Source: Branchiostoma floridae
Taxonomy: Eukaryota
DNA length: 64,000 nucleotides
Assembly (NCBI RefSeq): GCF_015852565.1
Contig: NC_136205.1
Span: 3,066,707 to 3,130,706, forward strand
Direction: 5' to 3'
Shown here: positions 1 to 64,000 of the stretch, piece by piece
Position numbering within the stretch: position 1 is the first letter of the stretch
Layout: the number at the start of each line of letters is the position of its first letter
Notes under the pieces: model-generated
Told to the model about the DNA's origin: nothing
Database searches by the model: none
The model's input: only the letters and a program-made list of their open reading frames with translations
Made by a program: the position numbers and the translations under genes

Positions 1-53
1 ACCGTGAAAACCGCGAACATTAAACCACCGCGAACATTTCTGCATTTACAGTA
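1..53. mobile_element. MITE family A (ccgcgaac-rich), partial copy truncated by window start
   Basis: Ends in ...cgcgaacatttctgcatttacagta. The same terminus is seen at 41760-41810, and in inverted form at 6826-6850. Confidence 0.6.
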
Positions 54-596
54 TTACTCTGAACGGCTGTCACACCTAACCTCTGAACAATCTAGCTGTA
101 AGGTCAACAATCTAGCATGACGTCACGGCGACCCTCCTTCATGGTTGGTCGCTTTTGATTTAAATTTCCATCTAAAACAGTAATTTGATACTTTAAGGCT
201 AGGGTAAAGGTTCTTTGTTTTAAAACAGTAACAAAGCGTATTTCTATTGCCCTCTACACATCTAATGATGCCGTTATTTTCTCTTAAGTTTCTGCACGCG
301 CTAAATAATACTGCCATTTTGCACTGCTTCGACACTGCCTCTTTCTGGTGAAGACGCTTGAACTAAAGTTTGGCTTCATGATAACATTTTTGCCTAATAA
401 CAATAGTTTGCTAGTATTGAGAAGTTACCGTCCATGGTCAGAGTCTTTATCAGTTATTAAGTCATGTTCACTGTTCATTGTTTTTACTGAAAAGACAACT
501 GGCAACAATATGCTAAAATTGCAGTGTTAGGTTACATTTAGGTATATCTAGACCAAGTTAGCCATGTAAGGCAAACGATATTGCGGCAAGTTGAGC

Positions 597-663
597 ATTA
601 TCATTATGATGACGATGATGATGGAGATGACGATGATGATGTTGATGTAGGTGATGTTGATGC
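597..663. repeat. Imperfect (GAT/GAC)n trinucleotide repeat in the 3'UTR, directly after the stop codon of the Tie-like/EGF gene
   Basis: tcattatgatgacgatgatgatggagatgacgatgatgatgttgatg. It abuts the minus-strand stop (cta at 664-666). Confidence 0.8.
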
Positions 664-1142
664 CTAGTTGATGGCAAAAGGATGTTGTATCGGCTCAAGG
701 TACTTTGGAGGACGGATAATCCTCGTTGCGGGTGCATCATTCGGATAAGTGAGATCAGTCAGATGAGTGCCGTCCATGTTCGGCGGCGGTCTTGGTCCTC
801 GAAGCGGATTCAACTCCTTAGGCGCCCTCAACTTCTTTTTCCTTTTCTTCTTTCCTTTCTTCTTCTGCTTCCCCTCCTTTCCTGGCTCTTTGGCTTCGCC
901 CAAGCCCCTCTCAAGATCGGGAAGACGGTCGACCCTCTTGAATCCTTGGCCCGGTTTTTCCTTCAGGTCCATGACTTGTACTGGAGTAGTTTTCTTCAGC
1001 TGGGCGTACTGCACGTACTTGTACACGGCGGCGAACAGGACTGACATGGCGGCGAATCCTCCCACCGCTGCCCCGGCCAGGTAGATGGCAGAAGACGTGC
1101 CGGTGTTTTCGTCGTTGTCTTCCCTGCCAGTGATGATGGTTT
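664..1142 (-). CDS. Tie-like/EGF gene exon 25: juxtamembrane, TM helix and cytoplasmic tail, with stop
   Basis: rc translation: [51 protein letters not shown]...[17 protein letters not shown]...[16 protein letters not shown]. Acceptor ctgtacag at 1143-1150. Confidence 0.85.
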
Positions 1143-4100
1143 CTGTACAGTGATAAAGAAAGGGAGCATCAATCGGAAGTCTTACTAACTGATGTATCTT
1201 TCTTTTACAATGATGGCTGTAGAGCCCCTGGCTACGTTACCTGACTAGCACATAGTGTGTGTGTTTCTCTCTCTCTCTCTCTGGTTCTCCCCCTCTTTGT
1301 ATGTATATCTCTCTTTAAGTTAGTTCTTTTCTCTGCATGTGTCTTTCCCCCCTCTCTCTATCCCTCTGTTCTTTTATAACTGAAGTTAATCACCACTTCC
1401 GGACGCAATATTCTACTTTAGCGTATGTGTACACCGAAGGAACAGCTGTAATTTAAAGTTGCATTCCACCCGACGCCATATGAAAACTGCAAGTGCATCA
1501 TTATTATCAAATAATAAACAAAATTGATTGGTTAGAAGAATATTGTGTTTGAGTTTATAAAATTCATTACCACATTATTTGTGTATTATTAAAACATGTC
1601 TGTACGTACTTTCACAATGCCTGCCGTAGTTGTTTTCGGGGCAGAAGCAGACGTAGGTCTCCGTGTTGCTGACGCATGTGCCACCGTTCTCACACGGGTT
1701 GGTCGAACAAAACTCCCGCATTGTCTCTTCGGTGTTTGAAGCGTCTATAGTAAGGAAAAGACTTATCATATAATAAGTGTCATCGACTAGATATACTGAT
1801 GATAGTCAAAGGGACTCATGGGCAACACATCCAGCATTAATCATGTTCTTCCAGTTGTCGTGACTAGATTGATGAAACTACAGAAAATAACAGTTTCTCC
1901 CATCCGTGAACAGTTTCATCAGGTTGGTACGTCACTGAATAAAGAGAATCTTTTTACACAACCAGTGCTTTATTCTCACCGACTGTATATACATATGTAA
2001 ATACTTTTCGTTTTGTGACCGCATCTGAACTGTGAGCAGCGACACCTGTCCTGCAGTACAATGTGAACCAGTCAGAATTGCCCTGAAGAAGGTGACAGAC
2101 GGTCACCGAAACGTCGGTGAGAATAAAGCACTGGTTGTGTAAAAAGAGTCTCTTTATTCAATAACAGTTTCTATTGCAGGAAAGGAGAGTTACAAAGATA
2201 TGTAACTGTTTCATGACACTTAAAAGTGTAATTGCTACCCTGGTGATCATGAAACGATTAGTTTCAGAGCAGTTCATATGTCAGCACCAAGGACAGTGGG
2301 TTTTATTTATGTCAATTTGCCTTTAGACGTCGGTGATAGTTCTAGAGTAACCAACTTTACTTCTGTAGTTTAATGGATTGATTTGTTGCTATAGATTGGC
2401 TATCGATGGCAAAATGGAGAAAATAAATTGTCAAAGAATCGAAATTGTAAATTATTTTGTGTATATTAAGCCCCTGTCACACAGAAGGAAAAAATCTATC
2501 GGTCTACGAATCTGCAAGCTCTACATTTACAGCAGTAACACGCTGTGTATTCTTTCCATCATTATGAAGATTTTTAAGAATCGGTCGATGCTCGTAGGTC
2601 AATGAGCGGAGTTGAATGTGTTTGTGAAGAATTTTCTGGTTAAAAATTCTGGCGTTTTTCAGAGCTTACAACCTTCGGGCGATCAACAAGTTCAGTCGAA
2701 GCTCTTCGTTTGTGTGACAGGGGCTAAAAAAGTAGTTGCCTCGCATTGACAAGAATAAAATGTACGTACACGATGGGAAGGTGGGAATCCTTAGTTCACA
2801 GTTCTCCCCGACAAACCCGCTGGTGCACCGACATGTGTAGGTCACCACGCCGACCTCACAGGTTCCGCCGTTCAGACATGGCAGTGACGCGCAGGGGTCG
2901 GTGGTGTTCGGAGACATCGCAGTAGTGTTAGCATCATCTGCTGGATGGATTGAAAAAATCAACATCAACGTACAATGTATATGTAACATGAAATTTACAC
3001 TCAAGTGTGGCTATGACAAAATCGTGTTCCGAAATACCAATGTAGTTAGCATCTTCTGTGAGATGGATTGAAAACCTTGTCAGCATCAACGTATATTTTA
3101 TATATGACGTTTGTACTCAAATATGGCTTTGACAAAATCGTATTCCGAGACACCACTGTAGATAAACATCATCTGTGGGATAGATGGAATATATCGTCAA
3201 CATAAACAACAACGTCAACGTACATATTTGTATAACATTTGCACTCAAATTTGGCTATGACAAAATCGTGTTCCGAGACACCACCGTAGAGTTAGCATCA
3301 TCTGTTGGTGAAGCAAAAACGTCGTTAACGCATGGCGTTTGCACTCACGTGATTATGACGTAGGAATTGTCCGCCATATTGGATGATTATACTTTTAAGC
3401 TGACGATATTTACTTTGCAAGTTATTACAGCTTCGCAATTTCAACGTCGTTACATATCAGACACCGGGAGCTATTTTCATTTATGTTATTATCATTATTT
3501 CGATGAAGCTATAAATGAATTAGAAATATACAGGATTTTGCACTATGTTGTTATTCAGGCAAGATCAGTAAACATTCCATGAATTCTTACCTATTTCACA
3601 GTGTACGCCGTTGAAACCTTCCGGACAATCGCAGATGTACGTGCCATTTACCTCCAAACAGATACCACCGTTCAAACATGGATTAGGCGAACACTGTTCA
3701 GTCTCTGTGGAAAGTATAGCAAAAAAACGTTTTGATTGGATTTCATTAAACAATAAACAAAGCGAGTTAGCAATAACTATAATTGAATAAAAAGATTACC
3801 AAACGACAAATCCTAAATTAATGCCATGGTAAAGTGTAATCTTCAGACAAGATTAGCTCGGTGTCTGTGTAAGCTAAAAGGTACAAACTAAGACACTTCT
3901 TTCATTTCTCACATGGTTTTTACGGTGTGGAAATTAAATGTGACTTTCCTTACCTTCGCAATTGCCCCCACGGTATCCCACTGGGCATGCGCAGTTATAA
4001 CCATTCAACAGGTCCTCACAAGAGCCGCCATTTTGACAAGGGTTCGAAACACATTCGTCTATTTCTGCAAAACGGAAATAACAAATTAGAATATTCAGCA

Positions 4101-7100
4101 AAAATGGCAGAAATACTAAATTATGACCGAATCTAGGTCTGACAAAAATAACATTCTCCTCACCTTCTTCACATGCATCTCCTCTGAATCCTTCTGGGCA
4201 TGCGCAGGTGAATAAGTTGACGTCATCATAACATGTGCCCCCATTCTGACACGGACTGGACTGGCACTCATCAACGTCTGTAAAGGTCAAAGTTCAACAC
4301 AAATAGTTATCACGCACTATATGTATTGTTGGTCACAGAACGGGTTAGTAGTACATAACTTTAGGTTAGAAAATGACATTTTTTTAGCTTTATTACTGTA
4401 CTACCATTTTCGCAGTTGACTCCGTCAAAACCGACTGGACAGATACAGGTGTATGTCGCGACTAGGTCGTCACACGTGCCGCCATTTTGACAAGGACTGG
4501 ACTCACACTCGTTGATGTCTGAAAACAAAACGGAATGGACCAGTATTACATTGAGCACATTTTAGGTACAACTTGTGTTACGAAAAAAAAAAACGATAAC
4601 AAAGATTATAACCAGAACGATTTAATTTCTTTCTGCGTAGATATTAAATGACTAAAACAACTATTAAAGGAAGACAATCTAACGCACCTGTTTCACAGTT
4701 GACCCCCGCGTATCCAGGTGCGCAGGTACAGGTGTAGCTGTTCACCTGGTCCTGGCACGTGCCGCCATTTTGACATGGATTCGACTCACACTCGTTCCCT
4801 TCTGCAACAATGGAAATCAGAAAAACGATGACATAATTCTTAAATGATTTCCTTTACAAAAGATTCATCATACTTCAATAAAAATCATCATGAATTTCAG
4901 AGATGATAGAAGAGATATGGTACCATCTTCGCATGTTTCTCCACTGTAACCATCTAGGCATGCGCAGGTGAATGAGTTGACGTCATCATAACATGTGCCC
5001 CCATTCTGACACGGACTGGACTGGCACTCATCAATGTCTGGGTAGGTCAAAGTTCATCACAAAAAGTTATTTCGAAGCATGAAATCAACACTCAGTTTCA
5101 ATTGGAAAGTGGTAAGTAACAATAATTTACGAGTTCTATGAGTAATACTTTGAAATACATCTTACTTTCTTCACATCTGTCGCCGGTAAATCCGTCTACG
5201 CATGCGCAAGTGAAAGAGTTGACTCCGTCAGAGCAGCTTCCACCGTTTTGACACGGGCTGGACTTGCACTCATCAATGTCTGCAAAAACGTTTAACGTTG
5301 ATTATTTGAAGTAGCTAAACACAACACGATTGTTCGTGAAGTAACAAGTGAAGAAACTCCTTCCGTTGTACTTGAGTATGTGCACAAAAGAACGTCTTAC
5401 TTTCTTCACAGCTGTCGCCGGTAAATCCGTCTACACATGCGCAAGTGAAAAAGTTGACACCATCTGAGCAGCTTCCGCCATTTTGACAAGGGCTGGATTC
5501 ACACTCATCGATGTCTGAAAAAGATAGCGTTTATTATTTGAATCAACCAATCAAAGAGCTCAATATTTAGGAAAAGGTAAATGTCATTAAGTTCTTAAAT
5601 TGATTTTAATTTACAAATTGAAATAAGTCTTACTTTCTTCACATCTTTCGCCGGTAAAGCCATCTGCACATGTGCAGGTATATGAGTTTGCACCGTCCGT
5701 ACAGATGCCGCCATTTTGACACGGGTTGGACTCACATTCGTCAATGTCTGTAAAACGTTAACGTTCATTATTTGAATCAGCCAATCACAACACGATTGTT
5801 CGTGGAATAGCAAATAAAAGAAACTCCAATAATTGAGCTGTACTTATTTTGGACTTGTGTATGTGCGACAAAAATCTTACTTTCTTCACATCTGTCGCCG
5901 GTAAACCCATCCACGCATGCGCAAGTGAAAGAGTTGATGCCGTCAGAGCACCTACCGCCATTTTGACATGGGCTAGACTCGCACTCGTCGATATCTGAAA
6001 AGATAACGTTCATTTTTTAAACTAACCAATCAGAGAACTCAATATTCAGGAAAAAGCAAGTATCATAAACCTAATAAATTCATTTATGTATCGAAGTCTT
6101 ACTTTCTTCACATCTGTCACCGGTAAAGCCATCTGCGCATGTGCAGGTATATTTGTTGGCTCCATCCGTGCAGCTTCCGCCATTTTGACACGGGCTGGAC
6201 TCACACTCGTCAATGTCTGAATAAAAAGATAACGTTCAATATTTGAATCAACCAATCAAAACAGGTAATACGTCGACCACAGTTATACATCCAGGTAATA
6301 GGATACACCGAATAGCGGTTACTCAAATTCAAATGCAAACAACTGGAAAATCATGTCCAGTTGTTTCAGTAACTGCTATTTGGCACCAAACGTGTATAGT
6401 TAGGGGATGGCAAGAATCATGAACTTGGTAAATTGTACTTCAACAATATCTTACTTTCTTCGCAGAAGTCGCCCACAAACCCATCTGCGCATGTGCAGGT
6501 GTAAGAGTTTACTCCATCCGTACAGGTACCGCCATTTCGACACGGGCTGGACTCGCATTCGTCAACGTCTGAGTAAACATAGTAGAAAAATTGGTCAACG
6601 TTTGAACAATCACTTGGAAATATGTTTGGACACCATTAGGCTAAGTGTAAATTAGTTGTCATTGGTAAAACTGCACATTATAAAAGTGCTTATAATTTTA
6701 GAAAGATTTGTATTCGCCAAGGTCTAAGTAAATATAGCACATTTGACAACGTTTGGACAAACATTGAGAATGAACAAGTTTATAACATACTAAGTATGTT
6801 TGGACACCGTTAGAATTAGCTTAAATACTGTAAATGCAGAAATGTTCGCGGTGGATTAATATTCGCGGTTTTCGCGGTGCCCACTCCAACGCGAAATTAA
6901 AACTACCGCGAACAGTTTCCTATTATGGTATTAGACTGCAGTCTCTCGTGTTACCGCGAAATTAAAACGACCGCGAAAAGTCCTTTTTCCCCGCTACTGC
7001 GAAATTAAATCCCCGCGAACTTAAATGCATTTACAGTATGTTGTCATTGGTCTCACCATGCAATAAAATGCGAATAAACGTAGAGAGAAATTTTGATAAA

Positions 7101-10100
7101 CGTTAAAGATTTTTACCTTCCTCACACCTGTCGCCAATGAAACCGTCTGGGCATGCGCAGGTGTAAGAGTTGACGGCATCGCTACATATGCCTCTATTTT
7201 CACACGGATCGGATTCGCACTCGTCAATTTCTGGAACGAGAGGAATTAAAAGCTACTTCATAATTTCGCAATAACATGTGAAAACAAGTAAGTAAAACTA
7301 ATTGTCAAAGTGTCAAATACGTACCTAATATTTTACCTCACTGATTGAGAAACCTTTTATTTGGGTCACTTTTAGTCAAGGTCACCGTACAAGTTGATAG
7401 GTCATCTATGTTGAACAGGGTGGAAGACAAAGATTTGATATATACTATCATAATGATACTGGCAATCTCTTGTTGTGACGAAAACATGCATCTTTACGCT
7501 TGGTAATTTTTGTTCTTAATTTTGTATCAAATGAAGAATTCTGCACAGTACCTTGTTCACAGTTGTCTCCTCTATACCCGTCAGCACAGTCACAGACGTA
7601 TGAGTTGACTCCGTCTATACAGGCACCGCCATTCTGGCACGGACTCGACTCGCATTCGTCAACATCTGTTTGTAACAATAAAAGTTTTGTTAAACAAAAT
7701 CAAATTTAAAGAATGGTGTTGCTTTCGCGTTACTCAACAGCTTGGGCACCATTGACATTTTGTTTTAGTATATTTCATTTTTTCTAGATTCATGTGTATA
7801 AAGACTGACCAGGGCTTTAGAGCCTTTCTCTTTCCCACACCCGATTGCTGTTTATTACATCTTCATCTATATACTGGTAAAGACCAAAATGCCCAGTAGT
7901 ACTAAACAGTTGAACCGCCTAGAAACACATAAAGGCAAAATTCCCGTCGCTAACTATGGAAGCAGCAGTACCCTTAAGCTTAATACATGTATCATCTTTT
8001 AGAAATAATTTCTTTCTTGAATATTAGATTATCGAAGACAAAGCACATCACTTACCTGTCTCACAAACTTGCCCTATGAAGCCTGCCGGACATGCGCAGA
8101 CAAAACAAGTATCTTCATCGGCCGAGTAGGTGCAGGTCCCACCATTTTCGCAAGGGGTAGGGTCACAATAGTCCCGTTTCTCTGTCGAGATCAAAGTAGA
8201 GATAAAAGAAGCCTTTAAAATCTAGTATGTATCATCTGTGGCTGATTATATTCATAAAAGGCAATGTTTTGATAAAAGAAAGTATGGCATGAAAAAGGCA
8301 TCTCGTTATAATATGGCGTCAGTCTGACTTTCTTGCTCATGTACTGTCTACTGTGTTTGATACGTCAATGAAAGTTAGACATCCAGGTAATAAGATAGAC
8401 CAAAAAAGCGGTTACTCAAGCAACTGGAAATGATTTTGGAAACGGTCAGACGTTTCAGACAGCATCGCTATCTTTCGACATTGACGCTGAGGAAAGCTGT
8501 TTGAAGAGAAGGTCTTATATCCTACCTATGACTTGAGTTAAACTTAGTCTCAGTTAGTGCGTTGGATCATTACAGATTACCGTCTGCACCCCTGTCAATC
8601 ATCTGATGACGTACCTTCTTGGCAGGTCTGCCCCTCCCAGCCACACGCGCAAGTGCTGTCGGGACATTCTCCGGTGAAGCGGTTGCAGACGGCGTCATCA
8701 CGACAGTGGCAGGTAGAGGTGCATCCGGCACCAAACGTTCCCGCGCTGCACGCTACAGAATCACATAAGTCAACAATTTTACACTGAAACCTGAAGATCT
8801 GCTGAAGTACTAAACACAGCCGATAGGGGTCCATAATCGAAACGTCTAGATGTACCTAAACTAACATTACTTATCAAATGTATTAAAAGATGCATTCATA
8901 ACTTCTCGAGTAAGTGCTCAAAAACGAACCATTCTTGGTAAGGTACGTAAAGTGCTCTGTATACATGGAAACATGTTTTGGCATTCTTCACTTTCTTTCC
9001 CTGTGGTAAATATCACACATTGTACAGTTCTTTTTGAAGGTTAGGTCAATTTTGACTTTTTGAACAAGTGATAAAATATTGGCTCCCCCAGTGCTGCTGT
9101 TCAACTCACTATGTAAGGTGCAGTTGTCTACTGAAAACTACACAGAACGTTTAAAAAAGGAAATTGAATTGAACAGCAGGGACTACAAACCCAGACGGGG
9201 GACGATACAGACTACCTGGCATAATTGACCCGTCGTTGACGTCACGCTAACGTTCAGGCCACGTGACATCAAGCTATTTTAAATTGCGAGGACTGATCGA
9301 AAGCTTGTGCTTTACTTTGTGTGCAAAATATATAAATAAAATTAAATATAGAATATTAAGTGTTTACAATGATTTGAAATATTCTATTGACAAAGGAAAA
9401 CTGGTCATTACGCATGTAAACAATTACCAGGCTATCATATAGACAAGAAAGGCAGTGTCCCGTACCTGTGTCACATCTCAGACCCCGGAAGCCGGTGTTA
9501 CAGGAGCAGCCGTACGGGTCGGGGACACAGAACTGGAGTTCTGCGCATGCGTCAGGGCTGTCAACGCCATTGTCGCATTTGTGGGAACACGCCAGTCCGA
9601 ACCGGTTACTTCCGCAGGCTGAGGAGGGGGTGGGGTGAGTCATTCGTTTGTTTGTTTGTTTGTTTGTTTATTTGGTTTATTCACACACAATGTCGGAATA
9701 CTTCACAGTTGAGTGGTCTAAAAAGAAACTACTGATATGTAAAGCATCAGTAACAGCAGGCCCTAACCTGGAACCCACAGGGCAAACAAAAGAGTGGAAG
9801 GCATAAGAACAGCTGGAGAAGGGACACCGAGGAAGAGATGAGGAGCATCAGTAACAGCTGGCACGACCTGAGAAGGAAGGCACAGAGACGTGTACAGTGG
9901 AGGGCAATCATCGGTGGCCTATACTCCAACTGGGGCAAAGGGCCCAAGTAAGTAAAATATGTAAAAAAACAAACAAAATAAAAAATCGAACTTCGTGTCT
10001 TACGTATTTCGCAGCGGTCTCCCCGAAAGCCCGGTGGACAGATGCACTCCCCCGTGTCGGAGTGGCACATCCCACCGTGGAGGCAGTTCGGACACCCCCG

Positions 10101-13100
10101 GCTACATCCGGGACCCCACCGGTTTTCTTGACATCCTAAAGAAAAAATGACAGGTGTTAACACTCACGTGACTGTGTCTTAGGTACTGCCCGCCATGTTG
10201 GATGGTTAAAGCTGGAAGTTGCTAGGTAACTTTGAATTATCATATGCAGACGTCAGGTAATTATTACATCATATCATACAAATGCACATTTACAGGTATC
10301 CAGAAGGGAATCAACCAACATGGCAGACAGTAACATACCAAAACTATTTTTTTCAGAATGCTCTGGGGACAAGAACTGACATTCTAAGTGAATGTATGAT
10401 AAACGTTGTTTTTGAAGTCTCCATTGATCAATCGACCCATCAATCAATCAGTCAATAAATTAATCAATCAATTTACTTAAAGTTTTCTACTAACTTCTTG
10501 ATAAATTGTAGTTTACTAACAAGTCAGATTCAAGGATGTATTCGTGTGCTTTACAGAATATTGTGAAAAGGCAGTTAAAGACAATGGTCAGTGCAGCAAA
10601 CTGATAAGTTTAGTGTACCTCTGACAATGACTCTAATCATAGCGCCATTTTCCGGTTCTCCGTCGTAATAGCATCTGTACACCCCCGCGTGTTGAGTGGG
10701 ATCGGCCCCACTGATGACGTAAATGCTGCTGCTTGTCGATTTTTCCTGTGAAATATTTCACTTTGGTAAAAACCATAGCAATAAACGCAACGATGTTGTA
10801 TATGATATAAAAACTAAACTTGTAAGTGAAACATTGATATGATAACTGCGATGTTATATGGATAGGATTATATTTTGAAGAACGCACAAGATTTTTGCCT
10901 ACAAAGCCTTTTGCAAAAAGGCAAGCAAAGAGACGGAAGAATCGAGAGTATTTAAGTAATGATGACAGTTGACTCTTATGGGGTTATGGGTTTTTGATAG
11001 TACATAATTTCCATGTAATTCTTTACATTATGCGCTACGCAATACCAACATTATTGTCTACAATGCATAAAGCAACCGAGCAAACAAACAAACAAATGAA
11101 CGGAAACAAACAACCAAGAGAATTATAATAATAATGACTGTTTATTAATCAAACATTGAATCGCATCTCACCACCCCATTCTGTTTCCACCGGATCCGTC
11201 TGAACTGTGTCTGCTGCGCCGTCATGCGGATTGTCAAGGTATCGCCGCGGTTCACGGTCAAGGAGAAGGTTGGGGGAGTGAAGGAGGCTGCCGGGTGAAA
11301 AATAAGTAAATAAGAAACCTTGTAAATCTATATCTACAGAACTGCAATGACGTAAATCTCCAACTCATGGGATCGCGTGGCACGATCGGGAGCGCGTTGG
11401 TCTCAGGCCCGAGAGGTCCGGGGTTCAAATCCGCTTGCCGTGTCACCGATCTTGTGCCCTTGGGAAAGGCACTTTACATGACTTTCCTCACCTAACTCAG
11501 GTGTAAATGAGTACATCGCTGCGGCTAGTGGCAGTGACAGGCCTTTGTGGTGGTGACAGGCCATAGGGGCATGTTCGGGCATGACGCACCCGCCATGACA
11601 CATGAGTCAGGGGTAGGAGGAACCCCTTGCATCCTTGGTCGGAAGTCCTCCTAGGAGACGGAAACTCCTAACAACAAACCTGCATCTGCTGGGGCCGTCT
11701 TACACGTTGCATACAGTTGACGAGAGTTCCTTCACCTTAAAAACCCAAGTGCAGGCCAGGCCGACGGGTCGCCTTAAACCCGTCCGCCTACCATTGTCTT
11801 CCGAGACAGACGGATGCCAACACAACAAACCTCCAACTAGTGCGTCAATCCAATTCCAAACCCTCACAGACAGTACCCTCCGTCCCTGTGGCGTCGCCAA
11901 AAAATCTTCAATTTCAAAACAGGTAAGGGTTTCATTGAGCAAACTAAACGTCGTTTAACGTTACATACTAGGGCTGGGTATCGGTACTGCGTACCGGTAC
12001 AAAACCGGTTTTTCTTATTGGACCGGTCCAGAAAAACCGGACCTGAAAAAATTAGGTGGACCGGACGTTGGACCGATTCAAAAATTAACAGATTATTTTA
12101 TCAGGCATTCACACGTTTTAGCGCTTGCAGGTGGAAGAAAATAACAAGAGTGAAGTAGAGTAGAGTTTATAGTAATTTCTACCAAGTTTTACAGCAAATC
12201 GTACAGGTGTAGTTAGCGTTGTATGGTTTTAAAACGCCAGTGTAAGTCTAATACTCCACCAAACAGATCTCTTTGTAGTGAAATGGACCATTGGTATGAG
12301 TCATACTGCATCAGGTCCAGGTTCAGGTCCGGACCTGGACCTAATCCTTTGGACCTGAACCGGACCTGGACCTGAATTTTCGGTACCGGTACCCACCCCT
12401 ATTACATACCTATTCTCTTAATAGATAGGTACAAAATCAGTGCTATTCCCTCCTGGTCTGCACTATTAAATACTGCTTTATATTTATAGTATTTTTAATG
12501 TCACATTTACTAAATAGTAACGTTGATAATTGCCAATTTAAGTCTGGGTGTTAAGGTTGCTAAGGCTAAAACTGACTTAATTCACCGAGTTTTACAGCAA
12601 GGTATAAAGGTCTCAATATTGTTTTAGTATATTTATGTATTATTATGTCTATATGTATGTATGAATAAATCATTCAATAGAAACCATAAATGGTTCTTTT
12701 AGTTTTTATTTTACCTGATTCGAACATCTTCACTGCTGCCACTTCTTCTCCCTGGGCAGAACATTGGAAACCGCCGATTCGCTCATCCCTCATGAACGAG
12801 TAAAACGTCATCTCCTGTCCTGGCCAATCAGATTCATCCCCTCTCATGGCCCTTGGGTTGGACCACCGGGGTAAGCTTGAGGCAGACAGAGCGTCGAACG
12901 TCGTTACGTAGGGCGTGACGCATTTGACGTAGGTGGGCGAGCTGTCAACAAACGGGAACTTGTTGATGACCGTGATGTCTATAACAGCTCCTGGGTGTCA
13001 AAGTGAAATATAGGCAAATGTTTTAGAAAGGAATACTTAACCCTATTCAGACCGGTGTGACAGCGATCTCGCCCCCCCGTGATCTCGCCCCCCGGGGGGC

Positions 13101-16100
13101 GAAATCACTAGCGATCTCGCCCCCCCGGGGCGAAATCACTAGCGATCTCGCCCTCCCCGGCTAGTGATCTCGCCCCCCTACCTCGCCCCCCTTTAGCGAT
13201 TTCGCCCCCCCCCCAAAAAAAAACGGTTTTACATGACATTTTAAAAGTTGATTGGTATAAATCACAAAATTCAGTTTCAGAATGATATAAGTACATGCGT
13301 TTGATACATAACTCCATTTATAGTATCAATATTAACGTAATTACATGGTAATAAGATAGTTGAACTTGTTTCAGACAAGGAGGGTTGGGTCCCTTGTATT
13401 CCAATTATTGCATATACCTGAGTCTTGACATAAGATGTATTTCATTGTATTCACCTGTCCTCAAGCAACCTATATATCTCCAATATGAAGTTTCTACCAT
13501 GAAGTGACCACAAAATAACTATGTAATGTCTTTATTAATTATGCAAATATTAGGTATTAATTAGAATAACGCACATTTTGGTATATGCACCTGGCCAAGG
13601 GATATCTTCACCTCCAACATGACTGTTTTTTCTAGTATTTAGGAACTGATGCATTTACCCTTGTTTCTTAAGACTGATACTTTACCAGTGTTTGTGTAGC
13701 ATTTAGCAACAGCTATATCAACTTGCGCGTAGATAGTGTTTATAATGAGAAACTATTATTCACGTGTGTTTTTGTTAGTGCTTTGGAAATGTTTCCAGCA
13801 CAAGAAAGAAAACACTGTGACAAATTGAAAACATATAGCTGACGTATTCCGTACCATAGACGGTGTTGATTTATACGTTCGCAGTAGCACTGTTTTTATG
13901 CCACCTCAGCTGCAAAAATTGTCTTTTTCATTTCAATGTTATGTTTGTACCGAACAATATAGTATCGACTTTCGAGGTATGACATCTTACGGTACGGTAA
14001 TAAGGTGCCATATAGGTACCAGGTAACACACCATATACATTACTCCCCAGGTGCAGTATAGTGCCAGGTAGCGCACCTGTAATATGTAGTAACCAGCTGC
14101 TTTGGGGGGGGGGGGCGAAAACGCTAAAGGGGGGCGAAAACGCTAGTGATCTCGCCCCCCGGGGGGGGCGAGATCACAGGGGGGGCGAGATCGCTGTCAC
14201 ACCTGGCTTTTTTGGTCATCCCTGGACCGGGGGGGGGGGGCTTTTGAGGCCCTCCACTTCTAAGTCCTCTAACTCTCGAACGACGTGCCGTAAGGCCACC
14301 AAATTTTCAGGACATTTTATCGACATAATATCTGACAAGTATTTGGCGTTTGACGTTACGTTGACGTAAGATGACGTAATTATGACGTCATCAATTTGAT
14401 TATATTGGCCGGACCCATGAAAAAGGGTATTCTCAGAAAACTTCAAGTTATACTACAAAAATGTAACAATAAGTGCAGATAACAGAATAATAATGTTTAT
14501 TTCGACTTGTATTGCCAATAGCACCATCGATGACGTCATAATGACGTAAAAAAAATGACGTCATGCACATCTAAGATACGAGATAGGCTCCGCCATATTA
14601 TATCCACCACCTTGAATTTTTAAAACTTCTTTTTTTGCAACAAATAATCACAAAGGGCAATGGAAATAGACTACATTCATTCATTTAGATAGTTTTTGAT
14701 GAAAAAATACCAGGTAGTTACAAATTTTAAGGGAAAATAAGCTTGTTATTCTTGATCTGGCCATACGGTCCGCCATCTTGGATTTTGGGCTGATGACGTC
14801 ATCAAATTAGCATAATTTATGCATATATAATTATGAAAGATATGCTAAATAATATAAGATTTTATTTATGTAACAAATTAGCAGTAATATAGCAAATAAA
14901 TGTGAAAAATACATTGTTAGAACCAAAAATAGTGATTTTTGGCAAAACTGCCTGTCAGCAAACGGTTGCCATGGCAACACGAAAAATTGGAAGATTTGTC
15001 AAACTTCGCAAAATTGTTGCCAACAATATTTTAGGAAAACTCACCAAATTTGGTGGCTTTAGCGTAAGGCGTTCTGGCGTTATAGGACATCGAAGTTAGC
15101 GCGGGCCCCAAAAGCCCCCCCCCCCCCCGGTCTGAATAGGGTTAAACGCTGAAGGAAGTGTTTTTTATCAATAGATGATATATCAATGAATACATAACCA
15201 TTGGCAAAATTTCACTTATAAGATATGTTTTAAGTTTTTAAGTAAAAAAAAAACCCAGTCGTATAGGAAAACACACTGGGAATCATAAATGCAATCCCTG
15301 TTTTCTGAGATTGAATCATAAAAGTAATAAATATAGCATGATTAAACTATCAGACAAAGTAGTTAATATATGGAGAAATAACATTATTTTAAATTATAGA
15401 GGTACACATTGTATAGATAGTACTGTACACATAGTACTGTACGTAACTTAGCAACACACAATGTTTGCGAAAAAAACCTTCCAAATTGAAAAAAATGACG
15501 TTATTCTGATGTGTGTTTAAGTGCACTCTCGTTCTAAGAGCCAACACTTTCTCTCTCTTAAAGTATTATCAAAAATACATTTTCTACACTTTCTCTTCTT
15601 CAGAGAATGCTCTATGTGATTTCCCCTCTTAACCTATTTCCATGTCAGATATTTCTGGCCAAAACTCAAAACAGAAGAGCACAGTGATTCAAGACTCCAT
15701 TGTGCAAAACATTTGATATCGCCGCCATTGTAAAAAATCAAGGCCCCCTAGCCCCCACACTCGAGTGCTCTTGTAGATAAACACGTGATGAGATCCGGCT
15801 CTAACAATACAACATCGAAAACCTAATATGCCACTTGACCAATAAGCATCGCCCTTATAGAGACAAGACGCCACCTTTTGGCAAGAGGATTATGATAGAG
15901 AGCCCTCCATAGGTCAATTAGCCATTCCATGTTGTTGCTAAGCAACCAGCAATTACGTCTGTTGTCACTGACATGATCGAAGGAATCGATAAAAAACTAC
16001 GCTTTATTCGGGTTGAAGTTGTCAGTTTTTCCATAGTTATTTGTTTCTATACTACTGCCAGGAGAATTGTTTTCATTTTGAAACTACACAATGGTCCAAA

Positions 16101-17808
16101 AAGGATGTTTTTTTGATAAGTAAAGTGCTTGTAAAAATATAACTAGCTCAATAAATGTTGAGTCGTGCCCTTTTCGTAGTCATGTCATTAATACTCTGCC
16201 AACGATGCTGTTGATTGTTCTAGACGTCGTTTCTACGTGGTTTTATATTACCAACATGCGTCTCTTTAACGTGGTAATATCGCTGTAGATGAGATGGAAA
16301 ACAATCAAAAACAGGATTCTGACAAACTTGAAAAGGGTTATCAATTACAGGACAAACGCAGTGCTAAAACACTGTAACCATCACATAGCCGAACATGGCC
16401 TTCCGACCTTCGCTAGACCACTGTTGATAGTCGTGAGCAAGGTCATTTGTGATTGGGAGATGGTCTGGAGATCGTCTTGTATAAAAATAAGTTTTTTCGT
16501 CGTATGCACCAGCCGTTCGTGTGCAATATACTTTGAAAAAGAAAAGTCGGAAAATTCATATTCTGCTTGTATACTGTTAGAGGATCGAACTGTATCTAGA
16601 AAGACTGGATCCAAGTATACTTTCAAAAAAGAACTAAATACTTTTTTTTTACATGAAATCGAAACGAAATACCTTGCCATCAGGTCTTACATTTGAATAC
16701 ATATTTATTTGCAATAATACAGAAATAGCTAAGTTTACTCATGAGCCATTATTGTTGTTTAGTAAATAAAATCTTCAGGTCTAATTTGCATTTCTCTATG
16801 GTATTTTGAACTGAATTGACCAAACGAAAGTTTCCGTACTTTTGTTGAGTCAATATCAATAAACCGTCACTGTGATACAAAGTTTTTCGTACTACCAAAA
16901 TGTATTGTTGAGCCAAATGTGCATAGTGCTACGAGGGGCGTTCAAGAAGTAATCCACCTGACCCATTTCCCAAAGGAGGAGATTAATGAAACTTGGTGCA
17001 GTTATTAGTCTTTCTCTTCATAGGAATCACCCAGAGTTATGCATTTCTACCATCGTTTGATGCAGCTCTGTACACCGTTTTTGTAGGACGCCCCAGGTTG
17101 GTCCTGCAACAGATGCCTCATCAATGGCAGAAGAGGGACGACCAGGTCTGGGAGCTGTTTCCACAGACTTCCGGCCATGTTTGAATTCACAATGCCAGCG
17201 TTTTACAAGGTCATATGATGGGGAATCATCACCATAAGTTTCTTTTATTTCATCAAAAGTCTCATTTGGTGTGCGTCCTTTCAAATACAAAAACCGGATC
17301 ACTGCGCGACACTCAACTGGCTTCATTTCACACCTGGTCCATTTCACACCTGACTCAGTTCAAACACCTTTAAATCAAAAACCAAAATTAGTTCAGAGCT
17401 GTTTTTTGCAACATAACCCATAGAGATATGAATCATTACATATGCAAAATTTCATCTAGATCAGACAACTGGAAGTGGGTCAGGTGGATTACTTCTTGAA
17501 CGCCCCTCGATAGCTATAAAATGTGAATGACGAAAAGAAATCTTCTAGCAGCCAATGAGCTTCTTTAGTTTGAATGACTCAGCAAAATTATTGGTTAGAA
17601 ACTAAATTTTAGCGCTCCTAACTGTAATAAAGAAATTGATATTAAATTATAAGAGCTCAAGCATATCGCAGATCAGTGACCGCACACTGAACATAATGTG
17701 TAGTAAAAAAGTAAAAGCCTAACAAATGAATAAACAAAACAGATTAAACTCACCACATGTTGTCCAGAGAAGAATAAAGGTGCTAGAGAAAAGCAAAAGG
17801 TTGATCAT
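664..17808 (-). CDS. Gene model (25 coding exons): type-I membrane protein. Signal peptide, Tie/TEK-like Ig-Ig-EGFx3 module, 17 further EGF/cbEGF repeats, TM helix, about 95 aa Lys-rich tail. No kinase domain.
   Basis: All exons listed below join into one open frame. EGF exons are all phase 1-1 with canonical AG/GT. ATG at 17808-17806, stop at 666-664. Similarity to the TEK ectodomain and to fibropellin/Notch-type cbEGFs was judged by eye. Confidence 0.85.
1610..1744 (-). CDS. Tie-like/EGF gene exon 24: EGF-like repeat
   Basis: rc: [45 protein letters not shown]. Acceptor ctatag, donor gtacgt. Phase 1-1. Confidence 0.8.
1936..2160. repeat. Intronic inverted repeat (48-bp arms)
   Basis: tgaataaagagaatctttttacacaaccagtgctttattctcaccgac at 1936-1983. 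Its reverse complement lies at 2113-2160. Confidence 0.8.
2770..2940 (-). CDS. Tie-like/EGF gene exon 23: EGF-like repeat with N-terminal linker
   Basis: rc: [57 protein letters not shown]. Acceptor ccatccag, donor gtacgt. Phase 1-1. Confidence 0.8.
2931..3360. repeat. Tandem minisatellite, about 4 units of 117-129 bp; the first unit contains the exon 23 acceptor boundary
   Basis: Unit starts gcatcatctg / gcatcttctg / acatcatctg / gcatcatctg at 2931, 3049, 3166 and 3295. Shared core: caaaatcgtgttccga. Confidence 0.8.
3591..3704 (-). CDS. Tie-like/EGF gene exon 22: EGF-like repeat
   Basis: rc: [38 protein letters not shown]. 114 nt, AG/gtaag, phase 1-1. Confidence 0.85.
3954..4064 (-). CDS. 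Tie-like/EGF gene exon 21: cbEGF repeat
   Basis: rc: [37 protein letters not shown]. 111 nt, ttttgcag/gtaagg. Confidence 0.85.
4164..4277 (-). CDS. Tie-like/EGF gene exon 20: cbEGF repeat
   Basis: rc: [38 protein letters not shown]. 114 nt, tttacag/gtgagg. Confidence 0.85.
4405..4518 (-). CDS. Tie-like/EGF gene exon 19: cbEGF repeat
   Basis: rc: [38 protein letters not shown]. 114 nt, ttttcag/gtagta. Confidence 0.85.
4688..4801 (-). CDS. Tie-like/EGF gene exon 18: EGF repeat (not in the ORF track because shorter than 60 aa)
   Basis: rc: [38 protein letters not shown]. 114 nt, gttgcag/gtgcgt. Confidence 0.8.
4924..5037 (-). CDS. Tie-like/EGF gene exon 17: cbEGF repeat
   Basis: rc: [38 protein letters not shown]. 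114 nt, cccag/gtacca. Confidence 0.85.
5166..5279 (-). CDS. Tie-like/EGF gene exon 16: cbEGF repeat (tandem cassette array)
   Basis: rc: [38 protein letters not shown]. 114 nt, ttgcag/gtaag. Confidence 0.8.
5401..5514 (-). CDS. Tie-like/EGF gene exon 15: cbEGF repeat (tandem cassette array)
   Basis: rc: [38 protein letters not shown]. 114 nt, tttcag/gtaag. Confidence 0.8.
5634..5747 (-). CDS. Tie-like/EGF gene exon 14: cbEGF repeat (tandem cassette array)
   Basis: rc: [38 protein letters not shown]. The track ORF 5595..5813 is the wrong frame of this exon. Confidence 0.8.
5881..5994 (-). CDS. Tie-like/EGF gene exon 13: cbEGF repeat (tandem cassette array)
   Basis: rc: [38 protein letters not shown]. 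114 nt, tttcag/gtaag. Confidence 0.85.
6103..6216 (-). CDS. Tie-like/EGF gene exon 12: cbEGF repeat (tandem cassette array)
   Basis: rc: [38 protein letters not shown]. The track ORF 6046..6255 is the wrong frame. Confidence 0.8.
6271..6400. mobile_element. Interspersed repeat family B (catccaggtaata...caactgg hairpin element), intronic copy
   Basis: Similar to 8363-8535 and 25835-26005, and to 41405-41535 in reverse. Internal hairpin: gttactcaa..caactgg..ccagttg..agtaac. Confidence 0.6.
6455..6568 (-). CDS. Tie-like/EGF gene exon 11: cbEGF repeat
   Basis: rc: [38 protein letters not shown]. 114 nt, ctcag/gtaag. Confidence 0.8.
6826..7038. mobile_element. MITE family A, full copy (about 213 bp) in an intron
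   Basis: Terminal inverted repeats: tactgtaaatgcagaaatgttcgcgg ... ccgcgaacttaaatgcatttacagta. Confidence 0.8.
7117..7230 (-). CDS. Tie-like/EGF gene exon 10: cbEGF repeat
   Basis: rc: [38 protein letters not shown]. 114 nt, ccag/gtaaaa. The track ORF 7021..7227 is the wrong frame. Confidence 0.8.
7552..7665 (-). CDS. Tie-like/EGF gene exon 9: cbEGF repeat
   Basis: rc: [38 protein letters not shown]. 114 nt, aaacag/gtactg. Confidence 0.85.
8056..8181 (-). CDS. Tie-like/EGF gene exon 8: EGF repeat
   Basis: rc: [42 protein letters not shown]. 126 nt, cgacag/gtaagt. Confidence 0.8.
8363..8535 (+). mobile_element. Interspersed repeat family B copy
   Basis: gttagacatccaggtaataagata..gttactc..caactgga..ttttggaaacggtcagacgtt is nearly colinear with 25835-26005. 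Confidence 0.7.
8615..8752 (-). CDS. Tie-like/EGF gene exon 7: Tie-type EGF 3
   Basis: rc: [46 protein letters not shown]. Compare TEK [41 protein letters not shown]. 138 nt, phase 1-1. Confidence 0.85.
9466..9618 (-). CDS. Tie-like/EGF gene exon 6: Tie-type EGF 2
   Basis: rc: [50 protein letters not shown]. Compare [50 protein letters not shown]. 153 nt. Confidence 0.85.
10004..10135 (-). CDS. Tie-like/EGF gene exon 5: Tie-type EGF 1
   Basis: rc: [44 protein letters not shown]. Compare [47 protein letters not shown]. 132 nt, ctttag/gtaaga. Confidence 0.85.
10619..10745 (-). CDS. Tie-like/EGF gene exon 4: second half of Ig-like domain 2
   Basis: rc: [42 protein letters not shown] (Ig YxC motif). 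Compare TEK DAGVYSARYIGG...TRLIVRR. cacag/gtacac. Confidence 0.8.
11172..11287 (-). CDS. Tie-like/EGF gene exon 3: first half of Ig-like domain 2
   Basis: rc: [38 protein letters not shown]. Compare TEK [22 protein letters not shown]. ggcag/gtgaga. Confidence 0.8.
11360..11900 (+). mobile_element. tRNA-derived SINE-like element in an intron
   Basis: tRNA-like head with a T-arm box (ggggttcaaatcc at 11419-11431), followed by a body. The body's 11567-11815 segment recurs at 23247-23545. Confidence 0.65.
11969..12399. mobile_element. MITE with gggctgggtatcggtac / gtaccggtacccacccc termini
   Basis: Terminal inverted repeats at 11969-11990 and 12380-12399. The interior is rich in ggacc/ggtcc palindromes. 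Confidence 0.6.
12715..12990 (-). CDS. Tie-like/EGF gene exon 2: Tie-type N-terminal Ig-like domain 1
   Basis: rc: [92 protein letters not shown]. Compare TEK [27 protein letters not shown]. cccag/gtaaaa. Confidence 0.8.
13041..15141. mobile_element. Non-autonomous piggyBac-type element (composite), in intron 1 of the Tie-like gene
   Basis: 15-bp perfect TIR ccctattcagaccgg / ccggtctgaataggg. Flanked by TTAA on both sides (13037-13040 and 15142-15145). Subterminal gcgatctcgcc repeats. No transposase ORF. Confidence 0.75.
16932..17509 (-). mobile_element. Internally deleted mariner/Tc1-type element
   Basis: About 33-bp TIRs (cgaggggcgttcaagaagtaatccacctgaccc and its reverse complement). The residual ORF 17027..17347 encodes a mariner N-terminal HTH ([60 protein letters not shown]). 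Confidence 0.8.
17754..17808 (-). CDS. Tie-like/EGF gene exon 1: start codon and signal peptide
   Basis: rc: ATG ATC AAC... = [18 protein letters not shown], a hydrophobic signal peptide. Donor gtgagt at 17753. Phase 1 matches exon 2. Confidence 0.7.
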
Positions 17809-17838
17809 TTTGAAATCACATCGAGGAATGTGTTAAAG

Positions 17839-17844
17839 TTTATA
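17839..17844 (-). promoter_or_regulatory. Candidate TATA box (TATAAA on the minus strand) about 30 nt upstream of the Tie-like ATG
   Basis: Plus strand reads tttata. Position only, with no transcript evidence. It would imply a very short 5'UTR. Confidence 0.2.
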
Positions 17845-18329
17845 CAGTAACACCGTTCTGTGTACTGTGGTGACTTCTAAATAGGGACTGGTGGCGAATT
17901 ATGCTGGGAACTTGTGCCTGATGTGCTTTAGTGCGCATGGGTGAAGAGGGGACACTTTTGGACATCCGTAAGTTGTCATTGTTGCGGTAAACAAGTGTCG
18001 TTCGTTACGGTTGGATAGGTGGCAAGGGTAGGGATCGTCTGGAAATATCCGCATTTTGCTTTAAGGTCCTTTAGGGGAAATATTTTACAGTGTGTTCGTG
18101 TTGTGTATAGTGTCCAAGCAGACGTCTCAGCTGGATGACAAAAGAGAAGAATTTTGCCAGATTGGGTCAAATAAGTTGCCAGGTGAATTCAGTCTGTCTT
18201 TTGCAGCATATCAAGCTATCCGTCGGTCAGTTCACTCCTAGGCCAATCAACTCCTACTAGAATTTATTGCTAACTTAGCCAAAGTCCCCTATTCGACCAG
18301 GCCGGAGTCTGGTAGAGACTTTTAACGGG

Positions 18330-18488
18330 TACAATAGAAGCCAACCAATTGCACAGCGGATTAACGCACACTTCTGTTAACTGCACCGAATTCCAAAATC
18401 CCAAACCTGTACGGTCCAGCTGAATTCGCATTATTGCACCAGCCGGATAGTTGCACGAAATATGCTGGCAAATAGGCTGTGCAATTAA
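18330..18488. mobile_element. MITE family C (acagtagaagcc termini), left part of a copy split by a piggyBac-type insertion; the remainder is at 19697-19712
   Basis: Colinear with the intact copy at 33018-33185. It breaks exactly at its internal TTAA (gtgcaattaa). Confidence 0.7.
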
Positions 18489-19692
18489 CCCTCAAGCACC
18501 CGACCTTTATTTGCGACTAAAATGACCGAGTGGGGTCCAAACGGACCCCAAAATGTTTTGTTCATGAAATCACAGTTCCAATTACTATCGGTGATCATTG
18601 TACATACATTGCTTCGTCAATGTAAGAGGAATATTTTGACATGCTAAGGTGTTGATAATTCTACCTCATTATCATAATTTATGCAAAAGATCAGAAGGAC
18701 CATGTTTTGCACTAAACCTATTCTGACCAGAGAGGGGAATTTTGAGGCCCTCACTGCCTCAGCAACTTTTATGTCGCGTAACTCATGAACGGCTAGTGCT
18801 AAATCTACGAAACTTGGTGATATATCACAAAATATTGTTAGCAAAATTTTTTTTGTCAATAAAGTAAATTTATCTTGATTTGGGGTTGTCATGGCAACGG
18901 AATTCTGACAGGCATATTTTTGCAAAACTTTTCCAATTTCGATTAAAAAAAGGTTTTCTTAGTAAACCATGCTCATTTTCTTACAACAATAAAATTCTAT
19001 GAAGTTCAATGCTATTTACATGATTTAAAATTTATAATTTATGCTAATTTCATGACGTCATTAGTCAAAATCCAAAATGGCCGCCCTTTTAGCAAAATGA
19101 CGTCATAATGTCGTTATATTATATTTAACAATCTTTATTGACACGACAAAAGTATTATATGGTGATGACACAGAAGTTTTTATGAGGATTTAGTTTTACA
19201 TGCTTATTATCCCCTGAAATTTTGGTGGTGATAGGATAAGTAGTTAGGGAGTTAGACTCAAAAGTTTGTTTCAAAAGCTGCACTTTTTGGCTGGGGTCCG
19301 TTTGGACCCCAGACGGACTGATCACAGACTTTCTTTATACAGTCAAACCTGTCTATAGTGGCCACTCAAGGGACCGGACAAATGTGGCCATTATAGACAG
19401 GTGGTCTCTGTATAGAGGTGGCAACTTGTAGATAAAATACCCAAGGGACCGACAAAAAGTGGCCACTATGGACAGGTGGCCCCTCTGTAGAGGTGGCCCC
19501 TAATACAGGTTTGACTGTACCTTTGTAGCTTCCACAGTATTGTACCAATCTTCATAAAAACTTAGGAAAAGGTATAGAAGATAAAGGCTGACAAAGTCAC
19601 GGAAGGAATTTTTCTTCAGATAAAAAATGTTCAAATGGTACTTAAAAATTTACGCCTGGGGTCCAAATGGACCCCACTCGGGTGTTTGAGGG
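18489..19692. mobile_element. Non-autonomous piggyBac-type element between the two head-to-head genes
   Basis: TIR ccctcaagcacccga / tcgggtgtttgaggg (14 of 15 match). TTAA on both flanks (18485-18488 and 19693-19696). Subterminal gagtggggtccaaacggacccc inverted repeats. Confidence 0.75.
19341..19517. mobile_element. Palindromic MITE nested inside the 18489-19692 element
   Basis: Termini cagtcaaacctgt ... acaggtttgactg. The internal ggccac/gtggcc repeats fold back. Confidence 0.6.
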
Positions 19693-19699
19693 TTAAACG

Positions 19700-19960
19700 G
19701 CTTTACTGTACTAGTATGGCGTAACTGTGGAGTGTCCGGCTTAGAACGACCGTGCTGTTTGCAAACATATCGCTAGATGTCGCCCTTGCACCGTGACCTA
19801 TTGTTGTCATGTGACGTGTTTGTTGACGATGAGGTCATAGCCCGAAATGGGAAGTTTTGTAGTTGTGCGAGTTCTTGCAGCTGCGTTGTCATCTTTATCG
19901 ACGTGTGCGAGCTTGCAGACGTCTTTATAGCGAGTGCGGAGCTCCTCAAAGATTCTTAAG
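19700..19960 (+). other. PARP4: Putative non-coding first exon (5'UTR) of the PARP4-like gene
   Basis: CpG-containing segment ending in a strong donor (cttaag|gtacgtag at 19960/19961). The coding exon 1 ATG sits directly on an acceptor, so an upstream UTR exon is required. The 5' limit is unknown. Confidence 0.3.
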
Positions 19961-20586
19961 GTACGTAGACTGAAGGCTTATGATTACAAGTCGTAGTATA
20001 ACTGATCTCTTTCATACTTCATGATGCTAGACGACTTGAGCTGCAATGCTTATTGCTTTGGTCATGGATACGTTTCAGAACCATGCATAAGAATTGTTGT
20101 ATATAGCAATTTTCACACCAAGGTGCTGAGATAGAATAGCTGATGGATATGGTTAAACTTCTGACTTCTTTTTTGCATACATAAGTAAGCCAGCGTAAAT
20201 TACAGCAGCTTATTTTTTAAAGATCATTCTTAAATCGTCTTTCCCAATTTATGTTCACTGTTACTTCCGGGTTTGGCGTTTCAAGTAAGTTGTTCTTACC
20301 GGCAAGTTGTGACTTAAGCAACATTTATTCCGCGACTTTGAGACTTCATTTATGCTCTAGTTTCAGAAAAAAAGTTTCTGTATTTTGCAGAAGGTAATTT
20401 GCATGCGCATGAGCATTGTATATTTAATAGCTAGAATAATATATTCATCATACCTCTAAACGTTAACTTACAATACTTGAGTACTGTGTTATTATGAGTG
20501 CATGTGTGTGTGTGTAGCCTTCATCACAGGCTCCAGCGGGGATGGCTGTTATTTTAGGTGTGTGTGTGTGTGTGGGGGGGGGGGTC

Positions 20587-21020
20587 TCTAGAGTTTCAAC
20601 GTTGATTTAATAAGGTTCTCAAATGGGAAAGGCAGCTTGCCGTGGAAAGGCGGTCTGCCTAAACACCACAAACGACCACAAACGACTCAGAAACACCACA
20701 AACGACCACAAACGACTCTAATATGCAGTGTGGCGCTCTGCAAGCACGCATTCATTGACATCGCTTCCATCTTGAAACCGGCGGACTAACTCGAAATAAC
20801 TGGTGAATACGTAGGACTTGCTGCACTCTTTAAATTCATAAATGTGTAAACAATGTCTCCAGAGCGCCACACAAGGTTTTTGACCCATATACACTGCATG
20901 TTAGAGTCGTTTGTGGTCGTTTGTGGTGTTTAGGCACACCCTGGAAGGGTCCAGTTTTGCACCGCTGCTGGTGGCATTATCTAGAACCTTAGTCAACGTT
21001 GAAAGTTGCGAACTACCTTC
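20587..21020. mobile_element. Foldback/MITE-like element with nested inverted repeats
   Basis: The inner arms, aaacaccacaaacgaccacaaacgactc (x2) at 20660-20720, have their reverse complement at 20905-20935. Outer arms are at 20587-20625 and 20980-21020. Confidence 0.6.
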
Positions 21021-21096
21021 CACCACATGGAATAACAGCCAGCCCCATTAGAGTGACTGCAAAGGAGGCTTTAATTCATCTATCGGAGGTCAGTAC

Positions 21097-21437
21097 CAAG
21101 GCTTTAGCCAGCTCGAATTTTTTTTTCCGTCAGCCAATTACAATCGTCGCGAAAACCGCAAAAATTAATTAGAAGGACTGAACTGAGACCTTGAAAAATG
21201 GGTTTTAATGAGATTATCGTATGCGAAAGGGCGCCGACACACATTGCCAACAATCATAACAATAGCAAAACAAACAGTGTGTGGCTTTTACGGCCGTGGA
21301 CGGCGTCCCCAAGCCGCCTGTAGCTTCCACGAAGCATTTTTGTCCGTCAAGGTTGACGGATTGGTTTTAAAATTTTTCTGTCACAGGCAGCAAATTTCCG
21401 TCAATTGACGGAAAAACGGACGCTGGCTAGACCCCTG
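21097..21437. mobile_element. hAT-type MITE (family D), copy 1, about 100 bp upstream of PARP4 coding exon 1
   Basis: TIR caaggctttagccagc / gctggctagacccctg. 8-bp flanks gtcagtac / gtcggtac. Colinear with 27073-27426. Confidence 0.75.
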
Positions 21438-21541
21438 GTCGGTACGCATATAATGATAAATCAAATCAACATGGTGAAGCTATGCAATTGCATTGTACCC
21501 AGCACACTGAGAGTTAACTGTTCAGGCTGCTTTGTCCTCAG

Positions 21542-21673
21542 ATGGGCGTGTTCCGTGGTTGCCAGGTAACCCTGGAGCTGACAGGTGTCACACTTCCATA
21601 TAAGGAGAAGAAGAGGCTGAGGGAACTCGTCACACAGAATGATGGCATCATCTCTTACATCATCAACAAAAAG
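21542..21673 (+). CDS. PARP4: PARP4 exon 1 (BRCT, N-terminal part)
   Basis: [44 protein letters not shown]. Compare human MGIFANCIFCLKVKYLPQQQKKKLQTDIKENGGKF. Acceptor cctcag directly before the ATG. Donor gtcaga. Confidence 0.85.
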
Positions 21674-22902
21674 GTCAGAGGGCAACTGTTCATTGTCCAG
21701 TCAAAAAGCAATGCTTGAGTTGTAACTTGTAACGTATAGAGTCCAGTTGATTCTGTGTATGGATGTAATGTTTTCAGTGTGCCTGGACTTTATGTTTGAA
21801 GTTATTACAACATGTAGAATATATTGAGTACACTGTCTTATAAGTGGCAGGAAGTGATTGAGAAAGTGGTGTCACTACAAAGGTCAGACCTCCAGGAGTG
21901 ACTGGAAATAGAGTCCAGAGGTGGTAGAACTTAGCTATTTATCAGACATGGTAGACATTCCAGGTCATGGGGTCAATGGAAGGGGCCACTAATTCATGGG
22001 GAGGTATTGTTTTCAGTGTTTTTTTTTTGCAGTTACGTATTTTCCATCTGCTAGGTTAGAGTCTGTTCATGCAATACCTAAGGAATTTGTGAGACAAAAA
22101 AAGTATCATTCCATGTTAGAAATAACCATTCTGTCTTTTCTGTTGACAAATTGATTTACACATTTTCTAGATTTCATTTCTGGTACTGGGGAACAAAGAA
22201 AGGACGGACAGCTACAAATGCAGGACGGCGGTGAAACTCGGCCTGCCCGTGGTGTCGCTCGACTACATCGAGGCCTGCGTACAGGCAGGGGAGCTGCTCC
22301 ATACCGACAGCTTCCTATTGGTCGGGAAGAGCGTTGCTGACGAGTTTTCTACGGGCAAAATCGCAGGTAATTAGGCGATTACACGTAACAGATAAAGAAC
22401 ACAGATGTTCTGCCGCACGATGTACGTAAGAATTTGGTGTTCAAATATTTTAATGGCATTTATTTTTATATGGATTGATGCCCTATATTGTTTTTAATGT
22501 AGTACAGTGGAGTTGTACATGTGATGTTCAGAACAATTCAGGATGTTTCCAACTGGACATCCTGCAAGTCTGTACAATTTGAATAAAACTCGTCAAGCTT
22601 GTCAGGTAACAGACTTCACCTCAACTGCTTCAAGTCATTATAGAGAATTGCTAAACTTTCATTCCAACACAAAGATAATGTAGGGACTTAAATTTTCGGT
22701 CGATTTCCGTCAAGTTACCTAATGTTCACAGAATGACCCTTTCTCACTCCAGCAGTGACGTCAGGAAGACACCACTTTTGTAGGTGGGGGTCATAAGTAT
22801 CAGAAAGTCTATGTCGCCCCCCGTCTCTGTTGAGTGTGGGCCGATGGGCTCTGATGTGCAAGGCCTCCTTCACTCCTCGTGCGAAGAAATCCTCAACAGA
22901 GA

Positions 22903-22939
<37 letters not shown>

Positions 22940-25900
22940 CGACATAGACTTTCTGATATTTATGACCCCCTCCTGCAAAAGTGGTGTCTTCCTGACGTCA
23001 CTGCTGGAGTGAGAAAGGATTTTATTCTGTGAACAAGGTCGACGGAGATCGGACCGAAAATTTAGGGGTAAGTCCCTACATTATCTTCGTGTTGGAATGA
23101 AAGTTTAGCAATTCTCTATAATGTATTCTACCAACACAGATGAACTTTCATGCTATGCTTCAAGTCAATCTATGGATCTAAAGTGACATAATTTAAGTTT
23201 TGGCTGCCTTTCAAAGCAAATAATATCCAAATACATCATAACTGTATGGGCATGTTCGGGCATGAGCGGCACCTGCCACGGCACACGAGTCGGGGGTAGG
23301 AGGAACCCCCTACATCCTTGGTTGGAAGTCCTCCTAGCAGATGGATACTCCGAACAACAAAGCTGCATCTGCTGGAGCCGCCTCACACGTTGCATACAGT
23401 TGCCCCTGTGAGACTTAGTGCTCCAATAGACGAGAGGGTGGAGAAGGAATTGCACACCCCTCCTTCACCATAAAAAGTCATGTGCAGGTCAGGCAAACAG
23501 GCAAATAGCCTGTCTGCCTCCTCATCTGTCCAATCGACAGGAGAAAAACATCATAACTGTCAGGAAGATGTATGAATTTCTACTACTAGAATCAATGTTT
23601 TTTCTAGCCATATTGCATTCTCTATCCTGACATGCATTCATTTGGTTTATTGGTTGATATTAAGTTTAAGATAACTATATGACATGACTTATAAATCCTT
23701 ACCTAATATTCCAGCCCCAAGAAGCCTGAAGCAGGCAGAAGTAAAGAAGGTGACAGTAGACATCAACAAAATCAAGTAAGGTGTCTTATTTTGACCAATT
23801 AGGGTCTTTCAATTCGTTATGATTATTGAATTGATTAAAAGGAAAATTCGAGTAAAATTTCTTATTTTACCAGATGATCACAATTCTTAGCTTACCATGC
23901 AGATAGTCATAAAAACTAAAATATTTCACAAAGTTATGGATCTTTAATTTCTTGCTTATCATGTTTACCCACTTAAGGGTGTGGAAACAAGGAGAAAATG
24001 GTCCAGATGGAGCTTTCAAACCTGTGTACTCCAAAGATACCAGCGGAGATCATCACTTGGTAGACGGAAAATTTGAGGTGGCCAAGTATGTCTTCTTACA
24101 GGTGAGTGAAGAGGTAAATTCCATGCAGAGTTTTCTCAAGGAAAAGTTTGCAAAAAGCAGTTTCTGACATTGCAAGCAACTGGATATGGTTTTGGAAACA
24201 GTCAGACGTGCAAATGGGAGCATTACATTTGCGAGTGGAGTGACCAACCTGGGAGATGATGTGGAAGTTAAATTGGAGGATTCTTAGCCTTCCTGAGGTG
24301 CAAACATTACTGTCAGACATATTGAAGACTTTGACCACTGGAAATTACTGTTTATATCAGAAAATAAGACAATATTGCTTCCAGTTCAAGACTTTATCAC
24401 TTTGTTACTTCTCATTAGCCTTAAGACAAGGATTTCAAATCTTATACGTTTCAAGTGAGATTCTCTCTGTAATTCTCTAACAGAAAGATACTCAGTCTGG
24501 TAAGGTGACCAAGAAGGGTTCAGCTGCACCTGTACTGCAGGTGCTGGAGCTACAGGTGGCATCAGGTGAACCTGATAACTCGAAAGGAGAGTTCAAGTAC
24601 AGGGTCATGACACAGGTGAGAAAAGTATCAACATTCTTGTTGGCTTGTTTGTATTGCGTATTGGTAAACAGCTTCATCGAAAAATTAAAATCAACACACC
24701 AGGGTTTCTATACTGAGGAGCACAAGCTGCATTTATCCAGACAGATTTATTTGATCCACTTCAGGGCTCGAAATTCATTTTTGGGATTAGGTGCACTGGT
24801 GCACCCAGCTTAAAAGATTGGGTGCACCAAAAATATTTTGGGTGCACCACTTAAATTTAAGTAATAACCTAGTAATAAAACTTAGTTACAAGCTATCGAA
24901 TTCTTAAACAACAGACATTTTTATTATCTTTCTAACACTTAGATGTCAAGAATATGATGTACGTGTATACTATGTATACTTTGATATCTTTACATACATA
25001 AACCTAAGAAAATATTTGGGTGCATCCTGTGCACCCAGAGAAAATAATTGGGTGCACAGCTCCAATTCTGGGTGAACCTGGGTGCACATGCACCCAGTAT
25101 TTCGAGCCCTGCACTTACATCAGGAAGAACCCTTTTTTTGATAAGTGTGTTGGGTTTTTTAAATGCTTGAGATGTAGCTCTTCCCAAATATGGGACCTTT
25201 ATTTAGCATTCTATTGAGGCCAGCTAGAGTTGGATTTGGATTATTGTTTGTTTTACTAAGGCTTAACTCTCCTGTAATACCCCTACCAGGAGACAGGTGG
25301 CGCCAAAGAGTACAGGTACGTACAGACCGCGGATGAGGCAGTACAGGTGTACGGTATGCTGTACGACAGGTACACCAAACATCCGCACAACTACCGCAGG
25401 GCGGGGTCAGACGGGGACACGCCTTGGACGGTGGGGTCACCTCAACTGCTTCAGGTAAGTGGAAGATTTTTTTTAAAGCAAGAGCAAGTTAGATTAGACT
25501 TTGCATGTTATTGTCTGTACCCCTATGGTATCTGTATCCCCTGTGTCCGTACCCTGTAGTGTCCGTGCCACCTGTAGTGTCTGTACTCTCAGTAGTGTTT
25601 GTACAAGTTCCCTCTGTAGTGTGTGTACACCATGTATAGTTTCAGTGCCCCATGTATAGTTCCTTTAGCTCCATTTTTGGCCTTTAACAAAGTCCATGTA
25701 AAATGCTCCACAAATCTAACTCTTATTTGTCATTGTGGTAGGAAAACTTTTGCAACATACTAAAGGACCATTTAAAAGATATTGATGCCATCAAATGGAC
25801 ATTGCTTTTTCTTTCATTTTGGTAGGAGTAATTCGTCGATGTAGGTTAGACATCCAGGTAATAAGATACGCCAAAAAGTAGTTACTCTGAGCAACTGGAT

Positions 25901-28900
25901 ATGATTTTGGAAACGGTCAGACGTTTTGGATAGAATCCACTATCCTTCGTCAGTGACACTGAAGTGATCTGGAAGAAACAGGTCTTTTATACTCTAACTA
26001 TGGATGAAAACAATTTCAGATGTCCAATTTTGGTAGGAGTAATTGTTACATGATTGTATATCTTTGAAAAATTCTGTTTGTGCCCCTGTAGATATTGAGT
26101 GAGGTTCAGACCCACACAGCCAGCGTGCCCCCCAGTGTCCTGGCTCTAGTGGACTCACTCTGGGAGGAGGCTCTGGGAAACCTGTCTCACGTCATCAACG
26201 GAGATGTACTACACATCAAAGTGGACCAGGTTCGTTCGTTTGTTCGTATCCATTTTTGATTATACTGCTGCTGGGATCCCTGTCACGGGTAGGCAGCAGT
26301 CGGATAGTCTTCACACTGTGCTTATAATAATATAATAATATCATTAATTTCTTTCTGTCCCTTGAATTTTCAATGGAATACTTGTCGAGTGTGGAAGGCG
26401 CGATGATCCTAAAGGGGTCTTGGGAACTTAGTTTCAAAATCTCTGAAAGACCCCCTGAAACACTGTTTCCTGCATTTTGAGGGGCAAATTTTGCTGGTAG
26501 AGTAGACTCAGCTTGGTCCAATCACCAGGTATCTGAGCTGTATTCATGGAGATCTTTGCAATATTTGATTTTTTAGATATCTTTACATGCTGGTTTTTGT
26601 CCGTCACAAAGGACAAAATGTGTAAAATGTTTGTTTGTCCCTAGCTGCAAAGTTCCATCGAAAACAAGGACGGATGCAGACTAGAACCCTGGGTTGTACT
26701 GTAACCTAGTATTGATCAGAAGTTTCATCACTTAGTAATCAAACATACTTTCTTGATCTTTTAGGTATTATTATCACCTATAGAAATGTCTGATTTGTTG
26801 AAAAATATTGTATAATGATATGATATGAAGTTATGACGTTTAATTGAAATTATGACATTAATGCATTTTACATGAACTATTTTCTTTTCCAGATCGACAA
26901 GGCAGAAGCACTACTTCTAAAGCTAAAGCAGGCTGTTGAAAGGAAGGCAGCAAATGAGGAGCTTCAGAAACTCTCCTCGGAGTTTTACAGCGCCATCCCC
27001 CACCGACCCGTCCACAAGTGTGTCATCAGGAACAAGAGGATAATAGCACGGAAACAGGACATGTGTCAGGTACAGGGCTCTAGCCAGCTCGACATTTTTT
27101 TTCCGTCAGCCAATTCCCAATGTCGCGAAAACACTATTCCAGGAGTTAGAGAGACTGAACTGAGACCTTAAAAAACGGGTTTTAATGAGATTATCGTATG
27201 CAAAAGGGCACCGACACACAATATCAACAATCATAACAATAGCAAAACAAACAGTGTGTGGCTTTTACGGCCGTGGACGGCGTCCCCAAGCAGCCTGTAG
27301 CTTCCACCAAGGAGCTTTTATCAGATTTTTGTCCGTCAAAGTTGACGGATTGGTTTTAAAATTTTTCCGTCACACGCAGCAAATTTCCGTCAATTGACGG
27401 AAAAACGGACGCTGGCTAGAGCCCTGGTCAGGTAAAAAGTAGGCCGGTAGCCTAAAAGTAAGACATTGTCAGGCTTCAGTTGATCCATAGACTATAGAAT
27501 GAATGAATGAAGGAAGAAAACCTTTATTGTAAAATGATAAAACTATGTTTCTGCTCTCACAAGCTAAGTACAAGTCAAAATGATAATAAAAGATGACAGT
27601 TCCGAGTAGTCTGAGTACAAGTTCTTAATTAAGTTCTAGTGATGTGAGGGCAAGTTATCTCACTACATTACTACTAGTCTAGAAACAGGGCCTCAGTTGG
27701 CATAGCCTGGAGACATGATATGTTACACTTCAGTCAAGCAATACCAGGAAGACAAGACATGTCATGTCATGATATATCAAACAACCTGAAATTTTGCTAG
27801 TCAAGAAAGAAATCTGACAGAGGTTATGTGCTATATTAATTTTGTAGGTTTCAATGCATAGTACAAGATTGTACAAAATCAAAGCAGCTGTATATTTTAC
27901 TTAGAAGATTACTTTGAAGTTTATGAACTCTAGCATAGTCATATAATAACATTGAATTTAAAAATGGAATGCAAAAGTGTTTAACGTTAATTTTTCATGT
28001 TTCCTTTCCCAGCTGATTCGAGACATGGTGAGCGTGAGTGAGGCCACGAGCTGGGCTTATCGCCCGAGCGCCGTCGCCAGGTGCCACGCCCTCAGGTGTA
28101 ACATCCAACCACTGGACAGGGACAGCGAAGACTTCCGTAGTCTGGAGTCCACGATTTACTACAGCCAAGGGAAGGGGTAAGGCCATTGTGTCACAGGGAT
28201 GAGTGAGAGAGTGAGTGAGAGAGTGAGTGAGTGAGTGAGTGAGTGAGTGAGTGAGTGAGTGAGTGAGTGAGTGAGTGAGTGAGTGAGAGTGAGTGAGTGA
28301 GTGAGTGAGTGAGTGAGTGAGTGAGTGAGTGAGTGAGTGAGTGAGTGAGTGAGTGAGAGAGTGAGGTAGTGAGTGAGAGTGTTTGAGCGGTTGAAAGTTT
28401 TAAATTCTATTTAATAGGCTACATACATTGTAAGCTTATTGAACTTAAAGATCTTGTTACTTGTTTTGACTTGATCTTAAGATGTTTTGCCTCAATCTTG
28501 AGATGTTTTAGAAAAATCTTAAAATGCTTCATAAAACATCTCAAGATATTTTGAAAGTTGCTTGAAAAAGTCCCTGAATTTACTATTTTTTACAGTGATT
28601 TGAATGCGTATCTTAATCATATTGTCATCAGTAATACACCCAGTATTCTCTCAATCACCGTACAGTTTTTAGGGTTCATGATTGTGTTGTTGATAACCCC
28701 CTCACATTAGGCGCGATTCAATCAGACGACGAGTCTGCGAGCTCTAAATTACGAGGAGGCATGACCCTGACGGGAAGGGGGAACTCTGCCATTTCTTCGT
28801 TGGCATCAGGGTCATGCCTCCTTGTAATTTAGAGCTCGCAGACTCGTCGTCCGATCGAATCGCGGCTAATGTGAGGGGGGGTATAAGCACCATCCAATGT

Positions 28901-31900
28901 GGTAGATCTCTGGGTGAAAAACATGCTTGTGAGAGACACACATGGCCAAAGCGTTATTAAATTTCAACTATATGACAAGGACATACATGTAGCAGAAATA
29001 AGTTAAACAGCTTCTTTAGGAGTTTTTAAAAAAGGTAAAGTTCAACCACACTCCTTATTTTCAGTGGGCAGTCCATCAGAGTTGAGAACGTGTTCAGGGT
29101 GTGTCGCTCTGTGGAGGAAGCTGGGTTCAACTCTGCCATCGGGAATGTCCAAATCAAGTTTCACTCCTCACAGGTAAACTATTTGTTTTCTCACAATGAT
29201 TTTGTTACTAAATCATGTTTTTCAAAAGTGACTAATGAGAAGTTAACAAAGTTAGTATTTTTTAAAAAATTTTCTATATCAGTCTATCTTAGTTGAGGCA
29301 CCTGCATTTAAAGCTCCTTCTATGTATTTTCAATTAATAAATCTCTTTTGTATATTTTACAGGCACAGAACTTTGTTGGCATCTTGTCAAGGTAGGCAAG
29401 ATTTCAGTTCTGTATCTGTATCTGTATCTGTATCTATATAGCCGGTATAACCGCCGTTTGGCGTAACACACCAGCTTCGCAGGCACGCGGCGCGGCAGCA
29501 GCTGGTTATATTACACCAAACGACTCGTTACCCCTAACTTTTGCACATCTATCTGCAAGCATTCTTTAAAACTACCCAGAGAAGATGCCCCTACTGTACT
29601 TGGTGATAACAAATTCCACTTAGAATTGTTAAGAATGAATGACAAAAGGTGTTGATATAACCTTAACCCTGTGAAACTAGATCTTATGCAATAAATGATC
29701 TCTATACAGTCATCACATTAGTATTTAGTAACAGTTTTAATATTCGTTAACTAGCATTATTTTTAGTTGTCTGTCTCTTTTACACGTTAAACTAAAAAAC
29801 ATGACCTTGAAACGTGTGTTGTTCAGAGGTCTGCTGCTCCCCAAGGTCGTTGTTGATGACTTCGGCGGAACCAGAACTGACGCAGGCATGCTGGGACATG
29901 GCATCTACTTCTCAGATGCAAGGTAAGGGTCGTGTGGCGCAATTAGAGGGTGTTTGATTGATGAAACTCTTGTTTTCCCAGTTTTCCGTAAGCCAGTGAA
30001 AATGTTTGGTACATGGTGCTGAAATGCCGTCCATCAAAATTTGAAGACTTAGTCAGTTACTACTGGTGGCTGCTGGTCCCAGAAAAGTTATTTCCTGATG
30101 TCAGTTTCCTGCTATATGTATGTAGTACATGTATGACCTAGGAGCCAGTGGGGAAAATACTGAAGACTTTATCAAAAAGAAATTTGCAGTAATAATGACT
30201 AAAACTGGAAATTAACATAAACTAAAAAAAGAATATTTCATTGAGGCATGACACTATTGATTTCTTGTTTCTTGCTATTCAACAATGGTCCATTCTTACA
30301 GCACCAGTGCAAAATACTCCTCTCCCAACAAGTCCAGAGGTACCAGATACATGGTAGTGAGTGAGGTAGCCTTGGGGAAGTGTAAGGATGTGTATCAACA
30401 CGGCATCGATTCCTAAATGTTTCTAACATTTCAATCATGGTCCTTTCTTACAGCACCAGTGCAGCATACTCCTCTCCCAACAAGTCCAGAGGTACCAGAT
30501 ACATGGTAGTGAGTGAGGTAGCCTTGGGGAAGTGTAAGGATGTGTATCAACACGGCATCGATTCCTAAATGTTTCTAACATTTCAATCATGGTCCTTTCT
30601 TACAGCACCAGTGCAGCATACTCCTCTCCCAACAAGTCCAGAGGTACCAGATACATGGTAGTGAGTGAGGTAGCCTTGGGGAAGTGTAAGGATGTGTACA
30701 AACACGACACCAGCCTGACACAACCACCTCAGGGGTACAACAGTGTGCATGGAGTCAAGGGGACTGATGAGATCACTTCAGAGTTTAAGGTAGGAATATT
30801 CTAAATGAGAAACGAACTCTTCTCCAACTCCAAAGTATTGAATTTTTGTCTGAATAACTCAGTCGTCTTAATCTGGAGAGAATCTCATTTTCATTTACAA
30901 CTGTCTTGAGAAGCAAGAAGAAGTTGAACCTTTACATACTAGACTAAGTATACTTTAGACTTTGTTGTCTTAGTTTTATATCACATCCTTACACACATTG
31001 CACTTAGAATCCCTAGGAACTGCATTCTATTCACCTTGTTTCCAATGACATAATTTCCGAAAACCAACATGCGTATAGAAAATCACACTCTACAGCTAGT
31101 GCCCTTATACAAATGTCTGACTACTGGTTGGGGGAGATAGATAAAGGGAATTTGATTGGCGCCGTTATGCTAGATTTTAGCGCGGCATTTGATGTCATTA
31201 ACCACGATATTTGTTTAGCCAAGCTTAAGAGCTATGGTTTTGAGGAATCTGCAATCAAGTGGGTACAGAGTTATCTTGGCAACAGGAAACAAGCTGTATT
31301 CGTTAACGGTAGTTTTTCCTCATATAAAGAATCCAGGTGCGGCGTTCCCCAAGGCAGCTGCCTGGGTCCATTGCTTTTCTCTATATTTGTCAATGATCTC
31401 CCCGCATTTACAAATAGTATAGTAGTCATGTACGCTGATGATTCAACGCCCTCAGCATCGGCTCCCACTGTCGCGAAATTGAAATACAAATTGCAGACTG
31501 ACTTGGAGCGAATCTGGAATTGGGTACAAACTAATCATCTTGTTCTCAATATTGGAAAAACTAAATCAATCATGATGGGTACGCAACAAAAACTAAAACG
31601 TAATCCCAAATTAGAACTAAGAATAGATGGAACAGACATTACACATGTAGAACAGGCTGAACTGTTAGGTCTCACTATAGACCAACGTCTCACATGGGGA
31701 TCGCATATTGACAAAACGAAGAATAAAATGGCAGGCATACTAGCCACAATAAGACGACACAGGAAGTACTTCACAAAAAGTATATTGAGATCTGTTATTC
31801 AGGCTCTGGTTTTGTCACACATTGACTACGGCTCAGTGCTGCTATCCTCTGCACCACAGACACACATAGATGGTCTTCAGGTGGTCCAGAATCGCGCTGC

Positions 31901-34900
31901 TCGCCTGGCCACAAACAAGCCCTTTGACACCAACCTGGAAGACCTACACATGCAGTTAAAGTGGCAAACCGTTAAAGAAAGACTCTTCACAAATACTGTA
32001 TGTACATTCCACAAAATTGTTAAGGAAAGGCAACCCCAATGCATCTTCAAGCAATTACAAACAATTCAATCCACACATGAGCATCACACGAGGCTGTCTA
32101 CTAGAGGAGCATTCACTCAATCAAAACCCAAAACAAACGCTAAAACAAGGACATTTGGCTACAGATGCATCAAAACCTATAACACATTGCCAAACACAAC
32201 GACATCATACAACAACATTGAGTTCAAATCTAGGATAAAAGAGCTTGCGAAAACACGAGACAAAAGACAACCCCTGAGCACATGGTGGTAATGATTTTTA
32301 TATTTCAGTATATCTAAGTTATATATTTATGTTGTGTTATTAGTACACTTTTGATTGGATTGTGTTTCAATCAATTAAGTTAACTTCTTCTGCTATTCAT
32401 TATTTGTTATGTATGATCACTTCTTTATTTTGACCTCTGACCTCTGCTTATTATTTTGCTTATTATTTTACGCTAATTATCCGCTTTTGATGTTAAGTTG
32501 TTTCTTTTTCATTTCATGTATTTTATTTATTCTTATTATTATGACTCCAGGAAGAGTAGTGGCATGATTTTATGATGTACACTAATGGAGATCGCAACAA
32601 ACAAACAAACCTTGACCTGTACTTGTTAGAGAGCATAAACGTATAATAAAGGTCTTCATTATCATTAAAAAATCTTAGACAGAAATTGTCAACACAATGA
32701 TTACTAATAGATTTATATCATTTATAGCTTAATGAGTTTTGGTAGTAGTTAATTACATATGTTTCATACTCAATCTGGTATATCCTGTTACAGGATGATG
32801 AATATGTCATCTACAATGTTCAGCAGCAAAAAATGAGGTATGTGAAACGAATTCCCATAATTTTGTATCTTGTGTTGTTTATAACTGTGTGGCAGAAAGT
32901 AGAAGTGGAGATTGTCACTGCCCTAACATCAATTCTCATAATTTAACTGGGTGCCATCAATACCCCCAAATGAGAAAAAGACATGAATTCAATGTAATTT
33001 AAAGAGATACAGACATTACAGTAGAAGCCAGTCAACTGCACAATGGATTAATGCACACTTCTGTTAACTGCAAGGAATCCCAAACCGGTGCAGTCCAGCT
33101 AGATAACTTTGCATTATTACACCAGCCGGATAATTGCACGAGATTCATTGGCAAATAGGCCGTGCAATTAAGTGGCTTCTACTGTATATGAATGCAGCAT
33201 ATGTAATCCTTGGGTACATGTATATAGTATTACACTTCAGATATTTACGTGACATGTTCAAAATGATCTTGAGAATGCCTCTATGTTGAGGTCTTATGGC
33301 ATCTGATGGAATTATGAGACTCATAAGTTGATGTTACACAGTGTTTTTAACCAACCAATTCTCACTGTACATTAACCATTGCTTTCAAGTACTATTTATT
33401 TATTGGTTTAGCTGTTCAGAACACACAGCCAGGGTTGCCCAACTAGCCTATGGCTATTACAAAGGGCTAACCCTGCTGACAAAAACAGAGACAATACATA
33501 TGGATTTGAACAGAATACTTATCAACAGATTTTCTAAGTTCATAAAGGATAGAAATGAAAACAAAAAAAAGTACATTTATACAGTATATACAAGGTGTAG
33601 CATGGCATACATATTATCTATAATAGAATATATAACATCATATATAACAATATTTGCAATGAGAGGTCAGGGTCTGTATATACACGTGTATGACTATGTG
33701 TAAGGGTCGCCTAGGCATTCTCACAGTTTTCTTTTGCTTGATAACATTGTTAGTGCTTTTGCAGATGTTTATTTCATGACCTGAATTTCTCCGTTGTTGC
33801 AGGTACCTTGTGGAGTTCTCGCTGCCAGGTGATCAGGTGACACCTGTGGATGAGACTGCTTACCTGCACCTGCTCACACCTGAGGGGGAGGCAGAGGAAG
33901 GGGAGGATCTAAACAAGATCTGTAAGTGCTGTAAAATTATTACAGGCTTACAAACTCTTAGATAAACAGGTACATAGAAAGTAGTGTGCTCCCTTATGTA
34001 TTTGGGGGGTTGGCTCAAACCCTGGTTTGAAAAATAGTACATACATGACTTCTTCAGCACTTAACACTTATGACAAAGAGTGTAAAAGCACAACAGTGGA
34101 CTAACCCCATACTGTGGTGGTCCTGTGTAGTCTAAGGCCTGTAGAGATATAGCTGCCACCTCGTTCAGTCTATATATGATAAGTATGGGACTTAGAATTA
34201 GGACTAACTTAAGTGTTTTATGCCTTGAAAATAAAAAGTAAAATAATAATTAGAACATGCATCTATTGCATGTTACAGCTCTATATAGTCTATTGATTTT
34301 AACAGGATTCAAGTTTTGTTTTCAAAACTTATTAAAACTTTGAAAGGAACAATGATTTCACTAACTGTTACTGAAAAGCATACAACTTTTTTTTTTTCAT
34401 CCAGCCCTTGAAGATGTGCAGAACATTGCTGACCCTCTAGACAAGGTCAAAGGTGGGCTTATCTCCAAACACGGGGAGGAGACCCCCGTCCCGCTCAAGT
34501 CTGTACATGTCAGAGCCAAGCTCCTGGATTTAGCTGCACAGGTAAACTATAAGTTGTATCCATTATTTGATGAAACTGCTGCTGAGGGGTGGGTACCGGT
34601 ACAGAAAATTTAAGTACTATCTGGTTCATATAAAGAGGAAAATGTCCAGGTCTGGATCTGAACCTCGACCTGATTGTCTGTGAAAACCTTCGTCCTGAAG
34701 AAATTATGGTAACTACAAAGTAAAACTAAACTCTTCTTCACTCTTGTTATTTCATTGGACATTTTGTAAGCTCCCAAACGTGTAGACCAGTGCCATAATC
34801 TGTTCATTTTCTATCAGACTCTTATCAGGTCTGTTTTTCTTGGACCGGTAAAACAAGAAAAAAAATACACTATATCAATGTTCGTCCACTATTGCTTGAA

Positions 34901-37900
34901 TTATCTTGTATTACGTAACACTTTGAAAATTGTTTGGCTGAAAGGCTGATATAAAATCAAACTATTATTAAATAAACTGTTTTCTTCCCCTCTGTAGGTT
35001 GTTGTGTTGCAGTCCTATAAGAATGAAAACAATGTTGCCATCGAGGCCAAGTACGTGTTCCCGCTAGATGACATGGCGGCTGTTGTCGGGTTTGAAGCAT
35101 TCATCAACGGGAAGCACGTGGTCGGAGAGGTGAAGGAAAAAGAGGAGGCACATCGCGAGTACCGACAGGCGATCAGCGAGGGACATGGTGCTTACCTCAT
35201 GGACGAAGAAACTCCTGTAAGATTCTTGATGACTTAAATTCAACAGTTATTTTTGCAGTATTAGTACTGTTAGTAGTATTTTGTGTAATAGCATTGTGGG
35301 TAAAACTGTTTGCTTTGTATTTGAGATTTTGTGTGTTCAAACCCCAGGTGAGTCATAATAGAGAATTTTGAAGAAATTATGTCATACAGTTTGATGCAAA
35401 AGAATGTGTACTGCCTTATACAGAGTTTTGGGTCACAACAAAATAGCAATATACAAGAGGGCCAAGTAAGTATCCTGGTGGAACCCCAACCCTAGACCAT
35501 ATATCTTTTGACAAGAAAAACTAAGTTTCCACTGGTCAGTCTGTGAATGTTTTACTACCTTCTTGTCACTGCGCCAACAAACAATGTTTCAGTGTCAAAG
35601 AGGTACATTCAATGACACATATCTTTTACATACAGTGACAATTGTTATGATTTGTGTTTTTCTAGGATGTGTTTACAGTGAGTGTAGGGAACCTGCCCCC
35701 CAGAGCCAGTGTACTGATCAAGATCACCTACGTCGCTGAGCTGGCAGTGGAGGGAGAAAACATCTGCTTCAGACTGCCTGGCAGCGTCGCTCCCTGGCAG
35801 GTGTGTTTGTCTAGAACTTTGTTACCATGGCAACAAGACGTTGTTATCTCCGTGTACGAATGATTCATTCTGTTTTTTTTATATTCTTGGTGTCCGTAGT
35901 TATTTGAATACACTGTCAGTAGATTTTGAGTGTCAGGAAGTGAGTGGGAAAATGGTGTCACAGTGTAAACTTGGGAGAGTGACAGTTCATGAAAGTATCA
36001 GACATGACAGGTCATCGGGTCAATGGAAGAGGCTACTAATTTCACGGGGAGACTATTTTTTTGTCTGTGTATTTGCAGTTATGCATTTTCCACATGCAAG
36101 TCACACTCACTATAGAGTAACAGGAAACAATCATTATTTAATGGACATATAATAAATGTAATAAGGACTTCGAACTCTTGTTTTGGATGTTGAGATAATA
36201 TGTACATTGTATAATGTTTGTTTGATCACAACTAAGATTATTCAAAGATTTTTTAAGCTTAGATTTTCCACCAACAGAAAGATTCACTCTCTGAGAAGAT
36301 CCAAAAGGACCTGGAAACTGTCAAGGTGGAAAAGGATGCTGGGAAAGAATTCTCCCTCCAGGTCGCCATGGAGATGCCCTTTGACATCAGGACCATCCAA
36401 TCACCATCTCACAAAATCAGAGTGAAGGTAGAAATTACTTCCATGACCTGTTTTGACTCAGCCAAGGCACTCTGTTTCTTTGTCACTAACCATTCTGTTA
36501 TAATTACAAAATGTACTTTGAAAATGCTGATGAGCTTTTGCAAACAAAACAATAAAAACAGTCTTGAAAACAATTATCCAATCAGAGGACTAGATTTTTT
36601 TTAGAATGTTCCTAAATAATGTATTGCATGCTCAGAAATGATTAATGTCATCTCTGACTACTGAGGGCATAATTTTTGTCCTGTAATTTTCTTTGATTTT
36701 TCTTGCTATCCTCTTATATTTTATGAATATACTATTAGATGATAAAGCAGTGGTTTGATAATAGATATTACTTCATTCCTCAGTTATGAATTTAGATGAA
36801 ATGGTTATCTGTGTGTAGGGTCAGAGAACGACTCGGCATAATTATAAGTTTCTCTTTATCCCCACCAATCAGAGGACAGCAAGCAAGGCTGTAGTGGAGC
36901 TGGAGAAGAACTGCATGCTGGGAGCTGGTTTCCTGCTGCAGGTTGGGCTGGCTGAGATCCACGTACCCAGGATGTGGGCGGAGCGGCACCCTGACAAGGA
37001 CAGCCAGGTTTGTTGGTTTGTTTGAACTTTAGCATGAAAGCTCATCTGTGTTGGTATAATCGATACTGAAGGTTTTTAATTGTCATTCAACACAAGAAAT
37101 TGCTCTCCTCGAATTTTCGGTAGCACATCCGTCAACCTTTGACAGGAGTGGTGGTTCAATTACTCTAAACATGTGATGTAGGAACACGAATGAAGAATCG
37201 TAGATGCTTGGCAAGCGGTATCGGCCCCCGTCTCTGTTAAGTGTCGGCTAGTGTGATCTTATGTGTATGGCCTCCTTTACCCCCCTCGCGAAGTAATCCG
37301 GTTCAGTATCCAATATTTGTGCTTTGTTTTAACTTTGTTTCTTCATAAAAGCTCAAATTGTCCTGCAGGCTGCTTTTCATTGAGGTCATGAGGGAAGAGA
37401 CAAGGGTCAGACTAAGTGTATAACAGAGATACAATACAGTTAATGATGATATGCATTCTTTGATTAATATCATCATATAGCAGGATATCAGTTGATGATA
37501 CTCTTTCCTCTTTTTATTTGAGGGACTGAAAAAGTCACAAAGTTGTGTTTAAGGGTTGAACTATGCCATCTCTTTTTTTAAACCCTCTTCATTATACACA
37601 GGACTGTGAGGGTCAACAAGTTATACTAAGTCTTATGTGGGGGTGAAGTCTGCTATCTCTAATGATTTTACTTAAAAAAAATCTGTTCATACACAGGCCT
37701 GTATGCTGACCTTCTACCCAGAATTCCAAGCAGAGGTTATGCAGGGTCATGAGGTCATCCTCCTCTTGGACGGGTCCAACTCCATGCGGGGGTCAGCTCT
37801 GGAGGCAGCCAAGAAAGTCGCCCTGCTCTGTCTGTGCCATCTACCAAAGGAATGTAGCTTTAACGTTGTTGCTTTTGGCACAGGTGTGTTCTTAATCATT

Positions 37901-40900
37901 TTCATTTTGAAAACAGATTTGCAATGGAATATGATTCTATTTAACTTTCTTTGGTGCTGATTGGCTATCACACGATGCGGTCTCATTTCAAATGATTCTA
38001 TTTACCTTTCCTTGGTGCTGATTGGCAATCACATGAGGCATTCTCATTTGAAATAATTTTATTTACCTTTCATTGGTGCTGTTTTGCAGATTTGTAACGG
38101 AATACAAAATAGTCTGAAGCTTCTGTACGTTGGTGCAGTCGCTGTAGAAGAGCAATTTGAAAGAGTGCTCAACAAATTTCATCGATGAAATATCAAACGT
38201 TTGATAGGATATAGCCCTTATTCATGTCCTTGTTAGGTATTGTGATGTAACTAGTTTTTCTTTATAAACTTTACAAATTCCATTTTGTAGGATATGAGGA
38301 ACTGTTTGCTGTGAGCCAGTCCAGAACCAAGTCCAATGTCTCTAAGGCTGAAACCTTTATCCAGGTATAGTCTTCATCTCATTGTTATTGAGCATTATAA
38401 CTTATCCCATGTAACTGTCTTTCAAGGTTTATTAGGCAAGAAAACAGTATACTGTTCCTTTTTGTTTGCCATTCTAATGAAATCTTGTTTCATCTGTCCT
38501 TGGTGCTGATTGGCTGTTGCATAGGTAGTCTTCTCCTATGTAATGATTATAAACTTATCTTACCTTGGTGCTTATTGGCTGTGACATAAAGAAGTCCTCT
38601 TTCAAATGATTCTATTTCATCTTTCCTTGGTGCTGATTGGCTATCACATAAGGTGGTCTCATTTCAAATGATTCTATTTCATCTTAAGTTGGGTTCTGAT
38701 TGGCTGTGACATTAAGCAGTCTCCTTTCAAATGATTATATTCTATCTCTCCTTGGTGCTGATTGGCTATTACATGAGCAGTCTCATTTCAAATAATTTTG
38801 TTTTATTTAGTTAATGCTGATGGCTTGGAATTTAGGCAGTCTTCTTTCAGATGGTTCTATTTTATTTCTCCTTGGTGCTGATTGGCTATCACATGAAACA
38901 ATCTCATTTCAAATGATTCTATTTCATCCTACGTTGGTGCCAATTGACTATCACATGAGGCGGTCTCATTTCAAATGATTATATTTCATCTTACATTTTA
39001 CTGATTGGCTGGAACTTGAGGCAGTTTCTTTCGAGTGATTTTATCTAGCTTTCCTTGGTTCTGATTTGCTATCATCTCATGCAATGTTATTAAAACTAGT
39101 CTATTTTATCTCTCCTTGGTGCTGATATGCTATCACGTTGTGTAGTCTTTTATCTAAGTACTAGTTTTATCCCACCATTTATACTGAATGTCTCTTGGAT
39201 AATCCCATTTGATATCTGATTTCTCTTCCCTTACTAAATATCAAAACACAGCAAACCATACACTTTTTGTAGGTGATTTTCAGTAGTGATACATTTGACA
39301 AGAAAGCCATAGAAAGAAAAATGTTCTTACCAATTTCTGCAATTATTTTATCAGAATGTCAAAGCATCCAAGGGAAACACAGATGCATGGAGACCCCTGC
39401 GTGGGTTCTTCCTGCTTCCGCCGTTGGGTAAAACACGGAACGTGTTCCTCATCTCTGACGGACATGTGAACAACCCTGACCAGACTCTGAGCGACATCCA
39501 CCAACATTACCAGGAGACTAGGGTCTTCAGCTGTGGTGTGGGGTAAGGACAAATCTCACAAGATTTTGTGTACTATTCCTTGAACCTTGAACCTTGACCA
39601 TTCAAGATTCAAGATATAACAAATTGATCCTGACTGTCCGTAATAATTAGCAACCAATGACACTACTGGGAGACAAGGGTCTTCAGCTGTGGGGTGGGGT
39701 AAGAATGCATCTCACAAGATTTTGTGTACTGAACTTGATTCTACTGGAAGATACATTTGTAAGTCAATGTGTAACAACAGACAGATCCTGGCTGTCCATC
39801 ACAATTAGCAGTTTAACCAATGATGGTATGGTAATTAGTGTTTAGATTGGCTGCAGTCTCGCAGACATTTGCATTTTTCTGTTTTATATCCTATCTTCTG
39901 CTGGAGGTGGATGGGGCTATATGAGATTGGTCTACTGGTTAAGATTTGGAGACTTACTTCATGACTTTTTAGTTACTTTTGTCACTCTTTTTCAACAATA
40001 ATAATATGTAAGATGGAAATAGAACAATTGAACATCACAAAGTCTGTAGAACTCATATGAAAATGATTAGTTACAGAGATTGCCTTCCAACATAGCAACC
40101 TTCCATTTTTTTTTCATGTAGAATGTAGCAACAACACAATAATTCTTGATGCTTGTTTTTAGGTCAACTTCCAACAAACATTTGCTGCGAGCCTTGGCCA
40201 GGGTGGGAGGGGGCGCCTTTGAGTATTTTGATGATAAAACCAAATCCAAGTGGGAAAAGAAGGTAAAGTCTATCATTTTATATCATGAACATGTAATATG
40301 TTTCATCGTTTCCCATAAAGTTTGCATTGCATGTATATCTTAATCTATATTGTCATTTATCAATAATTACTTTTAATACTCAATTTCATATACTTTATTA
40401 GGCTTTTATGCATTTTGTTATTTATGTATGAATATCAAAACACATAATTCATTACATACTCTCAGGCATACTTTCATACACATGTGCACACATAATTTTT
40501 ATACAAACACACAAACATACACATAGGCACAGAGACACAAACACACACACACACACACACACATACACACACCACTAAGGTCATCTAAGGTCAGGACACA
40601 CATACCTATATGGTATCAAGTTACATATACTAGGGCAGTATGCAACGGAAAGGTATATAAGTGCGAACTTTGTGTCAGCCTCAAACCTCAGAAGATATTG
40701 AATGTGCACAGCAAAACTGGTTTGGCTGACCAGCTAAAAGTTACACACTGAAACTTGTAGCTCCAGATGTCTTACTGAGGGATGACTGCAGTGCAAAATA
40801 TGTTGGTAGCTTAAAGAATGAGTCCACTCAACTTTATACATAATACACACAACACACATAGGTACACAGACACAAACACACACACATACACACACACACA

Positions 40901-43900
40901 CACACATGCACACACATGCATGTACAATCATGTGTACACTGAGAAGATATTAAAGCAAAGCTTAAACCTCAAGTTTACTGTGTTTGATATAGTGACTAAT
41001 ATACATGTAGATGTATCTAAAACCCTGTCAAATTCCTAGGTGAAAGCCCAGCTGTGGAAAGCTGCCCAGCCCGGCCTGACGTCCATGTCAGTTGATTGGC
41101 AGCAGTGGGATGATGATGCCCCGCCTCCTGTCCAGGCCCCCAATCAGATCGTCTCTCTCTTCAACGGTTTCCGTCAAGTGGTGTATGGCTACGTCCCACA
41201 CTGCACTCAGGTCAAAACATTCCAATATACATGTAGTACCTGTCAACTTGTAAACCTGAGTCTGTAAACTTGTAAAATGCAAAACTTTGTACTAATTTGT
41301 ACCAGGTCTCAATGTTGTGCTCTTTGGAATTTAGGCACAATATCCACACTCATCAGAATGAATACCACAGTATCCATTTTTATTAGAATGAATACCTAAC
41401 TGTTGTTAGTGTCACTAAAATGAGTGATGCTGAAGAAGAGTGATGGATGTCACTTGAAATGTCCGTTTTTTTATCCAGTTGTTGGGATTGAATTGTATTT
41501 GAATATTGTTTACCTGGGTGTCCAACCTTCATAAAGGACTTCTCAAACTAATCTGAAACATGGCTAATCATTCTAAAATGAAAAAGTTTGTAATTGAAAT
41601 TACTGTAAATGTATTTAAGTTCGCGGCGATTTAATTTTGCGGGAGTGGGAAATGGACTTTTCACCGTGGTTTTAATTTTGCAGTAACACCATAGACTACA
41701 GTCTAATACCATAAAGAAAAATGTTCGCGGTGGTTTTAAGTTTGCGGTGAGGTGGTCTCCGCGAAAACAGCTAGCATTAATCCACCACGAACATTTCTGC
41801 ATTTACAGTATTGTTTTTATTTATTCCAGGCCACCCTGAAGGCTGTCATCAACAACCGGGAAATCAGCACCATGGTCTCCACCACTGAACTCAGCATCAC
41901 CACAGGCAAGGTGGGACAGGTTTTTGGCTACACCTCTGGGGTGGAGGCCATATTTCTTTTTAATAGCTGGGATTATTTCCTGTAACCAGGCATTTTAATT
42001 TGTTTGTTGATTGTTTATTTAAGGATTGAGACCTATACTAAACATACATGAGCAAAAGAGAAATAAAGCAACAGCTGCAGTAACAACACAGAATAAGAAC
42101 ATTCATACAACATTTTGGCAACTGTCTGTCACCTTCCTCAGAGCAATTCTGAGGGCCACTACACATTTTAGCTAAGGTGTCGCTGCTAGCAATGCACGTT
42201 AGGAACTATGACAGCCATTTATGCGTTCCCAAATATAACATTATACATATAACATATATTGATCACAATGATTGTTGTCATATATAAAATTACAGATGCC
42301 GACAGTCAGTAGATCCTGGTTGTGAATAAAAAAAATGTTACATTATAATAGTGATTTTCCAACCTGACTAAATGATTCAAAGGACTAACCACACAGTTTT
42401 GTCCCAGATCCTGCACCAGCTGACGGCCCGTGCTGTCATCAGAGACTGGGAGGACGGGACCCTGCATGCAGACAGGATGCACCATGAGGTCAGCGTGTTC
42501 TAAATCCTGACATTGAGAATCAGTGTGGTATTCCTCATGTCATGTGTGGCTGTGCTGGGTGGTTGTCTTTGTAGTACCGTAGCACAGTTTTCGTTGCTCA
42601 TTTGTACATTCTGCGGTCATGATCTTCTAATGGTTGATAGGTCTTTGGCTCATGAAAAAGTGGTATAATTTTGGGCCCTCTGGCAGCTTTTTTTAAACTG
42701 TAGGAGGCGATGTTTGAAAAAAAGAGTAAGGCAGGTAGGGGTTGACGGATTGTCACAATTTTTGCTATGTAGATGGCTTAAGAGATAATTGACATACTTA
42801 GTTGGCTTGTGTAAAGGGGTATAGTTTGGGGCTCTTTGGCAGCTTTTTTTGTAACTGCAGGAGCAGGATCTTCATGAATTTTGGTTAAAAAAAAACTTTG
42901 TAGATGGCTTTAGAGATAATTGACATGCTTATCTTTCTCTCTTTTTTTCCAGACAAAGAAAATGGGTCTGAAGCCGTACATTATCGACCTTAGTAAGGAG
43001 TACTCCATCGTCACACAGTTCACCAGCTTTGTAGCTGTGGAGAAGCGGGAAAAGGTGAGAAAAATTTTGGTGACACCAAGGGAACAGAACTTGTACTTGT
43101 AACAGTTACTGTAAGTGTGGAAATAACTCATAAGCCAGAGCGAAAAAAAAAAAAATCCATGAAAACAAAAATTCTGCCAAACCACAGGACTAAACATCCA
43201 GACCATTTTTTCCCAGGCTTGGTTTGTCTTATGGTCCACATCCAGTAAACCTGTAAGATACAATCATCGCCATTTCAATAAATATTTATTCATTTATTGC
43301 TATTCTTGTTCAAAGAGGGGAACGCCCCATGCCCTGACCATTTGCCCCCTTACCCTGAGGAGCGGATCCTCTGACAGTTATAAAATTCTGATTAACCAGG
43401 GGTAGTTTAAGGACAAACGTGGGCATAGTTTGTTTGTTTTTTGAGAAAAGGGGAAAAGCAACACACTCACGGATGTTATTCATAGAATGAAGTCAGTGTG
43501 GCCTATGACATAATGATTGTTTGATGCAGGATGAAGATCTGACTACCGGTGAGGGTCCAAGCATCACAGAACTGGTGGAAAAAGAGAGTGTGGACATCCT
43601 ATCCTACATGGGATGGGAGAGGGACAAAGGGGAAGAGGAGGCAGAGGAAGTGTATAAGGTATGAGCCAAATTAAAGTGGAATTTTGGCTTGCTTTAAAAT
43701 GAAAGATTTTTGTGAAGAAAATCAAGTACGTGTGCCTTAAATTTTTTGACTGGACATCGCATAGTTTCTTGTATTCAATTTCTAGAATAAAGTGCTTGAT
43801 GGACAGATCACAGAAAAGGCCATTGAACACAGCTTGGAGTTCTACACCACTGCAGTGGAGACTGCAAAAAGGGAGCTTCCCCCAACCCATCCAACAGTGT

Positions 43901-46900
43901 TGCAGTCACAGCTCTCTTTGGCAATGTTTTATCACAACAAATTGAATATGCAGGACAAGGCCTGCCTGGTTGCAAAGGCTGCCTTTGACGATGCGATCGC
44001 GGAGTTGGATACTCTGAGCAAGGAAAGCTACAAGGACTCGACCTTGGTGATGCAGCAGTTGAGAGACAACTTGACATTGTGGTCTGCTGAGGACGGGGAA
44101 GAAGAGAAAAAAGCCAACGAAAAGAAAAAGGTCCTTATTCCTAGTGTCAACCATAGCTCACTTTGGCTAATCAACCTTCTCGGATGAAGCCCATCTTACA
44201 TACCCAACCATGGCCTCGCGACCTTCTCCAGACCATGGTTGGGAGTTAAGCCCCTGTCACACATAGCCGACCATGCCCTCCCAACCTTCTTCAGACCATG
44301 GTCAGGAGTTAAGCCCTTGTCTTACATACCTGACCATGGCCTCCCAACCTTCTCCAGACCATGGTCAGGAGTTAAGCCCTTGTCTTACATACCTGACCAT
44401 GGCCTCCCAACCTTCTCCAGACCATGGTCAGGAGTTAAGCCCTTGTCTTACATACCTGACCATGGCCTCCCAACCTTCTCCAGACCATGGTTGGGAGTTA
44501 AGCCCGTCTTACATACCCAACCATGGCCTCGCGACCTTCTCCAGACCATGGTTGGGAGTGAGACCATCAGTAATTTGGACCAGACCAAACTTGGCAAAGT
44601 CATATTCTTCTAAGGTGCAAGCAGATTGGTAAAATGGAATATGGTTGGTAGCAAGTCATTGAAAGGTCCTGAATTTGTGACAGGGGATGTGACTAGTACA
44701 TAATTTTGCATGGAAACGGGAATAGACCGACTGAGTGTGCTTGTTAAAACTAAGAGTAGATTATCTTCAAGACCAGAATCTTCAAATTACCAATTGAATT
44801 TATCATAACTTTTCTATATTTGATGTTGTCAACAGGTCATAGAGGAAGTTTATTATGAAGAGGTTTTAATGGGAGGTAAGATACCAATTAATCTTTAATT
44901 TACATTTAGTTTAACCTTGTATTAAGTTGGAATTTATTGAATGGTTGATCATGAGATTTCAACACCAAGGACTCTATTGAAATGCACATCTTGATTTTGT
45001 TTTGGTATTTTTATTTTCCAACTTCTAGACTTGGATGATTTTGACATGGAGGACCCTGAGTATCTAGAAATGGGAGGTGCTGGTGTTTCCTCCAGCACAG
45101 AGGAGACAGAATCTGATGACTCGTGGGGATCAGATTCAGATCTAGATGAAGAGAGTGAATGTGAGGAAGGTAAGAAACTAGTTGGAAATCTTTAACGATG
45201 TATCTGCCCATCATTGCCAATCATCATCATCATATCTTGTCGCTCCATCTCCTTATCCAGCTGCGGGCTGCCTCATTGGCCTCTCTTAAGCTAAGGGCAC
45301 AACCTGCCGTACATACAATTTGTCTGTATGTTTTTTTAGGCCACGTTCCCCACATATGTCTGGAAACGCTTCGTCCGTACTGGCACATAGGGGGGCAAAT
45401 CCGCAGCCCGAGGGCACACAAAGTTTTGCCTGCACGTAAAGTTCTACAGCGTGTCTGCGTGCTCCGTCGGATTCTCTACGAGTTTGTATGGAGGCGGTAC
45501 TTACCACTTACGGATCCCAAAAGATTGCCCACGTATTTGCATGTACAGCGGGCTGTGCCCTTAGCTTTAGGTCACTGTCCGAGCAGGTTGGGCCAAGTTC
45601 ACAGTTTTGTAACAGATGTTGTATTGTTTGCAGCTCTGCTCAGTATGGGCAGGCTGCACTTGCAGATTTGTCCAATTTCATTTCCAATAACGTTTTCCCT
45701 AGAGTTTTGTTTATTTGATGTTTTTGGTTTTGATGTTGCTTAGACTGGAGATGGTTCGCTAGACCTAGTGGTTGACCAGTCAGGTTTGACTCACTGTGGA
45801 CTGCATATTTACTTTTGAATTATTCTATTGTAAATGCCCATATGGTTGTTTTATGTTCACAGTTTCACTGTTGCCGCTTTACCACATACTCAAACCACTA
45901 GGAACATTTCTCCATGACAGTAAATTGTTGCTACAGTATATGGTGCTATTGCATGTGAACTCAAAAAGTCCATTTTCCTGCTTCTGCAAAATCAGATCCC
46001 TGCAAACTTAATTGCATGTACTGTATCTTGTTCACAGGAGGTAAGGAAACAGTAAGAAAGAAAGATTCATCATCACCAGAGGAGGAAGAGAGTGAAGAAG
46101 AGATGGGGTTTGGATTGTTTGATGATGGTGAAGGTAGGATGGCAGGTGAGATGGTAGAGTACTGTAAATCTTGAGATGCATGGTTTTCATGGTGACATCT
46201 CCACCATGATACAATCGCCATACAAACAGCCCGGCTGGGCCCTGGGTTATAGAAATGTGACTTAGTCCTTACTGTTACCTAGTTTAATAAAAGAGACAAC
46301 GAAAAAGAACTGCAGTCAAAAATCATACTTTTGACACTTTTTGTTGGGCTCCGTTTTTCAAAGACACTAACTCTTGAATCTTTCTATTTCTTCAACAGCT
46401 GCTGATGAAAAAGAGGGTTCTCCTCTTGCTGATACTTATCAGATGAAGGCTAATGCCTTGCAATTGGAAAAAGGTCGATTTGCATCTCCCATGAGGTCTA
46501 GATCAAGGTCAAGGTCAGATAAACATTCCTCTCCAGCATACAGCCCGACATCTCCAGCATATAGCCCAGCATCTCCAGCATATAGCCCGACTTCACCTAC
46601 TGAGGAAGCCACAGAGGCTGAGTACACAAAGCCTAAACCTCTAGCTCGGAAAATGGCACCAAAACGGGTCGAAAAGGAGAAGGCACCAAGCCCACACTTC
46701 TCAAAGATGTCTGCAACGTTCTTGACCCGAGAATCTGAAAGGGGAAAGTCCTCATACAGAGTGTCAGATGAAGTTCAGGCTCGTGTAGATCGCCTTGATG
46801 ATCTAGTAGAAAAAGCTGATGCTCTTAGTGCACAAGCTGCAATATTTGGTGCTTCAACAACCATTTCTAAAGATGATGGCCTCTTTGCCGGTTCAACAGA

Positions 46901-49900
46901 GGCAAGTGTGCAGAAACCTAAACCTTTTGAATCCAAGCCAGGTATCGTTCAACCTGCCAGATTTACTTATGAAGCAACACCAGATACTACCAAGGGTCTT
47001 TTTGGCAGAAAGGCTGAACCAGAGACTGCAGGGTTTGCTCTTGCCCAGTCTGTGGCCGCAGAAGAGCCAGCTCCTGCTTTTGGTTTTGGAGCTCCAGTTG
47101 CAAGCTTTGGTGCAGAAACTTATGGAACTCGTGGTGTAGACTTGGATGCACCCATACCGTATGGCAAAATCCCAGTTGGTGGAACGCCGTTTGGTGAAAC
47201 GCCAGTTAGTGGAAAGCCGTTTGGTGAATCTGCTGTAAAGTTTGGAGGTCCTCCTGGCACTGTAGCTGGCACAAAGACGCAAGAGACTGCATTTGGTCAG
47301 GGTTTTGGTTATGCTTCAAGTCGTGGTGTAGGCTTTGGTAAAGCAACATTTGGTGAAGCAACATATGGCACACCATTTGGTGGAACACCATTTGCTGCAA
47401 CCACAGGTCTTTTTGCCCACTCAACTGCACCAAAGGATCAGGAAGCTGTGTCATTTGGTTTTGCTCCCTCTACTGACCAGAGCACAAGGGGTGGTGGAGG
47501 ATCCGCAGGTGGTTTTAGCTTTGGTTGGACTGCATCATCAGATTTGGGACAGAGGGATCGAGACAGGAGCTCCCCCCTAATTGGTGACACAAAAAAAGGA
47601 TTCAAGTTTGGAGCCTCACTTGAAGAGAAAGAAGAAACAGCAAGCTTTAGCTTTGGTGGATCCAGCCAGAAAGTGGTTCCTCAAGCAGGTTTTGGAGCTG
47701 ATCAACAGATGCAGCAGCAACAACAGCAACAACAACAACAGGCTCAGATGAATGTCTCTGATACTGCTCCTCAGAGGAAGATGCGAAGCAGGCTTCATGG
47801 CGCTATAGCTACCTTAAGTGAATCCAGTCAAGCAGAAATGGTTCCTGAAGCAGGTTTTATCTCCAATCAACGGATGCAGCAGCAACAGGCTCAGATGGAT
47901 GTTCTTCTTACTGCTCCTCCGAGGACAGGTGGTGGAAGGGTTCATGGCGCTTTAACTAGATTAGACGAATCCAGTCAAGCAAAAGTGGTTCCTCAAGCAC
48001 GTGTTGGCTCTCGAGCTCCTCAAAAAGCGAGGAAGACAACTGGCGGCAAGGCTGTTAGAGTTTCTTCAGGATTCAAGGACAGCTTGGACATCGTAGACAA
48101 GAGTTCACGCGACACTGGTGACTCTTGGAGAGCTGTCAAACGGACCGAGACCCCCATGGCTGGTTATTTTGACATGAGGGCCATGTCCCCTGCCTCAACA
48201 AATTCTGCACAGTCAGTTGCTTTTCAACAGCTGTCAGCATCTGCTGCCTTTCTACAGGCACCCCCTCCTGCGCCACCCCCTTGTTCAACAGGCCCCCCTC
48301 CTCTTCCACCCCGCTGCCCAGCAGGACCCCCTCCTCCAGCTGGTGCCCCTCCCCCACCACCACCACCCCCTAAGGGCATTCAGCTTCTTAAACCAAGAGC
48401 AAGTTTAAAGTCCAAAGCAGTAATGGCAGCACCCATGCGTGCACTATCCATGCCCTCGAAAGAATATGCCCCATTGCCCCCTCCTCCTCCAAGTTCAGTC
48501 GAACAGGCACCAGAGCTACCAGCATGGGATAGAGAAGAAGAACTGCAAATGGGGATTGTTGAAGAAAGCCGTGCAATTGCTTCGTATGAACAGATGGAAG
48601 AGTTAAAACCATTGTCAAGAAGTTTGGAATTGAGACAAAAGAAGAAAAAGAAACAGTTCGAAATCCAGGCAAGGTTGGAGGAAGAAAAGGTATCATTGGA
48701 CAAAGTCATGTACATGGATGAAAGCGTTCAAGAAGGAGAGGAAATGTACAGGTAAGAGTGAAGTCAACAAAGTACAGTCTCTACCTAATTAGATGAATGT
48801 GAAATTTTCCACAAATCGGGGGAATATTTTATCTGAGAGCTTGCAATTGCCTGGTTAATGTAGTACAGGCTTGTCCGCTGAAGATTGTAACTTGTAACTG
48901 TAGCCCTTTGGCCAATTTCTACTGATTTTTCACATAAACCACAGTCTCATAGGGACTAAATGAAATGTTTGATTTATGTAATTGTGGCAAACATGTTGCC
49001 TACCTGAGCTTTTCAAAGGAAAAATGTAAAGTTTCAATAAAGTTAACGTAAATTACTTTCAAGGACCAATTTAGGGACTATTCTTGACAATTGAACTACA
49101 TGTAAATCCAAGGTTACACAAAGCTTACCATAAAAGTGTACAACTTGTGATAACAGTCATTATTTTCCACATAAAGCAGTGTTCAAGTTTGTGGGCACGG
49201 GTCAATGGTATGCAAATGTATTGTGTCGTCTTAACTTTATTCTTTAAAGTAGGGGTTCTTTGCATTGAGCAATTTCATGATATTCATACAATGCCACATC
49301 GTTGTAAACACCACAGAAGACAGTATCTCTTTTGTTTAGTATTTTTGTTTGATGTCAGCCTGTTGTTACATGATTGTGTATAATTATGCCTTTGTCATCT
49401 TGTTCATGACTTTTGTAACATGTATTACAAACTTTATTTCAGGACCAGTTTGAGGGGGTTTTACGGTCCAAGAAGAGGTCCCGGTGCATATCACTCTGCC
49501 AGCTTTCATCTAACCTCAGGTAGGTTAATCAATTCATGTGCAAAGTAAGGCTAATATCAGTAGTCTAAGACTAGATGGAGAGCTTTTTTATATAGTCATC
49601 CAAAGATCTAAACTTCATTGAAATATCATGATAGGACCGTTGATCATTGAAATAGCATTGAAAGATGTTGTAGGTCACTAAAATATCATTAGTAAGACCA
49701 TACTTCAAATGGGGGCATGGGTTCGTATCCCACTTCTGACACCATATTGGCTTAGAGATTATCTCAGTCGTAGACTTAAAATGCTCAACATTTCTTGTCC
49801 CAAAGAACTAATTGCCAAGGTACAATGGACCTGTAAATACTGTACACAGTGTCCATCTTACCTGTCATGACCAGTGCAGATGTTAGTAATGACTGACTAA

Positions 49901-52452
49901 GAAAAAAGAAATTGCACAAATGTCTAATCTGAAAAATGATGCTCACAAGTAATCATGTTTTTTTTCAACCCTCTGCAGGTTCCTTTAGTGGAAGAGAAAT
50001 TGATGTAGTACCTGTCGTGACCACAAGGGGGAGGGTCATCACAGAGACAACTGTTGACCAAATCTTTGCACTGCTAAAGGTATCATTTGTAATTATTGGT
50101 TCAAATATAAAGTATAGTAGCTCTAGTTTTAGAGTGATGAATTACTGTAACATTAACACTGAATTTATTCTTTTTTGAGTGGGAGATTAGAATTGGTCTT
50201 GCACCCATCCATAATTTGACTGTTTTTTTGACAGTTTACTGCGTACTCGGATGCCAAAATGTTCTTTTATTCTTTATTGCAGGCGCTAATAGGCCCATAG
50301 TAAAAGCCTACTGTATAAGACACACAACATAACATAGATATTAAAACAACAATGCCACTCTATGTGTACAAGCGCCTCCTGATGTTTTTGAAATATTATT
50401 GTGTTATGGTAGAAAGAATCCAACTAGATGGAATGGGAAGAGTGGAAAAGCGGAATATACAAAAGAACGTTTGCGTCATGATAGAGTAATATTAGCATAG
50501 ATAATACCATAGTTTACTCATATAGCTAAAACCCAAGGATAAAACAATCAAATTTAATTATATTGCCCCCCTCCCCAGCACACTGACCAGGGGCTCTCCT
50601 ACTGGGAGTTCAGTCCAGAGTTAGACGAGTTGCTTGGGATTTCCAGTCAGCAGTGCATCCAGATATTTAACACTGCAGGACTCAAATCTCTGGGTAAGAT
50701 CTCATTCATGATCATGGTCATAAGGATATGTGTCCATACATGTAGTCAGGTCAGATGACAACTGTTTCCCTCCTGTCAACAGTCTTTCAGCCTGCAAAAA
50801 GAATCTTCACATCTATTTCCTTGCATGATACTAAGTAATTTTCGCAAACCCATCAACTTAGTTCATTGCCTAGAAGTGGTCAAATGGTCTTGCTTTGATC
50901 AAGCCATATTGCATTAACAAAAGGTAAAGAAATGAAATAAGGAATGAATGAAGACCTTTATTCTACATTTTTGCCCAACTGAACTAAGCACAGGTCACAA
51001 GAAAGACAAAACACACAATGTTATGCAAAAGTACAATATTATTTGTATCATAGATCTAATCTAGTGAAGAAGTTTGGCTTCTTCTCCCTTCCTGGTAATG
51101 GTAAAAATGTAGGCTTGTATGTTGTTAGGTTTGTCAAAATGCAACTCATATCTATTAAGTGAATCTACTTCCTATTTCTATCATTAACATAGTGCATAGT
51201 CCAATCAACAACGAAGTGAACTTCATCTTCATTTATCTTCATCTCCAGGTGTGAATGTTGCCAGGCAGATACTGCAGCTGGTGGCCACCTTTGAACAAGC
51301 TCGTACAAAAAACATTGAAAAATACCTTTAAGTTAGCACTGAGTGGGACATAATTTTTTATTTTTATTTTGATCTCCAGGTGCGAATGTTGCCAGGCAGC
51401 TGCTGCAGCTGGTGGCCACCTTGCTGGTTGTGCAGCTGCTGATGCTGCACCTGCCGCAGCTGTTCCCCAGCTGCAGGAGCCTGCTGCACCTGGATGTGGC
51501 GCAGGTGCCGGCCAAGTGGTGCAGTGCATTGCAGCAGGTGCTCACATGGGCCAAGGTAGGATTTTGTACTACAAAACTACCAAAACTAGACTGAGTTTGT
51601 ACTACAAAAACTTAATTTGTATACACTTGTTGCAAGAAGAGGAAAGAGACATGTAAATGATAGATGTAATAATAGTGGCGCAGGCGTCAGCCACTTGGTG
51701 CAGCACACTGCAACAGGTGCTCACATCGGCCAAGGTAGGAGTTACCTACTGATAATATGAGGGGCAATCAATAAGTTTACACAGAAAAAAGGTGCACAAC
51801 TCAAATTTTGGAGCATTATAAACTATATGAATGTGCACCAAAATTCAATGGGCCAAGGTAGGAGTTGGCTACTTAGTATGAGGGGTGATCAATAAATTCT
51901 TGGACTCATGAATAAAGGTGCTTAACTCAGATTTTGGATCTGATGTAAAGTATAAAGTATTATATGAATTTGTACCATAATTCAAATCATTGTGATCATT
52001 ATTGTACAGGCAACACCCAGTAATGGTAGGTAAGAGAGAAGAAAAAACATGGACAATTGAGCTGCAAGCTGAGGTGTGCATGTCAACTTGTTCTGCTAAA
52101 TGTCGGATACTAATAAAAGAATTAGGCACTGAAGAGGACGAATTTGAAAGAGAAATCAAGAAGCTTAAGATCACACCAATGTTCACTCATCAGGTATAAG
52201 CTTTGTTGTACTGTTGACCAATCGCTTACGTGACATGAATTATGAGGAAGACTGCAGTTGAAATTTCTATGTACTATTTTCTTGTGGTGGAACAAAATTT
52301 TAATTCTGTTATCATATAAATCTATTCGTTTATTAATTTTTCTATTTTCACAGAGTGTTGACACGATGCACCCATCAGTGTACTCCCGTTTGGAGCTTGG
52401 GAAGAGTTGGGAGGACCTGACCACAAAGCTGATCGGTGTCAGCAATGCATAG
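21542..52452 (+). CDS. PARP4: Gene model (39 coding exons): vault poly(ADP-ribose) polymerase (PARP4/VPARP) homologue. Domains: BRCT, PARP regulatory and catalytic, VIT, vWA, long disordered mosaic linker, C-terminal vault-interaction region.
   Basis: Colinear by-eye similarity to human PARP4 across all globular parts. Examples: [119 protein letters not shown]. All exon phases are consistent. ATG at 21542, TAG at 52450-52452. Confidence 0.9.
22171..22366 (+). CDS. PARP4: PARP4 exon 2 (BRCT, C-terminal part)
   Basis: [65 protein letters not shown]. ttctag/gtaatt. Confidence 0.85.
22636..23133. mobile_element. Foldback element with about 230-bp arms and a central G36 homopolymer (PARP4 intron 2)
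   Basis: Left arm cattatagagaattgctaaactttcattccaacac... The right arm is its reverse complement, ending at 23133. G-run at 22904-22939. Confidence 0.8.
23247..23545 (+). mobile_element. 5'-truncated copy of the SINE-like element seen at 11360-11900
   Basis: gggcatgttcgggcatga...ggaagtcctcctag...gcatctgctgg..cacacgttgcatacagttg is colinear with 11567-11815. Confidence 0.7.
23715..23775 (+). CDS. PARP4: PARP4 exon 3
   Basis: (A)[19 protein letters not shown]. ttccag/gtaagg. Phase 1 to 2. Confidence 0.7.
23978..24101 (+). CDS. PARP4: PARP4 exon 4
   Basis: [41 protein letters not shown]. Compare human QDFEVAKYNTLEK. cttaag/gtgagt. Confidence 0.75.
24484..24615 (+). CDS. PARP4: PARP4 exon 5
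   Basis: [44 protein letters not shown]. taacag/gtgaga. Confidence 0.75.
24762..25111. mobile_element. MITE with cagggctcgaaat termini (intron 5)
   Basis: 13-bp perfect TIR. The interior holds many gggtgcac repeats. Confidence 0.65.
25290..25454 (+). CDS. PARP4: PARP4 exon 6
   Basis: [55 protein letters not shown]. taccag/gtaagt. Confidence 0.75.
25835..26005 (+). mobile_element. Interspersed repeat family B copy (intron 6)
   Basis: Colinear with 8363-8535. Confidence 0.7.
26092..26229 (+). CDS. PARP4: PARP4 exon 7
   Basis: [46 protein letters not shown]. Compare human VSDLVEMIWAEALGHLEHML. ctgtag/gttcgt. Confidence 0.8.
26893..27069 (+). CDS. PARP4: PARP4 exon 8 (PARP regulatory/helical domain)
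   Basis: [59 protein letters not shown]. Compare human AEGILLLVKAALKNGETAEQLQKMMTEFYRLIPHK...KKADLCQ. Confidence 0.85.
27073..27426. mobile_element. hAT-type MITE (family D), copy 2, inserted 3 nt into intron 8
   Basis: 16-bp perfect TIR cagggctctagccagc / gctggctagagccctg. 8-bp TSD gtcaggta at 27065-27072 and 27427-27434. Confidence 0.85.
28013..28176 (+). CDS. PARP4: PARP4 exon 9 (regulatory to catalytic junction)
   Basis: [54 protein letters not shown]. Compare human LIRDMVNVCETNLSKPNPPSLAKYRALRCKIEHV. Confidence 0.85.
28199..28382. repeat. (GAGT)n microsatellite, intron 9
   Basis: gagtgagtgagt... for about 180 bp. Confidence 0.95.
28694..28885. mobile_element. Foldback MITE, intron 9
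   Basis: ccccctcacattag...gagtctgcgagctctaaattacgaggaggcatgaccctga, with its reverse complement forming the second arm. Confidence 0.7.
29065..29173 (+). CDS. PARP4: PARP4 exon 10 (catalytic; His of the H-Y-E triad)
   Basis: [36 protein letters not shown]. Compare human VLQIFRVGRVNETTEFLSKLGNVRPLLHGSPVQ. Confidence 0.85.
29363..29391 (+). CDS. PARP4: PARP4 exon 11 (29-nt microexon)
   Basis: AQNFVGILS. Compare human NIVGILC. tttacag/gtaggc. Needed for frame continuity. Confidence 0.75.
29827..29922 (+). CDS. PARP4: PARP4 exon 12 (catalytic; Tyr of H-Y-E)
   Basis: [32 protein letters not shown]. Compare human [31 protein letters not shown]. Confidence 0.9.
30280..30605 (+). repeat. Two extra tandem copies (152-bp period) of the acceptor and 5' half of PARP4 exon 13 (pseudo-exons)
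   Basis: Copies start at 30302 and 30454; the real exon starts at 30606. Both extra copies diverge after GATGTGTA into TCAACACGGCATCGATTCCTAA, which gives an in-frame stop. Confidence 0.85.
30606..30789 (+). CDS. PARP4: PARP4 exon 13 (catalytic)
   Basis: [62 protein letters not shown]. Compare human LSTSIKYSHPGETDGTRLLLICDVALGKCMDLHEKDFSLTEAPPGYDSVHGV. Confidence 0.9.
31017..32610 (+). mobile_element. 5'-truncated non-LTR (LINE) retrotransposon: reverse-transcriptase C-terminal part plus 3'UTR, in PARP4 intron 13, same orientation as the gene
   Basis: ORF 31113..32291, open upstream to 31017. RT motifs: [44 protein letters not shown] (YxDD). (CAAA)n tail at about 32595-32610. Confidence 0.85.
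32794..32837 (+). CDS. PARP4: PARP4 exon 14 (catalytic Glu of H-Y-E)
   Basis: [14 protein letters not shown]. Compare human DDEFVVYKTNQVKM. ttacag/gtatgt. Confidence 0.85.
33018..33185. mobile_element. MITE family C, intact copy (intron 14)
   Basis: Termini acagtagaagcca ... tggcttctactgt. Colinear with the split copy at 18330-18488 and 19697-19712. Confidence 0.75.
33803..33921 (+). CDS. PARP4: PARP4 exon 15
   Basis: [40 protein letters not shown]. Compare human KYIIKFSMPGDQIKDF. Confidence 0.85.
34405..34541 (+). CDS. PARP4: PARP4 exon 16 (VIT domain start)
   Basis: [46 protein letters not shown]. Compare human AGLQDASGNLVPLEDVHIKGRIIDTVAQ. Confidence 0.85.
34998..35216 (+). CDS. PARP4: PARP4 exon 17 (VIT)
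   Basis: [73 protein letters not shown]. Near-identical blocks to human PARP4. Confidence 0.95.
35666..35800 (+). CDS. PARP4: PARP4 exon 18 (VIT)
   Basis: [45 protein letters not shown]. Compare human [26 protein letters not shown]...ATVAPWQ. Confidence 0.95.
36278..36427 (+). CDS. PARP4: PARP4 exon 19
   Basis: [50 protein letters not shown]. Compare human QSFSLTMSIEMPYVIEFIFSDTHELKQK. Confidence 0.85.
36873..37007 (+). CDS. PARP4: PARP4 exon 20
   Basis: [45 protein letters not shown]. Compare human RTDCKAVISTMEGSSLDSSGFSLHIGLSAAYLPRMWVEKHPEKESE. Confidence 0.9.
37697..37883 (+). CDS. PARP4: PARP4 exon 21 (vWA domain with MIDAS DxSxS)
   Basis: [62 protein letters not shown]. Compare human ACMLVFQPDL...VIICLDCSSSMEG...VNIIQFGT. 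Confidence 0.9.
37925..38090. repeat. About 60-bp minisatellite with a ggtgctgattggct core (CCAAT-box-containing), intron 21 block
   Basis: Three units. Same family as 38480-39175. Confidence 0.8.
38291..38364 (+). CDS. PARP4: PARP4 exon 22 (vWA)
   Basis: [25 protein letters not shown]. Compare human GYKELFSYPKHITSNTMAAEFIMS. Confidence 0.85.
38480..39175. repeat. About 60-65-bp minisatellite (about 11 units) with a ccttggtgctgattggct core, intron 22
   Basis: Repeated tcatttcaaatgattctatttcatct(t/c)tccttggtgctgattggctatcacat units. At least ten intact ATTGG (reverse CCAAT) across both blocks. Confidence 0.85.
39355..39542 (+). CDS. PARP4: PARP4 exon 23 (vWA)
   Basis: [63 protein letters not shown]. 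Compare human MGNTDFWKTLRYLSLLYPARGSRNILLVSDGHLQDE...RLFACGIG. Confidence 0.9.
40163..40262 (+). CDS. PARP4: PARP4 exon 24 (vWA end)
   Basis: [33 protein letters not shown]. Compare human STANRHVLRILSQCGAGVFEYFNAKSKHSWRKQ. Confidence 0.9.
40505..40572. repeat. (CA)n microsatellite, intron 24
   Basis: acacacacac run. Confidence 0.9.
40843..40922. repeat. (CA)n microsatellite, intron 24
   Basis: cacacacaca run. Confidence 0.9.
41040..41210 (+). CDS. PARP4: PARP4 exon 25
   Basis: [57 protein letters not shown]. Compare human SVSVKWQQLNPDVPEALQAPAQVPSLFLNDRLLVYGFIPHCTQ. Confidence 0.9.
41405..41535 (-). mobile_element. Interspersed repeat family B copy, reverse orientation (intron 25)
   Basis: The reverse complement matches gacacccaggtaa...caactgga...cggacatttcaag of the 8363-8535 type. 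Confidence 0.55.
41601..41810. mobile_element. MITE family A, full copy, 20 bp upstream of the PARP4 exon 26 acceptor
   Basis: tactgtaaatgtatttaagttcgcgg ... cacgaacatttctgcatttacagta. Confidence 0.8.
41830..41910 (+). CDS. PARP4: PARP4 exon 26
   Basis: [27 protein letters not shown]. Compare human [27 protein letters not shown]. Confidence 0.9.
42408..42488 (+). CDS. PARP4: PARP4 exon 27
   Basis: [27 protein letters not shown]. Compare human MIHKLAARALIRDYEDGILHENETSHE. Confidence 0.9.
42953..43054 (+). CDS. PARP4: PARP4 exon 28
   Basis: [34 protein letters not shown]. Compare human [34 protein letters not shown]. Confidence 0.9.
43530..43658 (+). CDS. PARP4: PARP4 exon 29
   Basis: [43 protein letters not shown]. 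Compare human VSELIAKEDVDFLPYMSWQGEPQE. 129 nt, phase 0-0. Confidence 0.85.
43786..44130 (+). CDS. PARP4: PARP4 exon 30 (candidate cassette): in-frame exon encoding the C-terminal half of a 14-3-3 protein
   Basis: [115 protein letters not shown]. Compare 14-3-3 zeta [71 protein letters not shown]. tttctag/gtcctt. 345 nt, phase 0-0. Confidence 0.65.
44185..44575. repeat. 63-bp minisatellite (about 6 units) immediately 3' of the 14-3-3-like exon
   Basis: Unit gttaagcccttgtcttacatacctgaccatggcctcccaaccttctccagaccatggtcaggag. Unit starts at 44308, 44371 and 44434. Confidence 0.9.
44836..44875 (+). CDS. PARP4: PARP4 exon 31 (40 nt; acidic, Tyr-rich)
   Basis: [13 protein letters not shown]. caacag/gtaaga. 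Shifts the phase from 0 to 1, as required to enter exon 34. Confidence 0.6.
45029..45169 (+). CDS. PARP4: PARP4 exon 32 (acidic linker)
   Basis: [47 protein letters not shown]. ttctag/gtaaga. Phase 1-1. Confidence 0.6.
46038..46133 (+). CDS. PARP4: PARP4 exon 33 (acidic linker with a ribosomal P-stalk-tail-like motif)
   Basis: [32 protein letters not shown]. ttcacag/gtagga. Phase 1-1. Confidence 0.6.
46399..48751 (+). CDS. PARP4: PARP4 exon 34: 2.35-kb exon encoding a low-complexity/disordered region (RS run, CTD-like heptads, FG repeats, polyQ, H3-tail-like peptide, polyPro)
   Basis: Part of track ORF 46374..48755. Acceptor ttcaacag at 46391-46398, donor ACAG|gtaaga at 48751/48752. Phase 1 in and phase 2 out, matching the neighbouring exons. 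Confidence 0.8.
49443..49519 (+). CDS. PARP4: PARP4 exon 35
   Basis: (R)[25 protein letters not shown]. tttcag/gtaggt. Phase 2 to 1. Confidence 0.65.
49979..50079 (+). CDS. PARP4: PARP4 exon 36
   Basis: [34 protein letters not shown]. ctgcag/gtatca. Phase 1 to 0. Confidence 0.7.
50579..50693 (+). CDS. PARP4: PARP4 exon 37 (C-terminal vault-interaction region)
   Basis: [38 protein letters not shown]. Compare human QTEDGFWKLTPELGLILNLNTNGLHSFLKQKGIQSLG. Confidence 0.85.
51380..51555 (+). CDS. PARP4: PARP4 exon 38 (C-terminal region)
   Basis: [59 protein letters not shown]. Compare human VKGRECLLDLIATMLVLQFIR...ISRNIPWAFEAIKQASEWVRR. Confidence 0.8.
52354..52452 (+). CDS. PARP4: PARP4 exon 39 (terminal, with stop)
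   Basis: [32 protein letters not shown]. Compare human QYPSICPRLELGNDWDSATKQLLGLQ. ttttcacag acceptor, phase 0. Confidence 0.85.
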   Translation, partial: SVDTMHPSVYSRLELGKSWEDLTTKLIGVSNA

Positions 52453-53086
52453 TAGTCACATGGCTGATTTCAGTAACAAAACAGTAGAGGGTAAAAGTTG
52501 TCTATTTTTGGAGTAGCATGTCAATAAGTACCAGTAGCATTTCATATTTCTTTCAAGATTGTATTATAAATCTTGAGACGTTTTAAAATTCTAAGAAACA
52601 TACTTTTATACTCAAAGAATCTTGAGACTAAATATAAAGATGATCTTGGAAAATCTCAAGACTGATGCAAAACATTTCAAGATTTACCACAAAATCTCAA
52701 GATATTTGGAATAAACCCCAAGATTTTTCGATTTTCAACTAGGTATGAAGACCAATATAATCTGTTGAGTACCATATGTTTTTCACAAACTATCAGCTAT
52801 CTAAGTTTAAGCTGTAAGAGGCTAGAAGTATTTGTATAAAGTGCTCTGCTTAGTCCAATAATAGTCTTCTAAGTTTTCAGTAATGTTAAGACAGCTACAT
52901 GTATATTCTGACAGTAAGAGATCAGTAACAGGTACTCATAGGAAAACTTAAGTTTAACTGTTCTTTTATCAATGATTAAGTTACATTGTCTTTGTTCTGC
53001 GTAAATATGATGATATCAATAATTGTAATTTTCATTTGTACTAAATTGAATATAGCATTGGTGTGTTAAGCATGTACGAAAGAAAA

Positions 53087-53092
53087 AATAAA
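53087..53092 (+). terminator. PARP4: Candidate polyadenylation signal AATAAA for PARP4
   Basis: AATAAA about 640 nt after the stop. Position only. Confidence 0.25.
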
Positions 53093-53269
53093 GTTGTCTT
53101 ACACCTTTATGTTTTATGTCATTTAGTACTTTTTTTTTAGATATCCATGTCTAGATGCCTCCCTCTACATCTACCAATAATGCATATCTATTGACCCCCT
53201 CATTGTGTACACTTCCATTCCCTTCCGTTTTTTACGCACACACTCCCACTGACAAACACACACATTTAC

Positions 53270-53440
53270 ATAGGTGAGCGTCCACACACACACGCACACA
53301 CACACACATAAATATACACACGCACACAAACGCAATTGCAACAAGAGTTCGTAGACCTCAGGCCTGCATGAAATGTAATTGGTGTATGTTGAGATGTTGT
53401 GTATTTGTGTGTGTGTGTGGGTGGGGGGGGGGGGGCTGTG
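53270..53440. repeat. (CA)n/(GT)n and poly-G microsatellite cluster
   Basis: cacacacgcacacacacacac ... gtgtgtgtgtgtgggtggggggggggg. Confidence 0.85.
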
Positions 53441-54935
53441 TATCTTTGTGTGAATGGCCAGCTATGTGTAGCAGTATGGTTGTTGTAACCATACACTAAC
53501 CTTGTTTGAATGGGTCATGGTTTGTTATGGTTTTGGTGTGTGTGTGCGAAATAGTGGTTTGATCATTACTACAATGGTCTAATCTGATTTTGTACCCCTC
53601 AAAACATGGAGACACCAGAATAATTATTTTTGTAGCAGGTGTGGTTACAGTGATATTGACAAAAACAAGATTTTCTGTAAAACTGCCAAAATGGTGGTGT
53701 GATCATTACAAACATGGATTAATCTGGTTATTTATCCTTCGAAACATGGGGATAGACACCAAAATCAATTTGATACCATGTGAAGTTACTGAGATATTGA
53801 CAAAAAGAAGACTTTTCTTAATAAGTTAATGGCCGCCCTACTTTGCATATTGTGCGTATTGCCTAATGATGACAGAATGGCATAATCCAGATTCTTATAG
53901 AGCACACCTCAGAGGCATAGAAACATCAAAAGAACTTTGTATGAATTACATTGCAAGGTTATGTAAAAATATGGGGTTTGGCAACCAAACTAAGTCTTGT
54001 GTGGTAAGTATCAATGTGGTCGCTATGTTCATGTTGTAACAAAGACATTATAAAATGAAGGTATTGAAGTCAAAAGGCCAGTAACATTCTGTGCATAGTA
54101 AGAAAACAGTTTGTAATATATAGTTGTCAGGCACATGGCAGTATTGTATATCAGTAATAGTATCAAAATGACACAATGAAGAACTGGTAACCTTTAGCGC
54201 AAAACACCTGATCATCTGTAACACTGGACACACAACCATATAAATACAGTGTAGGTCCTAGTCATGACTTCCACTGGCACAATTTAAAGCCACCCTTCAT
54301 TCCAGATATCACATGACATCCCAACCATTTACCCAACATAAATATCAAATCCTATGATAAACATTTACACCAAAACAAGGTACAAACACACACAACCATA
54401 CAACATCGCAATACATCATCGCATATGACTATCAGTACAATAGACAACAAAAACAAGGGTATACATAATCTACAAAAAAAAACATACACATACCACTCTC
54501 TTACGCTAACACACTATCTCCTTCTCCTCCACCTTAGAAACTCGTCTCTTCTTGCGTTTCCCCATGATGACCAAACACGCTCATAACCTCGTATCACAAG
54601 TATAGAGGCTTGTACAGGACTGAAAGCAACACTTTAGCCTTCAGCACCACAACTTATACCTGACCAATCAATACAGCAGCAGATTAAACCAACCTACAAG
54701 CACTCTTAGAACAGAAGCCACTGATGTGATTTGTAACAACAGCACAGCCTGCTGTGACCACAAGCAAGCAGACCTACATGTACTAGTATCATCTGTTTCT
54801 TAGGAACAAATCCACTGCAGGATATCTAAAATTAGACCTGTCACTCAAACAGCCACACAAACCGTCATCTGGGTTCACAACCAAGCAGATATGAGTAGAC
54901 CTGCCCCAACCAAAAAAAAAACAGCATCAGCCTAC

Positions 54936-55505
54936 AGTGTCAAGTTCAAGCACTAGGAGGCCCAAAATCAAACCTGACCACCAGGACACAAGCAACAATC
55001 CACGTAACAAATAGCAACACAATGGCACCTTGCGTTCCGGAGATACAGCGCACGCGCCGTGCCCGCAGAAAAGGTAACCTGGAATGTCAAGTTCAAGCAC
55101 CAAGGGCGCCAAAATCAAAATTGAGAATTATTCAGCCACCACCAACACATGTGCCAAATATCATTGCGCCCGCACCAACCGTTCAGAAGATATAACTCCG
55201 GAAAACCCCCTCCCCGACACAAAATTCGACCTGCCGCGTCAGGTTCAAACGCGACAAGGCCCAAAGTCAATCCTAGGCAACAAGCAACAACTCCCCACCC
55301 ATGCACCGAAAATCGTCGCAATGGCGCGTATCGTTCCGGACACACAGCGCCAAAAGTGCCCCAAAAAACACAAAAAATGCCACCTTCAATATTAAGTTCA
55401 AGCACCAGGAGGCCCAAAATCAAACCTGAGTGTCAAGCTAACACCCCCAACCCACGTACCAAAAATCGTCGTGCTCGCACCATCCGTTCTCGAGATACAG
55501 CGCCC
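54936..55505. repeat. Tandem repeat, about 4 units of 148-154 bp (intergenic)
   Basis: Unit starts gtcaagttcaagcac at 54938, 55086 and about 55392, plus a diverged gtcaggttcaaacgc at 55238. Confidence 0.8.
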
Positions 55506-56542
55506 TAAATCCCCAGCTTCCAAAAGTTCCCACGCCCCTGAAAACCATACCTGCATACATGCAGGTAATTACACAAACATAAATACCCACATACACATAC
55601 ATGTACACACATAATTACACACTGTCAGACACATATAAATACATACACGCGCATACAAGCACTCACATGTAGGATGCAGACAATACCTACATTTGCATAC
55701 ATTATTAAGAATGGTCTGGAGCCTGCCCAAACTGGTTCTTCTGCATGTTTCCTTGTTTATCGCATTTGTGTCCAACCCACCAAACTGGGCGTCTCGGTAC
55801 AACGGTACAACATCTGCTGTATCTAGCTAATAATAACAAGACAGAAGACTTTTGGCTCATCAACCTAAAGACGGTATGTGGTCTTTGAATTCTATAGCTA
55901 TCACTTTTGTGTCTTACATTGGCGGCAAATACGACCAAGTTGTCGTAAGACGTTGAAACTCTTTAATGCTTCTCATTGTGTATATGTCCTCACACACCAG
56001 CAACGATTTTCCAACAACCTGCCTCAACCGTAATCATGCACGTTAGGGTTTTTGCCTTGCCGCCAGGCAAGGCTTTACGCCAGCTTTTTTCCATGGATCA
56101 ATGGACGGACCTTTTAACCCAGCCCTTCCAAAGCCCCTTCCAAAGGCCCTTCTTTCCTTGCCGAGTTTCATGGCTTAGTTAGACAATGGTACATTCCAGA
56201 CGAGTATTAAAACGCTCTTCTAGACGCATGTTACTGTATGTGGTCCAGCGTAATAAATCTACGCTTTAACTCACCATGTTCATATAAATATATATCACAA
56301 ATTGCATCAGAAGGAACTTAGTTTGTAATAAAAAATAATGCATATTCATTGTGGGTCAAAAAGTTTTACAAAACCTGTTTAATGTGCCAATAATTCATCT
56401 GACATAAATTATGATAATGAGGGGGAGGGGGGCGACATGTGGAACTCGGGATTTTTAAGCGTAGAATCTAGTCTAACTTACCAAAATAACATAAAATACG
56501 CGGCAAGGCACAGCTTTTTTAAAAAGATTTCTTGTTTGACAG

Positions 56543-56578
56543 CAGACCTTTTTCGTCTAGTAGTACGTTTCGGCACAG
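56543..56578 (+). CDS. eIF5A-like locus: possible upstream exon (weak)
   Basis: Frame DLFRLVVRFGT + G, loosely like eIF5A VHLVGIDIFTG. Acceptor tttgacag, donor gtaatc. Phase fits the next exon. Confidence 0.3.
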
Positions 56579-56664
56579 GTAATCCCGACTTAGAGATGGA
56601 GGGGGTAGAATGGTGATCCCGTTCTTGAGGAGAGTCACACATGTGCACATCGAGTACCTTTAAG

Positions 56665-56708
56665 GGCCCCACAACATGGAAATTGGTAAGCTAATAAGGG
56701 TTACTTGG
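56665..56708 (+). CDS. eIF5A-like locus: exon encoding GPHNMEIGKLIRVTW
   Basis: Compare eIF5A STHNMDVPNIKRNDF. Acceptor ctttaag, donor gtgagc. Phase 1 to 0. Confidence 0.45.
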
Positions 56709-57316
56709 GTGAGCGTAAGCAGTTCATAACCTTTATAATCTTAAATGAATTATCGACATCCTCGCAAATCAACCTTTGGCTTCAAATAGAGAGTAGTACT
56801 CAATGGCAGGCTCGATCTCATTCAAATGTGCAACATGTAGCGATTTAGTTTAGAAAAAATACACCAGCTTATGTTGAATAGATAACGTCGAAAGAATTGA
56901 ACAATGCTATAGTTGGCTACAGAAATTATTGACCATTATAGTAAAACATTTTACGGAAAGTATACTAGAAATGACTCAAACAGTCCTATGAAATCATAAG
57001 GTTCATTCAAATGCTTAGGTACCTCTGTTCCTTAGAAAGTCAGATAAACTGTACCGACTCACAATAAAGCTTTAACGTTAAACAGAGTACAAGAACAAGA
57101 ACAGTTACTGATCTAATCTGATCCTTGGACTTGCAACTGATCTGTGCTTAGGTGCACACGAGCAACTGCGCAGATGCCTGCTTTACACACGGTCAGACGT
57201 CATCTTGTCAACAATGGACACGAACCTGCTTAGGTTTGAAAAACGTCATCTTGTCAGCAATGGACACGAACCTGCTTAGGTTTGAAAGATGACATTTGGA
57301 ATATTTCCTGTTCTAG

Positions 57317-57454
57317 GTGGTTGCTGCTGACGGTGTCGTCCTGACCGTCTTGGACCGCGTGACCGAAGACGAGAGAGAGATAGAGTTGCCACAGGGCTAT
57401 CTTGGCGACGAGATAAAAACTCGTTTTGATCAATTGGAAAGTTGTATCGACGTG
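57317..57454 (+). CDS. eIF5A-like locus: exon for the C-terminal (OB-fold) domain
   Basis: VVAADGVVLTVLDRVTEDEREIELPQGYLGDEIKTRFDQLESCIDV. Compare eIF5A [44 protein letters not shown]. ttctag/gtaagc, phase 0-0. Confidence 0.6.
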
Positions 57455-58027
57455 GTAAGCCTTGCTTAATACACCTTCAAACATTGTCTAACAGGCTGCT
57501 TTTATTTAGCAGTAAAACTTACGGACTTTTCATATTCACTTTTGGAACAGTCCATTTTTGCATGAGTTGTGAGATGGTTAGATATGCTGTATTTGTTCGC
57601 AAATATTACCCGTCTATTTGAATATTTTTACTTGGATGTCTGATCTCCAGGAGCCCGTGGCGTCCCGATTTTAATTTTTTTTTACACTTATCAGCTCGAT
57701 GAAAAATGGACCCTTCCAGCCGAACGCCATATCAAACAAATAGAATCCCCTGTTCTATTTCGAATACTCGGTCAAAAAGAGCCCTAGTGGGATAGGAGTA
57801 GCTAAAGAAAAAATGCTATGCCTTTTTTGTTGAAGACTACACCGGCCGAGTATAGTTGTTTTGGAAGGGTGGGCGCTACATACGTAGCATTACTTTGTTC
57901 CTGGGAAGGATGCACGTGCAAAGTGTGCGTAGTAGGGGCGGGATTCTGCAGTAGCGAACTTTAATTTTTAGTAGGGTCTTATATTTTGTATATGGATACT
58001 GAAGAGGACCTTCTTTTGTTCCTGTAG

Positions 58028-58093
58028 GTTATAACTGTTGTGTCGGCGTGTGGTGAGGAGAAGGTCATTGGCCACAAAAGCATTGCACACTAA
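58028..58093 (+). CDS. eIF5A-like locus: terminal exon with stop
   Basis: VITVVSACGEEKVIGHKSIAH*. Compare eIF5A [20 protein letters not shown]. cctgtag acceptor. Confidence 0.6.
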   Translation, partial: VITVVSACGEEKVIGHKSIAH

Positions 58094-58121
58094 GTAAGTG
58101 TGCCTTTTACATCGGAGGTAA

Positions 58122-58389
58122 GACAGTCTAATACCCTGGGGGCCAGACAGGATCGGGTAGCTAGCAATTTTTGTTCGGGGACCCAAAGCAGTCAGCCCGC
58201 CGATCTCACATAAGCGCTCCGGGGAGTTCAGCCGGAAGGAGTTATCGCTACGGAAATGGGCAGGTGGACATTCTTCGGGCTTAAACTCCCCGGAGCGCTG
58301 TTAGGAGATCGGCGGGCTGACTGTCTTGGGCCACCGAATGAACTGCCCAAGCTGCCCGATCCCGGCTGGCCCGTTGGGTACAGTCTAAC
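58122..58389. mobile_element. Hairpin (foldback) MITE
   Basis: Left arm: gacagtctaa..ggccagacaggatcggg..gcagtcagcccgccgatctc..agcgctccggggagtt. Its reverse complement forms the right arm. Confidence 0.75.
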
Positions 58390-58639
58390 CGAGCAGTTTG
58401 CAAACTGACATGATACCGGGTACCATTTGCTTCGGTGCCCGCAAGGAGCCCTGATGCCACAAAATGTTCCGGTGGACTGCCGGAGTGACTGGGAGGAGGT
58501 ACCTCTCGGTACTATTATGTTTATTGCAAATTCTTGCAGTAGAAAAGTAGTTGAAAGTTCTATGCACTATTTTCCCATGTTGAAATGTTTTGATTCTGTA
58601 ATACATTCATTCTTTTATTTTTCCTTTTTTTTCTCACAG

Positions 58640-58738
58640 GGTGTTTACGCGATGCACCCATCAGTGTACTACCGTTTGGAACTTGTGAAGAGTTGGGAGG
58701 ACCTGACCACAAAACTTATTGGTGTCAGCAATGTGTAG
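58640..58738 (+). pseudogene. Duplicate of the PARP4 terminal exon (99 nt, intact ORF and stop), 6.3 kb downstream of the real one
   Basis: [32 protein letters not shown], versus exon 39 [32 protein letters not shown]. Preceded by ttctcacag. The upstream approx. 100 bp also resemble 52240-52350. Confidence 0.7.
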
Positions 58739-59810
58739 TAGTCACGTTGTTTTCAGTTCATCTTCCTCTCATGGTTTAATTTTACACATTTTACAATTTC
58801 AACAAATTTACACAGACATTCCTATATGCAACAACATTAGAAGATATACCAATACAAAAACGAGAAGTCACAAATATAAGCGCATCAAATGTACATAAAA
58901 GAAGTCTTACATAGACATACCGCCATCTTAGGACATTTATATAGTCACAAAACAGCAGATGTCGTCATTCTTACAAATACAACAGCTTTCCACATACCTA
59001 AACATGAGAACATATATCACAATACACACAAAAAAGAAGAAAATTGATGGTGGACGTGCAACATAAAAATCAAAAACAGATTCAGTGATGGACTCCAGTG
59101 ATTCCACTGTACGTTGTAGAAACTTTTGATTACCGAATAAAGCTTTGAAGAAATACAGTTTGTAACGCTATACGGTTAACAGAAAACCTTATTATCAAGG
59201 TATAGATTTAAACAACTTGGGAGCTATAGTCTAAAATAAGCTTTTTTTTCAAGTGTTGGCACCATATATGTACATTTATACTTAGGTGTGTTGAGTTTGG
59301 TTCTTGCCCTGAATTGTATGTGACCTTTTTTTAAATTTGAAAAGATGAAGCAAGACCAGAAAACCAAAACATTAACTTAGTTTTGCCTAAAATGTACAAA
59401 ACAGGAACTAGAATATATTTTACACATATCGAATAGCTATGCAACTTGGGTGTATATGTATATGAAAAATGATTATTCTTCAATGTTTTTTTAATGGAAA
59501 CTTAAGTTTCACTGCCTTTGATCTACTTATATCTAATGATATCACTAATTTGAATTTCTCATTTGTACTGAAATATAGGCTTGGTGTATTGTGCGTGTAT
59601 GAAAGTTTAAAAGATGTTCTCTTAAACCTTAATATATCTTAATGGCTCAGACTTCAAGAAAATGACTTAGGTTCCTGCCCTGAGTTGCTTTCCTCCACAT
59701 CTACCCACACTGTATTTACTCCCTCATTTTGAACAATTCCTTTCCAGTTGTAACATTCATCTAGACTAACGTTTTGAACACCTAAATAAACCATCACCAA
59801 CACTCTTTAG

Positions 59811-59816
59811 TTTATT
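59811..59816 (-). terminator. Candidate polyadenylation signal (AATAAA on the minus strand) for the ZU5-UPA-GT gene
   Basis: Plus strand reads tttatt, about 200 nt 3' of the stop at 60018-60020. Position only. Confidence 0.2.
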
Positions 59817-60017
59817 TACACTAATTTTAACTCTGTAAAGATTGTTAGATAGACTTACATTGCTTTCCATGGTCATATGTAAATCATCATTGGGTTTTTA
59901 GCACTTTTATGTACACTATGTAGACTAAAGCAAGCTTATACTGGGCATTTTTCTTCTGTATTCCATTGTCCATCTTGGAATATGGAACTGGCCAGTAGAC
60001 CGATCCTCACAACTGCT

Positions 60018-61225
60018 TTAAAGTCCAAATACGTGTAGGAAGTTTTTATTCGATTCCTCCCAGTACTTCGAATCCAGCAGTTTCTGCTTGAGCCGTTGAG
60101 CAACCTTGAACTCCGTGCTTCTATTCTTCAATATCTGCACAATGCGCGTTTTTAGCCTTGCCACGTCTTCGTGGTCATCGCCACTGATCTCCACAATCGG
60201 GTGCGTGAAATCCAAGTCACCGTCAATCTTATATTGGGCCTTCAAGAACTCTGCAAGCCCCGACTTGCTGGAAACGACCGTAGGGACACCCGCAGCGATG
60301 GCCTCGAGGCCAACCAGTCCGAATGGCTCTGCACGTGACGGCATCAGAACAACATCTGCCCTTCCCATCTCTTCGCACAGCTCTTCCTGTGTGCAATACT
60401 CCAGAGGGGTGAAGGGAACAAACTCAAATTTACCTTTGTTGGCGTTGATGATCTCCTGTGTTTTTTCAAAATCCCCTTTCTTGATGCCACACAGTCGCCA
60501 CTTCGTGTTGGGTAGTTCCTCGATCACATCTCCCATGCTCCGTGCTGAAAGATCGTAGCCTTTCAACCTCTCCACACCCTTGACCCTACCGATGGACAGC
60601 ACCACTCTTGTGTCGGTCTCCGCGGGTGGTTCCATATTGGCCTTGCTGAATATGTCGGACGGTTTAGGCAAAAACTGGATCCGTTTTAGTTGTTTGACTT
60701 GCTTTGTCTGATGCGTGTAGTAGTCGTGCAACCTTGGACCTACTGAGACGACAACACTTGCATCTTTAAGGTCATCCAGAATGCTCGCATGCTCCTTTGC
60801 TATCTCCTGCACTCTCTCTGTACTTTTGTAGTGGCTCGTGTTTTCAGGGATGACGTGTGTGACTTGGGCGAGTTTGGCGTCAGGAAGGCGGTCCTCCTTG
60901 ATTCGTTTTGCTGCGCGGCTTGTGATGTTAACGTGACCGACGATGAAGTCTACATCTTCCGGTAAGTGTGGATAATAAGTCAGATGTTGCCGGGTCAGCC
61001 ACTTAAGGTTTGGGGTTTCGTCGTCATCTTCGGTTCTTGGAAAGATCAGCTGAACCCCATCAGCAGCTGCATCATCCTTGTCCTTCTGGTTGGCCTGTAA
61101 GACTGTGCTGTAGACCTTTGCCCCTTTCAAAGCCAGAAAGCGCGCCGTCTGGCGGTGGATAGTGGATATGCCCCCTTTGGAGGTCCCATACTCATCGTTG
61201 AGCATCAACACCACGGGCTTTCCCC
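60018..61225 (-). CDS. ZU5-UPA-GT gene terminal exon: complete GT4-type glycosyltransferase domain (about 400 aa) in one exon
   Basis: Track ORF 60018..61244. Gly-rich N-terminal motif: KPVVLMLNDEYGTSKGGISTIHRQTARFLALKGAKVYS. E-x7-E motif EPFGLVGLE at 60303-60329, followed by AIAAGVPTVVSSKSG. Acceptor ctgtttaaag at 61226-61235, phase 1. Confidence 0.85.
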
Positions 61226-64000
61226 CTTTAAACAGCAAATGCACATAGTTTTTTCAAAGTTGCAGATAGACTGTTGATATCATTAAAAGTAGTAAAATAT
61301 GATTGCATGATCTTGGGCCTCCATCCATAGCTAAAGATATAGTTAAAGGTGTTGATATTTTAGGATGTACACTTAGCTATTGTCCTCGTGTTCGATACAA
61401 GTGCAGCATTTTGTCGATTAGGTTATACCTGGCAACTTCCTCATCATTTTCAGTTTTTCTAAGGTAGCACAACGTACAATTATATGCATTCAGTTCACTT
61501 TAGGAAATAAAACATGTGAGCCAGATTTGCCTTGTCCACTTCTGTACACTTCGGGGCTACCTGTGTGTTAGCTGGTCTCAGTTTTCTGTCCAAACAATGC
61601 TGCAGTGTAATGCACAATGTAGATCCTGTATGCTCGACGTATGGGGCAATTGACTTGTTTTTGTTTTTTTAAACATGGTACTGGTACTGTTATAATGCAG
61701 CAAAGTACTAGTACTATTTTAATGACCCAATTTACAGCTGTCGTCCACAAGTCCCATAGACTTTTGTTGCTTTGGACTGGAAAATGTATAAATCCTCACC
61801 TTCTTTCCGAGAGGCAGGTGCTGTTGCCCCTGCCGGGCCACTATGGAGATTGGTGTTAGAATCGTCTGGCTCAGCACCCATCTCAGGTACACCTGTAGTT
61901 TAAGGGTCAAATAGTTGATGTAATATCGAGTGCTTTATTTCAAAGTCTAAAGACTTTATACAAATGAAACATAATCAGAACCATATACGTGTATTTGGAT
62001 ATATGCGTATTTGGTAAAATGAAATGAAATGAAATGGATTCTCACCTGGGTTACTGGTTTCAGTTGGTACATGGCCAGACCCAACTTTATTTGGGGATGT
62101 CTCAGGACGGTGGTCATTGGTCCGGTTACCATTACCTACCAAGCACGAAGAAAAACAACATAGCAATTAGACCCGGTGATATGTTAAGACGTATATGAAG
62201 ATATAACTTCAGGTGTGCAAAAGTCAAAATATAACCAAATTAAAGGCCCTCGTCAGTAATTCTCATAGACTTTCGTTGCCTTGGACTGGTAAATTATATA
62301 CTGTACGTGGTTTCTATTTATTCGGAATTAGCCTCTCAAAGTGTCGCAGAATTCCATAAAACTACATCTAGATCACTTATTTGACATCTGAACAAAATCA
62401 AAGCAACAGTACCATTGTTAAATAACAATTATAACAATTCGGCATAACAATTACAAAAATTCGGCATCACAGAATGAAGGGACATTTTGTATTCCTAGAC
62501 TTTTATAGAAATAATTACATGACTTTTGCAAAGAGAAAAATGTACTCACTAGAAGTGTTAGGAATTCGATCTTGGCGTTCCTGAAAGAGAAAAAAAGCAC
62601 GCCGGGAACTTTATTTTGGGGACATCGCAATACCATAATAATGGCTAATTGTAGCATGATGATCTACTAAATCGTACATCAAGTAGACGTGTTTGATATT
62701 ACACCATAATATTTGGTCATATGATTCTAAAGCTACATTTTGTTTGTACTATGGTTTTAATCCGGTATTTGGGTAAGCTTTGCTTTAGAATAAAGCATTT
62801 TCGGTTATATCTTAGACGCTCTTACCTCCCGAAACGTGAACCTGCATACAACCCGAGGTTCTTGCTCTTGAATAGTTGTGATGATGACTTCACCCTTAAG
62901 ATGTTTTCCGTTCGGCCTATCCAGGAGCATTTGAACAGTCTGTCCGTGCTCTTCGCGACAGAGCTGGGCACATAGCTCTATTGTCTGAGATTCTTTTTGG
63001 CCTTCTTTGATACTGACAACAACTTCAATATCATTCCTTTGAAACAGATCGAACATTGCTTTGTTGCTTCCACACATGGTGAAGCCAGGAAGGTAATAAT
63101 CTTTTTCAACACTCTTGTCCCTACACACAACATGGAAATCTACGTCTACTTCATGTGGCTTGATGTGTGCGGAAAACCGACAATTTAAAGTTCTTAACGA
63201 CAGAACGTATGCCATGCTCTGTCCTACATGTACACCCGTTTCAATTTGCTGCAGCTGCTGCTCGGTCCACAGCACACACAGGGGACAGAAGGCTTGCAGA
63301 GATATGGACAGTTTGTCCGGATGTATCTGATGTGGGGTTGAAGCTGTGATATCTGCCCAGCCATGTCCATCGAAATGCTTCAGCAGAACACATTCCATGC
63401 CTTCAGTACCCGGAGGTCTCCATGTCTCTAGCTCAATTGGTCCACTCAGCTGTGCGCCGTGTAGGTTGACATCGACAGCCGGGGAGAACAGCACCTGATC
63501 CAGCAGCTCGCGTGGACAGGCCTCCTCACATAGAGACCAAGGGTAGCCAGAGATCCAGCTGAAGCCTTCGTCACCTCTCAAAATATCGGGAATGTCTACA
63601 GTAGAAACTGTAATTGTTGTGTCTCTCTGAAGGACGCCTGATGGCACACAAAGTTTGGCAAAACCGGAAATCTCAATCTCCCCACCCGATGGTCCTACAA
63701 ACGCCTTTGCAGTCTTTGTGTGATGTAGCTCTTGCAGTATTCCTAAAATAAGTCAAAGGCATATTAGATTTGATACGTGCAAAATACAAATTTTGTTCAA
63801 ATATGTTTTACGTAAATCACCTGGCTGTCTTTCCAGTGCATAATACAGTTTGAAAGGAAAGTAATCTAGGGCGAGAAAAAACAGTACATTGGTTGTAGAA
63901 AAAAGTATGCTATACTCGATTCGAATTCTCTGTTGCGTACACACGCTCTGCTTGCAGTAAGAACTTGGTGTGTGTTGATGAAATTCAAACAAACCTGCAA
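60018..64000 (-). CDS. Gene model (3' part; the 5' exons lie beyond 64000): FIIND-like ZU5-UPA module, Pro/Ser/Thr/Gly-rich linker, GT4-family (Glycos_transf_1, GT-B fold) glycosyltransferase domain
   Basis: Five exons with canonical splice sites whose phases (x/0, 0/1, 1/1, 1/1, 1/stop) give a single open frame from 63742 to the stop at 60018. Confidence 0.75.
61800..61892 (-). CDS. ZU5-UPA-GT gene linker exon
   Basis: rc: GVPEMGAEPDDSNTNLHSGPAGATAPASRKE. ctacag/gtgagg. 93 nt, phase 1-1. Confidence 0.6.
62046..62135 (-). CDS. ZU5-UPA-GT gene linker exon
   Basis: rc: SNGNRTNDHRPETSPNKVGSGHVPTETSNP. ggtag/gtgaga. 90 nt, phase 1-1. Confidence 0.6.
62550..62580 (-). CDS. ZU5-UPA-GT gene 31-nt exon
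   Basis: rc: ERQDRIPNTS. ctttcag/gtgagt. Converts phase 0 to 1, as needed between the flanking exons. Confidence 0.5.
62826..63742 (-). CDS. ZU5-UPA-GT gene exon encoding ZU5 and UPA (FIIND-like)
   Basis: rc: [48 protein letters not shown]...SPAVDVNLHGAQLSGPIELETW...LLKHFDGHGWADIT...LSISLQAFCPLCVLW (ZU5), then ...NCRFSAHIKPHEVDVDFHVVCRDKSVEKDYYLPGFTMCGSNKAMFDLFQRNDIEVVVSIKEG... (UPA-like). Acceptor ttattttag at 63743-63751, donor gtaaga at 62825. Confidence 0.8.

What the first reader, a model, noticed from the sequence alone, without database searches (positions are those of the whole stretch)
46491..46601. RS run followed by three RNA polymerase II CTD-like heptads
The start of exon 34 encodes [41 protein letters not shown]. 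The three heptads (46539-46601) match the Pol II CTD consensus YSPTSPS at 6 of 7, 5 of 7 and 6 of 7 positions. They are directly preceded by an SR-protein-like (RS)4 run (46491-46517). CTD heptads are docking platforms for CTD kinases, phosphatases and RNA-processing factors. Three units is short but above what I would expect by chance in register.
Basis: partly seen in the sequence, partly recalled or inferred. Interest (0 to 1): 0.55.

Follow-up and report, generated by a model that had tools for sequence, protein, structure and literature searches.

The report
Conserved CTD-like heptads in amphioxus PARP4
Three exact-register copies of the RNA polymerase II tail motif, preceded by a short Arg-Ser run, sit in the fast-evolving disordered linker of the amphioxus vault enzyme PARP4; selection has kept them for tens of millions of years, so they are probably a working docking or phosphorylation site, with an untested partner.

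Summary
46491-46517 encodes M(RS)4, and 46539-46601 encodes [21 protein letters not shown].

**Host gene.** The host is the amphioxus PARP4 (vault PARP) locus. The motifs open its largest exon (46399-48752). That exon lies between regions homologous to human PARP4 1041-1182 and to the MINT domain (1576-1705). It is therefore the positional counterpart of human exon 30, a disordered, rapidly evolving region.

**Conservation.**
- B. lanceolatum carries the same module, unannotated: RSRSRSR...[21 protein letters not shown]. It shares copy-specific synonymous codons with the window, so the triplication predates that species split.
- B. belcheri has one heptad and only SRS.

**Selection.** The heptads are the most conserved 21 residues of the exon. 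Their pN is 0.07, against 0.34 elsewhere in the exon (p = 4e-5), which matches the folded-domain exons. Only heptad positions 4 and 7 vary. Y1, S2, P3, S5 and P6 are invariant in all seven copies.

**Conclusion.** This is a selected short linear motif, not chance and not a young neutral repeat. CTD-type reading and writing is the best guess but is untested. It is not an RPB1 CTD (3 repeats, below the Pfam cut-off) and not an RS domain.

**Context.** A ribosomal P-stalk tail copy and a 14-3-3 half-domain lie just upstream.

The parts
46399..48752 (+). Largest exon of the PARP4 locus (784 codons). It encodes a disordered linker: RS run, heptads, one helix, FG-rich region, polyQ and polyPro. It is the positional counterpart of human PARP4 exon 30.
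   Evidence: 100% identical to NCBI protein P0001. The acceptor ttcttcaacag|CTGC is conserved in B. lanceolatum, and B. belcheri has the near-identical ttctttaacag|C. No Pfam domain passes threshold. dN/dS is about 0.57, against about 0.20 for the domain exons. The AF2 model is unstructured except for two helices.
46494..46517 (+). (RS)4 run, AGG TCT AGA TCA AGG TCA AGG TCA, preceded by ASPM.
   Evidence: TRF reports period 6 x4. B. lanceolatum has RSRSRSR with the same first three codon pairs. B. belcheri has only SRS.
46527..46538 (+). SSPA lead-in, a partial heptad covering positions 5-7.
   Evidence: Read directly from the sequence. The SPA is conserved in B. lanceolatum (LSPA).
46539..46559 (+). 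Heptad 1, YSPTSPA.
   Evidence: The orthologous unit in B. lanceolatum (L002 8219-8239) shares CCG ACA TCT.
46560..46580 (+). Heptad 2, YSPASPA.
   Evidence: The orthologous unit in B. lanceolatum is YSPTSPS and shares CCA at Pro3.
46581..46601 (+). Heptad 3, YSPTSPT, followed by the acidic tail EEATEAE (46602-46622).
   Evidence: The orthologous unit in B. lanceolatum is YSPTSPA-EETTKAE and shares CCG ACT TCA CCT. The single B. belcheri heptad, AYSPTSPT, is at L001 23638.
46767..46850 (+). Confidently predicted helix [28 protein letters not shown], 55 residues after the heptads, with weak R-SNARE (synaptobrevin) likeness.
   Evidence: AF2 pLDDT is 92-96 at residues 123-150 of window:46401-47300. 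Pfam Synaptobrevin gives E 0.016 for the window and 6e-4 for B. belcheri, both below cut-off.
46037..46147 (+). Preceding exon, encoding a ribosomal P-stalk C-terminal tail look-alike, [23 protein letters not shown]. This is context, about 50 residues upstream of the RS run.
   Evidence: Spliced to the big exon in P0001. Conserved in all three species. All 26 PDB hits are P0/P1/P2 tails. Pfam Ribosomal_60s tail gives E 8e-4 to 6e-3.
43786..44184 (+). Open frame encoding a 14-3-3 C-terminal half (context, upstream in the same locus).
   Evidence: Pfam 14-3-3 gives E 1.7e-30 over profile positions 128-223. PDB 14-3-3 chains match at E 3e-33. It is present in the B. belcheri and B. lanceolatum gene models.
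41040..43156 (+). Exons of the post-vWA region. This is the upstream anchor for gene identity.
   Evidence: The spliced translation aligns to human PARP4 1041-1182 at E 7.5e-45.
49963..52440 (+). Four exons of the C-terminal MVP-interaction (MINT) domain. This is the downstream anchor for gene identity.
   Evidence: They align to human PARP4 1576-1705 at E 1.6e-13. They are 99% identical to NCBI 'PARP4-like' P0041, which carries Pfam PF26156.

Best explanation
The RS run and the three heptads form a conserved short-linear-motif cluster in the intrinsically disordered linker of amphioxus PARP4. An ancestral AYSPTSP motif, still single in B. belcheri, was triplicated before B. floridae and B. 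lanceolatum split. Purifying selection has since held it in exact heptad register.

[quoted passage not shown] Proline-directed kinases would phosphorylate Ser2 and Ser5. The phosphorylated or unphosphorylated array would then be bound by domains that read one or two CTD heptads: CID, WW/Pin1-type isomerases, or SSU72/SCP-type phosphatases. This would couple the protein to nuclear RNA-processing machinery, or switch the behaviour of the linker that tethers PARP4 to the vault through MINT. The adjacent (RS)3-4 run would add basophilic-kinase sites and charge.

*Shown:* sequence, host gene, age, selection, disorder. *Inferred:* phosphorylation, the identity of writers and readers, and the cellular consequence.
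For: **Host and position.**
- PARP4 domains lie along the + strand: BRCT, PARP_reg, PARP, VIT and vWA.
- Human PARP4 1041-1182 and 1576-1705 flank the exon.

**Conservation.**
- B. lanceolatum has (RS)3R plus three heptads in the same place and register.
- Copy-specific synonymous codons are shared between the species, which gives orthology copy by copy.
- Among-copy pS is 0.35-0.71 with pN 0-0.07. The DNA similarity of the copies is roughly what identical peptides alone would give, so the duplication is old.

**Selection (window versus B. lanceolatum).**
- Heptads: pN 0.07, dN/dS 0.18.
- Rest of the exon: pN 0.34, dN/dS 0.57. Fisher p = 3.7e-5.
- The heptads are the top-scoring 21-residue window of the exon, 18/21 identical.
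- Folded-domain exons have dN/dS 0.20.

**Pattern of variation.** All replacements fall at heptad positions 4 and 7. Y1, S2, P3, S5 and P6 are invariant in all seven copies. In fission yeast, Y1, P3, S5 and P6 are the essential CTD letters, and S2, T4 and S7 are dispensable (PMC4574753).

**Accessibility.** The region has no predicted structure and pLDDT of about 46-53.

**Precedent and plausibility.**
- Functional CTD mimics exist in the disordered regions of Trf4, Mpp6 and Sen1 (PMC7110113).
- A nuclear, vault-independent PARP4 pool that interacts with hnRNPM and affects splicing is reported in human cells (PMC11265163).
Against: - No phosphorylation or binding data exist for this protein.
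- B. belcheri manages with one heptad and no RS run.
- Full-length human PARP4 in the PDB set is not matched by this exon. The motif is therefore lineage-restricted, not a PARP4-wide feature.
- Three repeats is far fewer than any functional CTD, and Pfam PF05001 is below threshold.
- Any [ST]P cluster under selection would show similar constraint on S and P.
- Vault PARP is mainly cytoplasmic, whereas CTD machinery is nuclear.
- Three annotations partition the locus differently. It is not certain the exon is translated as part of a PARP4 polypeptide.
Confidence: 0.45

Rival explanations
1. This is a generic proline-directed phospho-site cluster (CDK1, MAPK or GSK3 type) that regulates the PARP4 linker, for example its compaction, its vault loading or a 14-3-3/Pin1-type switch. 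It has no cross-talk with Pol II CTD machinery. The CTD likeness arises only because the duplicated seed happened to read YSPTSP.
For:
- Seven of the exon's 18 [ST]P sites are packed into this 25-residue block, which is typical of multisite phospho-switches.
- One copy suffices in B. belcheri.
- PARP4 is mostly cytoplasmic (general knowledge; PMC12280208).
Against: - Tyr1 is invariant in all seven copies despite TAC/TAT synonymous change. The exact 7-residue spacing is also kept, and B. lanceolatum has moved position 7 to the consensus Ser. Simple [ST]P kinase sites do not require Tyr or spacing.
- Variation is confined to the CTD's dispensable positions 4 and 7 (PMC4574753).
Confidence: 0.3
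2. The heptads are one of several host-peptide look-alikes strung along the PARP4 linker: a P-stalk tail, a 14-3-3 half, an RS run, CTD heptads, a SNARE-like helix, FG repeats and polyPro. Together they act as a bait or decoy line that captures cargo or pathogen factors into, or at, the vault.
For: - The P-stalk tail copy is conserved in three species.
- The 14-3-3 half matches at E 1.7e-30.
- FG dipeptides number 18, against 3.3 expected.
- The helix has weak synaptobrevin likeness.
- The orthologous vertebrate exon is under positive selection and was proposed as a host-pathogen interface that could recruit viral proteins to vaults (PMC4038475).
Against: - The motifs were collected post hoc, so there is a look-elsewhere risk.
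- The SNARE-like, FG and polyPro matches are weak or compositional.
- No pathogen or cargo partner is known.
- The amphioxus exon shows dN/dS below 1, not positive selection.
Confidence: 0.15
3. This is a neutral low-complexity minisatellite and microsatellite expansion in a fast-evolving disordered exon, with no function of its own.
For: - Both elements are tandem DNA repeats.
- The fourth RS unit is a perfect AGGTCA copy absent from B. lanceolatum.
- Copy number differs in B. belcheri.
- The exon as a whole is only 38-47% identical between congeners.
Against: - pN is 0.07 against 0.34 in the rest of the exon, p = 3.7e-5.
- Synonymous sites between copies are near saturation while the peptides are kept.
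- Copy number, register and copy-specific codons have been retained since the split from B. lanceolatum, dated about 72 Mya in PMC6305399.
Confidence: 0.07
4. The stretch is not translated, or it is a mis-annotated exon or pseudo-exon.
For: The exon is unannotated in B. lanceolatum. Gene models disagree between the three genomes.
Against: - A 784-codon open frame is maintained in the window, and 763 codons in B. lanceolatum.
- The splice acceptor is conserved.
- pN is below pS.
- The exon is included in the NCBI and the B. belcheri models.
Confidence: 0.03

Closest known systems
RNA polymerase II RPB1 C-terminal domain (heptad repeats, Pfam PF05001)
   Same: The unit Y-S-P-T-S-P-[SAT] is identical, tandem and in register. 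The YSPTSPA variant occurs in genuine CTDs such as yeast. Variation is restricted to positions 4 and 7. The repeats are followed by an acidic tail, as at the yeast CTD end.
   Different: There are three repeats instead of roughly 26-52. The host is PARP4, not RPB1. The Pfam score is below the gathering cut-off. Nothing links it to a polymerase.
CTD mimics in non-RPB1 proteins: the Nrd1-interaction motifs of Trf4, Mpp6 and Sen1 (PMC7110113, PMC4186968)
   Same: A short motif in an intrinsically disordered region of another protein, proposed or shown to occupy a CTD-reader site. The mimicry concept and its precedent apply.
   Different: NIMs are acidic-plus-hydrophobic peptides that imitate the phospho-CTD without heptad sequence, and their binding to the Nrd1 CID is proven. 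Here the sequence is a literal heptad array and the binding is untested.
Spt5 C-terminal repeat region (PMC4066402)
   Same: A second repetitive, phosphorylatable platform, read by CTD-associated enzymes.
   Different: The repeat unit and host differ, and Spt5 travels with Pol II.
Disordered, rapidly evolving largest exon of vertebrate PARP4 (human exon 30; PMC4038475; IDR in PMC10450202)
   Same: Same gene and same position, between the ITIH-like/vWA region and MINT. [quoted passage not shown]
   Different: No sequence similarity to the human exon. The amphioxus exon shows relaxed or purifying selection with conserved islands, not dN/dS above 1. CTD heptads are not reported there.
RS domains of SR and SR-related proteins
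   Same: Consecutive Arg-Ser dipeptides.
   Different: The run is 8 residues, against at least 50 residues with over 40% RS content in the accepted definition (general knowledge). There is no RRM. It is reduced to SRS in B. belcheri.

Membership tests
RPB1 CTD (PF05001 RNA_pol_Rpb1_R) | Tandem in-register heptads of consensus YSPTSPS | tested here: met
   The window has three copies at 6/7, 5/7 and 6/7. B. lanceolatum has 7/7, 7/7 and 6/7.
RPB1 CTD (PF05001 RNA_pol_Rpb1_R) | Score at or above Pfam's gathering threshold (20.3 bits) | tested here: not met
   10.4 bits for the whole exon, 16.9 bits for a 150-aa segment, and 14.7 bits for B. lanceolatum.
RPB1 CTD (PF05001 RNA_pol_Rpb1_R) | Located at the C-terminus of an RPB1 polypeptide with RNA_pol_Rpb1 domains | tested here: not met
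   The host locus carries BRCT, PARP, VIT, vWA and MINT, with no RPB1 domain.
RPB1 CTD (PF05001 RNA_pol_Rpb1_R) | Long array (tens of repeats) | tested here: not met
   Three repeats plus an SPA lead-in.
Functional CTD mimic (Trf4/Mpp6/Sen1 NIM type) | Lies in an accessible, intrinsically disordered region | tested here: met
   AF2 predicts no secondary structure and pLDDT of about 46-53. There is no Pfam domain.
Functional CTD mimic (Trf4/Mpp6/Sen1 NIM type) | Binds a CTD-interaction domain or is modified by CTD kinases or phosphatases | not testable with these tools
   Needs biochemistry.
SR protein / RS domain | RS domain of at least 50 residues with over 40% RS content, plus an RRM (definition from general knowledge) | tested here: not met
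   The RS run is 8 residues, and no RRM appears in Pfam scans of the exon or of P0001.
PARP4 / vault PARP | BRCT, PARP regulatory and catalytic, VIT and vWA domains in order on one strand | tested here: met
   Pfam hits on + strand open frames from 22171 to 37957.
PARP4 / vault PARP | C-terminal MVP-interaction (MINT) domain | tested here: met
   Aligns to human PARP4 1576-1705 at E 1.6e-13. P0041 carries PF26156. The local Pfam copy gave no hit.
PARP4 / vault PARP | The heptad exon is part of the same polypeptide as the PARP and MINT domains | tested here: inconclusive
   The B. belcheri model joins post-vWA, this exon and MINT. NCBI splits the hybrid locus into a 910-aa protein and a 177-aa MINT protein. 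B. lanceolatum leaves the exon unannotated. No RNA data were available.
PARP4 fast-evolving disordered exon (human exon 30) | Largest exon, between the vWA region and MINT, with protein divergence well above the rest of the gene | tested here: met
   Position. dN/dS is 0.57 against 0.20.
PARP4 fast-evolving disordered exon (human exon 30) | dN/dS above 1 (positive selection) | tested here: not met
   Pairwise dN/dS is 0.57. Site-level tests need more species.

The most novel reading that the evidence does not exclude
The disordered exon of PARP4 is a tethered line of host-peptide look-alikes: a ribosomal P-stalk tail, a 14-3-3 half, an RS run, Pol II CTD heptads, a SNARE-like helix, FG repeats and polyproline. 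The vault uses this line as bait or decoy to capture proteins that normally dock on those host peptides, whether pathogen effectors and toxins or endogenous cargo. The CTD heptads would be one hook on the line. This would give a concrete mechanism to the long-standing idea that this exon is a host-pathogen interface.
Probability: 0.15. Interest if true: 0.85.

Novelty: new variant of a known kind. Interest (0 to 1): 0.55.

Why it matters
Literal Pol II CTD heptads outside RPB1 are rare. In a search of 5.8 billion proteins, the non-amphioxus matches to this segment were essentially all RPB1.

Here such heptads sit in the one region of PARP4 whose function is an open question. That region is the disordered, fast-evolving exon between the enzyme and its vault anchor. 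Within it, the heptads have been held by selection as tightly as the folded domains.

This turns a vague 'disordered interface' into short, synthesizable peptides with explicit candidate partners: CTD kinases and readers for the heptads, and translation GTPases or ribosome-inactivating proteins for the neighbouring P-stalk copy. If the heptads are read by CTD machinery, that would link vault PARP to transcription and RNA processing. It would also be a natural example of sequence-level CTD mimicry in an animal.

If the heptads prove to be an ordinary phospho-switch, the result is modest: a lineage-restricted regulatory motif.

Tried and rejected
1. **Chance.** Rejected, with an expectation of about 1e-14 for an in-register triplet.
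2. **Recent neutral minisatellite expansion.** This was my first reading after seeing one heptad in B. belcheri. I rejected it after the codon analysis and the B. lanceolatum locus.
3. **More orthologues.**
   - The three protein searches returned only one hybrid, one B. belcheri and one B. lanceolatum entry.
   - No B. floridae or B. japonicum entry was found.
   - P0001 is not in the contig index.
4. **A PARP4-wide test for heptads.** The post-vWA query found only short metagenomic or partial fragments. Only human PARP4, through the PDB sequence set, could be checked, and it has no match. I did not use the representative-library search because the same collection evidently lacks full-length animal PARP4s.
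5. **Pfam for MINT.** The spliced window C-terminus gave nothing. Identity was established through the PDB sequence of human PARP4 instead.
6. **Which parental subgenome the window comes from.** MINT protein identities were uninformative. DNA and dS comparison favours the B. floridae side: dS is 0.33 to B. lanceolatum and 0.61 to B. belcheri. This is an inference from the phylogeny in PMC6305399.
7. **Literature.** I found no paper linking PARP4 with CTD-like heptads or with a GFGLFD motif.
8. **Minus-strand ORF 46439-46627.** It is the antisense shadow of the repeat, and nothing supports it.
9. **AF2.** It was run on a single sequence only, because the B. lanceolatum translation could not be submitted. 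Low pLDDT is therefore weak evidence for disorder. The one confident helix serves as an internal positive control.
Full report
**1. The observation**

The + strand at 46482-46622 translates to [47 protein letters not shown].

- Tandem Repeats Finder sees both elements at the DNA level. It reports a 21-bp unit x3.0 at 46530-46591 (87% matches, no indels) and an (AGGTCA)x4 array at 46494-46517.
- These are the only YSPxSP, or [YF][ST]Px[ST]P, strings in the six-frame translation of the 64-kb window.
- From the exon's composition, 0.002 single matches and about 1e-14 in-register triplets are expected.
- Apart from amphioxus orthologues, the matches to this segment among 5.8 billion proteins, and all matches in the PDB sequence set, are RPB1 CTDs or CTD peptides.

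**2. Where it sits**

The window is amphioxus. The exon is 100% identical to NCBI protein LOC144867646 of Branchiostoma floridae x B. japonicum (P0001).

The + strand carries a PARP4 (vault PARP) locus:
- BRCT (22171-22371)
- PARP regulatory (26848-27168)
- PARP catalytic (30538-30801)
- VIT (34998-35860)
- vWA (37676-37957), all
- post-vWA exons 41040-43156, which align to human PARP4 1041-1182 (E 7.5e-45)
- four C-terminal exons 49963-52440, which align to the human MINT (MVP-interaction) domain 1576-1705 (E 1.6e-13; 99% identical to NCBI 'PARP4-like' P0041 with PF26156)

The heptads open the largest exon, 46399-48752 (784 codons), which lies between those two anchors. It is therefore the positional counterpart of human PARP4 exon 30. 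That exon encodes a disordered segment of about 360 residues. It was shown to evolve under positive selection in mammals and was proposed as a host-pathogen interface (PMC4038475). Human PARP4 has a long disordered region before its C-terminal helical domain, 1570-1724 (PMC10450202).

The amphioxus exon has no Pfam domain above threshold. A single-sequence AF2 model shows no secondary structure and pLDDT of about 46-53 over the RS run and heptads. One confident helix (pLDDT 92-96) follows at 46767-46850.

**3. The gene model is unsettled**

- The B. belcheri model P0002 joins the post-vWA region, this exon and MINT.
- NCBI splits the hybrid locus into a 910-aa uncharacterised protein (P0001) and a 177-aa MINT protein (P0041).
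- In B. lanceolatum the upstream PARP...14-3-3 gene ends before the exon, the MINT gene starts after it, and the exon is unannotated.

I could not resolve this without RNA data. The homology of both flanks to one human protein makes a single ancestral gene the parsimonious reading. That is an inference.

**4. Conservation**

*B. belcheri* (L001) has [24 protein letters not shown]..., which is one heptad and only SRS.

*B. lanceolatum* (L002, fetched through its MINT gene) has an open 763-codon frame behind the same acceptor, ttcttcaacag|CTGC. It encodes ...[46 protein letters not shown]. That is three heptads in the same place and register, two of them perfect YSPTSPS, with an (RS)3R run.

The copies are orthologous one by one, because copy-specific synonymous codons are shared:
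- unit 1: CCG ACA TCT
- unit 2: CCA
- unit 3: CCG ACT TCA CCT

The triplication therefore predates the split of these two lineages.

The window is closer to B. lanceolatum than to B. belcheri. For the domain exons, dS is 0.33 against 0.61. With the phylogeny ((belcheri, japonicum), (lanceolatum, floridae)) and dates of about 87 and about 72 Mya in PMC6305399, this suggests the window is the B. floridae-derived haplotype (inference). Whether B. belcheri lost two copies or never had them is open.

**5. Selection**

Among the window's three copies and the B. belcheri copy, pS is 0.35-0.71 and pN is 0-0.07. The DNA similarity of the copies (76-86%) is roughly what identical peptides with randomised third positions would give. 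They are old duplicates held at the peptide level, not a young array.

| Window versus B. lanceolatum | pS | pN | dN/dS | Source |
|---|---|---|---|---|
| 21 heptad codons | 0.29 | 0.07 | 0.18 | |
| Rest of the big exon | 0.48 | 0.34 | 0.57 | |
| Folded-domain exons | 0.27 | 0.06 | 0.20 | |

- The heptad-versus-rest difference in pN gives Fisher p = 3.7e-5.
- The heptad block is the best-conserved 21-residue window of the whole exon, 18/21 identical.
- All amino-acid differences fall at heptad positions 4 (T/A) and 7 (A/S/T).
- Y1, S2, P3, S5 and P6 are invariant in all seven copies, although the Tyr, Pro and Ser5 codons vary synonymously.
- In fission yeast the essential CTD letters are Y1, P3, S5 and P6, while S2, T4 and S7 are dispensable (PMC4574753). 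The numbers here are small, but the pattern agrees.

**6. The RS run**

The first three Arg-Ser codon pairs (AGG TCN AGA TCA AGG TCA) are shared with B. lanceolatum. The fourth is a perfect extra AGGTCA, which looks like slippage. B. belcheri has SRS. The run is far too short to be an RS domain, and there is no RRM.

**7. Interpretation**

*Shown:* this is a real, old, selected short-linear-motif cluster in a disordered linker of the PARP4 locus.

*Inferred:* it is phosphorylated on its Ser-Pro sites and serves as a docking platform.

I favour a CTD-type platform (0.45) for three reasons:
- Tyr1 and the exact 7-residue spacing are retained.
- Variation avoids the essential letters.
- Sequence mimicry of the CTD in disordered regions has working precedents in Trf4, Mpp6 and Sen1 (PMC7110113).

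A nuclear, vault-independent PARP4 pool that binds hnRNPM and affects splicing exists in human cells (PMC11265163). That makes a nuclear reader conceivable.

The main rival (0.30) is a generic proline-directed phospho-switch with no link to CTD machinery. Neutral repeat expansion (0.07) and non-coding status (0.03) are disfavoured.

It is not a member of the RPB1 CTD family. It has three repeats, the wrong host, and Pfam scores of 16.9 and 14.7 bits against a 20.3 cut-off. It is also not an SR protein.

**8. Context worth knowing**

- The exon spliced immediately upstream (46037-46147) encodes [23 protein letters not shown]. This is a near-copy of the universal C-terminal tail of ribosomal stalk proteins P0/P1/P2. 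It is conserved in all three amphioxus species. All 26 PDB hits are P-protein tails, and Pfam Ribosomal_60s gives E 8e-4 to 6e-3.
- Further upstream, 43786-44184 encodes a 14-3-3 C-terminal half (E 1.7e-30). It is also present in the other two species' models and in a metagenomic eukaryote fragment, P0049.
- Downstream in the same exon are a helix with weak synaptobrevin likeness, an FG-rich stretch (18 FG against 3.3 expected), polyQ and polyPro.

This suggests, speculatively, that the linker is a string of host-peptide look-alikes tethered to the vault. I give that reading 0.15. It would fit the host-pathogen interface idea of PMC4038475. However, the list was assembled post hoc, and several items on it are weak.

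**9. Verdict**

- Observation: confirmed.
Conservation and selection are shown. CTD-type function is untested. The SR-protein likeness is overstated.
- Novelty: a new variant of a known kind, namely CTD-like motifs in non-RPB1 proteins and motifs in the PARP4 disordered exon.
- Interest: 0.55.

Noticed in passing
window 46037-46147 (+); L001 ~21729; L002 ~7662: The exon spliced just before the heptad exon encodes [23 protein letters not shown]. This is a near-copy of the ribosomal P0/P1/P2 stalk C-terminal tail, the docking peptide for translation GTPases and ribosome-inactivating toxins (function from general knowledge). It is conserved in B. belcheri (DEDMEFGLFD) and B. lanceolatum (DDMMEFGLFD). 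All 26 PDB hits are P-protein tails, and Pfam Ribosomal_60s gives E 8e-4 to 6e-3. I found no paper linking it to PARP4.
   Followed up: partly
window 43786-44184 (+): An open frame encodes the C-terminal half of a 14-3-3 protein (Pfam positions 128-223, E 1.7e-30; about 60% identical to 14-3-3 epsilon) inside the PARP4 locus. It is also in the B. belcheri and B. lanceolatum gene models and follows the post-vWA region in a metagenomic eukaryote fragment, P0049. Human PARP4 domain surveys do not mention it.
   Followed up: partly
window 46767-46850 (+): A confidently predicted helix (AF2 pLDDT 92-96), [25 protein letters not shown], has weak similarity to the synaptobrevin/R-SNARE motif. Pfam gives E 0.016 for the window and 6e-4 for B. 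belcheri, both below cut-off. It is less conserved in B. lanceolatum.
   Followed up: partly
window ~46845-47700, 47712-47740, 48250-48356 (+): The same exon carries an FG-rich region (18 FG dipeptides against 3.3 expected; 16 in B. lanceolatum), a polyQ run, and a proline-rich FH1-like stretch. In B. lanceolatum the proline stretch is a perfect [11 protein letters not shown] tandem array.
   Followed up: no
window 30278-30706 (+): A 152-bp unit repeated 2.8 times at 97% identity covers part of a PARP catalytic-domain exon. It gives three near-identical open frames (...[33 protein letters not shown]...). This is either a very recent tandem duplication inside the catalytic region or an assembly artefact.
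   Followed up: no
window 52340-52440 and 58637-58726 (+): A second, diverged copy of the last MINT exon ([30 protein letters not shown]) lies about 6 kb downstream of the first ([29 protein letters not shown]).
   Followed up: no
window 31017-32288 (+): A 424-codon open frame with a reverse-transcriptase domain (RVT_1, E 5.6e-22) sits in an intron of the PARP4 locus. It is a LINE-type retroelement.
   Followed up: no
window 38428-39136 (+) and 44188-44629 (+); L002 12-1110: There are intronic tandem arrays. One near 38.4-39.1 kb is shared as a repeat family with the B. lanceolatum intron. Another gives repeated [21 protein letters not shown] open frames.
   Followed up: no
whole locus, window ~22000-52440: Three annotation sets cut this locus differently. 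The hybrid (NCBI) has three models, including a 910-aa 'uncharacterized' protein and a 177-aa MINT-only 'PARP4-like' protein. B. lanceolatum has two models and misses the big exon. B. belcheri has a fused post-vWA-to-MINT model. Either there are real short isoforms or amphioxus PARP4 is systematically mis-annotated.
   Followed up: partly

Follow-up and report, generated by a model that had tools for sequence, protein, structure and literature searches.

The nearest cellular parallels to the motif described here are the automethylation site of G9a/GLP and the H3K9-like motifs of ATF7IP/mAM, LIG1 and SETDB1, each an internal motif in a non-histone protein (see also PMC6172828 and SETDB1 preprints). 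In G9a, the site is exactly ARKT, and it is methylated by G9a as efficiently as H3 and then bound by HP1 (PMC2175347). The ARSK tail of influenza A NS1 and the ARKS sequence of SARS-CoV-2 ORF8 are likewise short disordered look-alikes of the H3 tail that hijack H3-directed proteins (PMC6028506; bioRxiv 10.1101/2021.11.10.468057). The H3 tail also serves as a Kap123/importin-4 signal, whose first lysine pocket is occupied by G13-K14-A15 while its second takes a Lys at least seven residues downstream (PMC5677370).

Here we describe an H3-like motif in the PARP4 gene of amphioxus, a putative histone mimic. Whereas cellular ARK[S/T] mimics agree with H3 over four to six residues, the PARP4 motif matches at 10/13 and continues through T11-G12-G13-K14-A15 to R17. 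It lies in a vault ADP-ribosyltransferase rather than in a chromatin enzyme, its Ala is not invariant, and methylation of PARP4 is putative. The viral mimics are pathogen proteins acting on host chromatin; PARP4, in contrast, is a host protein with a longer match whose conservation spans tens of millions of years. Like the H3 import signal, the amphioxus motif has G-K-A followed by a Lys at +8/+9; however, the consensus is loose, H3 18-27 is not reproduced, and an import signal would leave the conservation of R2, Q5, R8, K9 and S/T10 unexplained.

In human PARP4, exon 30 (the largest exon) occupies the same place, from the ITIH-like region to the MVP-interaction domain, and is very large, disordered and variable in sequence and length (PMC4038475; PMC10450202). 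The human region is a likely host of short linear motifs (PMC10450202), and this fast-evolving exon has been proposed as a host-virus interface without known ligands (PMC4038475; PMC10450202). Studies of the vertebrate PARP4 exon report positive selection and no histone-like motif, whereas the amphioxus exon has an H3-like motif. PARP4 and the vault particle are without an agreed function. If confirmed, the amphioxus motif would be an unusually long cellular histone mimic (R2-R17), and it would link a vault ADP-ribosyltransferase to chromatin-tail machinery or to histone import receptors.

PARP4 gene and linker exon

The window (the whole 64,000-nucleotide stretch of Branchiostoma floridae DNA that was analysed) had been read earlier from its letters alone. 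This sequence-only reading assigned the locus to PARP4, and the domain content bears it out, with BRCT, PARP catalytic, VIT and vWA domains upstream of the motif on the same strand and PARP4_MVP-ID exons downstream. The features of the gene are as follows.

21518 to 40340, + strand: upstream PARP4 exons as open-frame fragments (open-frame listing; Pfam BRCT_2, PARP, VIT and VWA_3 above curated cut-offs)
about 21518 to 22371, + strand: BRCT (Pfam on open-frame fragments)
about 29741 to 30801, + strand: PARP catalytic domain (Pfam on open-frame fragments)
about 34365 to 35860, + strand: VIT (Pfam on open-frame fragments)
about 37676 to 40340, + strand: vWA (Pfam on open-frame fragments)
43786 to 44184, + strand: open frame with the C-terminal third of a 14-3-3 protein, inserted in the PARP4 linker (Pfam PF00244 positions 128-223 of 223, E 1.7e-30)
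46399 to 48751, + strand: large PARP4 coding exon of 2.35 kb, the disordered linker (open frame; splice signals; NCBI model P0001; B. belcheri PARP4 model P0002)
49384 to 52449, + strand: downstream exons with the C-terminal MVP-interaction domain (fragments match P0042, P0041 and P0002; precomputed PF26156 PARP4_MVP-ID)

The Pfam scan, for which open-frame fragments were joined by hand, identified BRCT_2 (28.2 bits; cut-off 27.3), PARP (73.3 bits), VIT (E 1.7e-39) and VWA_3 (E 6.1e-22), and the best relatives from other phyla bear the name PARP4. The downstream exons are the same as P0042 and similar to P0041 and P0002; their assignment to the MVP-interaction domain rests on precomputed annotation and source names, and our own local Pfam scan of the proteins of these exons returned no match to that domain. 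The linker exon may share one transcript with the PARP4 domains. The NCBI gene models divide the locus, with P0001 and P0042 as separate models. The B. belcheri model P0002 joins the end of the vWA domain, the 14-3-3 fragment, the motif-bearing linker and the MVP-interaction domain, and the domain order is collinear with that of the fish PARP4 P0124.

The linker exon lies between the ITIH-like region and the vault-binding domain. Its splice signals (cag/C at 46399 and AG/GTAAGA at 48751/48752) agree with NCBI model P0001, to which it is 100% identical, and the motif sits within a 794-codon open frame (46371-48755). Pairwise identity of this exon among amphioxus is 35-51%, with many indels. AlphaFold2, run on P0001 with a two-sequence alignment, modelled the motif (residues 621-640) as coil with pLDDT 34-37 and gave values <50 for residues 594-706; locally around the motif, 60% of residues are disorder-promoting. 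Based on these predictions, the motif segment is expected to be accessible and disordered, although a model from so shallow an alignment supports disorder without proving it.

Match to histone H3

The motif and its extensions within the exon are as follows.

48021 to 48059, + strand: H3(5-17)-like 13-mer (translation; 10/13 H3 identity; 9/13 invariant in three amphioxus lineages, the exon maximum)
48012 to 48059, + strand: extended motif R-x-x-Q-x-x-R-K-[ST]-T-G-G-K-A-x-R, corresponding to H3 R2-R17 (three-species protein and codon alignments)
48075 to 48077, + strand: Lys nine residues past the K14 equivalent, the spacing of H3 K23 (sequence against the Kap123 consensus, a loose rule)

Translation of 48021-48059 yields a 13-mer identical to H3 5-17 at 10 of its 13 residues, and the Arg at 48012-48014 is equivalent to H3 R2, one extra matching residue upstream of the 13-mer. 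We used phmmer to compare the 30-mer around the motif with all PDB chains; the best 60 matches were all histone H3 N-terminal tails, the first with E 0.11 and 15.8 bits, and the H3 side of the alignment, opposite 17 residues of the PARP4 motif region, reads SRTMQTARKSTGGKAPR. The BLOSUM62 score of the 13-mer against H3 5-17 is 48. This alignment and score establish that the H3 5-17 sequence used in the sequence-only reading and its count of 10/13 were both correct. The reverse strand of 48021-48059 holds nothing notable.

The same reading had called for a comparison with shuffled linker sequence. An identity of 10/13 or a score of 48 was reached in 0/2000 shuffles of the exon and in 0/2000 shuffles of the 213 residues around the motif (maxima 41 and 42, respectively), and the runner-up among independent matches to H3 1-40, with the whole window translated in all six frames, scores 34. 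By hand Karlin-Altschul arithmetic (lambda 0.318, K 0.134), the expected number of matches this good is ~0.001 per exon, ~0.16 per six-frame window and ~20 per proteome; on these values, the H3 resemblance alone is not decisive. Taken alone, the H3 match is weak evidence, and on the alignments described below it is conservation in two further species that gives the motif its above-chance status. The resemblance itself was noticed post hoc.

Conservation among amphioxus lineages

The comparison set comprised the window, B. belcheri and B. lanceolatum, that is, three congeneric lineages only, which together span the Branchiostoma crown of ~87-130 Myr (PMC6305399; PMC10013865). Absence of the peptide from sister species had been named in advance as grounds for discarding it; both B. 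belcheri (L001 25023-25061) and B. lanceolatum (L002 9428-9466) retain the motif at the orthologous place. The B. lanceolatum 13-mer reads QRPRKSTGGKAGR. Each of the two orthologous 13-mers is identical to H3 at 10/13 positions, and they differ from each other at 5/13. In all three species the motif is collinear, lying between a conserved GGSSQAK..P block and downstream D-T..T-P residues, and its flanks show strong divergence with many indels.

Across the three lineages, 158/785 exon columns (20%) are invariant. The 13-mer has nine invariant positions, which is the maximum and is shared by 4/773 windows of that length (0.5%). The earlier reader had picked the 13-mer without seeing the orthologues. 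H3-identical residues are kept in 19/20 comparisons, as against 1/6 for the non-identical ones (Fisher p = 5e-4), and all nine invariant positions of the 13-mer are H3-identical (10/715 = 0.014, calculated by hand). In the wider pattern R..Q..RK[ST]TGGKA.R, each invariant position is the same as in H3 2-17; RK[ST]TGGKA is common to all three lineages. The species differ by synonymous codons at A7, T11, G12 and K14, which shows that conservation acts at the protein level. The ARK(S/T) element emphasised in the sequence-only reading is present as ARKT in the window and in B. belcheri; it is not invariant, as the tetrapeptide at positions 7-10 is PRKS in B. lanceolatum.

From this conservation we infer function, the conservation pattern, the sequence, its coding context and the predicted disorder being the results from which we argue. 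We hold with considerable confidence that the motif is functional and conserved as such; judging from the alignments, it appears to be a lineage-specific, selectively maintained short linear motif and is probably a functional docking site.

Search beyond amphioxus

Two further features of the linker bear on the database searches and on the origin of the motif.

46527 to 46601, + strand: RNA polymerase II CTD-like heptads (TRF period 21 x3; PDB phmmer E 1.2e-5 to RPB1)
47655 to 48010, + strand: 147-bp tandem units with polyQ (two full, one partial), lineage-specific and directly upstream of the motif (absent in B. lanceolatum; one unit in B. belcheri)

Among 120 VIT-vWA/PARP4 relatives from other phyla, mostly fragments with the linker present in only seven, no H3-like motif was found (best score 23). 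Those seven vertebrate linker fragments are without an H3-like peptide, their best score of 23 comparing with 46-49 in amphioxus. With window 46623-48170 as query, a full HMMER search over 1.84 billion representative proteins matched only P0002; the 794-aa query matched only P0001, P0002 and, via the CTD-like heptads, RPB1 proteins; and the MVP-ID query matched amphioxus fragments only. An exact look-up of P0042, aimed at a second haplotype, returned no match, and a search of the literature on PARP4 and "histone mimic" found no relevant paper. On these comparisons, the H3-like motif does not appear to be a general PARP4 feature. The CTD-like heptads are conserved in B. lanceolatum and B. belcheri and also occur in the teleost PARP4 P0124; a linker with an H3-like motif and with heptads common to fish suggests a structure built of recognisable docking motifs, not a mere spacer.

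The 147-bp units were considered as a source of the motif, which would then be a decayed third copy of the polyQ repeat. This was rejected: in B. lanceolatum the motif occurs with no such repeat at all, and in B. belcheri it follows only one unit, so that the motif is ancestral and the units multiplied afterwards. None of the duplicated copies resembles H3.

Possible action through H3-tail machinery

Our preferred but tentative reading, at somewhat less than even chances, is that the motif acts via H3-tail machinery as a histone-tail mimic. Proteins that normally recognise the H3 K9-K14 stretch would bind or modify the PARP4 motif, and this binding or modification would tether or regulate PARP4. 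The candidate of first preference is a methyl-phospho switch at RK[S/T], of the basophilic-kinase or G9a-GLP type, with chromodomain or 14-3-3 proteins as the putative readers of its methylated or phosphorylated forms; that of second preference is an importin-4/Kap123-type pocket holding G-K-A. The sequence-only reading had proposed a bait for readers of the chromo/PHD/14-3-3 type, and this idea, taken for readers and writers of the H3 tail, fits those sequence rules that can be checked.

The minimal G9a site, TARKSTG, has an essential R and an RK/ARK core (PMC8541646; PMC10611923), ARKT motifs are methylated by G9a and then bound by HP1 (PMC2175347), and both chromodomain and G9a prefer a small hydrophobic residue before R (PMC8541646; PMC2175347). 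In all three lineages, H3-like sequence surrounds an R-K-[S/T] core, as in H3K9-type mimics. The Kap123 consensus, XSH-K-XSH-(X)>=6-K with small residues beside the first Lys (PMC5677370), is a rule of low specificity; all three species fit it, with G-K-A followed by a Lys nine residues on in the window and eight residues on in B. belcheri and B. lanceolatum. Alternation between Ser and Thr, as at position 10, is what a phospho-acceptor typically shows. A 14-3-3 ligand of the H3S10ph type has a phosphorylated S/T with Arg at -2 and Gly at +2; R-K-[ST]-T-G, the sequence part of this rule (phosphorylation also being required), is present in all three species.

Some features run against mimicry. 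Ala7, which is important for chromodomain binding, is Pro in B. lanceolatum, and an internal motif is unusable by readers that require the free H3 N-terminus. PARP4 is mainly a cytoplasmic vault protein, and most writers and readers of the H3 tail are nuclear. We also considered a GCN5/PCAF site of the H3K14 acetylation type, for which the rule from Tetrahymena GCN5-H3 structures is G-K-X-P; it was rejected, as V, L or G follows K-A in the three species and never P (Pro16).

Alternative explanations

The strongest competitor is a conserved basic linear motif unrelated to H3-tail machinery (an NLS or RNA-binding patch, a kinase site or a contact with a vault component) whose H3 likeness is coincidental. 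We regard this as unlikely, yet as the alternative deserving most weight: conservation demonstrates constraint and not which ligand binds, chance H3-tail matches of such quality should number ~20 per proteome on the hand Karlin-Altschul estimate, the linker has other conserved islands (APAFGF and KRVEKE..AP), and PARP4 is largely cytoplasmic. However, the nine invariant positions, the S/T position and the upstream R all coincide with H3, and variation is confined to positions that differ from H3; an invariant T-G-G-K-A is more than a generic basic patch would need, and no classical K-K/R-x-K/R signal is conserved across the three species. A functionless chance resemblance, kept similar by low local divergence or by an alignment artefact, is more doubtful still, and we consider it very improbable. 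Only three related species are available, and in low-complexity sequence MAFFT can take words that are identical by chance as anchors; this explanation nevertheless sits poorly with a collinear motif between strongly diverged, indel-rich flanks, four synonymous differences within the core and a degree of conservation matched by only 0.5% of windows. Descent from a captured fragment of a histone H3 gene would concern the origin of the motif and not its function, and by analogy with the 14-3-3 insert it would have a precedent, as a true 14-3-3 fragment (E 1.7e-30) occurs in the same linker in all three species (the window and the PARP4 models of B. belcheri and B. lanceolatum), indicating that gene-fragment capture has occurred there. 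Such descent is nonetheless improbable: the H3 likeness ends at R17, nothing like H3 18-135 follows, and 13-16 codons are too few to prove descent from H3.

Least probable of all is the PARP-related role raised in the sequence-only reading, in which the H3S10-like position would accept ADP-ribose or, as Thr, block the PARP/HPF1 active site; we found no reported PARP4-HPF1 link. The location of the motif in a PARP and the KS of B. lanceolatum speak for such a role, as does the fact that PARP1/2-HPF1 targets H3 chiefly at S10, which lies in a KS motif (PMC6172693). The window and B. belcheri, however, have KT, and in vitro PARP1/2-HPF1 does not ADP-ribosylate H3 peptides that carry S10T (PMC6172693); moreover, the invariant core is without Asp or Glu, whereas the PARP4 target site reported on PIDD1 is a Glu (PMC13127586). 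An S/T interchange suits neither a conserved acceptor nor a conserved non-acceptor. With Thr at the S10 equivalent in two lineages and no acidic residue in the core, a conserved ADP-ribose acceptor or auto-modification site is unlikely, and the Ser of B. lanceolatum contradicts a pseudo-substrate that needs an unmodifiable Thr. A conserved Ser-ADP-ribose acceptor was rejected on sequence, Ser after Lys occurring only in B. lanceolatum. We give little credence to a broader reading, in which the H3 look-alike is one of a string of host-protein look-alikes displayed by the hypervariable exon. The others would be the Pol II CTD heptads also present in a teleost PARP4, the captured 14-3-3 fragment, an RS run, FG repeats with a five- to six-fold enrichment, a helix like that of synaptobrevin and a polyproline tract like that of formins. 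The exon would then be either an array of integrated decoys baiting pathogen factors directed at these host tails or a multivalent karyopherin-binding tether. The decoy option would agree with reports that viruses have driven positive selection on this exon in mammals, and the tether option, combining H3-type and RS-type import signals with FG repeats, connects with an old suggestion that places vault function at nuclear pores.

A histone H3-like peptide in the PARP4 linker exon

Translation of the window identified a 13-residue peptide (hereafter the motif), encoded at 48021-48059 on the plus strand, that resembles residues 5-17 of histone H3; translation of the opposite strand at these positions gave nothing noteworthy. 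The motif lies within a 794-codon open frame (46371-48755), in an exon of 2353 nt bounded by a splice acceptor (cag/C, start 46399) and a consensus donor (AG/GTAAGA, end 48751). This linker exon is reproduced exactly by the NCBI protein model P0001. We used phmmer to search the 30 residues around the motif against all PDB chains; the best 60 matches were histone H3 N-terminal tails only, with a top match at E 0.11 (15.8 bits) and an alignment covering 17 window residues (SRTMQTARKSTGGKAPR / ARTKQTARKSTGGKAPR). Against H3 5-17, the motif has 10/13 identical residues and a BLOSUM62 score of 48; the sequence-only reading had therefore given both the H3 sequence and the identity count correctly. 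H3 R2 is also matched, by an Arg three residues ahead of the motif Gln.

We shuffled the exon and the local 213 residues 2000 times each and compared the results with H3 1-40; no shuffle reached 10/13 identity or a score of 48 (highest scores 41 and 42). Across all six reading frames of the window, the runner-up independent match to H3 scored 34. Based on a Karlin-Altschul estimate made by hand with standard ungapped BLOSUM62 parameters, such matches are expected ~0.001 times per exon, 0.16 times per six-frame window, and ~20 times per proteome. The H3 likeness was spotted post hoc, and many other famous peptides might have been recognized instead; given these and the ~20 chance matches per proteome, the similarity taken alone is suggestive only.

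Features in and near the linker exon
43786-44184, plus strand: C-terminal third of a 14-3-3 protein in an open frame (Pfam positions 128-223 of 223, E 1.7e-30)
46527-46601, plus strand: RNA polymerase II CTD-like heptads (period 21, three times; PDB phmmer E 1.2e-5 to RPB1)
~46770-46840, plus strand: predicted helix (P0001 residues 207-232), weakly synaptobrevin-like (Pfam Synaptobrevin, R-SNARE, sub-threshold)
47655-48010, plus strand: polyQ-containing tandem units of 147 bp (two complete, one partial) directly upstream of the motif
48250-48356, plus strand: polyproline tract of 33-bp and 18-bp repeats, formin FH1-like

The host gene

In the window, taken from an assembly of Branchiostoma floridae x B. 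japonicum, upstream open-frame fragments on the same strand encode BRCT, PARP catalytic, VIT, and vWA domains, all above Pfam curated cut-offs. Downstream fragments match proteins that are named PARP4 in their sources, with the precomputed family PF26156 (PARP4_MVP-ID); a direct scan of our local Pfam copy did not report PF26156 for these fragments. The B. belcheri parp4 model (P0002) joins the end of the vWA domain, the 14-3-3 fragment, an acidic stretch, the motif-bearing linker, and the MVP-interaction domain (MVP-ID) in one protein. The elements are arranged collinearly with those of P0124, a PARP4 fragment from a teleost. NCBI annotation splits the locus (44995-52449, plus strand), assigning the linker to P0001, “uncharacterized protein LOC144867646,” and the C-terminus to a separate model, P0042, “PARP4-like.” The 763-codon linker exon of B. 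lanceolatum (L002 7991-10279) is for the most part without annotation, as it falls into the gap separating two gene models. Based on the flanking domains, P0002, and the collinear P0124, we accept the earlier placement of the motif inside PARP4 and infer a continuous transcript.

By its location and properties, the linker exon is the counterpart of the largest vertebrate PARP4 exon (human exon 30). The latter has been described as disordered, with a sequence and length that vary greatly and with positive selection acting on it in primates and bats (PMC4038475; PMC10450202). AlphaFold2, run on P0001 with a two-sequence alignment only, predicted coil at the motif (pLDDT 34-37) and gave pLDDT <50 for residues 594-706; disorder-promoting residues make up 60% of the local composition. 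This predicted disorder agrees with the description of the homologous human PARP4 segment (PMC10450202).

Conservation within Branchiostoma

We compared three congeneric sequences, from the window, B. belcheri (locus L001), and B. lanceolatum (locus L002). These lineages cover the deepest split inside Branchiostoma, dated to ~87 to 130 million years (PMC6305399; PMC10013865). In both L001 and L002, a long open frame aligns collinearly with the exon of the window, and the motif that the sequence-only reading had described in the window is present at the equivalent place in each: at L001 25023-25061 in B. belcheri, and at L002 9428-9466 in B. lanceolatum (QRPRKSTGGKAGR), each with 10/13 residues identical to H3.

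Overall, the linker exon is poorly conserved (35-51% pairwise identity where columns align, and gaps in hundreds of others), and all three species agree in only 158/785 window columns (20%). The 13-mer contains nine invariant positions, the exon maximum, reached by 4/773 windows of this kind (0.5%); because the peptide was picked blind to the orthologues, its conservation is an independent test. H3-identical residues were kept in 19/20 comparisons versus 1/6 for the other residues (Fisher p = 5e-4), and all nine invariant positions are H3-identical (10/715 = 0.014, calculated by hand); constraint is concentrated on the H3-like positions. Every fixed position in the three-species consensus, R-x-x-Q-x-x-R-K-[S/T]-T-G-G-K-A-x-R, equals H3 2-17. 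Codons differ synonymously among the species at A7, T11, G12, and K14, and the constraint therefore acts at the protein level.

Taxonomic range and origin

When the non-repetitive part of the exon served as query for a complete HMMER search of 1.84 billion representative proteins, the B. belcheri protein was the only match. The H3-like peptide was found in 0/120 VIT-vWA/PARP4 relatives of other phyla (best H3 score 23, versus 46-49 in amphioxus); seven of these relatives are vertebrate fragments that contain both linker and MVP-ID. In this sampling of three Branchiostoma lineages and of relatives from other phyla, the motif appears to be a cephalochordate feature.

The 147-bp repeat is absent from B. 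lanceolatum and present as one unit in B. belcheri, indicating a lineage-specific expansion in the window; the extra copies are not H3-like. Since B. lanceolatum has the motif without the repeat and B. belcheri has it with one unit, the motif is ancestral and the repeats expanded later, which rules out the motif as a decayed copy of the upstream polyQ unit. A captured H3 gene fragment is conceivable as the source of the motif, since the linker did take in a genuine 14-3-3 fragment; however, the H3 similarity stops at R17, and we regard such a capture as unlikely.

The sequence-only reading had also suggested that the motif could be a PARP-related auto-modification site or pseudo-substrate. H3S10 in the KS motif is the main PARP1/2-HPF1 site, and changing Ser10 to Thr abolishes ADP-ribosylation in vitro (PMC6172693). 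The proposed role fares poorly: the residue is Thr in two of the three amphioxus lineages and Ser in one, which is at odds with a conserved acceptor and with a conserved dead-end pseudo-substrate alike, and the invariant core contains no acidic residue. We consider this role very improbable.

Candidate partners of the motif

Constraint on nine to eleven positions of a disordered linker is characteristic of short linear motifs, and this pattern suggests that the motif is probably functional. More tentatively, it may be a histone-tail mimic that would act as a methyl/phospho-regulated or importin-type docking site. Because every constrained position equals H3, H3-tail partners are the most economical candidates.

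G9a/GLP requires TARKSTG, in which the Arg is essential and RK/ARK forms the core (PMC8541646; PMC10611923), and ARKT motifs are methylated equally to H3 and then bind HP1 (PMC2175347); the amphioxus counterpart across the three species is [K/S/R]-[A/P]-R-K-[T/S]-T-G. B. lanceolatum has Pro instead of Ala at position 7, which counts against partners needing Ala7. A phospho-acceptor would tolerate the S/T interchange seen at position 10. Binding of 14-3-3 to phosphorylated H3S10 involves Arg at -2 and Gly at +2, and the motif has both residues at these places relative to position 10. The GCN5 rule is G-K-X-P; the motif lacks Pro16, which disfavors a GCN5-type partner, and readers of the free H3 N-terminus are excluded because the motif is internal. 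In Kap123/importin-4, one pocket holds G13-K14-A15 and another takes a second Lys that follows by seven residues or more (PMC5677370); all three species have G-K-A with a Lys at +8 or +9, albeit under a loose rule.

Histone mimicry is an established concept, of which the PARP4 motif would be a new member. Known mimics include the cellular proteins G9a, GLP, ATF7IP, LIG1, and SETDB1 and the viral proteins NS1 and ORF8. Whereas these mimics match over four to six residues, the PARP4 motif extends over R2-R17, and its host, a vault ADP-ribosyltransferase, is unusual among mimics. The site is also unusual, as the exon is the one already singled out as PARP4’s rapidly evolving interface. A literature search combining PARP4 and “histone mimic” found nothing relevant.

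Other features of the linker exon and locus

Three perfect YSPTSP[SA] copies of the CTD-like heptads occur in B. lanceolatum, and the B. belcheri model has a single one. A PARP4 fragment from the teleost Lates calcarifer has “SPQYSPTSPSYS” at the corresponding site, which suggests that the heptads predate the H3 look-alike. The 14-3-3 fragment, within the PARP4 linker region just upstream of the exon, is also found in the B. belcheri and B. lanceolatum PARP4 models; the fish linkers examined lack it. Lacking the phosphate-holding helices, the fragment is probably not a working phosphopeptide binder; it is a curious neighbor of a motif resembling the 14-3-3 ligand H3S10ph.

Matches to Pfam Synaptobrevin (R-SNARE) were below threshold, with E 0.097 for the window and E 0.0038 for B. 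belcheri. At the place of the polyproline tract, B. lanceolatum has six copies of an 11-residue unit, and the mammal-like PARP4 fragment P0110 has a Pfam FH1 annotation. The exon (46399-48751, plus strand) also contains an RS run and 18 FG dipeptides versus 3.3 expected from shuffles; the other two species have 13 versus 2.1 and 16 versus 2.6, a five- to six-fold enrichment overall that recalls nucleoporin-like FG repeats in a vault protein. Because these islands share an exon and its neighborhood, the exon could be read as a string of decoys or a karyopherin tether, a speculative and rather improbable reading.

Elsewhere on the plus strand, three tandem 152-nt copies of a PARP catalytic-domain exon plus flank (30266-30721; 94% and 86% identical to the first) represent a true triplication of the exon or else an artefact of assembly. 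An intron within the PARP catalytic region holds a 424-codon open frame (31017-32288) that, judged by eye, resembles reverse transcriptases of the LINE type. The last PARP4 coding exon (52360-52449) has a second copy, acceptor site included, ~6.3 kb downstream at ~58640-58735. On the minus strand, a gene rich in EGF-like repeats (1500-10200) lies upstream of PARP4, and two long open frames of 411 and 315 codons (60021-61253 and 62808-63752) lie downstream.

What the first reader, a model, noticed from the sequence alone, without database searches (positions are those of the whole stretch)
58520..58738. Intact second copy of the PARP4 terminal exon 6.3 kb downstream, beyond an intervening eIF5A-like locus
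The segment 58640-58738 has the same length (99 nt), acceptor type (ttctcacag) and stop position as exon 39 (52354-52452). It encodes [32 protein letters not shown], versus [32 protein letters not shown]. About 100 bp of upstream intron is also similar (58520-58630 vs 52240-52350). The copy is open and in phase 0, so it could serve as a mutually exclusive alternative last exon from 51555. It could also be a relic of a segmental duplication. The eIF5A-like exons lie between the two copies on the same strand.
Basis: seen in the sequence. Interest (0 to 1): 0.5.

Follow-up and report, generated by a model that had tools for sequence, protein, structure and literature searches.

The report
Decaying duplicate of PARP4's last exon
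A second, still-open copy of the last exon of the amphioxus vault-PARP gene (PARP4) does lie 6.3 kb downstream, but it is most likely an ordinary pseudo-exon: a leftover of a small Branchiostoma floridae-specific duplication that is deleted in another haplotype and absent from current gene models.

Summary
Window 58640-58738 is a 99-nt, phase-0, open copy ("B") of the PARP4 terminal exon at 52354-52452 ("A"). About 90 nt of upstream intron were copied with it, and so was a second collinear block (59460-59745 vs 52938-53221).

The window is a B. floridae haplotype. NCBI models for this haplotype, the B. floridae reference, B. lanceolatum and B. belcheri all end in copy A. Only a 2008 JGI read-through model (C3Y4W7) contains B.

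- **Lineage-specific:** B. lanceolatum and B. belcheri have one terminal exon and no eIF5A-like gene within 10 kb downstream.
- **Polymorphic:** in the B. floridae reference haplotype the B region survives only as flank remnants, with the exon deleted. That haplotype carries an intact 4-exon eIF5A-like gene. The window haplotype has lost that gene's exons 1-2.
- **No sign of constraint:** B-specific changes are 4 nonsynonymous to 2 synonymous. They hit residues conserved from amphioxus to human in the vault-docking MINT domain (G→V at human G1693). An open frame is expected by chance 70% of the time.
- **Unresolved:** exon B is better preserved than its flanks and shares three derived sites with one A allele. 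I attribute this to ectopic gene conversion.

Verdict: a relic partial duplicate. An alternative last exon is not supported. Low interest.

The parts
51380..51555 (+). PARP4 penultimate coding exon, ending in phase 0 (...QQVLTWAK)
   Evidence: 100% match to NCBI protein P0001; tblastn of P0002; sequence read
52354..52452 (+). Copy A: the PARP4 terminal exon used in annotated models ([32 protein letters not shown]). It encodes the C-terminal end of the MINT (vault-docking) domain.
   Evidence: aligns to human PARP4 1678-1706 in PDB chains 9bw6/9bw7/11jf
52256..52353 (+). Parental intron segment that was copied along with the exon
   Evidence: blastn 52256-52474 vs 58549-58757, 79%; 72.5% over 110 nt
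52938..53221 (+). Parental 3'-flank block (contains AATAAA at 53087) whose copy lies downstream of B
56570..56591 (.). Junction of a haplotype-specific ~1.5-kb deletion. L001 51740-53287, which carries eIF5A-like exons 1 and 2, is replaced here by 22 nt.
   Evidence: blastn window vs L001; exons located in L001; no N-terminal eIF5A exon anywhere in the window
57317..57454 (+). eIF5A-like exon 3 (OB-fold part), phase 0 at both ends
   Evidence: Pfam PF01287, E = 1.7e-9; sequence read; tblastn
58028..58093 (+). eIF5A-like exon 4 with its own stop codon (VITVVSACGEEKVIGHKSIAH*)
58132..58380 (.). 97-nt inverted repeat pair (MITE-like) between the eIF5A-like stop and copy B. It is also present in L001.
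58549..58639 (+). Copied intron segment with an intact polypyrimidine tract and cag acceptor
58640..58738 (+). Copy B: open 33-codon duplicate of the terminal exon ([32 protein letters not shown])
58739..58757 (+). Last ~19 nt of detectable A/B homology after the stop codon. Similarity drops to ~50% beyond this point.
59460..59745 (+). Second collinear block of the duplicate (66% identical to 52938-53221). A's AATAAA is not conserved here.

Best explanation
Copy B is a non-functional leftover (pseudo-exon) of a small DNA-level duplication of the 3' end of PARP4, and the duplication arose in the B. floridae lineage. It copied at least 1.1 kb: the last ~240 nt of intron 38, the terminal exon, and ~770 nt of 3' flank.

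The copy sits downstream of an eIF5A-like paralogue and has been eroding since. Different haplotypes have lost different pieces. In the reference haplotype the exon itself is deleted.

The exon copy in this window is still open only because it is short and has few changes. Its unusually good preservation relative to its flanks is best explained by occasional ectopic gene conversion with the real exon 6.3 kb upstream. The origin, erosion and lack of annotated use are shown. Gene conversion and non-expression are inferred.
For: 1. **Duplicate with non-coding flanks.** Two collinear homology blocks are present.
2. **Lineage-specific.** B. lanceolatum (L002) and B. belcheri (L003) each have one terminal exon. 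Neither has a copy B or an eIF5A-like gene within 10 kb downstream. Both copies share the B. floridae-specific states E20, T24 and S30.
3. **Exon deleted in another haplotype.** In GCA_000003815.2 (L001), the B region at 57517-57688 matches only A flanks (window 52167-52235 and 52880-52953). The stretch equivalent to A 52236-52879, exon included, is missing, and there is no assembly gap there.
4. **Annotation.** P0001 (this haplotype), P0007 (B. floridae RefSeq), P0008 (B. lanceolatum) and P0101 (B. belcheri) all end in copy A. No other protein in the 5.8-billion-sequence collection carries the B tail, except the 2008 JGI read-through model P0002.
5. **B-specific changes fit neutrality.** They are 4 nonsynonymous (D3Y, S11Y, G16V, A32V) and 2 synonymous (binomial P = 0.52). 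An intact frame after 6 random substitutions occurs in 70% of simulations.
6. **Conserved residues are hit.** The four replaced residues are invariant in every A exon of three species. G16 aligns with human G1693 and D3 with human E1680. S11 directly precedes the arginine that aligns with the MVP-contacting R1689 (PMC12280208).
7. **Poly(A) signal.** A's AATAAA at 53087 aligns to AAAAGA in B.
8. **Unstable locus.** The penultimate-exon fragment is present in 2-3 copies here against 5 in L001. The window also has a 152-nt triplication at 30266-30721 and a 1.5-kb deletion of eIF5A-like exons. This fits the widespread presence/absence variation reported in amphioxus (PMC12373286) and its 3.2-4.2% heterozygosity (PMC10013865).
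Against: The exon is much better preserved than the rest of the duplicate. It has 6 changes on the B branch, against about 16-17 expected from the flanks (Poisson P ≈ 0.002). The boundary of good preservation roughly coincides with the exon.

That is what purifying selection on B would also produce. I attribute it instead to gene conversion. B shares three derived sites (codons 4, 25, 27) with the reference A allele against this window's A allele and the outgroup. Block 2 says the duplication is several-fold older than the allelic split (66% vs 95.7% identity).

The direction and timing of conversion cannot be reconstructed cleanly from three sequences. The acceptor of B is at least as strong as that of A, and an AATAAA lies 398 nt after B's stop, so occasional splicing to B is physically possible. 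No transcript data could be examined. Copy B is intact in two of the three B. floridae haplotypes sampled (the window and JGI v1).
Confidence: 0.75

Rival explanations
1. Copy B is a functional alternative (mutually exclusive) last exon of PARP4. Transcripts that run past A's poly(A) site would splice 51555>58640 and give a PARP4 isoform with a variant MINT C-terminus (Y3, Y11, V16, V32), possibly with altered vault docking.
For: B has the same length, phase and stop position as A, and a strong acceptor. An AATAAA lies 398 nt downstream. The exon is an island of high similarity within a diverged duplicate.
Against: No annotated isoform uses B. The exon is deleted in the reference haplotype. 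It is absent in two sister species. B-specific changes are 4N:2S and include G→V at the glycine conserved with human G1693. Copy A and two AATAAA signals lie upstream and would be met first.
Confidence: 0.07
2. Copy B is the captured terminal exon of the neighbouring eIF5A-like gene. Splicing 57454>58640 would give an eIF5A-like protein with a PARP4 tail, as in the JGI model C3Y4W7.
For: The C-terminal part of P0002 reads eIF5A-like exon 1, then exon 3, then copy B. Exon 3 ends in phase 0 and B starts in phase 0.
Against: The eIF5A-like gene has its own canonical last exon with a stop codon upstream of B in both haplotypes (58028-58093 here; L001 56379-56444).

The two features do not co-occur consistently. 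The haplotype with the intact eIF5A-like gene lacks exon B. The haplotype with exon B lacks eIF5A-like exons 1-2.

The JGI model also reads through PARP4's stop codon and skips eIF5A-like exon 2, which is typical of an ab initio fusion artefact. Thirty-two residues are only the end of the ~160-residue, 8-helix MINT domain (PMC12280208) and are unlikely to dock to vaults alone. No NCBI protein from this eIF5A-like locus was found in the collection.
Confidence: 0.04
3. Exon B is kept by selection for some other role, not as a regular coding exon. Examples would be a donor of sequence variants to exon A by gene conversion, or an RNA-level decoy or 3'-end element.
For: The exon is preserved far better than its flanks. 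Three derived states are shared between B and one A allele, which shows that sequence has moved between the copies.
Against: Exchange between paralogues happens without selection for it. The exon-deletion allele shows B is dispensable in at least one haplotype. No structure or motif beyond the parental exon was found.
Confidence: 0.08
4. The second copy is an assembly artefact, such as a haplotig mis-join.
For: Amphioxus genomes are highly heterozygous and prone to false duplications (PMC12373286).
Against: The copies differ at 11% of exon sites, and their flanks are 27-34% diverged with unrelated sequence between them. An independent assembly (JGI v1, protein P0002) has A, the eIF5A-like exons and B in the same order. 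The reference assembly retains B-region remnants.
Confidence: 0.02

Closest known systems
Unprocessed (DNA-duplicated) partial pseudogene, or 'orphan exon', left by a small segmental duplication
   Same: It is a copy of one exon with adjacent intron and 3' flank, and it has no promoter or upstream exons of its own. Its flanks are diverged and eroded by indels. It is a presence/absence polymorphism, and its substitutions fit neutrality.
   Different: The exon itself is still open and splice-competent. It is less diverged than the flanks, apparently because of exchange with the parent exon.
Tandem exon duplication giving mutually exclusive or alternative terminal exons (a known route to alternative splicing; from general knowledge)
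   Same: Two same-length, same-phase copies of an exon lie on the same strand, each with an acceptor and a stop codon.
   Different: Several features are not typical of working alternative last exons. The copies are 6.3 kb apart with another gene's exons between them. There is no conservation across species or haplotypes. No annotated transcript uses B.
PARP4 MINT (MVP-interaction) domain, human residues 1562-1724 (PDB 9BW6/9BW7; PMC12280208)
   Same: The amphioxus C-terminus (P0001 residues 51-174) aligns to human 1582-1706 (E = 1.5e-13). The terminal exon covers the PS..RLELG..W...L.G segment, including the arginine that aligns with the MVP-contacting R1689.
   Different: Copy B is only the last 32 residues of the domain. 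It carries G→V at the conserved glycine (human G1693), D→Y at the position of E1680, and S→Y next to the arginine.
Pseudogene-to-gene ectopic conversion (e.g. CYP21A1P/CYP21A2, chicken Ig pseudo-V genes; from general knowledge)
   Same: A nearby defective copy and the functional exon share derived variants in a pattern that the age of the duplication does not explain.
   Different: The evidence is only three sites in three sequences. The direction is unknown, and no phenotype or programmed mechanism is implied.
Chimeric genes formed by exon capture (e.g. jingwei, TRIM5-CypA; from general knowledge)
   Same: The 2008 JGI model joins eIF5A-like exons to a PARP4-derived tail in frame.
   Different: The eIF5A-like gene keeps its own terminal exon and stop codon. 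The fusion is unsupported by current annotation and by haplotype structure.

Membership tests
PARP4 terminal exon (C-terminal end of the MINT domain) | Sequence homology to the MINT C-terminus of PARP4 | tested here: met
   Copy A aligns to human PARP4 1678-1706. Copy B is 81% identical to A at the protein level and 89% at the nucleotide level.
PARP4 terminal exon (C-terminal end of the MINT domain) | Retention of residues conserved from amphioxus to human (RLELG motif, acidic residue at human E1680) | tested here: not met
   Copy B reads RLELV (G16V) and has Y in place of D3. All A exons of three Branchiostoma species, and human, keep G and D/E.
PARP4 terminal exon (C-terminal end of the MINT domain) | Spliced to the upstream MINT exons in a PARP4 transcript | not testable with these tools
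   No transcript data were available. All NCBI protein models end in copy A.
Alternative / mutually exclusive last exon | Same phase and length, intact acceptor, in-frame stop | tested here: met
Alternative / mutually exclusive last exon | Own cleavage/polyadenylation signal | tested here: inconclusive
   AATAAA occurs at 59136 and 59785, but the parental signal (53087) is lost at the homologous position in B.
Alternative / mutually exclusive last exon | Conserved in other haplotypes and related species | tested here: not met
   The exon is deleted in B. floridae GCA_000003815.2. It is absent within 10 kb downstream in B. lanceolatum and B. belcheri.
Alternative / mutually exclusive last exon | Purifying selection on the coding sequence | tested here: inconclusive
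   The B branch has 4 nonsynonymous and 2 synonymous changes, which fits neutrality (P = 0.52). The exon nevertheless has fewer changes than its flanks predict (P ≈ 0.002). This test is confounded by gene conversion and a hypervariable intron.
Partial duplicate pseudogene (relic of segmental duplication) | Copy includes non-coding parental flanks and lacks the upstream exons and promoter | tested here: met
   Only the intron tail, the exon and 3'-flank blocks are copied. No other PARP4 exon has a copy downstream.
Partial duplicate pseudogene (relic of segmental duplication) | Structural decay or dispensability | tested here: met
   Different pieces are lost in the window and L001 haplotypes. 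The interval between the two homology blocks is unalignable. The exon is deleted in L001.
Partial duplicate pseudogene (relic of segmental duplication) | Disabling mutation in the copy itself | tested here: not met
   In this window the ORF, acceptor and stop codon of B are intact. This is expected by chance in 70% of simulations.
eIF5A family (the intervening locus) | N-terminal domain with the hypusine-loop lysine, plus the C-terminal OB fold | tested here: not met
   In the window only the OB-fold exons are present (Pfam PF01287), and no N-terminal exon was found. In L001 the full 149-aa ORF is present, with loop TSGGKHGSGK.

The most novel reading that the evidence does not exclude
Exon B is a young, still-segregating functional module. 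In carriers it would be spliced either to PARP4 (51555>58640), giving a vault-PARP isoform with an altered MINT docking surface, or to the eIF5A-like gene. Through gene conversion it would also feed variants (such as T4A) into the working PARP4 exon. That would make it a polymorphic, lineage-specific modifier of vault targeting.
Probability: 0.06. Interest if true: 0.45.

Novelty: new member of a known kind. Interest (0 to 1): 0.15.

Why it matters
It matters mainly for annotation. The copy explains why the old UniProt entry C3Y4W7 fuses PARP4, an eIF5A-like gene and a second PARP4 tail into one 2524-aa protein. It also warns against calling an alternative last exon from sequence alone.

It is a compact, haplotype-resolved example of how fast amphioxus intergenic DNA gains and loses exon-bearing segments. 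It also suggests that a dead exon copy can exchange sequence with the live exon that encodes part of the vault-docking surface of PARP4. If the copy were expressed, it would offer a natural variant of the MINT domain.

Tried and rejected
- **N-terminal eIF5A exon.** I searched the window for the hypusine-loop exon with human eIF5A and with the JGI sequence. None was found. The window-versus-L001 alignment later explained this as a 1.5-kb deletion.
- **B. japonicum haplotype.** I considered that the window might be the B. japonicum haplotype of the hybrid assembly, which would have made B conserved over ~100 My. I rejected this. The window is 93.7% identical to B. floridae including introns and shares B. 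floridae-specific residues.
- **Open reading frame as evidence of selection.** Rejected by simulation: 70% of frames stay intact after 6 substitutions and 52% after 11.
- **Upstream intron as a neutral clock.** Unreliable. The same 100 nt are only 71% identical between alleles of copy A.
- **Recent duplication from a reference-type allele without gene conversion.** Rejected, because block 2 is 66% identical between copies but 95.7% between alleles. Parallel mutation at three sites is improbable, at roughly 1e-4 by my rough estimate.
- **Pfam on the PARP4 C-terminus.** No family was found.
- **The look-up of encoding contigs.** Nothing was on record for P0001, P0002, P0009 or the window's GT4 ORF, so the hybrid assemblies themselves could not be fetched.
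- **Literature search for amphioxus + PARP4.** It returned no papers.
- **ORF 52002-52199.** It ends in a donor-like CAG|GTATAAG and I considered it a possible exon. The donor is not conserved in the L001 allele and no protein model contains it.

Full report
**1. Observation**

The two segments are as described.

- Window 52354-52452 (copy A) translates to [32 protein letters not shown]. Window 58640-58738 (copy B) translates to [32 protein letters not shown].
- Both are 99 nt, follow a pyrimidine-rich cag acceptor and end in TAG TAG.
- In-window blastn aligns 52256-52474 with 58549-58757 at 79% (E = 1e-47). The exons differ at 11 of 99 nt. The 110 nt upstream are 72.5% identical.
- Homology collapses about 19 nt after the stop and resumes in a second collinear block, 52938-53221 vs 59460-59745, at 66-68% identity.

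The duplicated unit was therefore at least about 1 kb, not only the exon.

**2. What the locus is**

A query built from the last three exons hit NCBI protein XP_078584594.1 ('PARP4-like', Branchiostoma floridae x B. japonicum) at 100% identity. That model uses 51555>52354 and ends in copy A.

PARP4 spans 21542-52452 in the window. The window is a B. floridae haplotype. It is 93.7% identical, introns included, to the B. floridae reference (L001 = GCA_000003815.2, CM022902.1). It also shares B. floridae-specific residues in the terminal exon. The hybrid-trio origin of such assemblies and the 3.2-4.2% heterozygosity are described in PMC10013865.

The C-terminus aligns to human PARP4 1582-1706 (E = 1.5e-13). 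This lies inside the MINT domain (1562-1724), which docks PARP4 inside the vault (PMC12280208). Exon codon 12 (R) aligns with the MVP-contacting R1689, codon 16 (G) with G1693, and codon 3 (D) with E1680.

**3. The intervening eIF5A-like locus**

In the window only two exons exist. They are 57317-57454 (OB fold; Pfam PF01287, E = 1.7e-9) and 58028-58093, which has its own stop codon. No N-terminal exon is present.

In L001 the gene is complete. Four GT-AG exons give a 149-aa ORF with a divergent hypusine loop, TSGGKHGSGK. The window lacks L001 51740-53287, which holds exons 1-2. The gene is a divergent paralogue of B. floridae eIF5A-1-like P0003. No NCBI protein from this locus was found in the collection, and no gene is called there in L001.

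**4. Who uses copy B**

Only one protein does: UniProt C3Y4W7 (P0002, JGI 2008, 2524 aa). It runs through PARP4 copy A, continues into eIF5A-like exon 1 and exon 3, and ends with [32 protein letters not shown]. It skips eIF5A-like exons 2 and 4 and ignores PARP4's stop codon, so I regard it as an ab initio fusion. It does show that a third, independently assembled B. floridae haplotype has A, the eIF5A-like exons and B in the same order.

The NCBI models for B. floridae (P0007), B. lanceolatum (P0008) and B. belcheri (P0101) all end in the single orthologous exon. The hybrid isoforms retrieved (P0009, P0095, P0096) also run through that exon, to ...KKLIG, and then take a different short ending. 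None carries a B-type tail.

**5. Comparative evidence**

B. lanceolatum (L002) and B. belcheri (L003) each have one terminal exon. Neither has an eIF5A-like gene or a copy B in the 10 kb downstream.

In the B. floridae reference haplotype, the region collinear with B (between matches to window 58327 and 59770) contains only two A-flank remnants. These are L001 57517-57597 (≈ window 52167-52235) and 57613-57688 (≈ 52880-52953), 15 nt apart. The equivalent of A 52236-52879, including the exon, is deleted, and there is no assembly gap there.

The window's B copy lacks the 52167-52235 piece that L001 retains. The ancestral duplicate therefore covered at least A 52167-53221, and each haplotype has lost different parts.

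**6. Sequence evolution of exon B**

Pairwise nucleotide differences over the 99-nt exon:

| Comparison | Differences |
|---|---|
| winA vs winB | 11 |
| winA vs RefA | 5 |
| winB vs RefA | 6 |

- B-specific changes are D3Y, S11Y, G16V and A32V plus two synonymous changes. This fits the neutral expectation of 73% nonsynonymous (P = 0.52).
- The four replaced residues are invariant in all A exons of three species, and two are conserved to human.
- Y3 and Y11 are absent from the JGI B copy, so B is also variable between haplotypes.
- Six random substitutions leave the ORF and stop codon intact in 70% of simulations. Openness therefore carries no weight.

**7. The one awkward fact**

Exon B is much less diverged than the rest of the duplicate.

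- Block 2 is 66% identical between copies but 95.7% identical between A alleles. The duplication is therefore several-fold older than the allelic split.
- A neutrally drifting exon should then carry about 16 changes on the B branch, not 6 (P ≈ 0.002).
- The upstream intron is not a safe clock, because it is only 71% identical even between A alleles.
- B shares three derived states (codons 4, 25, 27) with the reference A allele, against the window A allele and the B. lanceolatum outgroup. Chance parallelism is improbable, at roughly 1e-4 by my rough estimate. A recent origin from that allele contradicts block 2.

The simplest reconciliation is ectopic gene conversion between A and B, which resets exon divergence without any selection on B. 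This is an inference from three sequences. Purifying selection on B cannot be strictly excluded, and I carry it as a rival.

**8. Splicing plausibility**

B's acceptor is strong (20/22 pyrimidines). Both 51555 and 57454 end in phase 0, so in-frame joins are possible. However, A and two AATAAA signals (52710, 53087) precede B. The parental AATAAA is not conserved after B (AAAAGA). The nearest AATAAA is 398 nt past B's stop. The eIF5A-like gene has its own terminal exon upstream of B.

**9. Verdict**

Copy B is a relic partial duplicate (pseudo-exon) of the PARP4 3' end. It is specific to B. floridae among the three species examined. It is structurally polymorphic and probably still exchanges sequence with its parent. 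An alternative last exon is not supported, though transcript data are needed to close the question.

- Novelty: a new instance of a familiar kind.
- Interest: low (0.15).
- Most novel reading not excluded: a segregating functional MINT-tail variant, with probability about 0.06.

Noticed in passing
window 30266-30721: There is a 152-nt tandem triplication (94% and 86% identical copies) over part of a PARP catalytic-domain exon. NCBI model P0010 for this haplotype contains the duplicated peptide (…[26 protein letters not shown]… twice). The reference protein P0007 has it once. Because 152 is not a multiple of 3, this allele may be damaged.
   Followed up: partly
window 51232-51873; L001 47427-48239: Partial tandem copies of the penultimate PARP4 exon, each ending in a …GGCCAAG|gtagga donor, differ in number between haplotypes (2-3 here, 5 in L001). 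An upstream partial copy at 51249-51330 would encode an alternative ending, [26 protein letters not shown].
   Followed up: partly
L001 52344-56444 (window remnant 57317-58093): A divergent eIF5A paralogue lies directly downstream of PARP4 in the B. floridae reference. It has an intact 149-aa, 4-exon ORF and an altered hypusine loop (TSGGKHGSGK). No gene is called there, and no NCBI protein from it was found in the protein collection. Its exons 1-2 are deleted in the window haplotype, so it is a presence/absence polymorphism.
   Followed up: partly
window 60018-61244 (- strand): A single-exon 408-aa ORF matches Pfam PF20706 'Family 4 glycosyltransferase in conflict systems' over its full length (E = 3e-77). 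This family is named for bacterial conflict systems, and here it sits in an amphioxus chromosome. It was not found in the portions of L001 or L002 that were fetched.
   Followed up: no
window 62805-63647 (- strand): A 280-aa ORF with no Pfam match lies next to the GT4 ORF. Its function is unknown.
   Followed up: no
window 54912-55514: There is a tandem array of ~150-nt units (62-72% identical) in a stretch with strong negative GC skew (-0.27 over 54001-56000). CA-rich microsatellite-like tracts flank it at 53237-53338 and 55556-55669.
   Followed up: no
window 21542-52452: NCBI annotation splits this haplotype's PARP4 into a 1450-aa protein (P0010, ending in intron-derived sequence) and a 177-aa C-terminal protein (P0001, starting at an intronic ATG at 49936). 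The long disordered exon at 46407-48752 is left out of both.
   Followed up: no
L003 108316-108426; proteins P0009, P0096, P0101: B. belcheri-type PARP4 models have different C-terminal endings after …KKLIG (VGVSLVHE* or WRRRWRDVCLVAPSFFFC*). This suggests an indel, or an internal GGTGTC donor inside the 'terminal' exon. The same GGTGTC is present in both A and B of the window.
   Followed up: no
window 57197-57288: A perfect-register 46-nt tandem duplication (96% identical) lies immediately upstream of the acceptor of eIF5A-like exon 3.
   Followed up: no

Follow-up and report, generated by a model that had tools for sequence, protein, structure and literature searches.

The 64,000-nucleotide stretch of amphioxus DNA analyzed here (the window) carries, on its minus strand, the last five exons of a gene in which a ZU5-UPA module and a GT4-type glycosyltransferase are fused, and codes for the C-terminal 778 residues of the cytosolic multidomain protein XP_078585414.1. 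The domains of this protein follow one another in the order TPR repeats, DED-like helical domain, ZU5, UPA, a flexible linker of ~70 residues and GT4-conflict, with the glycosyltransferase in the effector position, C-terminal to TPR-DED-like-ZU5-UPA. With regard to function, we consider the chances evenly balanced that, in this member of an amphioxus cassette family, the DED-like-ZU5-UPA cassette acts as a device for regulated release or activation.

The five exons (Table 1) are bounded by canonical AG acceptors and GT donors, with phases ../0, 0/1, 1/1, 1/1 and 1/stop, and their splicing yields an open reading frame of 778 amino acids without internal stop. The location of the exons, the phases and the continuity of the frame agreed with the preliminary description of this DNA, and the peptide strings quoted there, the glycine-rich motif and EPFGLVGLE were all present. 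The product matches, with 100% identity, residues 309-1086 of XP_078585414.1, an independent predicted RefSeq model from Branchiostoma floridae x B. japonicum which was recovered by an exhaustive HMM search and uses the same splice junctions; the ZU5-UPA-GT4 fusion was thus already annotated. This model also contains the 31-nt micro-exon, and a paralogous B. belcheri locus (L001) shows the same five-exon layout and the same phases, with an equivalent micro-exon encoding EGEILQR. A pseudogene was rejected on the basis of the intact reading frame and motifs, as was bacterial contamination as the source of the GT4 exon, since this exon is spliced and has more than 100 intron-containing paralogues in amphioxus.

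Table 1. Features of the ZU5-UPA-GT4 gene within the window, listed in the 5' to 3' direction of the gene; / marks a splice site or the candidate scissile bond.
Feature	Position	Strand	Remark
ZU5-UPA exon, 917 nt	62826..63742	-	window residues 1-305, corresponding to XP_078585414.1 residues 309-613
ZU5 half, about residues 9-150	63291..63716	-	N-terminal VGPSGGEIEISGF motif; conserved family-specific insert at residues 50-75
His122 codon (LLKH), candidate catalytic His	63375..63377	-	lies 30 residues N-terminal to Cys152, the putative nucleophile
Phe151-Cys152 codons (LQAF/CPLCVLW), candidate autoproteolysis site	63285..63290	-	conserved in the family
UPA half, residues 152-305	62826..63287	-	pLDDT 85-95 in the second model; aligned with ankyrin-B and UNC5b
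Micro-exon, 31 nt, ERQDRIPNTS, phase 0 to 1	62550..62580	-	cag/GAACGC ... TTCTA/gtgagt
Linker exon, 90 nt, Ser/Thr/Pro/Asn-rich, phase 1 to 1	62046..62135	-	identical in XP_078585414.1
Linker exon, 93 nt, phase 1 to 1	61800..61892	-	identical in XP_078585414.1
Terminal exon, 1208 nt, complete GT4-conflict domain and stop codon (60018-60020)	60018..61225	-	PF20706
N-terminal Gly-rich motif of the GT-B fold, GKPVVLMLNDEYGTSKGG (contains GTSKGG)	61170..61223	-	conserved in paralogues
EX7E motif EPFGLVGLE, in the region for catalysis and nucleotide-sugar binding	60303..60329	-	intact
AATAAA polyadenylation-like signal, ~200 nt past the stop codon	59811..59816	-	consensus match only

The N-terminal part of the gene had been expected outside the window, and residues 1-308 of XP_078585414.1 are indeed encoded past coordinate 64000. 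A Pfam scan of the full protein matched four copies of TPR_12, a weak DED and the GT4 domain only, and detected no NACHT/STAND NTPase domain. Since the model begins within a TPR repeat, further N-terminal sequence is possible. The linker between UPA and GT4 is of low complexity and spread over three exons.

The assignment of the terminal exon to GT4 was borne out by a match to PF20706 ("GT4-conflict"), a Pfam family made for conflict-system GT4 effectors, which scored 260.6 bits (cut-off 26, E 3.1e-77) and covered model positions 1-382 of 385. A PDB search aligned the EX7E motif with EPFGLVALE of P. abyssi GlgA and returned no solved structure of a close GT4 relative (best E ~1e-4 over 55 residues). 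When the GT domain was scanned against NCBIfam, no equivalog was reached, the matches to BshA, MshA and GlgA being partial and far below their cut-offs, and a PADLOC scan gave no match. The more than 100 amphioxus paralogues of this exon show 40-77% identity to it and include fusions to Death, DED, CARD, FIIND, TRADD-N, OTU, LRR and GTPase domains; amphioxus, hemichordates and corals all have greatly expanded sets of metazoan GT4-conflict enzymes. Outside the metazoans, the GT domain is closest to CATRA conflict-system proteins of Streptomyces, with 26-28% identity and E values of 1e-18 to 1e-21. Our literature search found no biochemical characterization of any metazoan GT4-conflict enzyme.

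The call of a ZU5-UPA module also held. The ZU5 half has a beta-sandwich fold and UPA follows it directly, as seen in alignments of more than 310 columns which span both halves and reach 4d8o, 6m3q and 3g5b, though the Pfam ZU5 profile (PF00791) stayed below its gathering score (12.7 bits against 21, E 0.16; 17.2 bits for paralogue P0130). The preliminary description had called the module FIIND-like, which stands for the fold and the junction motif and does not extend to profile similarity: PF13553 (FIIND) did not match the window protein among Pfam families up to E = 1, and hhalign against amphioxus FIIND domains gave a probability of 0.3%, which is not significant, for which reason we do not call the module FIIND. 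Its closest structural matches are the ZU5-UPA modules of ankyrin-B and UNC5b, not FIIND. A PDB profile search with a 6-sequence alignment of the module returned just a spurious cofilin match (E 0.36). A first AlphaFold2 run with 6 sequences (pLDDT 42, UPA half unfolded) was set aside; the second model has a pTM of only 0.49 and therefore does not fix the placement of His122 and Cys152 relative to each other.

At the ZU5/UPA junction, position 151 is Phe in 18 of 20 family members, and position 152 is Ser in 16 and Cys in the other four, with nothing else occurring there while flanking positions vary; position 122 is His in 19/20. A relative from metagenomic data with 19% identity retains F-S....W. 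In the second model, F151-C152 falls in the gap that separates the final strand of ZU5 (143-148) from the initial strand of UPA (154-159). The motif resembles ...AHF...SF/SPLGVLL of a CARD8/NLRP1-type sequence, with Cys instead of Ser as putative nucleophile, and the spacing of His122 is close to that of the His in VAHF...SF/SP in the CARD8/NLRP1-type row of the FIIND alignment. Judging from these residues, F-[S/C] with an upstream His resembles the FIIND cleavage site and is a candidate for autoproteolysis. In another family of amphioxus proteins, FIIND(PF13553)-GT4, the Phe is followed by Gly (GSLF-GVVG), from which it follows that cleavage is not generally required for a GT4 placed behind such a module.

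The DED-like-ZU5-UPA cassette is amphioxus-specific and conserved. Among family members, it is followed by GT4 (6), Death (8), Death plus Trypsin_2 (3) or Trypsin_2 (1), and it is preceded by TPR, ankyrin, RING plus Roc-COR, or dynamin-like GTPase plus kinase domains. GT4 fusions with TPR, ANK and RING-Roc-COR N-termini were found in B. lanceolatum, B. belcheri and hybrid assemblies. The closest paralogues (P0001, P0129, P0130, P0137 and P0139) carry a Death domain where GT4 stands here, in agreement with the earlier view that the enzyme takes the place of a death-fold effector. The uniqueness which that view implied did not hold: three pipelines have annotated ZU5-UPA-GT4 proteins, in no fewer than three amphioxus species, and Acropora proteins with ZU5+ZU5+GT4 and RVT+DEATH+ZU5+ZU5+GT4 are tabulated in the source data of Kaur et al. 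(2021, PMC8195603).

Conservation of F-[S/C] and of the His at the junction makes it plausible that the protein is a sensor which sets a glycosyltransferase free or switches it on. In such a mechanism, an N-to-S acyl shift would take place at His122...Phe151-Cys152, as the Cys counterpart of the F/S cleavage in NLRP1, CARD8 and PIDD1, and the resulting TPR-DED-like-ZU5 and UPA-linker-GT4 fragments would stay associated non-covalently. UPA-GT4 would be set free once the N-terminal repeats sense a perturbation or the N-terminal fragment is destroyed, and would then modify a target of the pathogen or of the host by glycosylation, with consequences for immunity or cell fate. The stronger proposal, that the cassette is a true functional-degradation autoproteolytic platform which has been re-used to liberate GT4 or a trypsin-like protease in place of death-fold adaptors, with a Cys nucleophile at this locus, we hold to be possible but rather doubtful.

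An annotation artefact, in which the ZU5-UPA and GT4 exons would belong to two neighboring genes and the frames of the linker exons would be open by chance, would fit the B. floridae v1 annotation, where C3YGJ6 (a truncated DD...ZU5-UPA) and C3YGJ5 (GT4 extended by 70 aa at its N-terminus) are separate models. This is scarcely credible, given that the four introns are all canonical and phase-compatible, that XP_078585414.1 uses identical junctions, that B. belcheri repeats the layout and phases, and that ZU5-UPA-GT4 models come from three pipelines and in several N-terminal contexts. Moreover, the GT exon starts in phase 1 and has no in-frame ATG before its first beta-strand, so that it is unable to stand alone; the ZU5-UPA exon lacks a terminal stop (read-through into the intron meets one after 6 codons), and tblastn with paralogue death domains found no death-domain exon, intact or decayed, in the window (E < 0.3). 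A real fusion carrying a non-immune GT4, for example one glycosylating a cytoskeletal or signaling partner recruited by TPR or ankyrin repeats, or an inert binding domain, appears quite improbable to us. The sub-threshold NCBIfam matches and the negative PADLOC scan leave room for it, and some B. lanceolatum paralogues carry the automatic names ANK1 or TRIM3, but the EX7E and Gly-rich motifs are intact and the match to the conflict-specific PF20706 is full-length. A non-immune role is also at odds with the occurrence of Death and of trypsin-like protease in the place of GT4 behind the same cassette, and with the massive expansion and immune-domain fusions, a pattern typical of innate-immune lineage-specific expansions (Kaur et al. 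2021, PMC8195603).

In a further scenario, which we judge rather unlikely, ZU5-UPA would be a non-cleaving autoinhibitory clamp keeping the GT4, Death or protease domain closed, as in the ZU5-UPA-DD of UNC5b and ankyrin-B, until a ligand at the TPR/DED-like part opens it. The structural matches to ankyrin-B and UNC5b rather than to FIIND, together with the lack of significant profile similarity to FIIND, would be in line with a clamp, and the FIIND-GT4 paralogues without a nucleophile after the Phe indicate that GT4 can follow a probably uncleaved module. However, packing alone hardly explains a position 152 restricted to Ser or Cys, with F151 and H122, amid variable neighbors; exchange of Ser for Cys is typical of nucleophiles, and the UPA-GT4 linker is long for a rigid clamp.

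Returning to regulated release or activation by the cassette, comparison with known ZU5-UPA proteins shows where this protein departs from them. In contrast to NLRP1 and CARD8, it has no NACHT or LRR, its N-terminus consisting of TPR and the DED-like domain; the putative nucleophile is Cys, neither a PF13553 match nor significant profile similarity to amphioxus FIIND domains was found, and the output, reached via the ~70-aa linker, is GT4 and not CARD. The autoprocessing motif of PIDD1 is an H-F-S triad. Like PIDD1 (LRR-ZU5-ZU5-UPA-DD), the protein joins a repeat domain to ZU5-UPA and then to an output domain, but it has a single ZU5, a GT4 in place of DD, and its His ~30 residues upstream of the putative nucleophile. 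The ZU5-UPA modules of ankyrin and UNC5, the closest solved structures, end in a death domain, at whose place GT4 stands here; their sequence identity is only 12-16%, and they are not known to cleave themselves. In bacterial CATRA, VMAP and STAND conflict systems, GT4 is likewise in effector position (Kaur et al. 2021, PMC8195603), but these systems are prokaryotic, multi-gene and caspase- or STAND-triggered, without ZU5-UPA.

The locus is one well-documented example in a published, already annotated class of invertebrate immune-type fusions and does not define a new class. GT4 has been proposed as a metazoan conflict effector of bacterial origin (Kaur et al. 2021, eLife, PMC8195603), and ZU5/FIIND autoproteolysis as a route of effector deployment, with the ZU5 protein PIDD as the model (same source). 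The metazoan fusions treated there by Kaur, Iyer, Burroughs and Aravind belong to the same PF20706 family, explicitly include cephalochordates and likewise pair a GT4 effector with apoptosis or immunity adaptors. Their source data list DEATH+GT4 and DED+GT4 for B. floridae and enter XP_002604494.1, an old split model, as GT4 alone; GT4+NACHT rows for Acropora digitifera, and a coral fusion also reported in PMC12314368, confirm the statement in the preliminary description that corals have fusions of such domains to NACHT. DED-like-ZU5-UPA-GT4, as found in amphioxus, is absent from that listing, and in the sections of the article consulted here we found no discussion of the F-[S/C] junction, or of a single cassette being followed by GT4, Death or trypsin-like protease in turn. 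Neither glycosyltransferase nor ZU5 is mentioned by Zhang et al. 2008 (PMC2575513).

Should the cassette cleave itself and free UPA-GT4, the release mechanism of NLRP1, CARD8 and PIDD1 would serve enzymatic effectors as well as death-fold adaptors, and the protein would offer a tractable model in which to study the GT4-conflict enzymes of metazoans. If the cassette were a true autoproteolytic platform, NLRP1/CARD8-style sensing would be a general mode of effector deployment and not specific to inflammasomes. ZU5-UPA-linker-GT4 (778 aa) is a compact construct for tests with defined point mutants. Exon shuffling in amphioxus immune repertoires can be seen at this locus, where one terminal exon of phase 1 holds the whole of GT4 and one exon with a phase-0 end holds ZU5-UPA.

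When the five minus-strand exons listed in the table below were joined, the spliced translation yielded a single 778-aa ORF with no internal stop, and the splice sites of all five consisted of AG acceptors and GT donors. The preliminary description of an in-frame fusion between a ZU5-UPA module and a GT4 glycosyltransferase proved correct in detail: coordinates, exon sizes, quoted peptides, the Gly-rich motif and the EX7E motif were all as stated, its domain calls hold, and its splice phases were reproduced exactly with the tabulated donor of the 31-nt exon. Residues 309–1086 of the predicted RefSeq model XP_078585414.1 were 100% identical to the spliced window translation, linker exons included, which indicates that this model uses exactly the same junctions. 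It was recovered by an exhaustive profile (HMM) search with the exon-1 module as query and by no other route, since a word-indexed homologue search with either half as query missed it; the lack of a near-identical match in such a search thus does not mean that the databases lack a protein. The same layout was observed in a paralogous B. belcheri gene (LOC109477414, protein P0033), where a single large ZU5-UPA exon ending in ...AAG GAG/gtaagt (phase 0) is followed by a micro-exon, two phase-1 linker exons and one GT4 exon entered in phase 1. No initiator ATG was found upstream of the first β-strand in the GT4 exon of the window, and therefore this exon cannot be a free-standing gene.

Features of the fusion gene and of the remaining window (window positions; slashes within sequences mark splice sites)
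Feature	Position	Strand	Detail
Exon 1	63742-62826	-	917 nt; phase ../0
ZU5 insert	63516-63593	-	exon-1 residues 50-75; …ILRGDEGFSWISGYPWSLCEEAC…
Exon 2	62580-62550	-	31 nt; phase 0/1; donor TA/gtgagt
Exon 3	62135-62046	-	90 nt; phase 1/1
Exon 4	61892-61800	-	93 nt; phase 1/1
Exon 5	61225-60018	-	1208 nt with stop; phase 1/stop
EX7E motif	60329-60303	-	EPFGLVGLE; from sequence
AATAAA	~200 nt past stop codon	-	sequence match
EGF-like array	5160-6263	-	tandem, period ~235 bp; repeated calcium-binding EGF-like units
Satellite-like tandem arrays	38488-39136, 37931-38088, 44194-44559, 28200-28377		units: 61-63 bp containing TGCTGATTGGC; 63-bp unit, 5.8 copies; (TGAG)45
Tandem repeat	30278-30706		152 bp, 2.8 copies
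Reverse-transcriptase ORF	31113-32291	+	392 aa; RVT_1, E 6e-19
Stretch shared with B. belcheri	33395-33498		106 bp, 83% identity to positions 698-801 of the B. belcheri P0033 locus
Low-complexity ORF	46374-48755	+	793 aa, unbroken

With regard to the module itself, exon 1 matched Pfam ZU5 below threshold (E 0.16), and a PDB sequence-profile search with it returned nothing. AlphaFold2 modelling reached a pLDDT of 78.6 with a 20-sequence alignment of the module family, compared to 42 with 6 sequences, and values of 85–95 were obtained for the C-terminal half of the former model. When compared with the PDB by Foldseek, it matched ankyrin-B ZU5-ZU5-UPA-DD (4d8o, 7.8e-14), AnkB (6m3q, 9.4e-15) and UNC5b (3g5b, 2.2e-9), each over >310 columns, and hence the predicted structure supports the ZU5-UPA assignment at the level of the fold. 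Membership of FIIND proper was not supported by sequence comparison: PF13553 (FIIND) was not matched among families up to E = 1, and hhalign of the module against amphioxus FIIND domains gave a probability of 0.3%. The ZU5 insert is family-specific and near-invariant among paralogues at W62, S64, G65, Y66, P67, W68, S69 and C75; it is strongly conserved, yet modelled with a pLDDT of only ~41–51, and is possibly a binding or regulatory loop. Beyond the window, XP_078585414.1 carries four TPR_12 units (residues 1–215), followed by a helical domain that weakly matches DED (residues 229–290, E 1.4e-3). Since the model starts inside a TPR repeat, the true N-terminus may be further upstream.

In the terminal exon, the PF20706 "GT4-conflict" domain is present at full length (E 3.1e-77, 260.6 bits, positions 1–382 of 385 in the profile), and its EX7E motif aligns with EPFGLVALE of Pyrococcus GlgA. 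For this domain, a PDB search found no closely related solved structure, an NCBIfam scan gave no metabolic equivalog close to its cut-off, and a PADLOC scan gave zero matches. More than 100 paralogues of this domain are present in amphioxus, with Death, DED, CARD, FIIND (PF13553), TRADD-N, OTU, LRR, FN3 and GTPase as fusion partners, and relatives outside amphioxus were found in hemichordates and, more distantly, in Streptomyces CATRA conflict proteins.

Among 1.84 billion representative proteins, about 30 relatives of the module were detectable, and those whose source was looked up were all from Branchiostoma, except for one 334-aa metagenomic sequence. A DED-like domain, ZU5 and UPA co-occurred in all of them, forming a cassette that is followed by GT4 in XP_078585414.1 (P0124), P0033, P0126, P0127, P0131 and P0134, by Death in eight proteins, by Death plus Trypsin_2 in three and by Trypsin_2 alone in one, and that is preceded by TPR, long ankyrin arrays, RING plus Roc-COR, or a dynamin-like GTPase plus kinase. 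The Trypsin_2-type serine protease lies behind the cassette in P0125, P0128, P0135 and P0138, which come from other amphioxus loci, with or without a death domain between; here, too, an enzyme takes the 'effector' place. No decayed death-domain exon was found in the 64-kb window.

FIIND domains are cleaved between Phe and Ser, which requires a His, and PIDD1 is cleaved at HFS motifs. At the ZU5/UPA junction of the 20-sequence alignment, position 151 was F in 18 sequences and C in two, position 152 was S in 16 and C in four with no other residue, and position 122, 30 residues upstream, was H in 19 of the 20; position 150 held seven different residues, and positions 153–157 were variable. The window protein reads LLKH...LQAF-CPLCVLW and most paralogues ...[ST]F-SP....W, with F-S....W kept in the metagenomic relative at 19% identity. 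In the model, dipeptide 151–152 lies between the last ZU5 strand (143–148) and the first UPA strand (154–159). Judged from the alignment, the restriction of position 152 to S or C is the pattern that would be expected of a catalytic nucleophile, making this a candidate cleavage site. In a CARD8/NLRP1-type sequence that Kaur et al. include in their FIIND alignment, 27 residues separate His from Ser, compared with a spacing of 30 residues here.

A second amphioxus set, of FIIND(PF13553)-GT4 fusions (P0038, P0041–P0043, P0048, P0059, P0076 and P0097), showed no detectable sequence similarity to the window module. At the FIIND cleavage-site position these proteins read …KGSLF-GVVG…, and may not self-cleave because Gly replaces Ser; GT4 can therefore also sit behind modules that are probably non-cleaving. 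In P0004, the closest relative of the window GT domain (77%), all that is present of such a FIIND is its C-terminal end.

For the whole chain of events, the best supported reading, to which we give an even chance, is that the cassette works as a device for regulated release or activation, GT4 being its output. Through an N-to-S acyl shift at F151-C152 (F459-C460 in XP_078585414.1 numbering), the chain would be split into a TPR-DED-like-ZU5 and a UPA-linker-GT4 part; the putative immune enzyme would then be set free by a trigger that acts on the N-terminal side. That enzymes are released by functional degradation, the more novel reading, is doubtful. The main rival, in which an uncleaved, closed supramodule like that of UNC5b and ankyrins keeps GT4 inhibited and opens only upon a conformational change, is possible but rather unlikely. 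Architecture, fold, exchange of output modules and conservation of the motif are established here; cleavage, fragment release, catalysis by GT4 and a part in immunity are inferred.

A non-immune or non-catalytic role of GT4 appears improbable. An annotation artefact is suggested by the B. floridae v1 annotation, which splits ZU5-UPA (C3YGJ6) and GT4 (C3YGJ5) into separate models, and is very improbable; the cassette with GT4 was annotated by NCBI Gnomon (hybrid assemblies, B. belcheri), in B. lanceolatum (CAH1251072.1 "ANK1", CAH1249856.1 "TRIM3") and again in a second annotation of B. belcheri (KAI8487113.1). Returning to the release or activation device, the initial idea of a sensor that liberates or activates a glycosyltransferase is reasonable but unproven.

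Kaur, Iyer, Burroughs and Aravind (eLife 2021, PMC8195603) predict GT4 to be an effector in bacterial conflict systems, one that passed to metazoans and expanded in them, cephalochordates being named explicitly, and propose that effector deployment is possible via ZU5/FIIND autoproteolysis. Their source data list GT4+NACHT, ZU5+ZU5+GT4 and RVT+DEATH+ZU5+ZU5+GT4 for Acropora digitifera, and DED+GT4, DEATH+GT4 and sGTP+GT4 for B. floridae, with the orthologue-like B. floridae model XP_002604494.1 entered as "GT4" only. The novelty initially ascribed to the fusion was thus overstated, given that RefSeq already contains the protein, that Pfam has an entry devoted to the GT4 family, and that fusions of ZU5 with GT4 were already tabulated for a coral. 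Full-text searches for ZU5 with amphioxus and for FIIND with glycosyltransferase retrieved no paper that describes this architecture in amphioxus or its junction motif, and Zhang et al. 2008 makes no mention of the architecture. What is added here is the cassette-level view, with one DED-like-ZU5-UPA unit feeding Death, protease or GT4 outputs, together with the S/C-only junction and the conserved exon-phase logic.

Elsewhere in the window, the EGF-like array, with apparently one EGF exon and one intron per repeat, probably belongs to a multi-EGF gene that has no connection with the fusion gene. The reverse-transcriptase ORF, preceded by the 152-bp tandem repeat, is a retrotransposon fragment. 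The 793-aa ORF is strongly low-complexity (SPxY repeats, FG/GFG-rich stretches, polyQ and a PPPP-rich segment) with no Pfam match, and may represent a one-exon gene encoding a disordered protein or else have arisen by chance in repeat-rich DNA. The 106-bp stretch, which lies in unrelated flanking DNA in B. belcheri, is probably a shared interspersed repeat.

What the first reader, a model, noticed from the sequence alone, without database searches (positions are those of the whole stretch)
63279..63296. Cys replaces the nucleophilic Ser at the FIIND-type autocleavage position (QAF|CPLCVLW vs NLRP1 PSF|SPLGVLL)
At the ZU5/UPA junction the protein reads SISLQAF-CPLCVLWTEQ (F at 63290-63288, C at 63287-63285). 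As I recall, human NLRP1 is cleaved between F and S in ..ENPSF|SPLGVLLKMI.., CARD8 at an analogous F|S, and PIDD1/UNC5CL at HF|S. The window matches the pattern x-F-(S/C)-P-L-x-V-L, with Cys instead of Ser. Cys is a competent nucleophile for N-to-S acyl-shift self-cleavage, as in inteins and hedgehog. Autoprocessing may therefore be retained with different chemistry. An earlier HFD (63377-63369) lies within ZU5, is not at the junction, and is probably irrelevant.
Basis: partly seen in the sequence, partly recalled or inferred. Interest (0 to 1): 0.6.

Follow-up and report, generated by a model that had tools for sequence, protein, structure and literature searches.

The report
Cysteine at a self-cleavage site
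An amphioxus immune-type gene has a self-cutting-type protein module (ZU5-UPA, as in the human NLRP1 and CARD8 inflammasome sensors) in which the residue that normally does the cutting is cysteine instead of serine; this natural swap recurs among paralogues and suggests the cut is kept, but cleavage has not been shown.

Summary
On the minus strand, F is at 63290-63288 and C at 63287-63285, in SISLQAF-CPLCVLW. The exon (63742-62826) belongs to XP_078585414.1 (Branchiostoma floridae x B. japonicum): TPR, DED-like region, this module, then a GT4 'conflict' glycosyltransferase.

Among 23 amphioxus paralogues this column holds Ser (18) or Cys (5) and nothing else. It is the only such column of 306, and Cys arose at least three times. 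The best profile-profile alignment to true FIINDs puts F-C on NLRP1 F|S, but weakly (P=0.007; 4 of 150 shuffles).

Pfam's FIIND models do not match, and the model is unreliable just after the site. Cleavage is inferred, not shown.

It lies 30 residues before the nucleophile, against 27 for the His that CARD8 needs.

Verdict: a divergent, unannotated ZU5-UPA module with a probable thiol nucleophile. It is a new variant of a known kind, of moderate interest.

The parts
62826..63742 (-). Exon encoding the whole ZU5-like/UPA-like module (residues 306-611 of XP_078585414.1/P0013). The acceptor AG is at 63744-63743 and the donor GT at 62825-62824.
   Evidence: The translation matches P0013 (98.4% over a 314-residue tblastn match that runs past both exon ends). 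The peptides checked at both exon ends and at the site map exactly.
63288..63716 (-). ZU5-like beta-sandwich (exon residues about 10-152). It includes the [23 protein letters not shown] and LFSPAVDVNLHGAQLSGPIELE motifs.
63375..63377 (-). Invariant family His and candidate counterpart of CARD8 His-270.
   Evidence: H in 24 of 24 members with this region. It lies 30 residues before C153, against 27 in CARD8, counted from the 7jkq_B alignment. The requirement for His-270 is from PMC3210808. The equivalence is inferred.
63285..63290 (-). Predicted scissile bond Phe152|Cys153. Cys153 (TGT, 63287-63285) is the putative nucleophile.
63267..63296 (-). Junction motif QAF-CPLCVLW. It corresponds to NLRP1 PSF-SPLGVLL and contains a C-P-L-C (CxxC) pair.
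62826..63287 (-). UPA-like region (residues 153-306). It has a low-confidence linker with a helix (153-185), then a high-confidence beta-sandwich (186-306, window 63188-62826).
62550..62580 (-). Small linker exon (ERQDRIPNTS).
62046..62135 (-). Linker exon (SNGNRTNDHRPETSPNKVGSGHVPTETSNPG).
61800..61892 (-). Linker exon (VPEMGAEPDDSNTNLHSGPAGATAPASRKEG).
60018..61225 (-). Last exon: GT4-conflict glycosyltransferase, the putative effector, with an intact E-x7-E motif (EPFGLVGLE, within 60332-60288). The stop codon is at 60020-60018.
   Evidence: Pfam PF20706 E=3.3e-77. Mapping of P0013 residues 684-1086 at 99.75%..

Best explanation
The exon encodes a divergent ZU5-UPA module, restricted to amphioxus at the level sequence searches can detect. 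It sits between an N-terminal repeat or sensor part (TPR, then a DED-like helical region) and a C-terminal effector (a GT4 glycosyltransferase). By analogy with PIDD1, NLRP1 and CARD8, I propose the following steps.
1. The folded ZU5 domain strains the Phe152-Cys153 peptide bond.
2. The Cys153 thiol attacks the Phe152 carbonyl (N-to-S acyl shift).
3. The resulting thioester is hydrolysed.
4. This leaves an N-terminal TPR-DED-like-ZU5 fragment and a C-terminal UPA-GT4 fragment. They stay associated non-covalently until the N-terminal part is removed, which releases the effector.

Shown here: the sequence, the gene structure, the ZU5 and UPA folds of the predicted model, the position of F-C between them, and the S-or-C-only constraint in paralogues.

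Inferred: residue-level equivalence to the FIIND cleavage site, the role of His123, cleavage itself, and release of the effector.
For: - Fold. The second AlphaFold model (28-sequence alignment, mean pLDDT 74.8) has two beta-sandwiches, and F152/C153 come directly after the last strand of the first one.
- Foldseek against PDB. The only two hits with E<=0.001 are ankyrin-B ZU5-ZU5-UPA-DD structures (about 1e-10). Rat NLRP1 UPA chains match with probability 1.00.
- Site column. It is Ser in 18 and Cys in 5 of 23 paralogues and nothing else, and the preceding residue is F in 21 of 23. It is the only column of 306 holding only S and C. At the 12 other variable Ser-majority columns, only 2 of 74 replacements are Cys.
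- Recurrence. Cys appears in at least three places in a tree built with the site masked. It is found in B. floridae, B. lanceolatum and the hybrid assembly.
- Alignment to FIIND. The best hhalign alignment to a 30-sequence FIIND profile puts F152-C153 on NLRP1 F-S and FHVVCRD on FHLYLIPSD (P=0.0066).
- Architecture. Paralogues carry variable N-terminal Ank, TPR, RING, Roc-COR or kinase parts, then the module, then Death, GT4 or trypsin-like domains. This is the same logic as sensor-FIIND-CARD.
- Literature. Ser, Thr or Cys can all start this kind of acyl shift (PMC3210808). The GPS site is naturally L|T/S/C (PMC3321182).
Against: - Pfam FIIND and UPA-FIIND models do not match any member, even at E<=10.
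- The Pfam ZU5 score in the window protein is below the curated cut-off (12.7 against 21 bits).
- The profile-profile similarity to FIIND is marginal. Four of 150 block-shuffled profiles score as high, and the alignment is lost when only the ZU5 or only the UPA part is used.
- Residues 153-177, right after the site, have pLDDT below 50 and are not modelled as the strand that follows the cut in known ZU5-UPA structures.
- The closest structural matches, ankyrin and UNC5B, are to my knowledge not autoprocessed, so the fold alone does not imply cleavage.
- There is no His at position -2 (it is Ala151), as in FIIND but unlike PIDD and Nup98.
- I have no expression or protein data.
Confidence: 0.55

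Rival explanations
1. The module is a non-cleaving ZU5-UPA scaffold, as in ankyrins and UNC5 receptors. F-S/C would then be a structural motif (a small residue at a strand end) with no chemistry, and the module would only mediate intramolecular autoinhibition or protein binding.
Against: A merely small residue would be expected to drift to A, G, T or N, as other Ser columns in the family do. Instead the column holds only the two nucleophiles, and Cys is otherwise a rare replacement for Ser (2 of 74). The motif F-S-P-[LV]-x-x-[VL] matches the experimentally cleaved NLRP1 and CARD8 site (PMC3210808). An invariant His lies at a FIIND-like distance upstream.
Confidence: 0.3
2. Ser-type paralogues self-cleave, but the Cys-type ones, including this gene, are impaired or conditionally blocked. 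The block could be slower chemistry in this active site, or a Cys153-Cys156 (C-P-L-C) disulfide or metal site. These proteins would then act as uncleaved decoys or redox-gated sensors.
For: The window protein and its nearest Cys relative P0020 both carry a second Cys three residues on (FCPLC, FCTLC). None of the 27 vertebrate FIINDs sampled uses Cys. That shows Cys is not freely interchangeable in that branch.
Against: Three other Cys-type paralogues lack the second Cys (P0003, P0011, P0021). Cys has been kept in several lineages and species with the rest of the motif intact. The cytosol is normally reducing. Cys is a competent nucleophile in related autoprocessing systems (PMC3210808, PMC3321182).
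Confidence: 0.12
3. The Cys is an assembly or annotation artefact, or the gene is a decaying pseudogene copy in a large paralogue family.
For: There is only one assembly for this exact gene. The gene model is a computational RefSeq prediction. The look-up of encoding contigs had no independent record of it.
Against: All five exons in the window are open, have canonical splice sites, and match the model. The GT4 domain scores E=3e-77 with an intact E-x7-E motif. Cys at the same column occurs independently in four other proteins from two other genome projects.
Confidence: 0.03

Closest known systems
FIIND of NLRP1 and CARD8 (ZU5-UPA, autocleaved at SF|S)
- Junction motif F-nucleophile-P-L-x-V-L, with no His at -2.
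- A conserved His about 27-30 residues upstream.
- The module lies between a variable N-terminal sensor part and a C-terminal effector or adaptor.
   Different: - No match to Pfam PF13553 or PF23679, and only marginal profile-profile similarity.
- The nucleophile is Cys here.
- The stretch between the site and the F-H hairpin of UPA is 15 residues longer than in NLRP1, and the model places a helix (167-184) there.
- A DED-like region precedes the module.
- The payload is a GT4 glycosyltransferase (Death or trypsin-like domains in paralogues), not a CARD.
- Amphioxus also has canonical FIINDs, sometimes in the same protein (P0026, P0027), so this is a separate lineage.
PIDD1 / UNC5CL autoprocessing ZU5 domains (HF|S)
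   Same: A ZU5 domain with Phe followed by a nucleophile at its C-terminal edge. Many paralogues continue ZU5-UPA-Death, as PIDD1 does. The proposed chemistry is an acyl shift followed by hydrolysis (PMC9162469).
   Different: Position -2 is Ala, Ser or Thr, not His. The nucleophile is Cys in this gene. There is one site, not two.
Ankyrin and UNC5 ZU5-UPA-DD supramodule (not known to self-cleave)
   Different: This family keeps a strictly nucleophilic residue after the Phe, which a purely structural junction would not require.
GPS/GAIN autoproteolysis site (L|T/S/C)
   Same: A natural family in which Thr, Ser and Cys alternate as the self-cleavage nucleophile (PMC3321182). Zhang et al. 2012 place it in one superfamily with ZU5 (PMC3482391).
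   Different: A different domain architecture, an extracellular setting, and a His-Leu rather than x-Phe context.
Inteins and Hedgehog (N-to-S acyl shift at Cys)
   Same: The same first chemical step as proposed for Cys153.
   Different: An unrelated HINT fold. In those systems the thioester is resolved by splicing or cholesterol transfer, not simple hydrolysis.

Membership tests
FIIND (Pfam PF13553 + PF23679; NLRP1/CARD8 type) | Significant match to the FIIND and UPA-FIIND sequence models | tested here: not met
   There is no FIIND or UPA-FIIND hit for any of 9 members at E<=10. The same models hit true amphioxus FIINDs at 4e-30. hhalign to a 30-sequence FIIND profile gives P=0.0066, and 4 of 150 shuffles score as high.
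FIIND (NLRP1/CARD8 type) | ZU5-like domain followed by UPA-like domain | tested here: met
FIIND (NLRP1/CARD8 type) | F|S dipeptide with Ser nucleophile at the ZU5/UPA junction | tested here: inconclusive
   Phe is present at the junction, and the next residue is Cys here and Ser in 18 of 23 paralogues. hhalign puts F-C on NLRP1 F-S. The model is unreliable for residues 153-177, and I could not make a residue-level structural superposition.
FIIND (NLRP1/CARD8 type) | Conserved His in ZU5 required for processing (CARD8 His-270, 27 residues before Ser-297) | tested here: inconclusive
   His123 is invariant and lies 30 residues before Cys153 in a similar L-L-K-H-F strand. The equivalence rests on pattern only. 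The low-confidence extension of the hhalign alignment instead pairs it with the LPH His.
FIIND (NLRP1/CARD8 type) | Autoproteolysis into two associated fragments | not testable with these tools
   This needs protein expression and mutants.
Canonical ZU5 domain (Pfam PF00791) | Match above the curated score | tested here: inconclusive
   The window protein scores 12.7 bits against a cut-off of 21 (E=0.16). Eight of nine paralogues match, best E=1.6e-4. Two distant family-profile hits (E 1.6e-6 and 6.2e-5) match Pfam ZU5, one of them (P0033) above the curated cut-off.
ZU5-UPA-DD supramodule (ankyrin / UNC5 / PIDD) | ZU5 then UPA then Death domain | tested here: not met
   ZU5 and UPA folds are met. 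The window gene has a GT4 glycosyltransferase instead of a Death domain. Many paralogues do carry a Death domain.
PIDD/Nup98-type HFS autoprocessing site | His at -2, Phe at -1, Ser at +1 | tested here: not met
   The sequence is Ala-Phe-Cys. The family consensus is S/T-F-S.

The most novel reading that the evidence does not exclude
A cephalochordate family of innate-immune-type proteins uses a previously unannotated ZU5-UPA self-cleaving module to hold and release enzymatic payloads. Here the payload is a bacterial-type GT4 glycosyltransferase, and elsewhere a trypsin-like protease or a Death domain. Evolution has switched the nucleophile between Ser and Cys several times. The thiol versions would pass through a thioester, which could make processing redox-gated (C-P-L-C) or let the intermediate be captured by nucleophiles other than water.
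Probability: 0.15. Interest if true: 0.65.

Novelty: new variant of a known kind. Interest (0 to 1): 0.4.

Why it matters
A natural, repeated Ser/Cys exchange at one position, with no other residue tolerated, is comparative evidence that this unannotated amphioxus module really is an autoprocessing device. It would show that the ZU5-UPA 'cut, hold, release' mechanism known from PIDD1, NLRP1 and CARD8 is older and more modular than the vertebrate examples suggest. It can apparently be coupled to enzymes such as a conflict-type glycosyltransferase, not only to CARD or Death adaptors. It also offers a ready-made test of how nucleophile chemistry (ester or thioester) affects FIIND-like processing. 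The finding is an extension of known principles, not a new one.

Tried and rejected
- phmmer of the exon protein and hmmsearch of a domain-only family profile against all PDB sequences gave no ZU5 or FIIND hit. A profile of full-length proteins only picked up Death domains.
- A Pfam scan gave no FIIND and only a sub-threshold ZU5.
- The first hhalign, with shallow profiles (9 against 4 sequences), found nothing (probability 0.1). Only deeper profiles gave the in-register alignment, and it is not robust to splitting the domains.
- The first AlphaFold run (13 sequences) was too poor to use (pLDDT 57).
- A search with the canonical ZU5-UPA of P0021 against PDB reached only ZO-1 weakly, so I could not build a canonical HFS-type ZU5 profile.
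- The afdb50 fold library was unavailable.
- The look-up of encoding contigs had no record of P0013, so I did not inspect the upstream exons or neighbouring paralogues.
- I recall that Ser-to-Cys mutants of PIDD and Nup98 still process. The papers (Tinel 2007; Rosenblum and Blobel 1999) are not held, so I do not use this as evidence.
- I rejected chance, artefact and pseudogene explanations. The reasons are given under the rival explanations.

Full report
**1. The observation**

The minus strand of 62400-64000 holds one long exon with an AG acceptor at 63744-63743 and a GT donor at 62825-62824. Its translation reads ...THPDKLSISLQAFCPLCVLWTEQQLQQ.... Phe152 is TTC at 63290-63288 and Cys153 is TGT at 63287-63285. 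All coordinates in the finding are correct.

The remembered comparison sequences are also right. A human NLRP1 fragment retrieved here reads VLENPSF-SPLGVLLKMI (P0049). Human CARD8 reads LESPSF-SLMGILLRI (PDB 7jkq_B alignment).

**2. The gene**

The window is amphioxus DNA. The exon is part of XP_078585414.1, an uncharacterised protein of the Branchiostoma floridae x B. japonicum assembly (P0013, 1086 aa). Five exons of it lie in the window:
- 63742-62826: the module
- 62580-62550, 62135-62046 and 61892-61800: a low-complexity linker
- 61225-60018: the last exon

The N-terminal exons lie beyond the window end.

Pfam on the full protein finds N-terminal TPR repeats, a weak DED-like region just before the module, nothing on the module itself, and a C-terminal GT4-conflict glycosyltransferase (PF20706, E about 1e-76). 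The glycosyltransferase has an intact E-x7-E motif. Kaur et al. 2021 described this GT4 type as a predicted effector in bacterial conflict systems and in expanded invertebrate immune families, amphioxus included. The same paper predicts ZU5/FIIND autoproteolysis as a way to deploy effectors (PMC8195603).

**3. Is the module ZU5-UPA?**

Sequence evidence is weak.
- Pfam ZU5 scores below threshold in the window protein (E=0.16). It is matched by 8 of 9 paralogues, best E=1.6e-4.
- FIIND models do not match at all.
- Searches against PDB sequences find nothing.
- The family is detectable only in Branchiostoma. A full HMMER scan of 1.84 billion representatives gave 29 proteins. Twenty-seven of these are clearly family members (E up to 8e-26). 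The other two (E 1.6e-6 and 6.2e-5) match Pfam ZU5, one of them above its curated cut-off, and share the N-terminal GG-x-L-x-hP-G-h-x-L-x-hP-x-G-A-L motif.

Structure prediction settles the fold.
- With 28 family sequences, AlphaFold2 gave mean pLDDT 74.8. It shows an N-terminal beta-sandwich (strands up to residue 149) and a very confident C-terminal beta-sandwich (186-306, pLDDT above 90).
- In Foldseek against PDB, the only two hits with E<=0.001 are ankyrin-B ZU5-ZU5-UPA-DD structures (2.6e-10 and 6.2e-10). Rat NLRP1 UPA chains match with probability 1.00.

The module is therefore a ZU5 domain followed by a UPA domain.

**4. Is F-C at the cleavage position?**

Phe152 and Cys153 come straight after the last ZU5 strand (144-149) and before the UPA sandwich. 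That is where PIDD, NLRP1 and CARD8 are cut.

With deeper profiles (22 family against 30 FIIND sequences), the single best hhalign alignment places window F152-C153 on NLRP1 F-S. It also aligns SISLQAF with IVLENPSF, CPLCVLW with SPLGVLL, and FHVVC--RD with FHLYLIPSD.

This support is modest. P is 0.0066, and 4 of 150 block-shuffled profiles score as high. With the motif masked, the UPA part still aligns in the same register (P=0.02), but isolated halves do not. The model has pLDDT below 50 for residues 153-177, and I had no access to coordinates. Relative to NLRP1, the family has about 10-15 extra residues between the site and the F-H hairpin of UPA, where the model places a helix (167-184).

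**5. What paralogues carry**

In 23 family members with an intact junction:
- The nucleophile column is Ser in 18 and Cys in 5: the window protein, P0003, P0011, P0020 and P0021.
- Position -1 is Phe in 21 and Cys in 2.
- Position +1 is mostly Pro.
- Trp at +6 is nearly invariant.

Column 153 is the only one of 306 that holds exactly S and C. At the 12 other variable Ser-majority columns, replacements are T, G, L, E and others, and Cys accounts for only 2 of 74. On a neighbour-joining tree built with the site masked, the Cys proteins fall in at least three separate places. They come from B. floridae, B. lanceolatum and the hybrid assembly.

So the position tolerates only the two side chains that can start an acyl shift, and it has switched between them repeatedly. 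I regard this as the strongest argument that the site is chemically active and that Cys is a working alternative, not a loss.

As a control, 27 vertebrate FIINDs show F-S in 26 and F-T in one, and never Cys.

**6. Other catalytic features**

As in FIIND, there is no His at -2.

It lies in C-V-L-L-K-H-F-D-G, 30 residues before the nucleophile. In CARD8, His-270 lies in F-L-V-A-H-F-K-N-E-G, 27 residues before Ser-297 (counted). It is required for processing, as are His-252 and Glu-279 (PMC3210808). The equivalence is an inference from pattern and spacing. The canonical ZU5 'PH' His (CARD8 His-252) seems to be replaced by W-R in this family.

**7. Mechanism proposed**

The ZU5 fold strains the Phe152-Cys153 bond. 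The Cys thiol attacks it (N-to-S acyl shift), and the thioester is hydrolysed. The products are TPR-DED-like-ZU5 and UPA-GT4 fragments, which stay together until the N-terminal part is removed.

Family architecture fits a 'sensor, self-cleaving connector, payload' design. The N-terminal parts are ankyrin, TPR, RING, Roc-COR, dynamin-like or kinase domains. The C-terminal parts are Death, GT4 or trypsin-like protease domains.

Chemical precedent: Ser, Thr or Cys can initiate such cleavage (PMC3210808; PMC9162469), and the GPS site is naturally L|T/S/C (PMC3321182). Zhang et al. 2012 group ZU5, GPS and the Nup98 domain in one autopeptidase superfamily (PMC3482391).

**8. Rivals**

- A non-cleaving scaffold, as in ankyrin and UNC5. 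This fits the structural matches but not the nucleophile-only column.
- An impaired or redox-gated Cys variant. The C-P-L-C pair shared with P0020 hints at this, but three other Cys paralogues lack it.
- Artefact or pseudogene. Open, correctly spliced exons and independent Cys paralogues argue against this.

**9. Novelty and score**

The chemistry and the ZU5-UPA principle are known. New here:
- A divergent ZU5-UPA lineage that current Pfam domain models do not detect, and that I did not find described in the papers I could search.
- A natural thiol version of the F|S site that recurs within it.
- Its coupling to a glycosyltransferase payload.

I class it as a new variant of a known kind, with interest 0.4. 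Cleavage needs an experiment. The constructs and mutants are listed under decisive next steps.

Noticed in passing
window 63276-63287 (-), residues C153-P-L-C156: The putative nucleophile is the first Cys of a C-x-x-C pair (FCPLC). The nearest Cys-type relative, P0020 (B. lanceolatum), has FCTLC. Three other Cys-type paralogues lack the second Cys. This could be a disulfide or redox gate on processing, or nothing.
   Followed up: partly
window 60018-61225 (-): The last exon encodes a complete GT4-conflict glycosyltransferase (PF20706, E=3e-77) with an intact E-x7-E motif. This is a bacterial-type predicted effector placed directly after a ZU5-UPA module.
   Followed up: partly
proteins P0026 (residues 631-882) and P0027 (1073-1201), also P0035 and P0099: Canonical amphioxus FIINDs, which match Pfam at about 1e-30, carry G-S (KKGS, EKGS) where vertebrates have F|S. 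P0026 and P0027 contain a canonical FIIND and the family's module (truncated at the junction in P0026) in one polypeptide, so they may have two processing sites, as PIDD1 does.
   Followed up: partly
proteins P0027 and P0028, motif SLTQCSTIV: In the two most divergent family members the Phe before the nucleophile is replaced by Cys (Q-C-S), while the Ser is kept.
   Followed up: no
window 46374-48755 (+): A 793-codon open frame with no Pfam match. It is low-complexity, with [23 protein letters not shown] heptads that resemble the RNA polymerase II CTD, FG/GFG-rich stretches, poly-Q, and a formin-like poly-proline tract.
   Followed up: no
window 43792-44187 (+): An ORF matching the C-terminal half of a 14-3-3 protein (PF00244, E=2e-30), probably an exon of a neighbouring gene.
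   Followed up: no
window 31113-32291 (+): A 392-aa ORF with a reverse transcriptase domain (RVT_1, E=6e-19), probably a retrotransposon fragment.
   Followed up: no
window 9747-10163 (-): An ORF with weak EGF-like matches (hEGF E=3e-5), possibly an exon of another gene.
   Followed up: no
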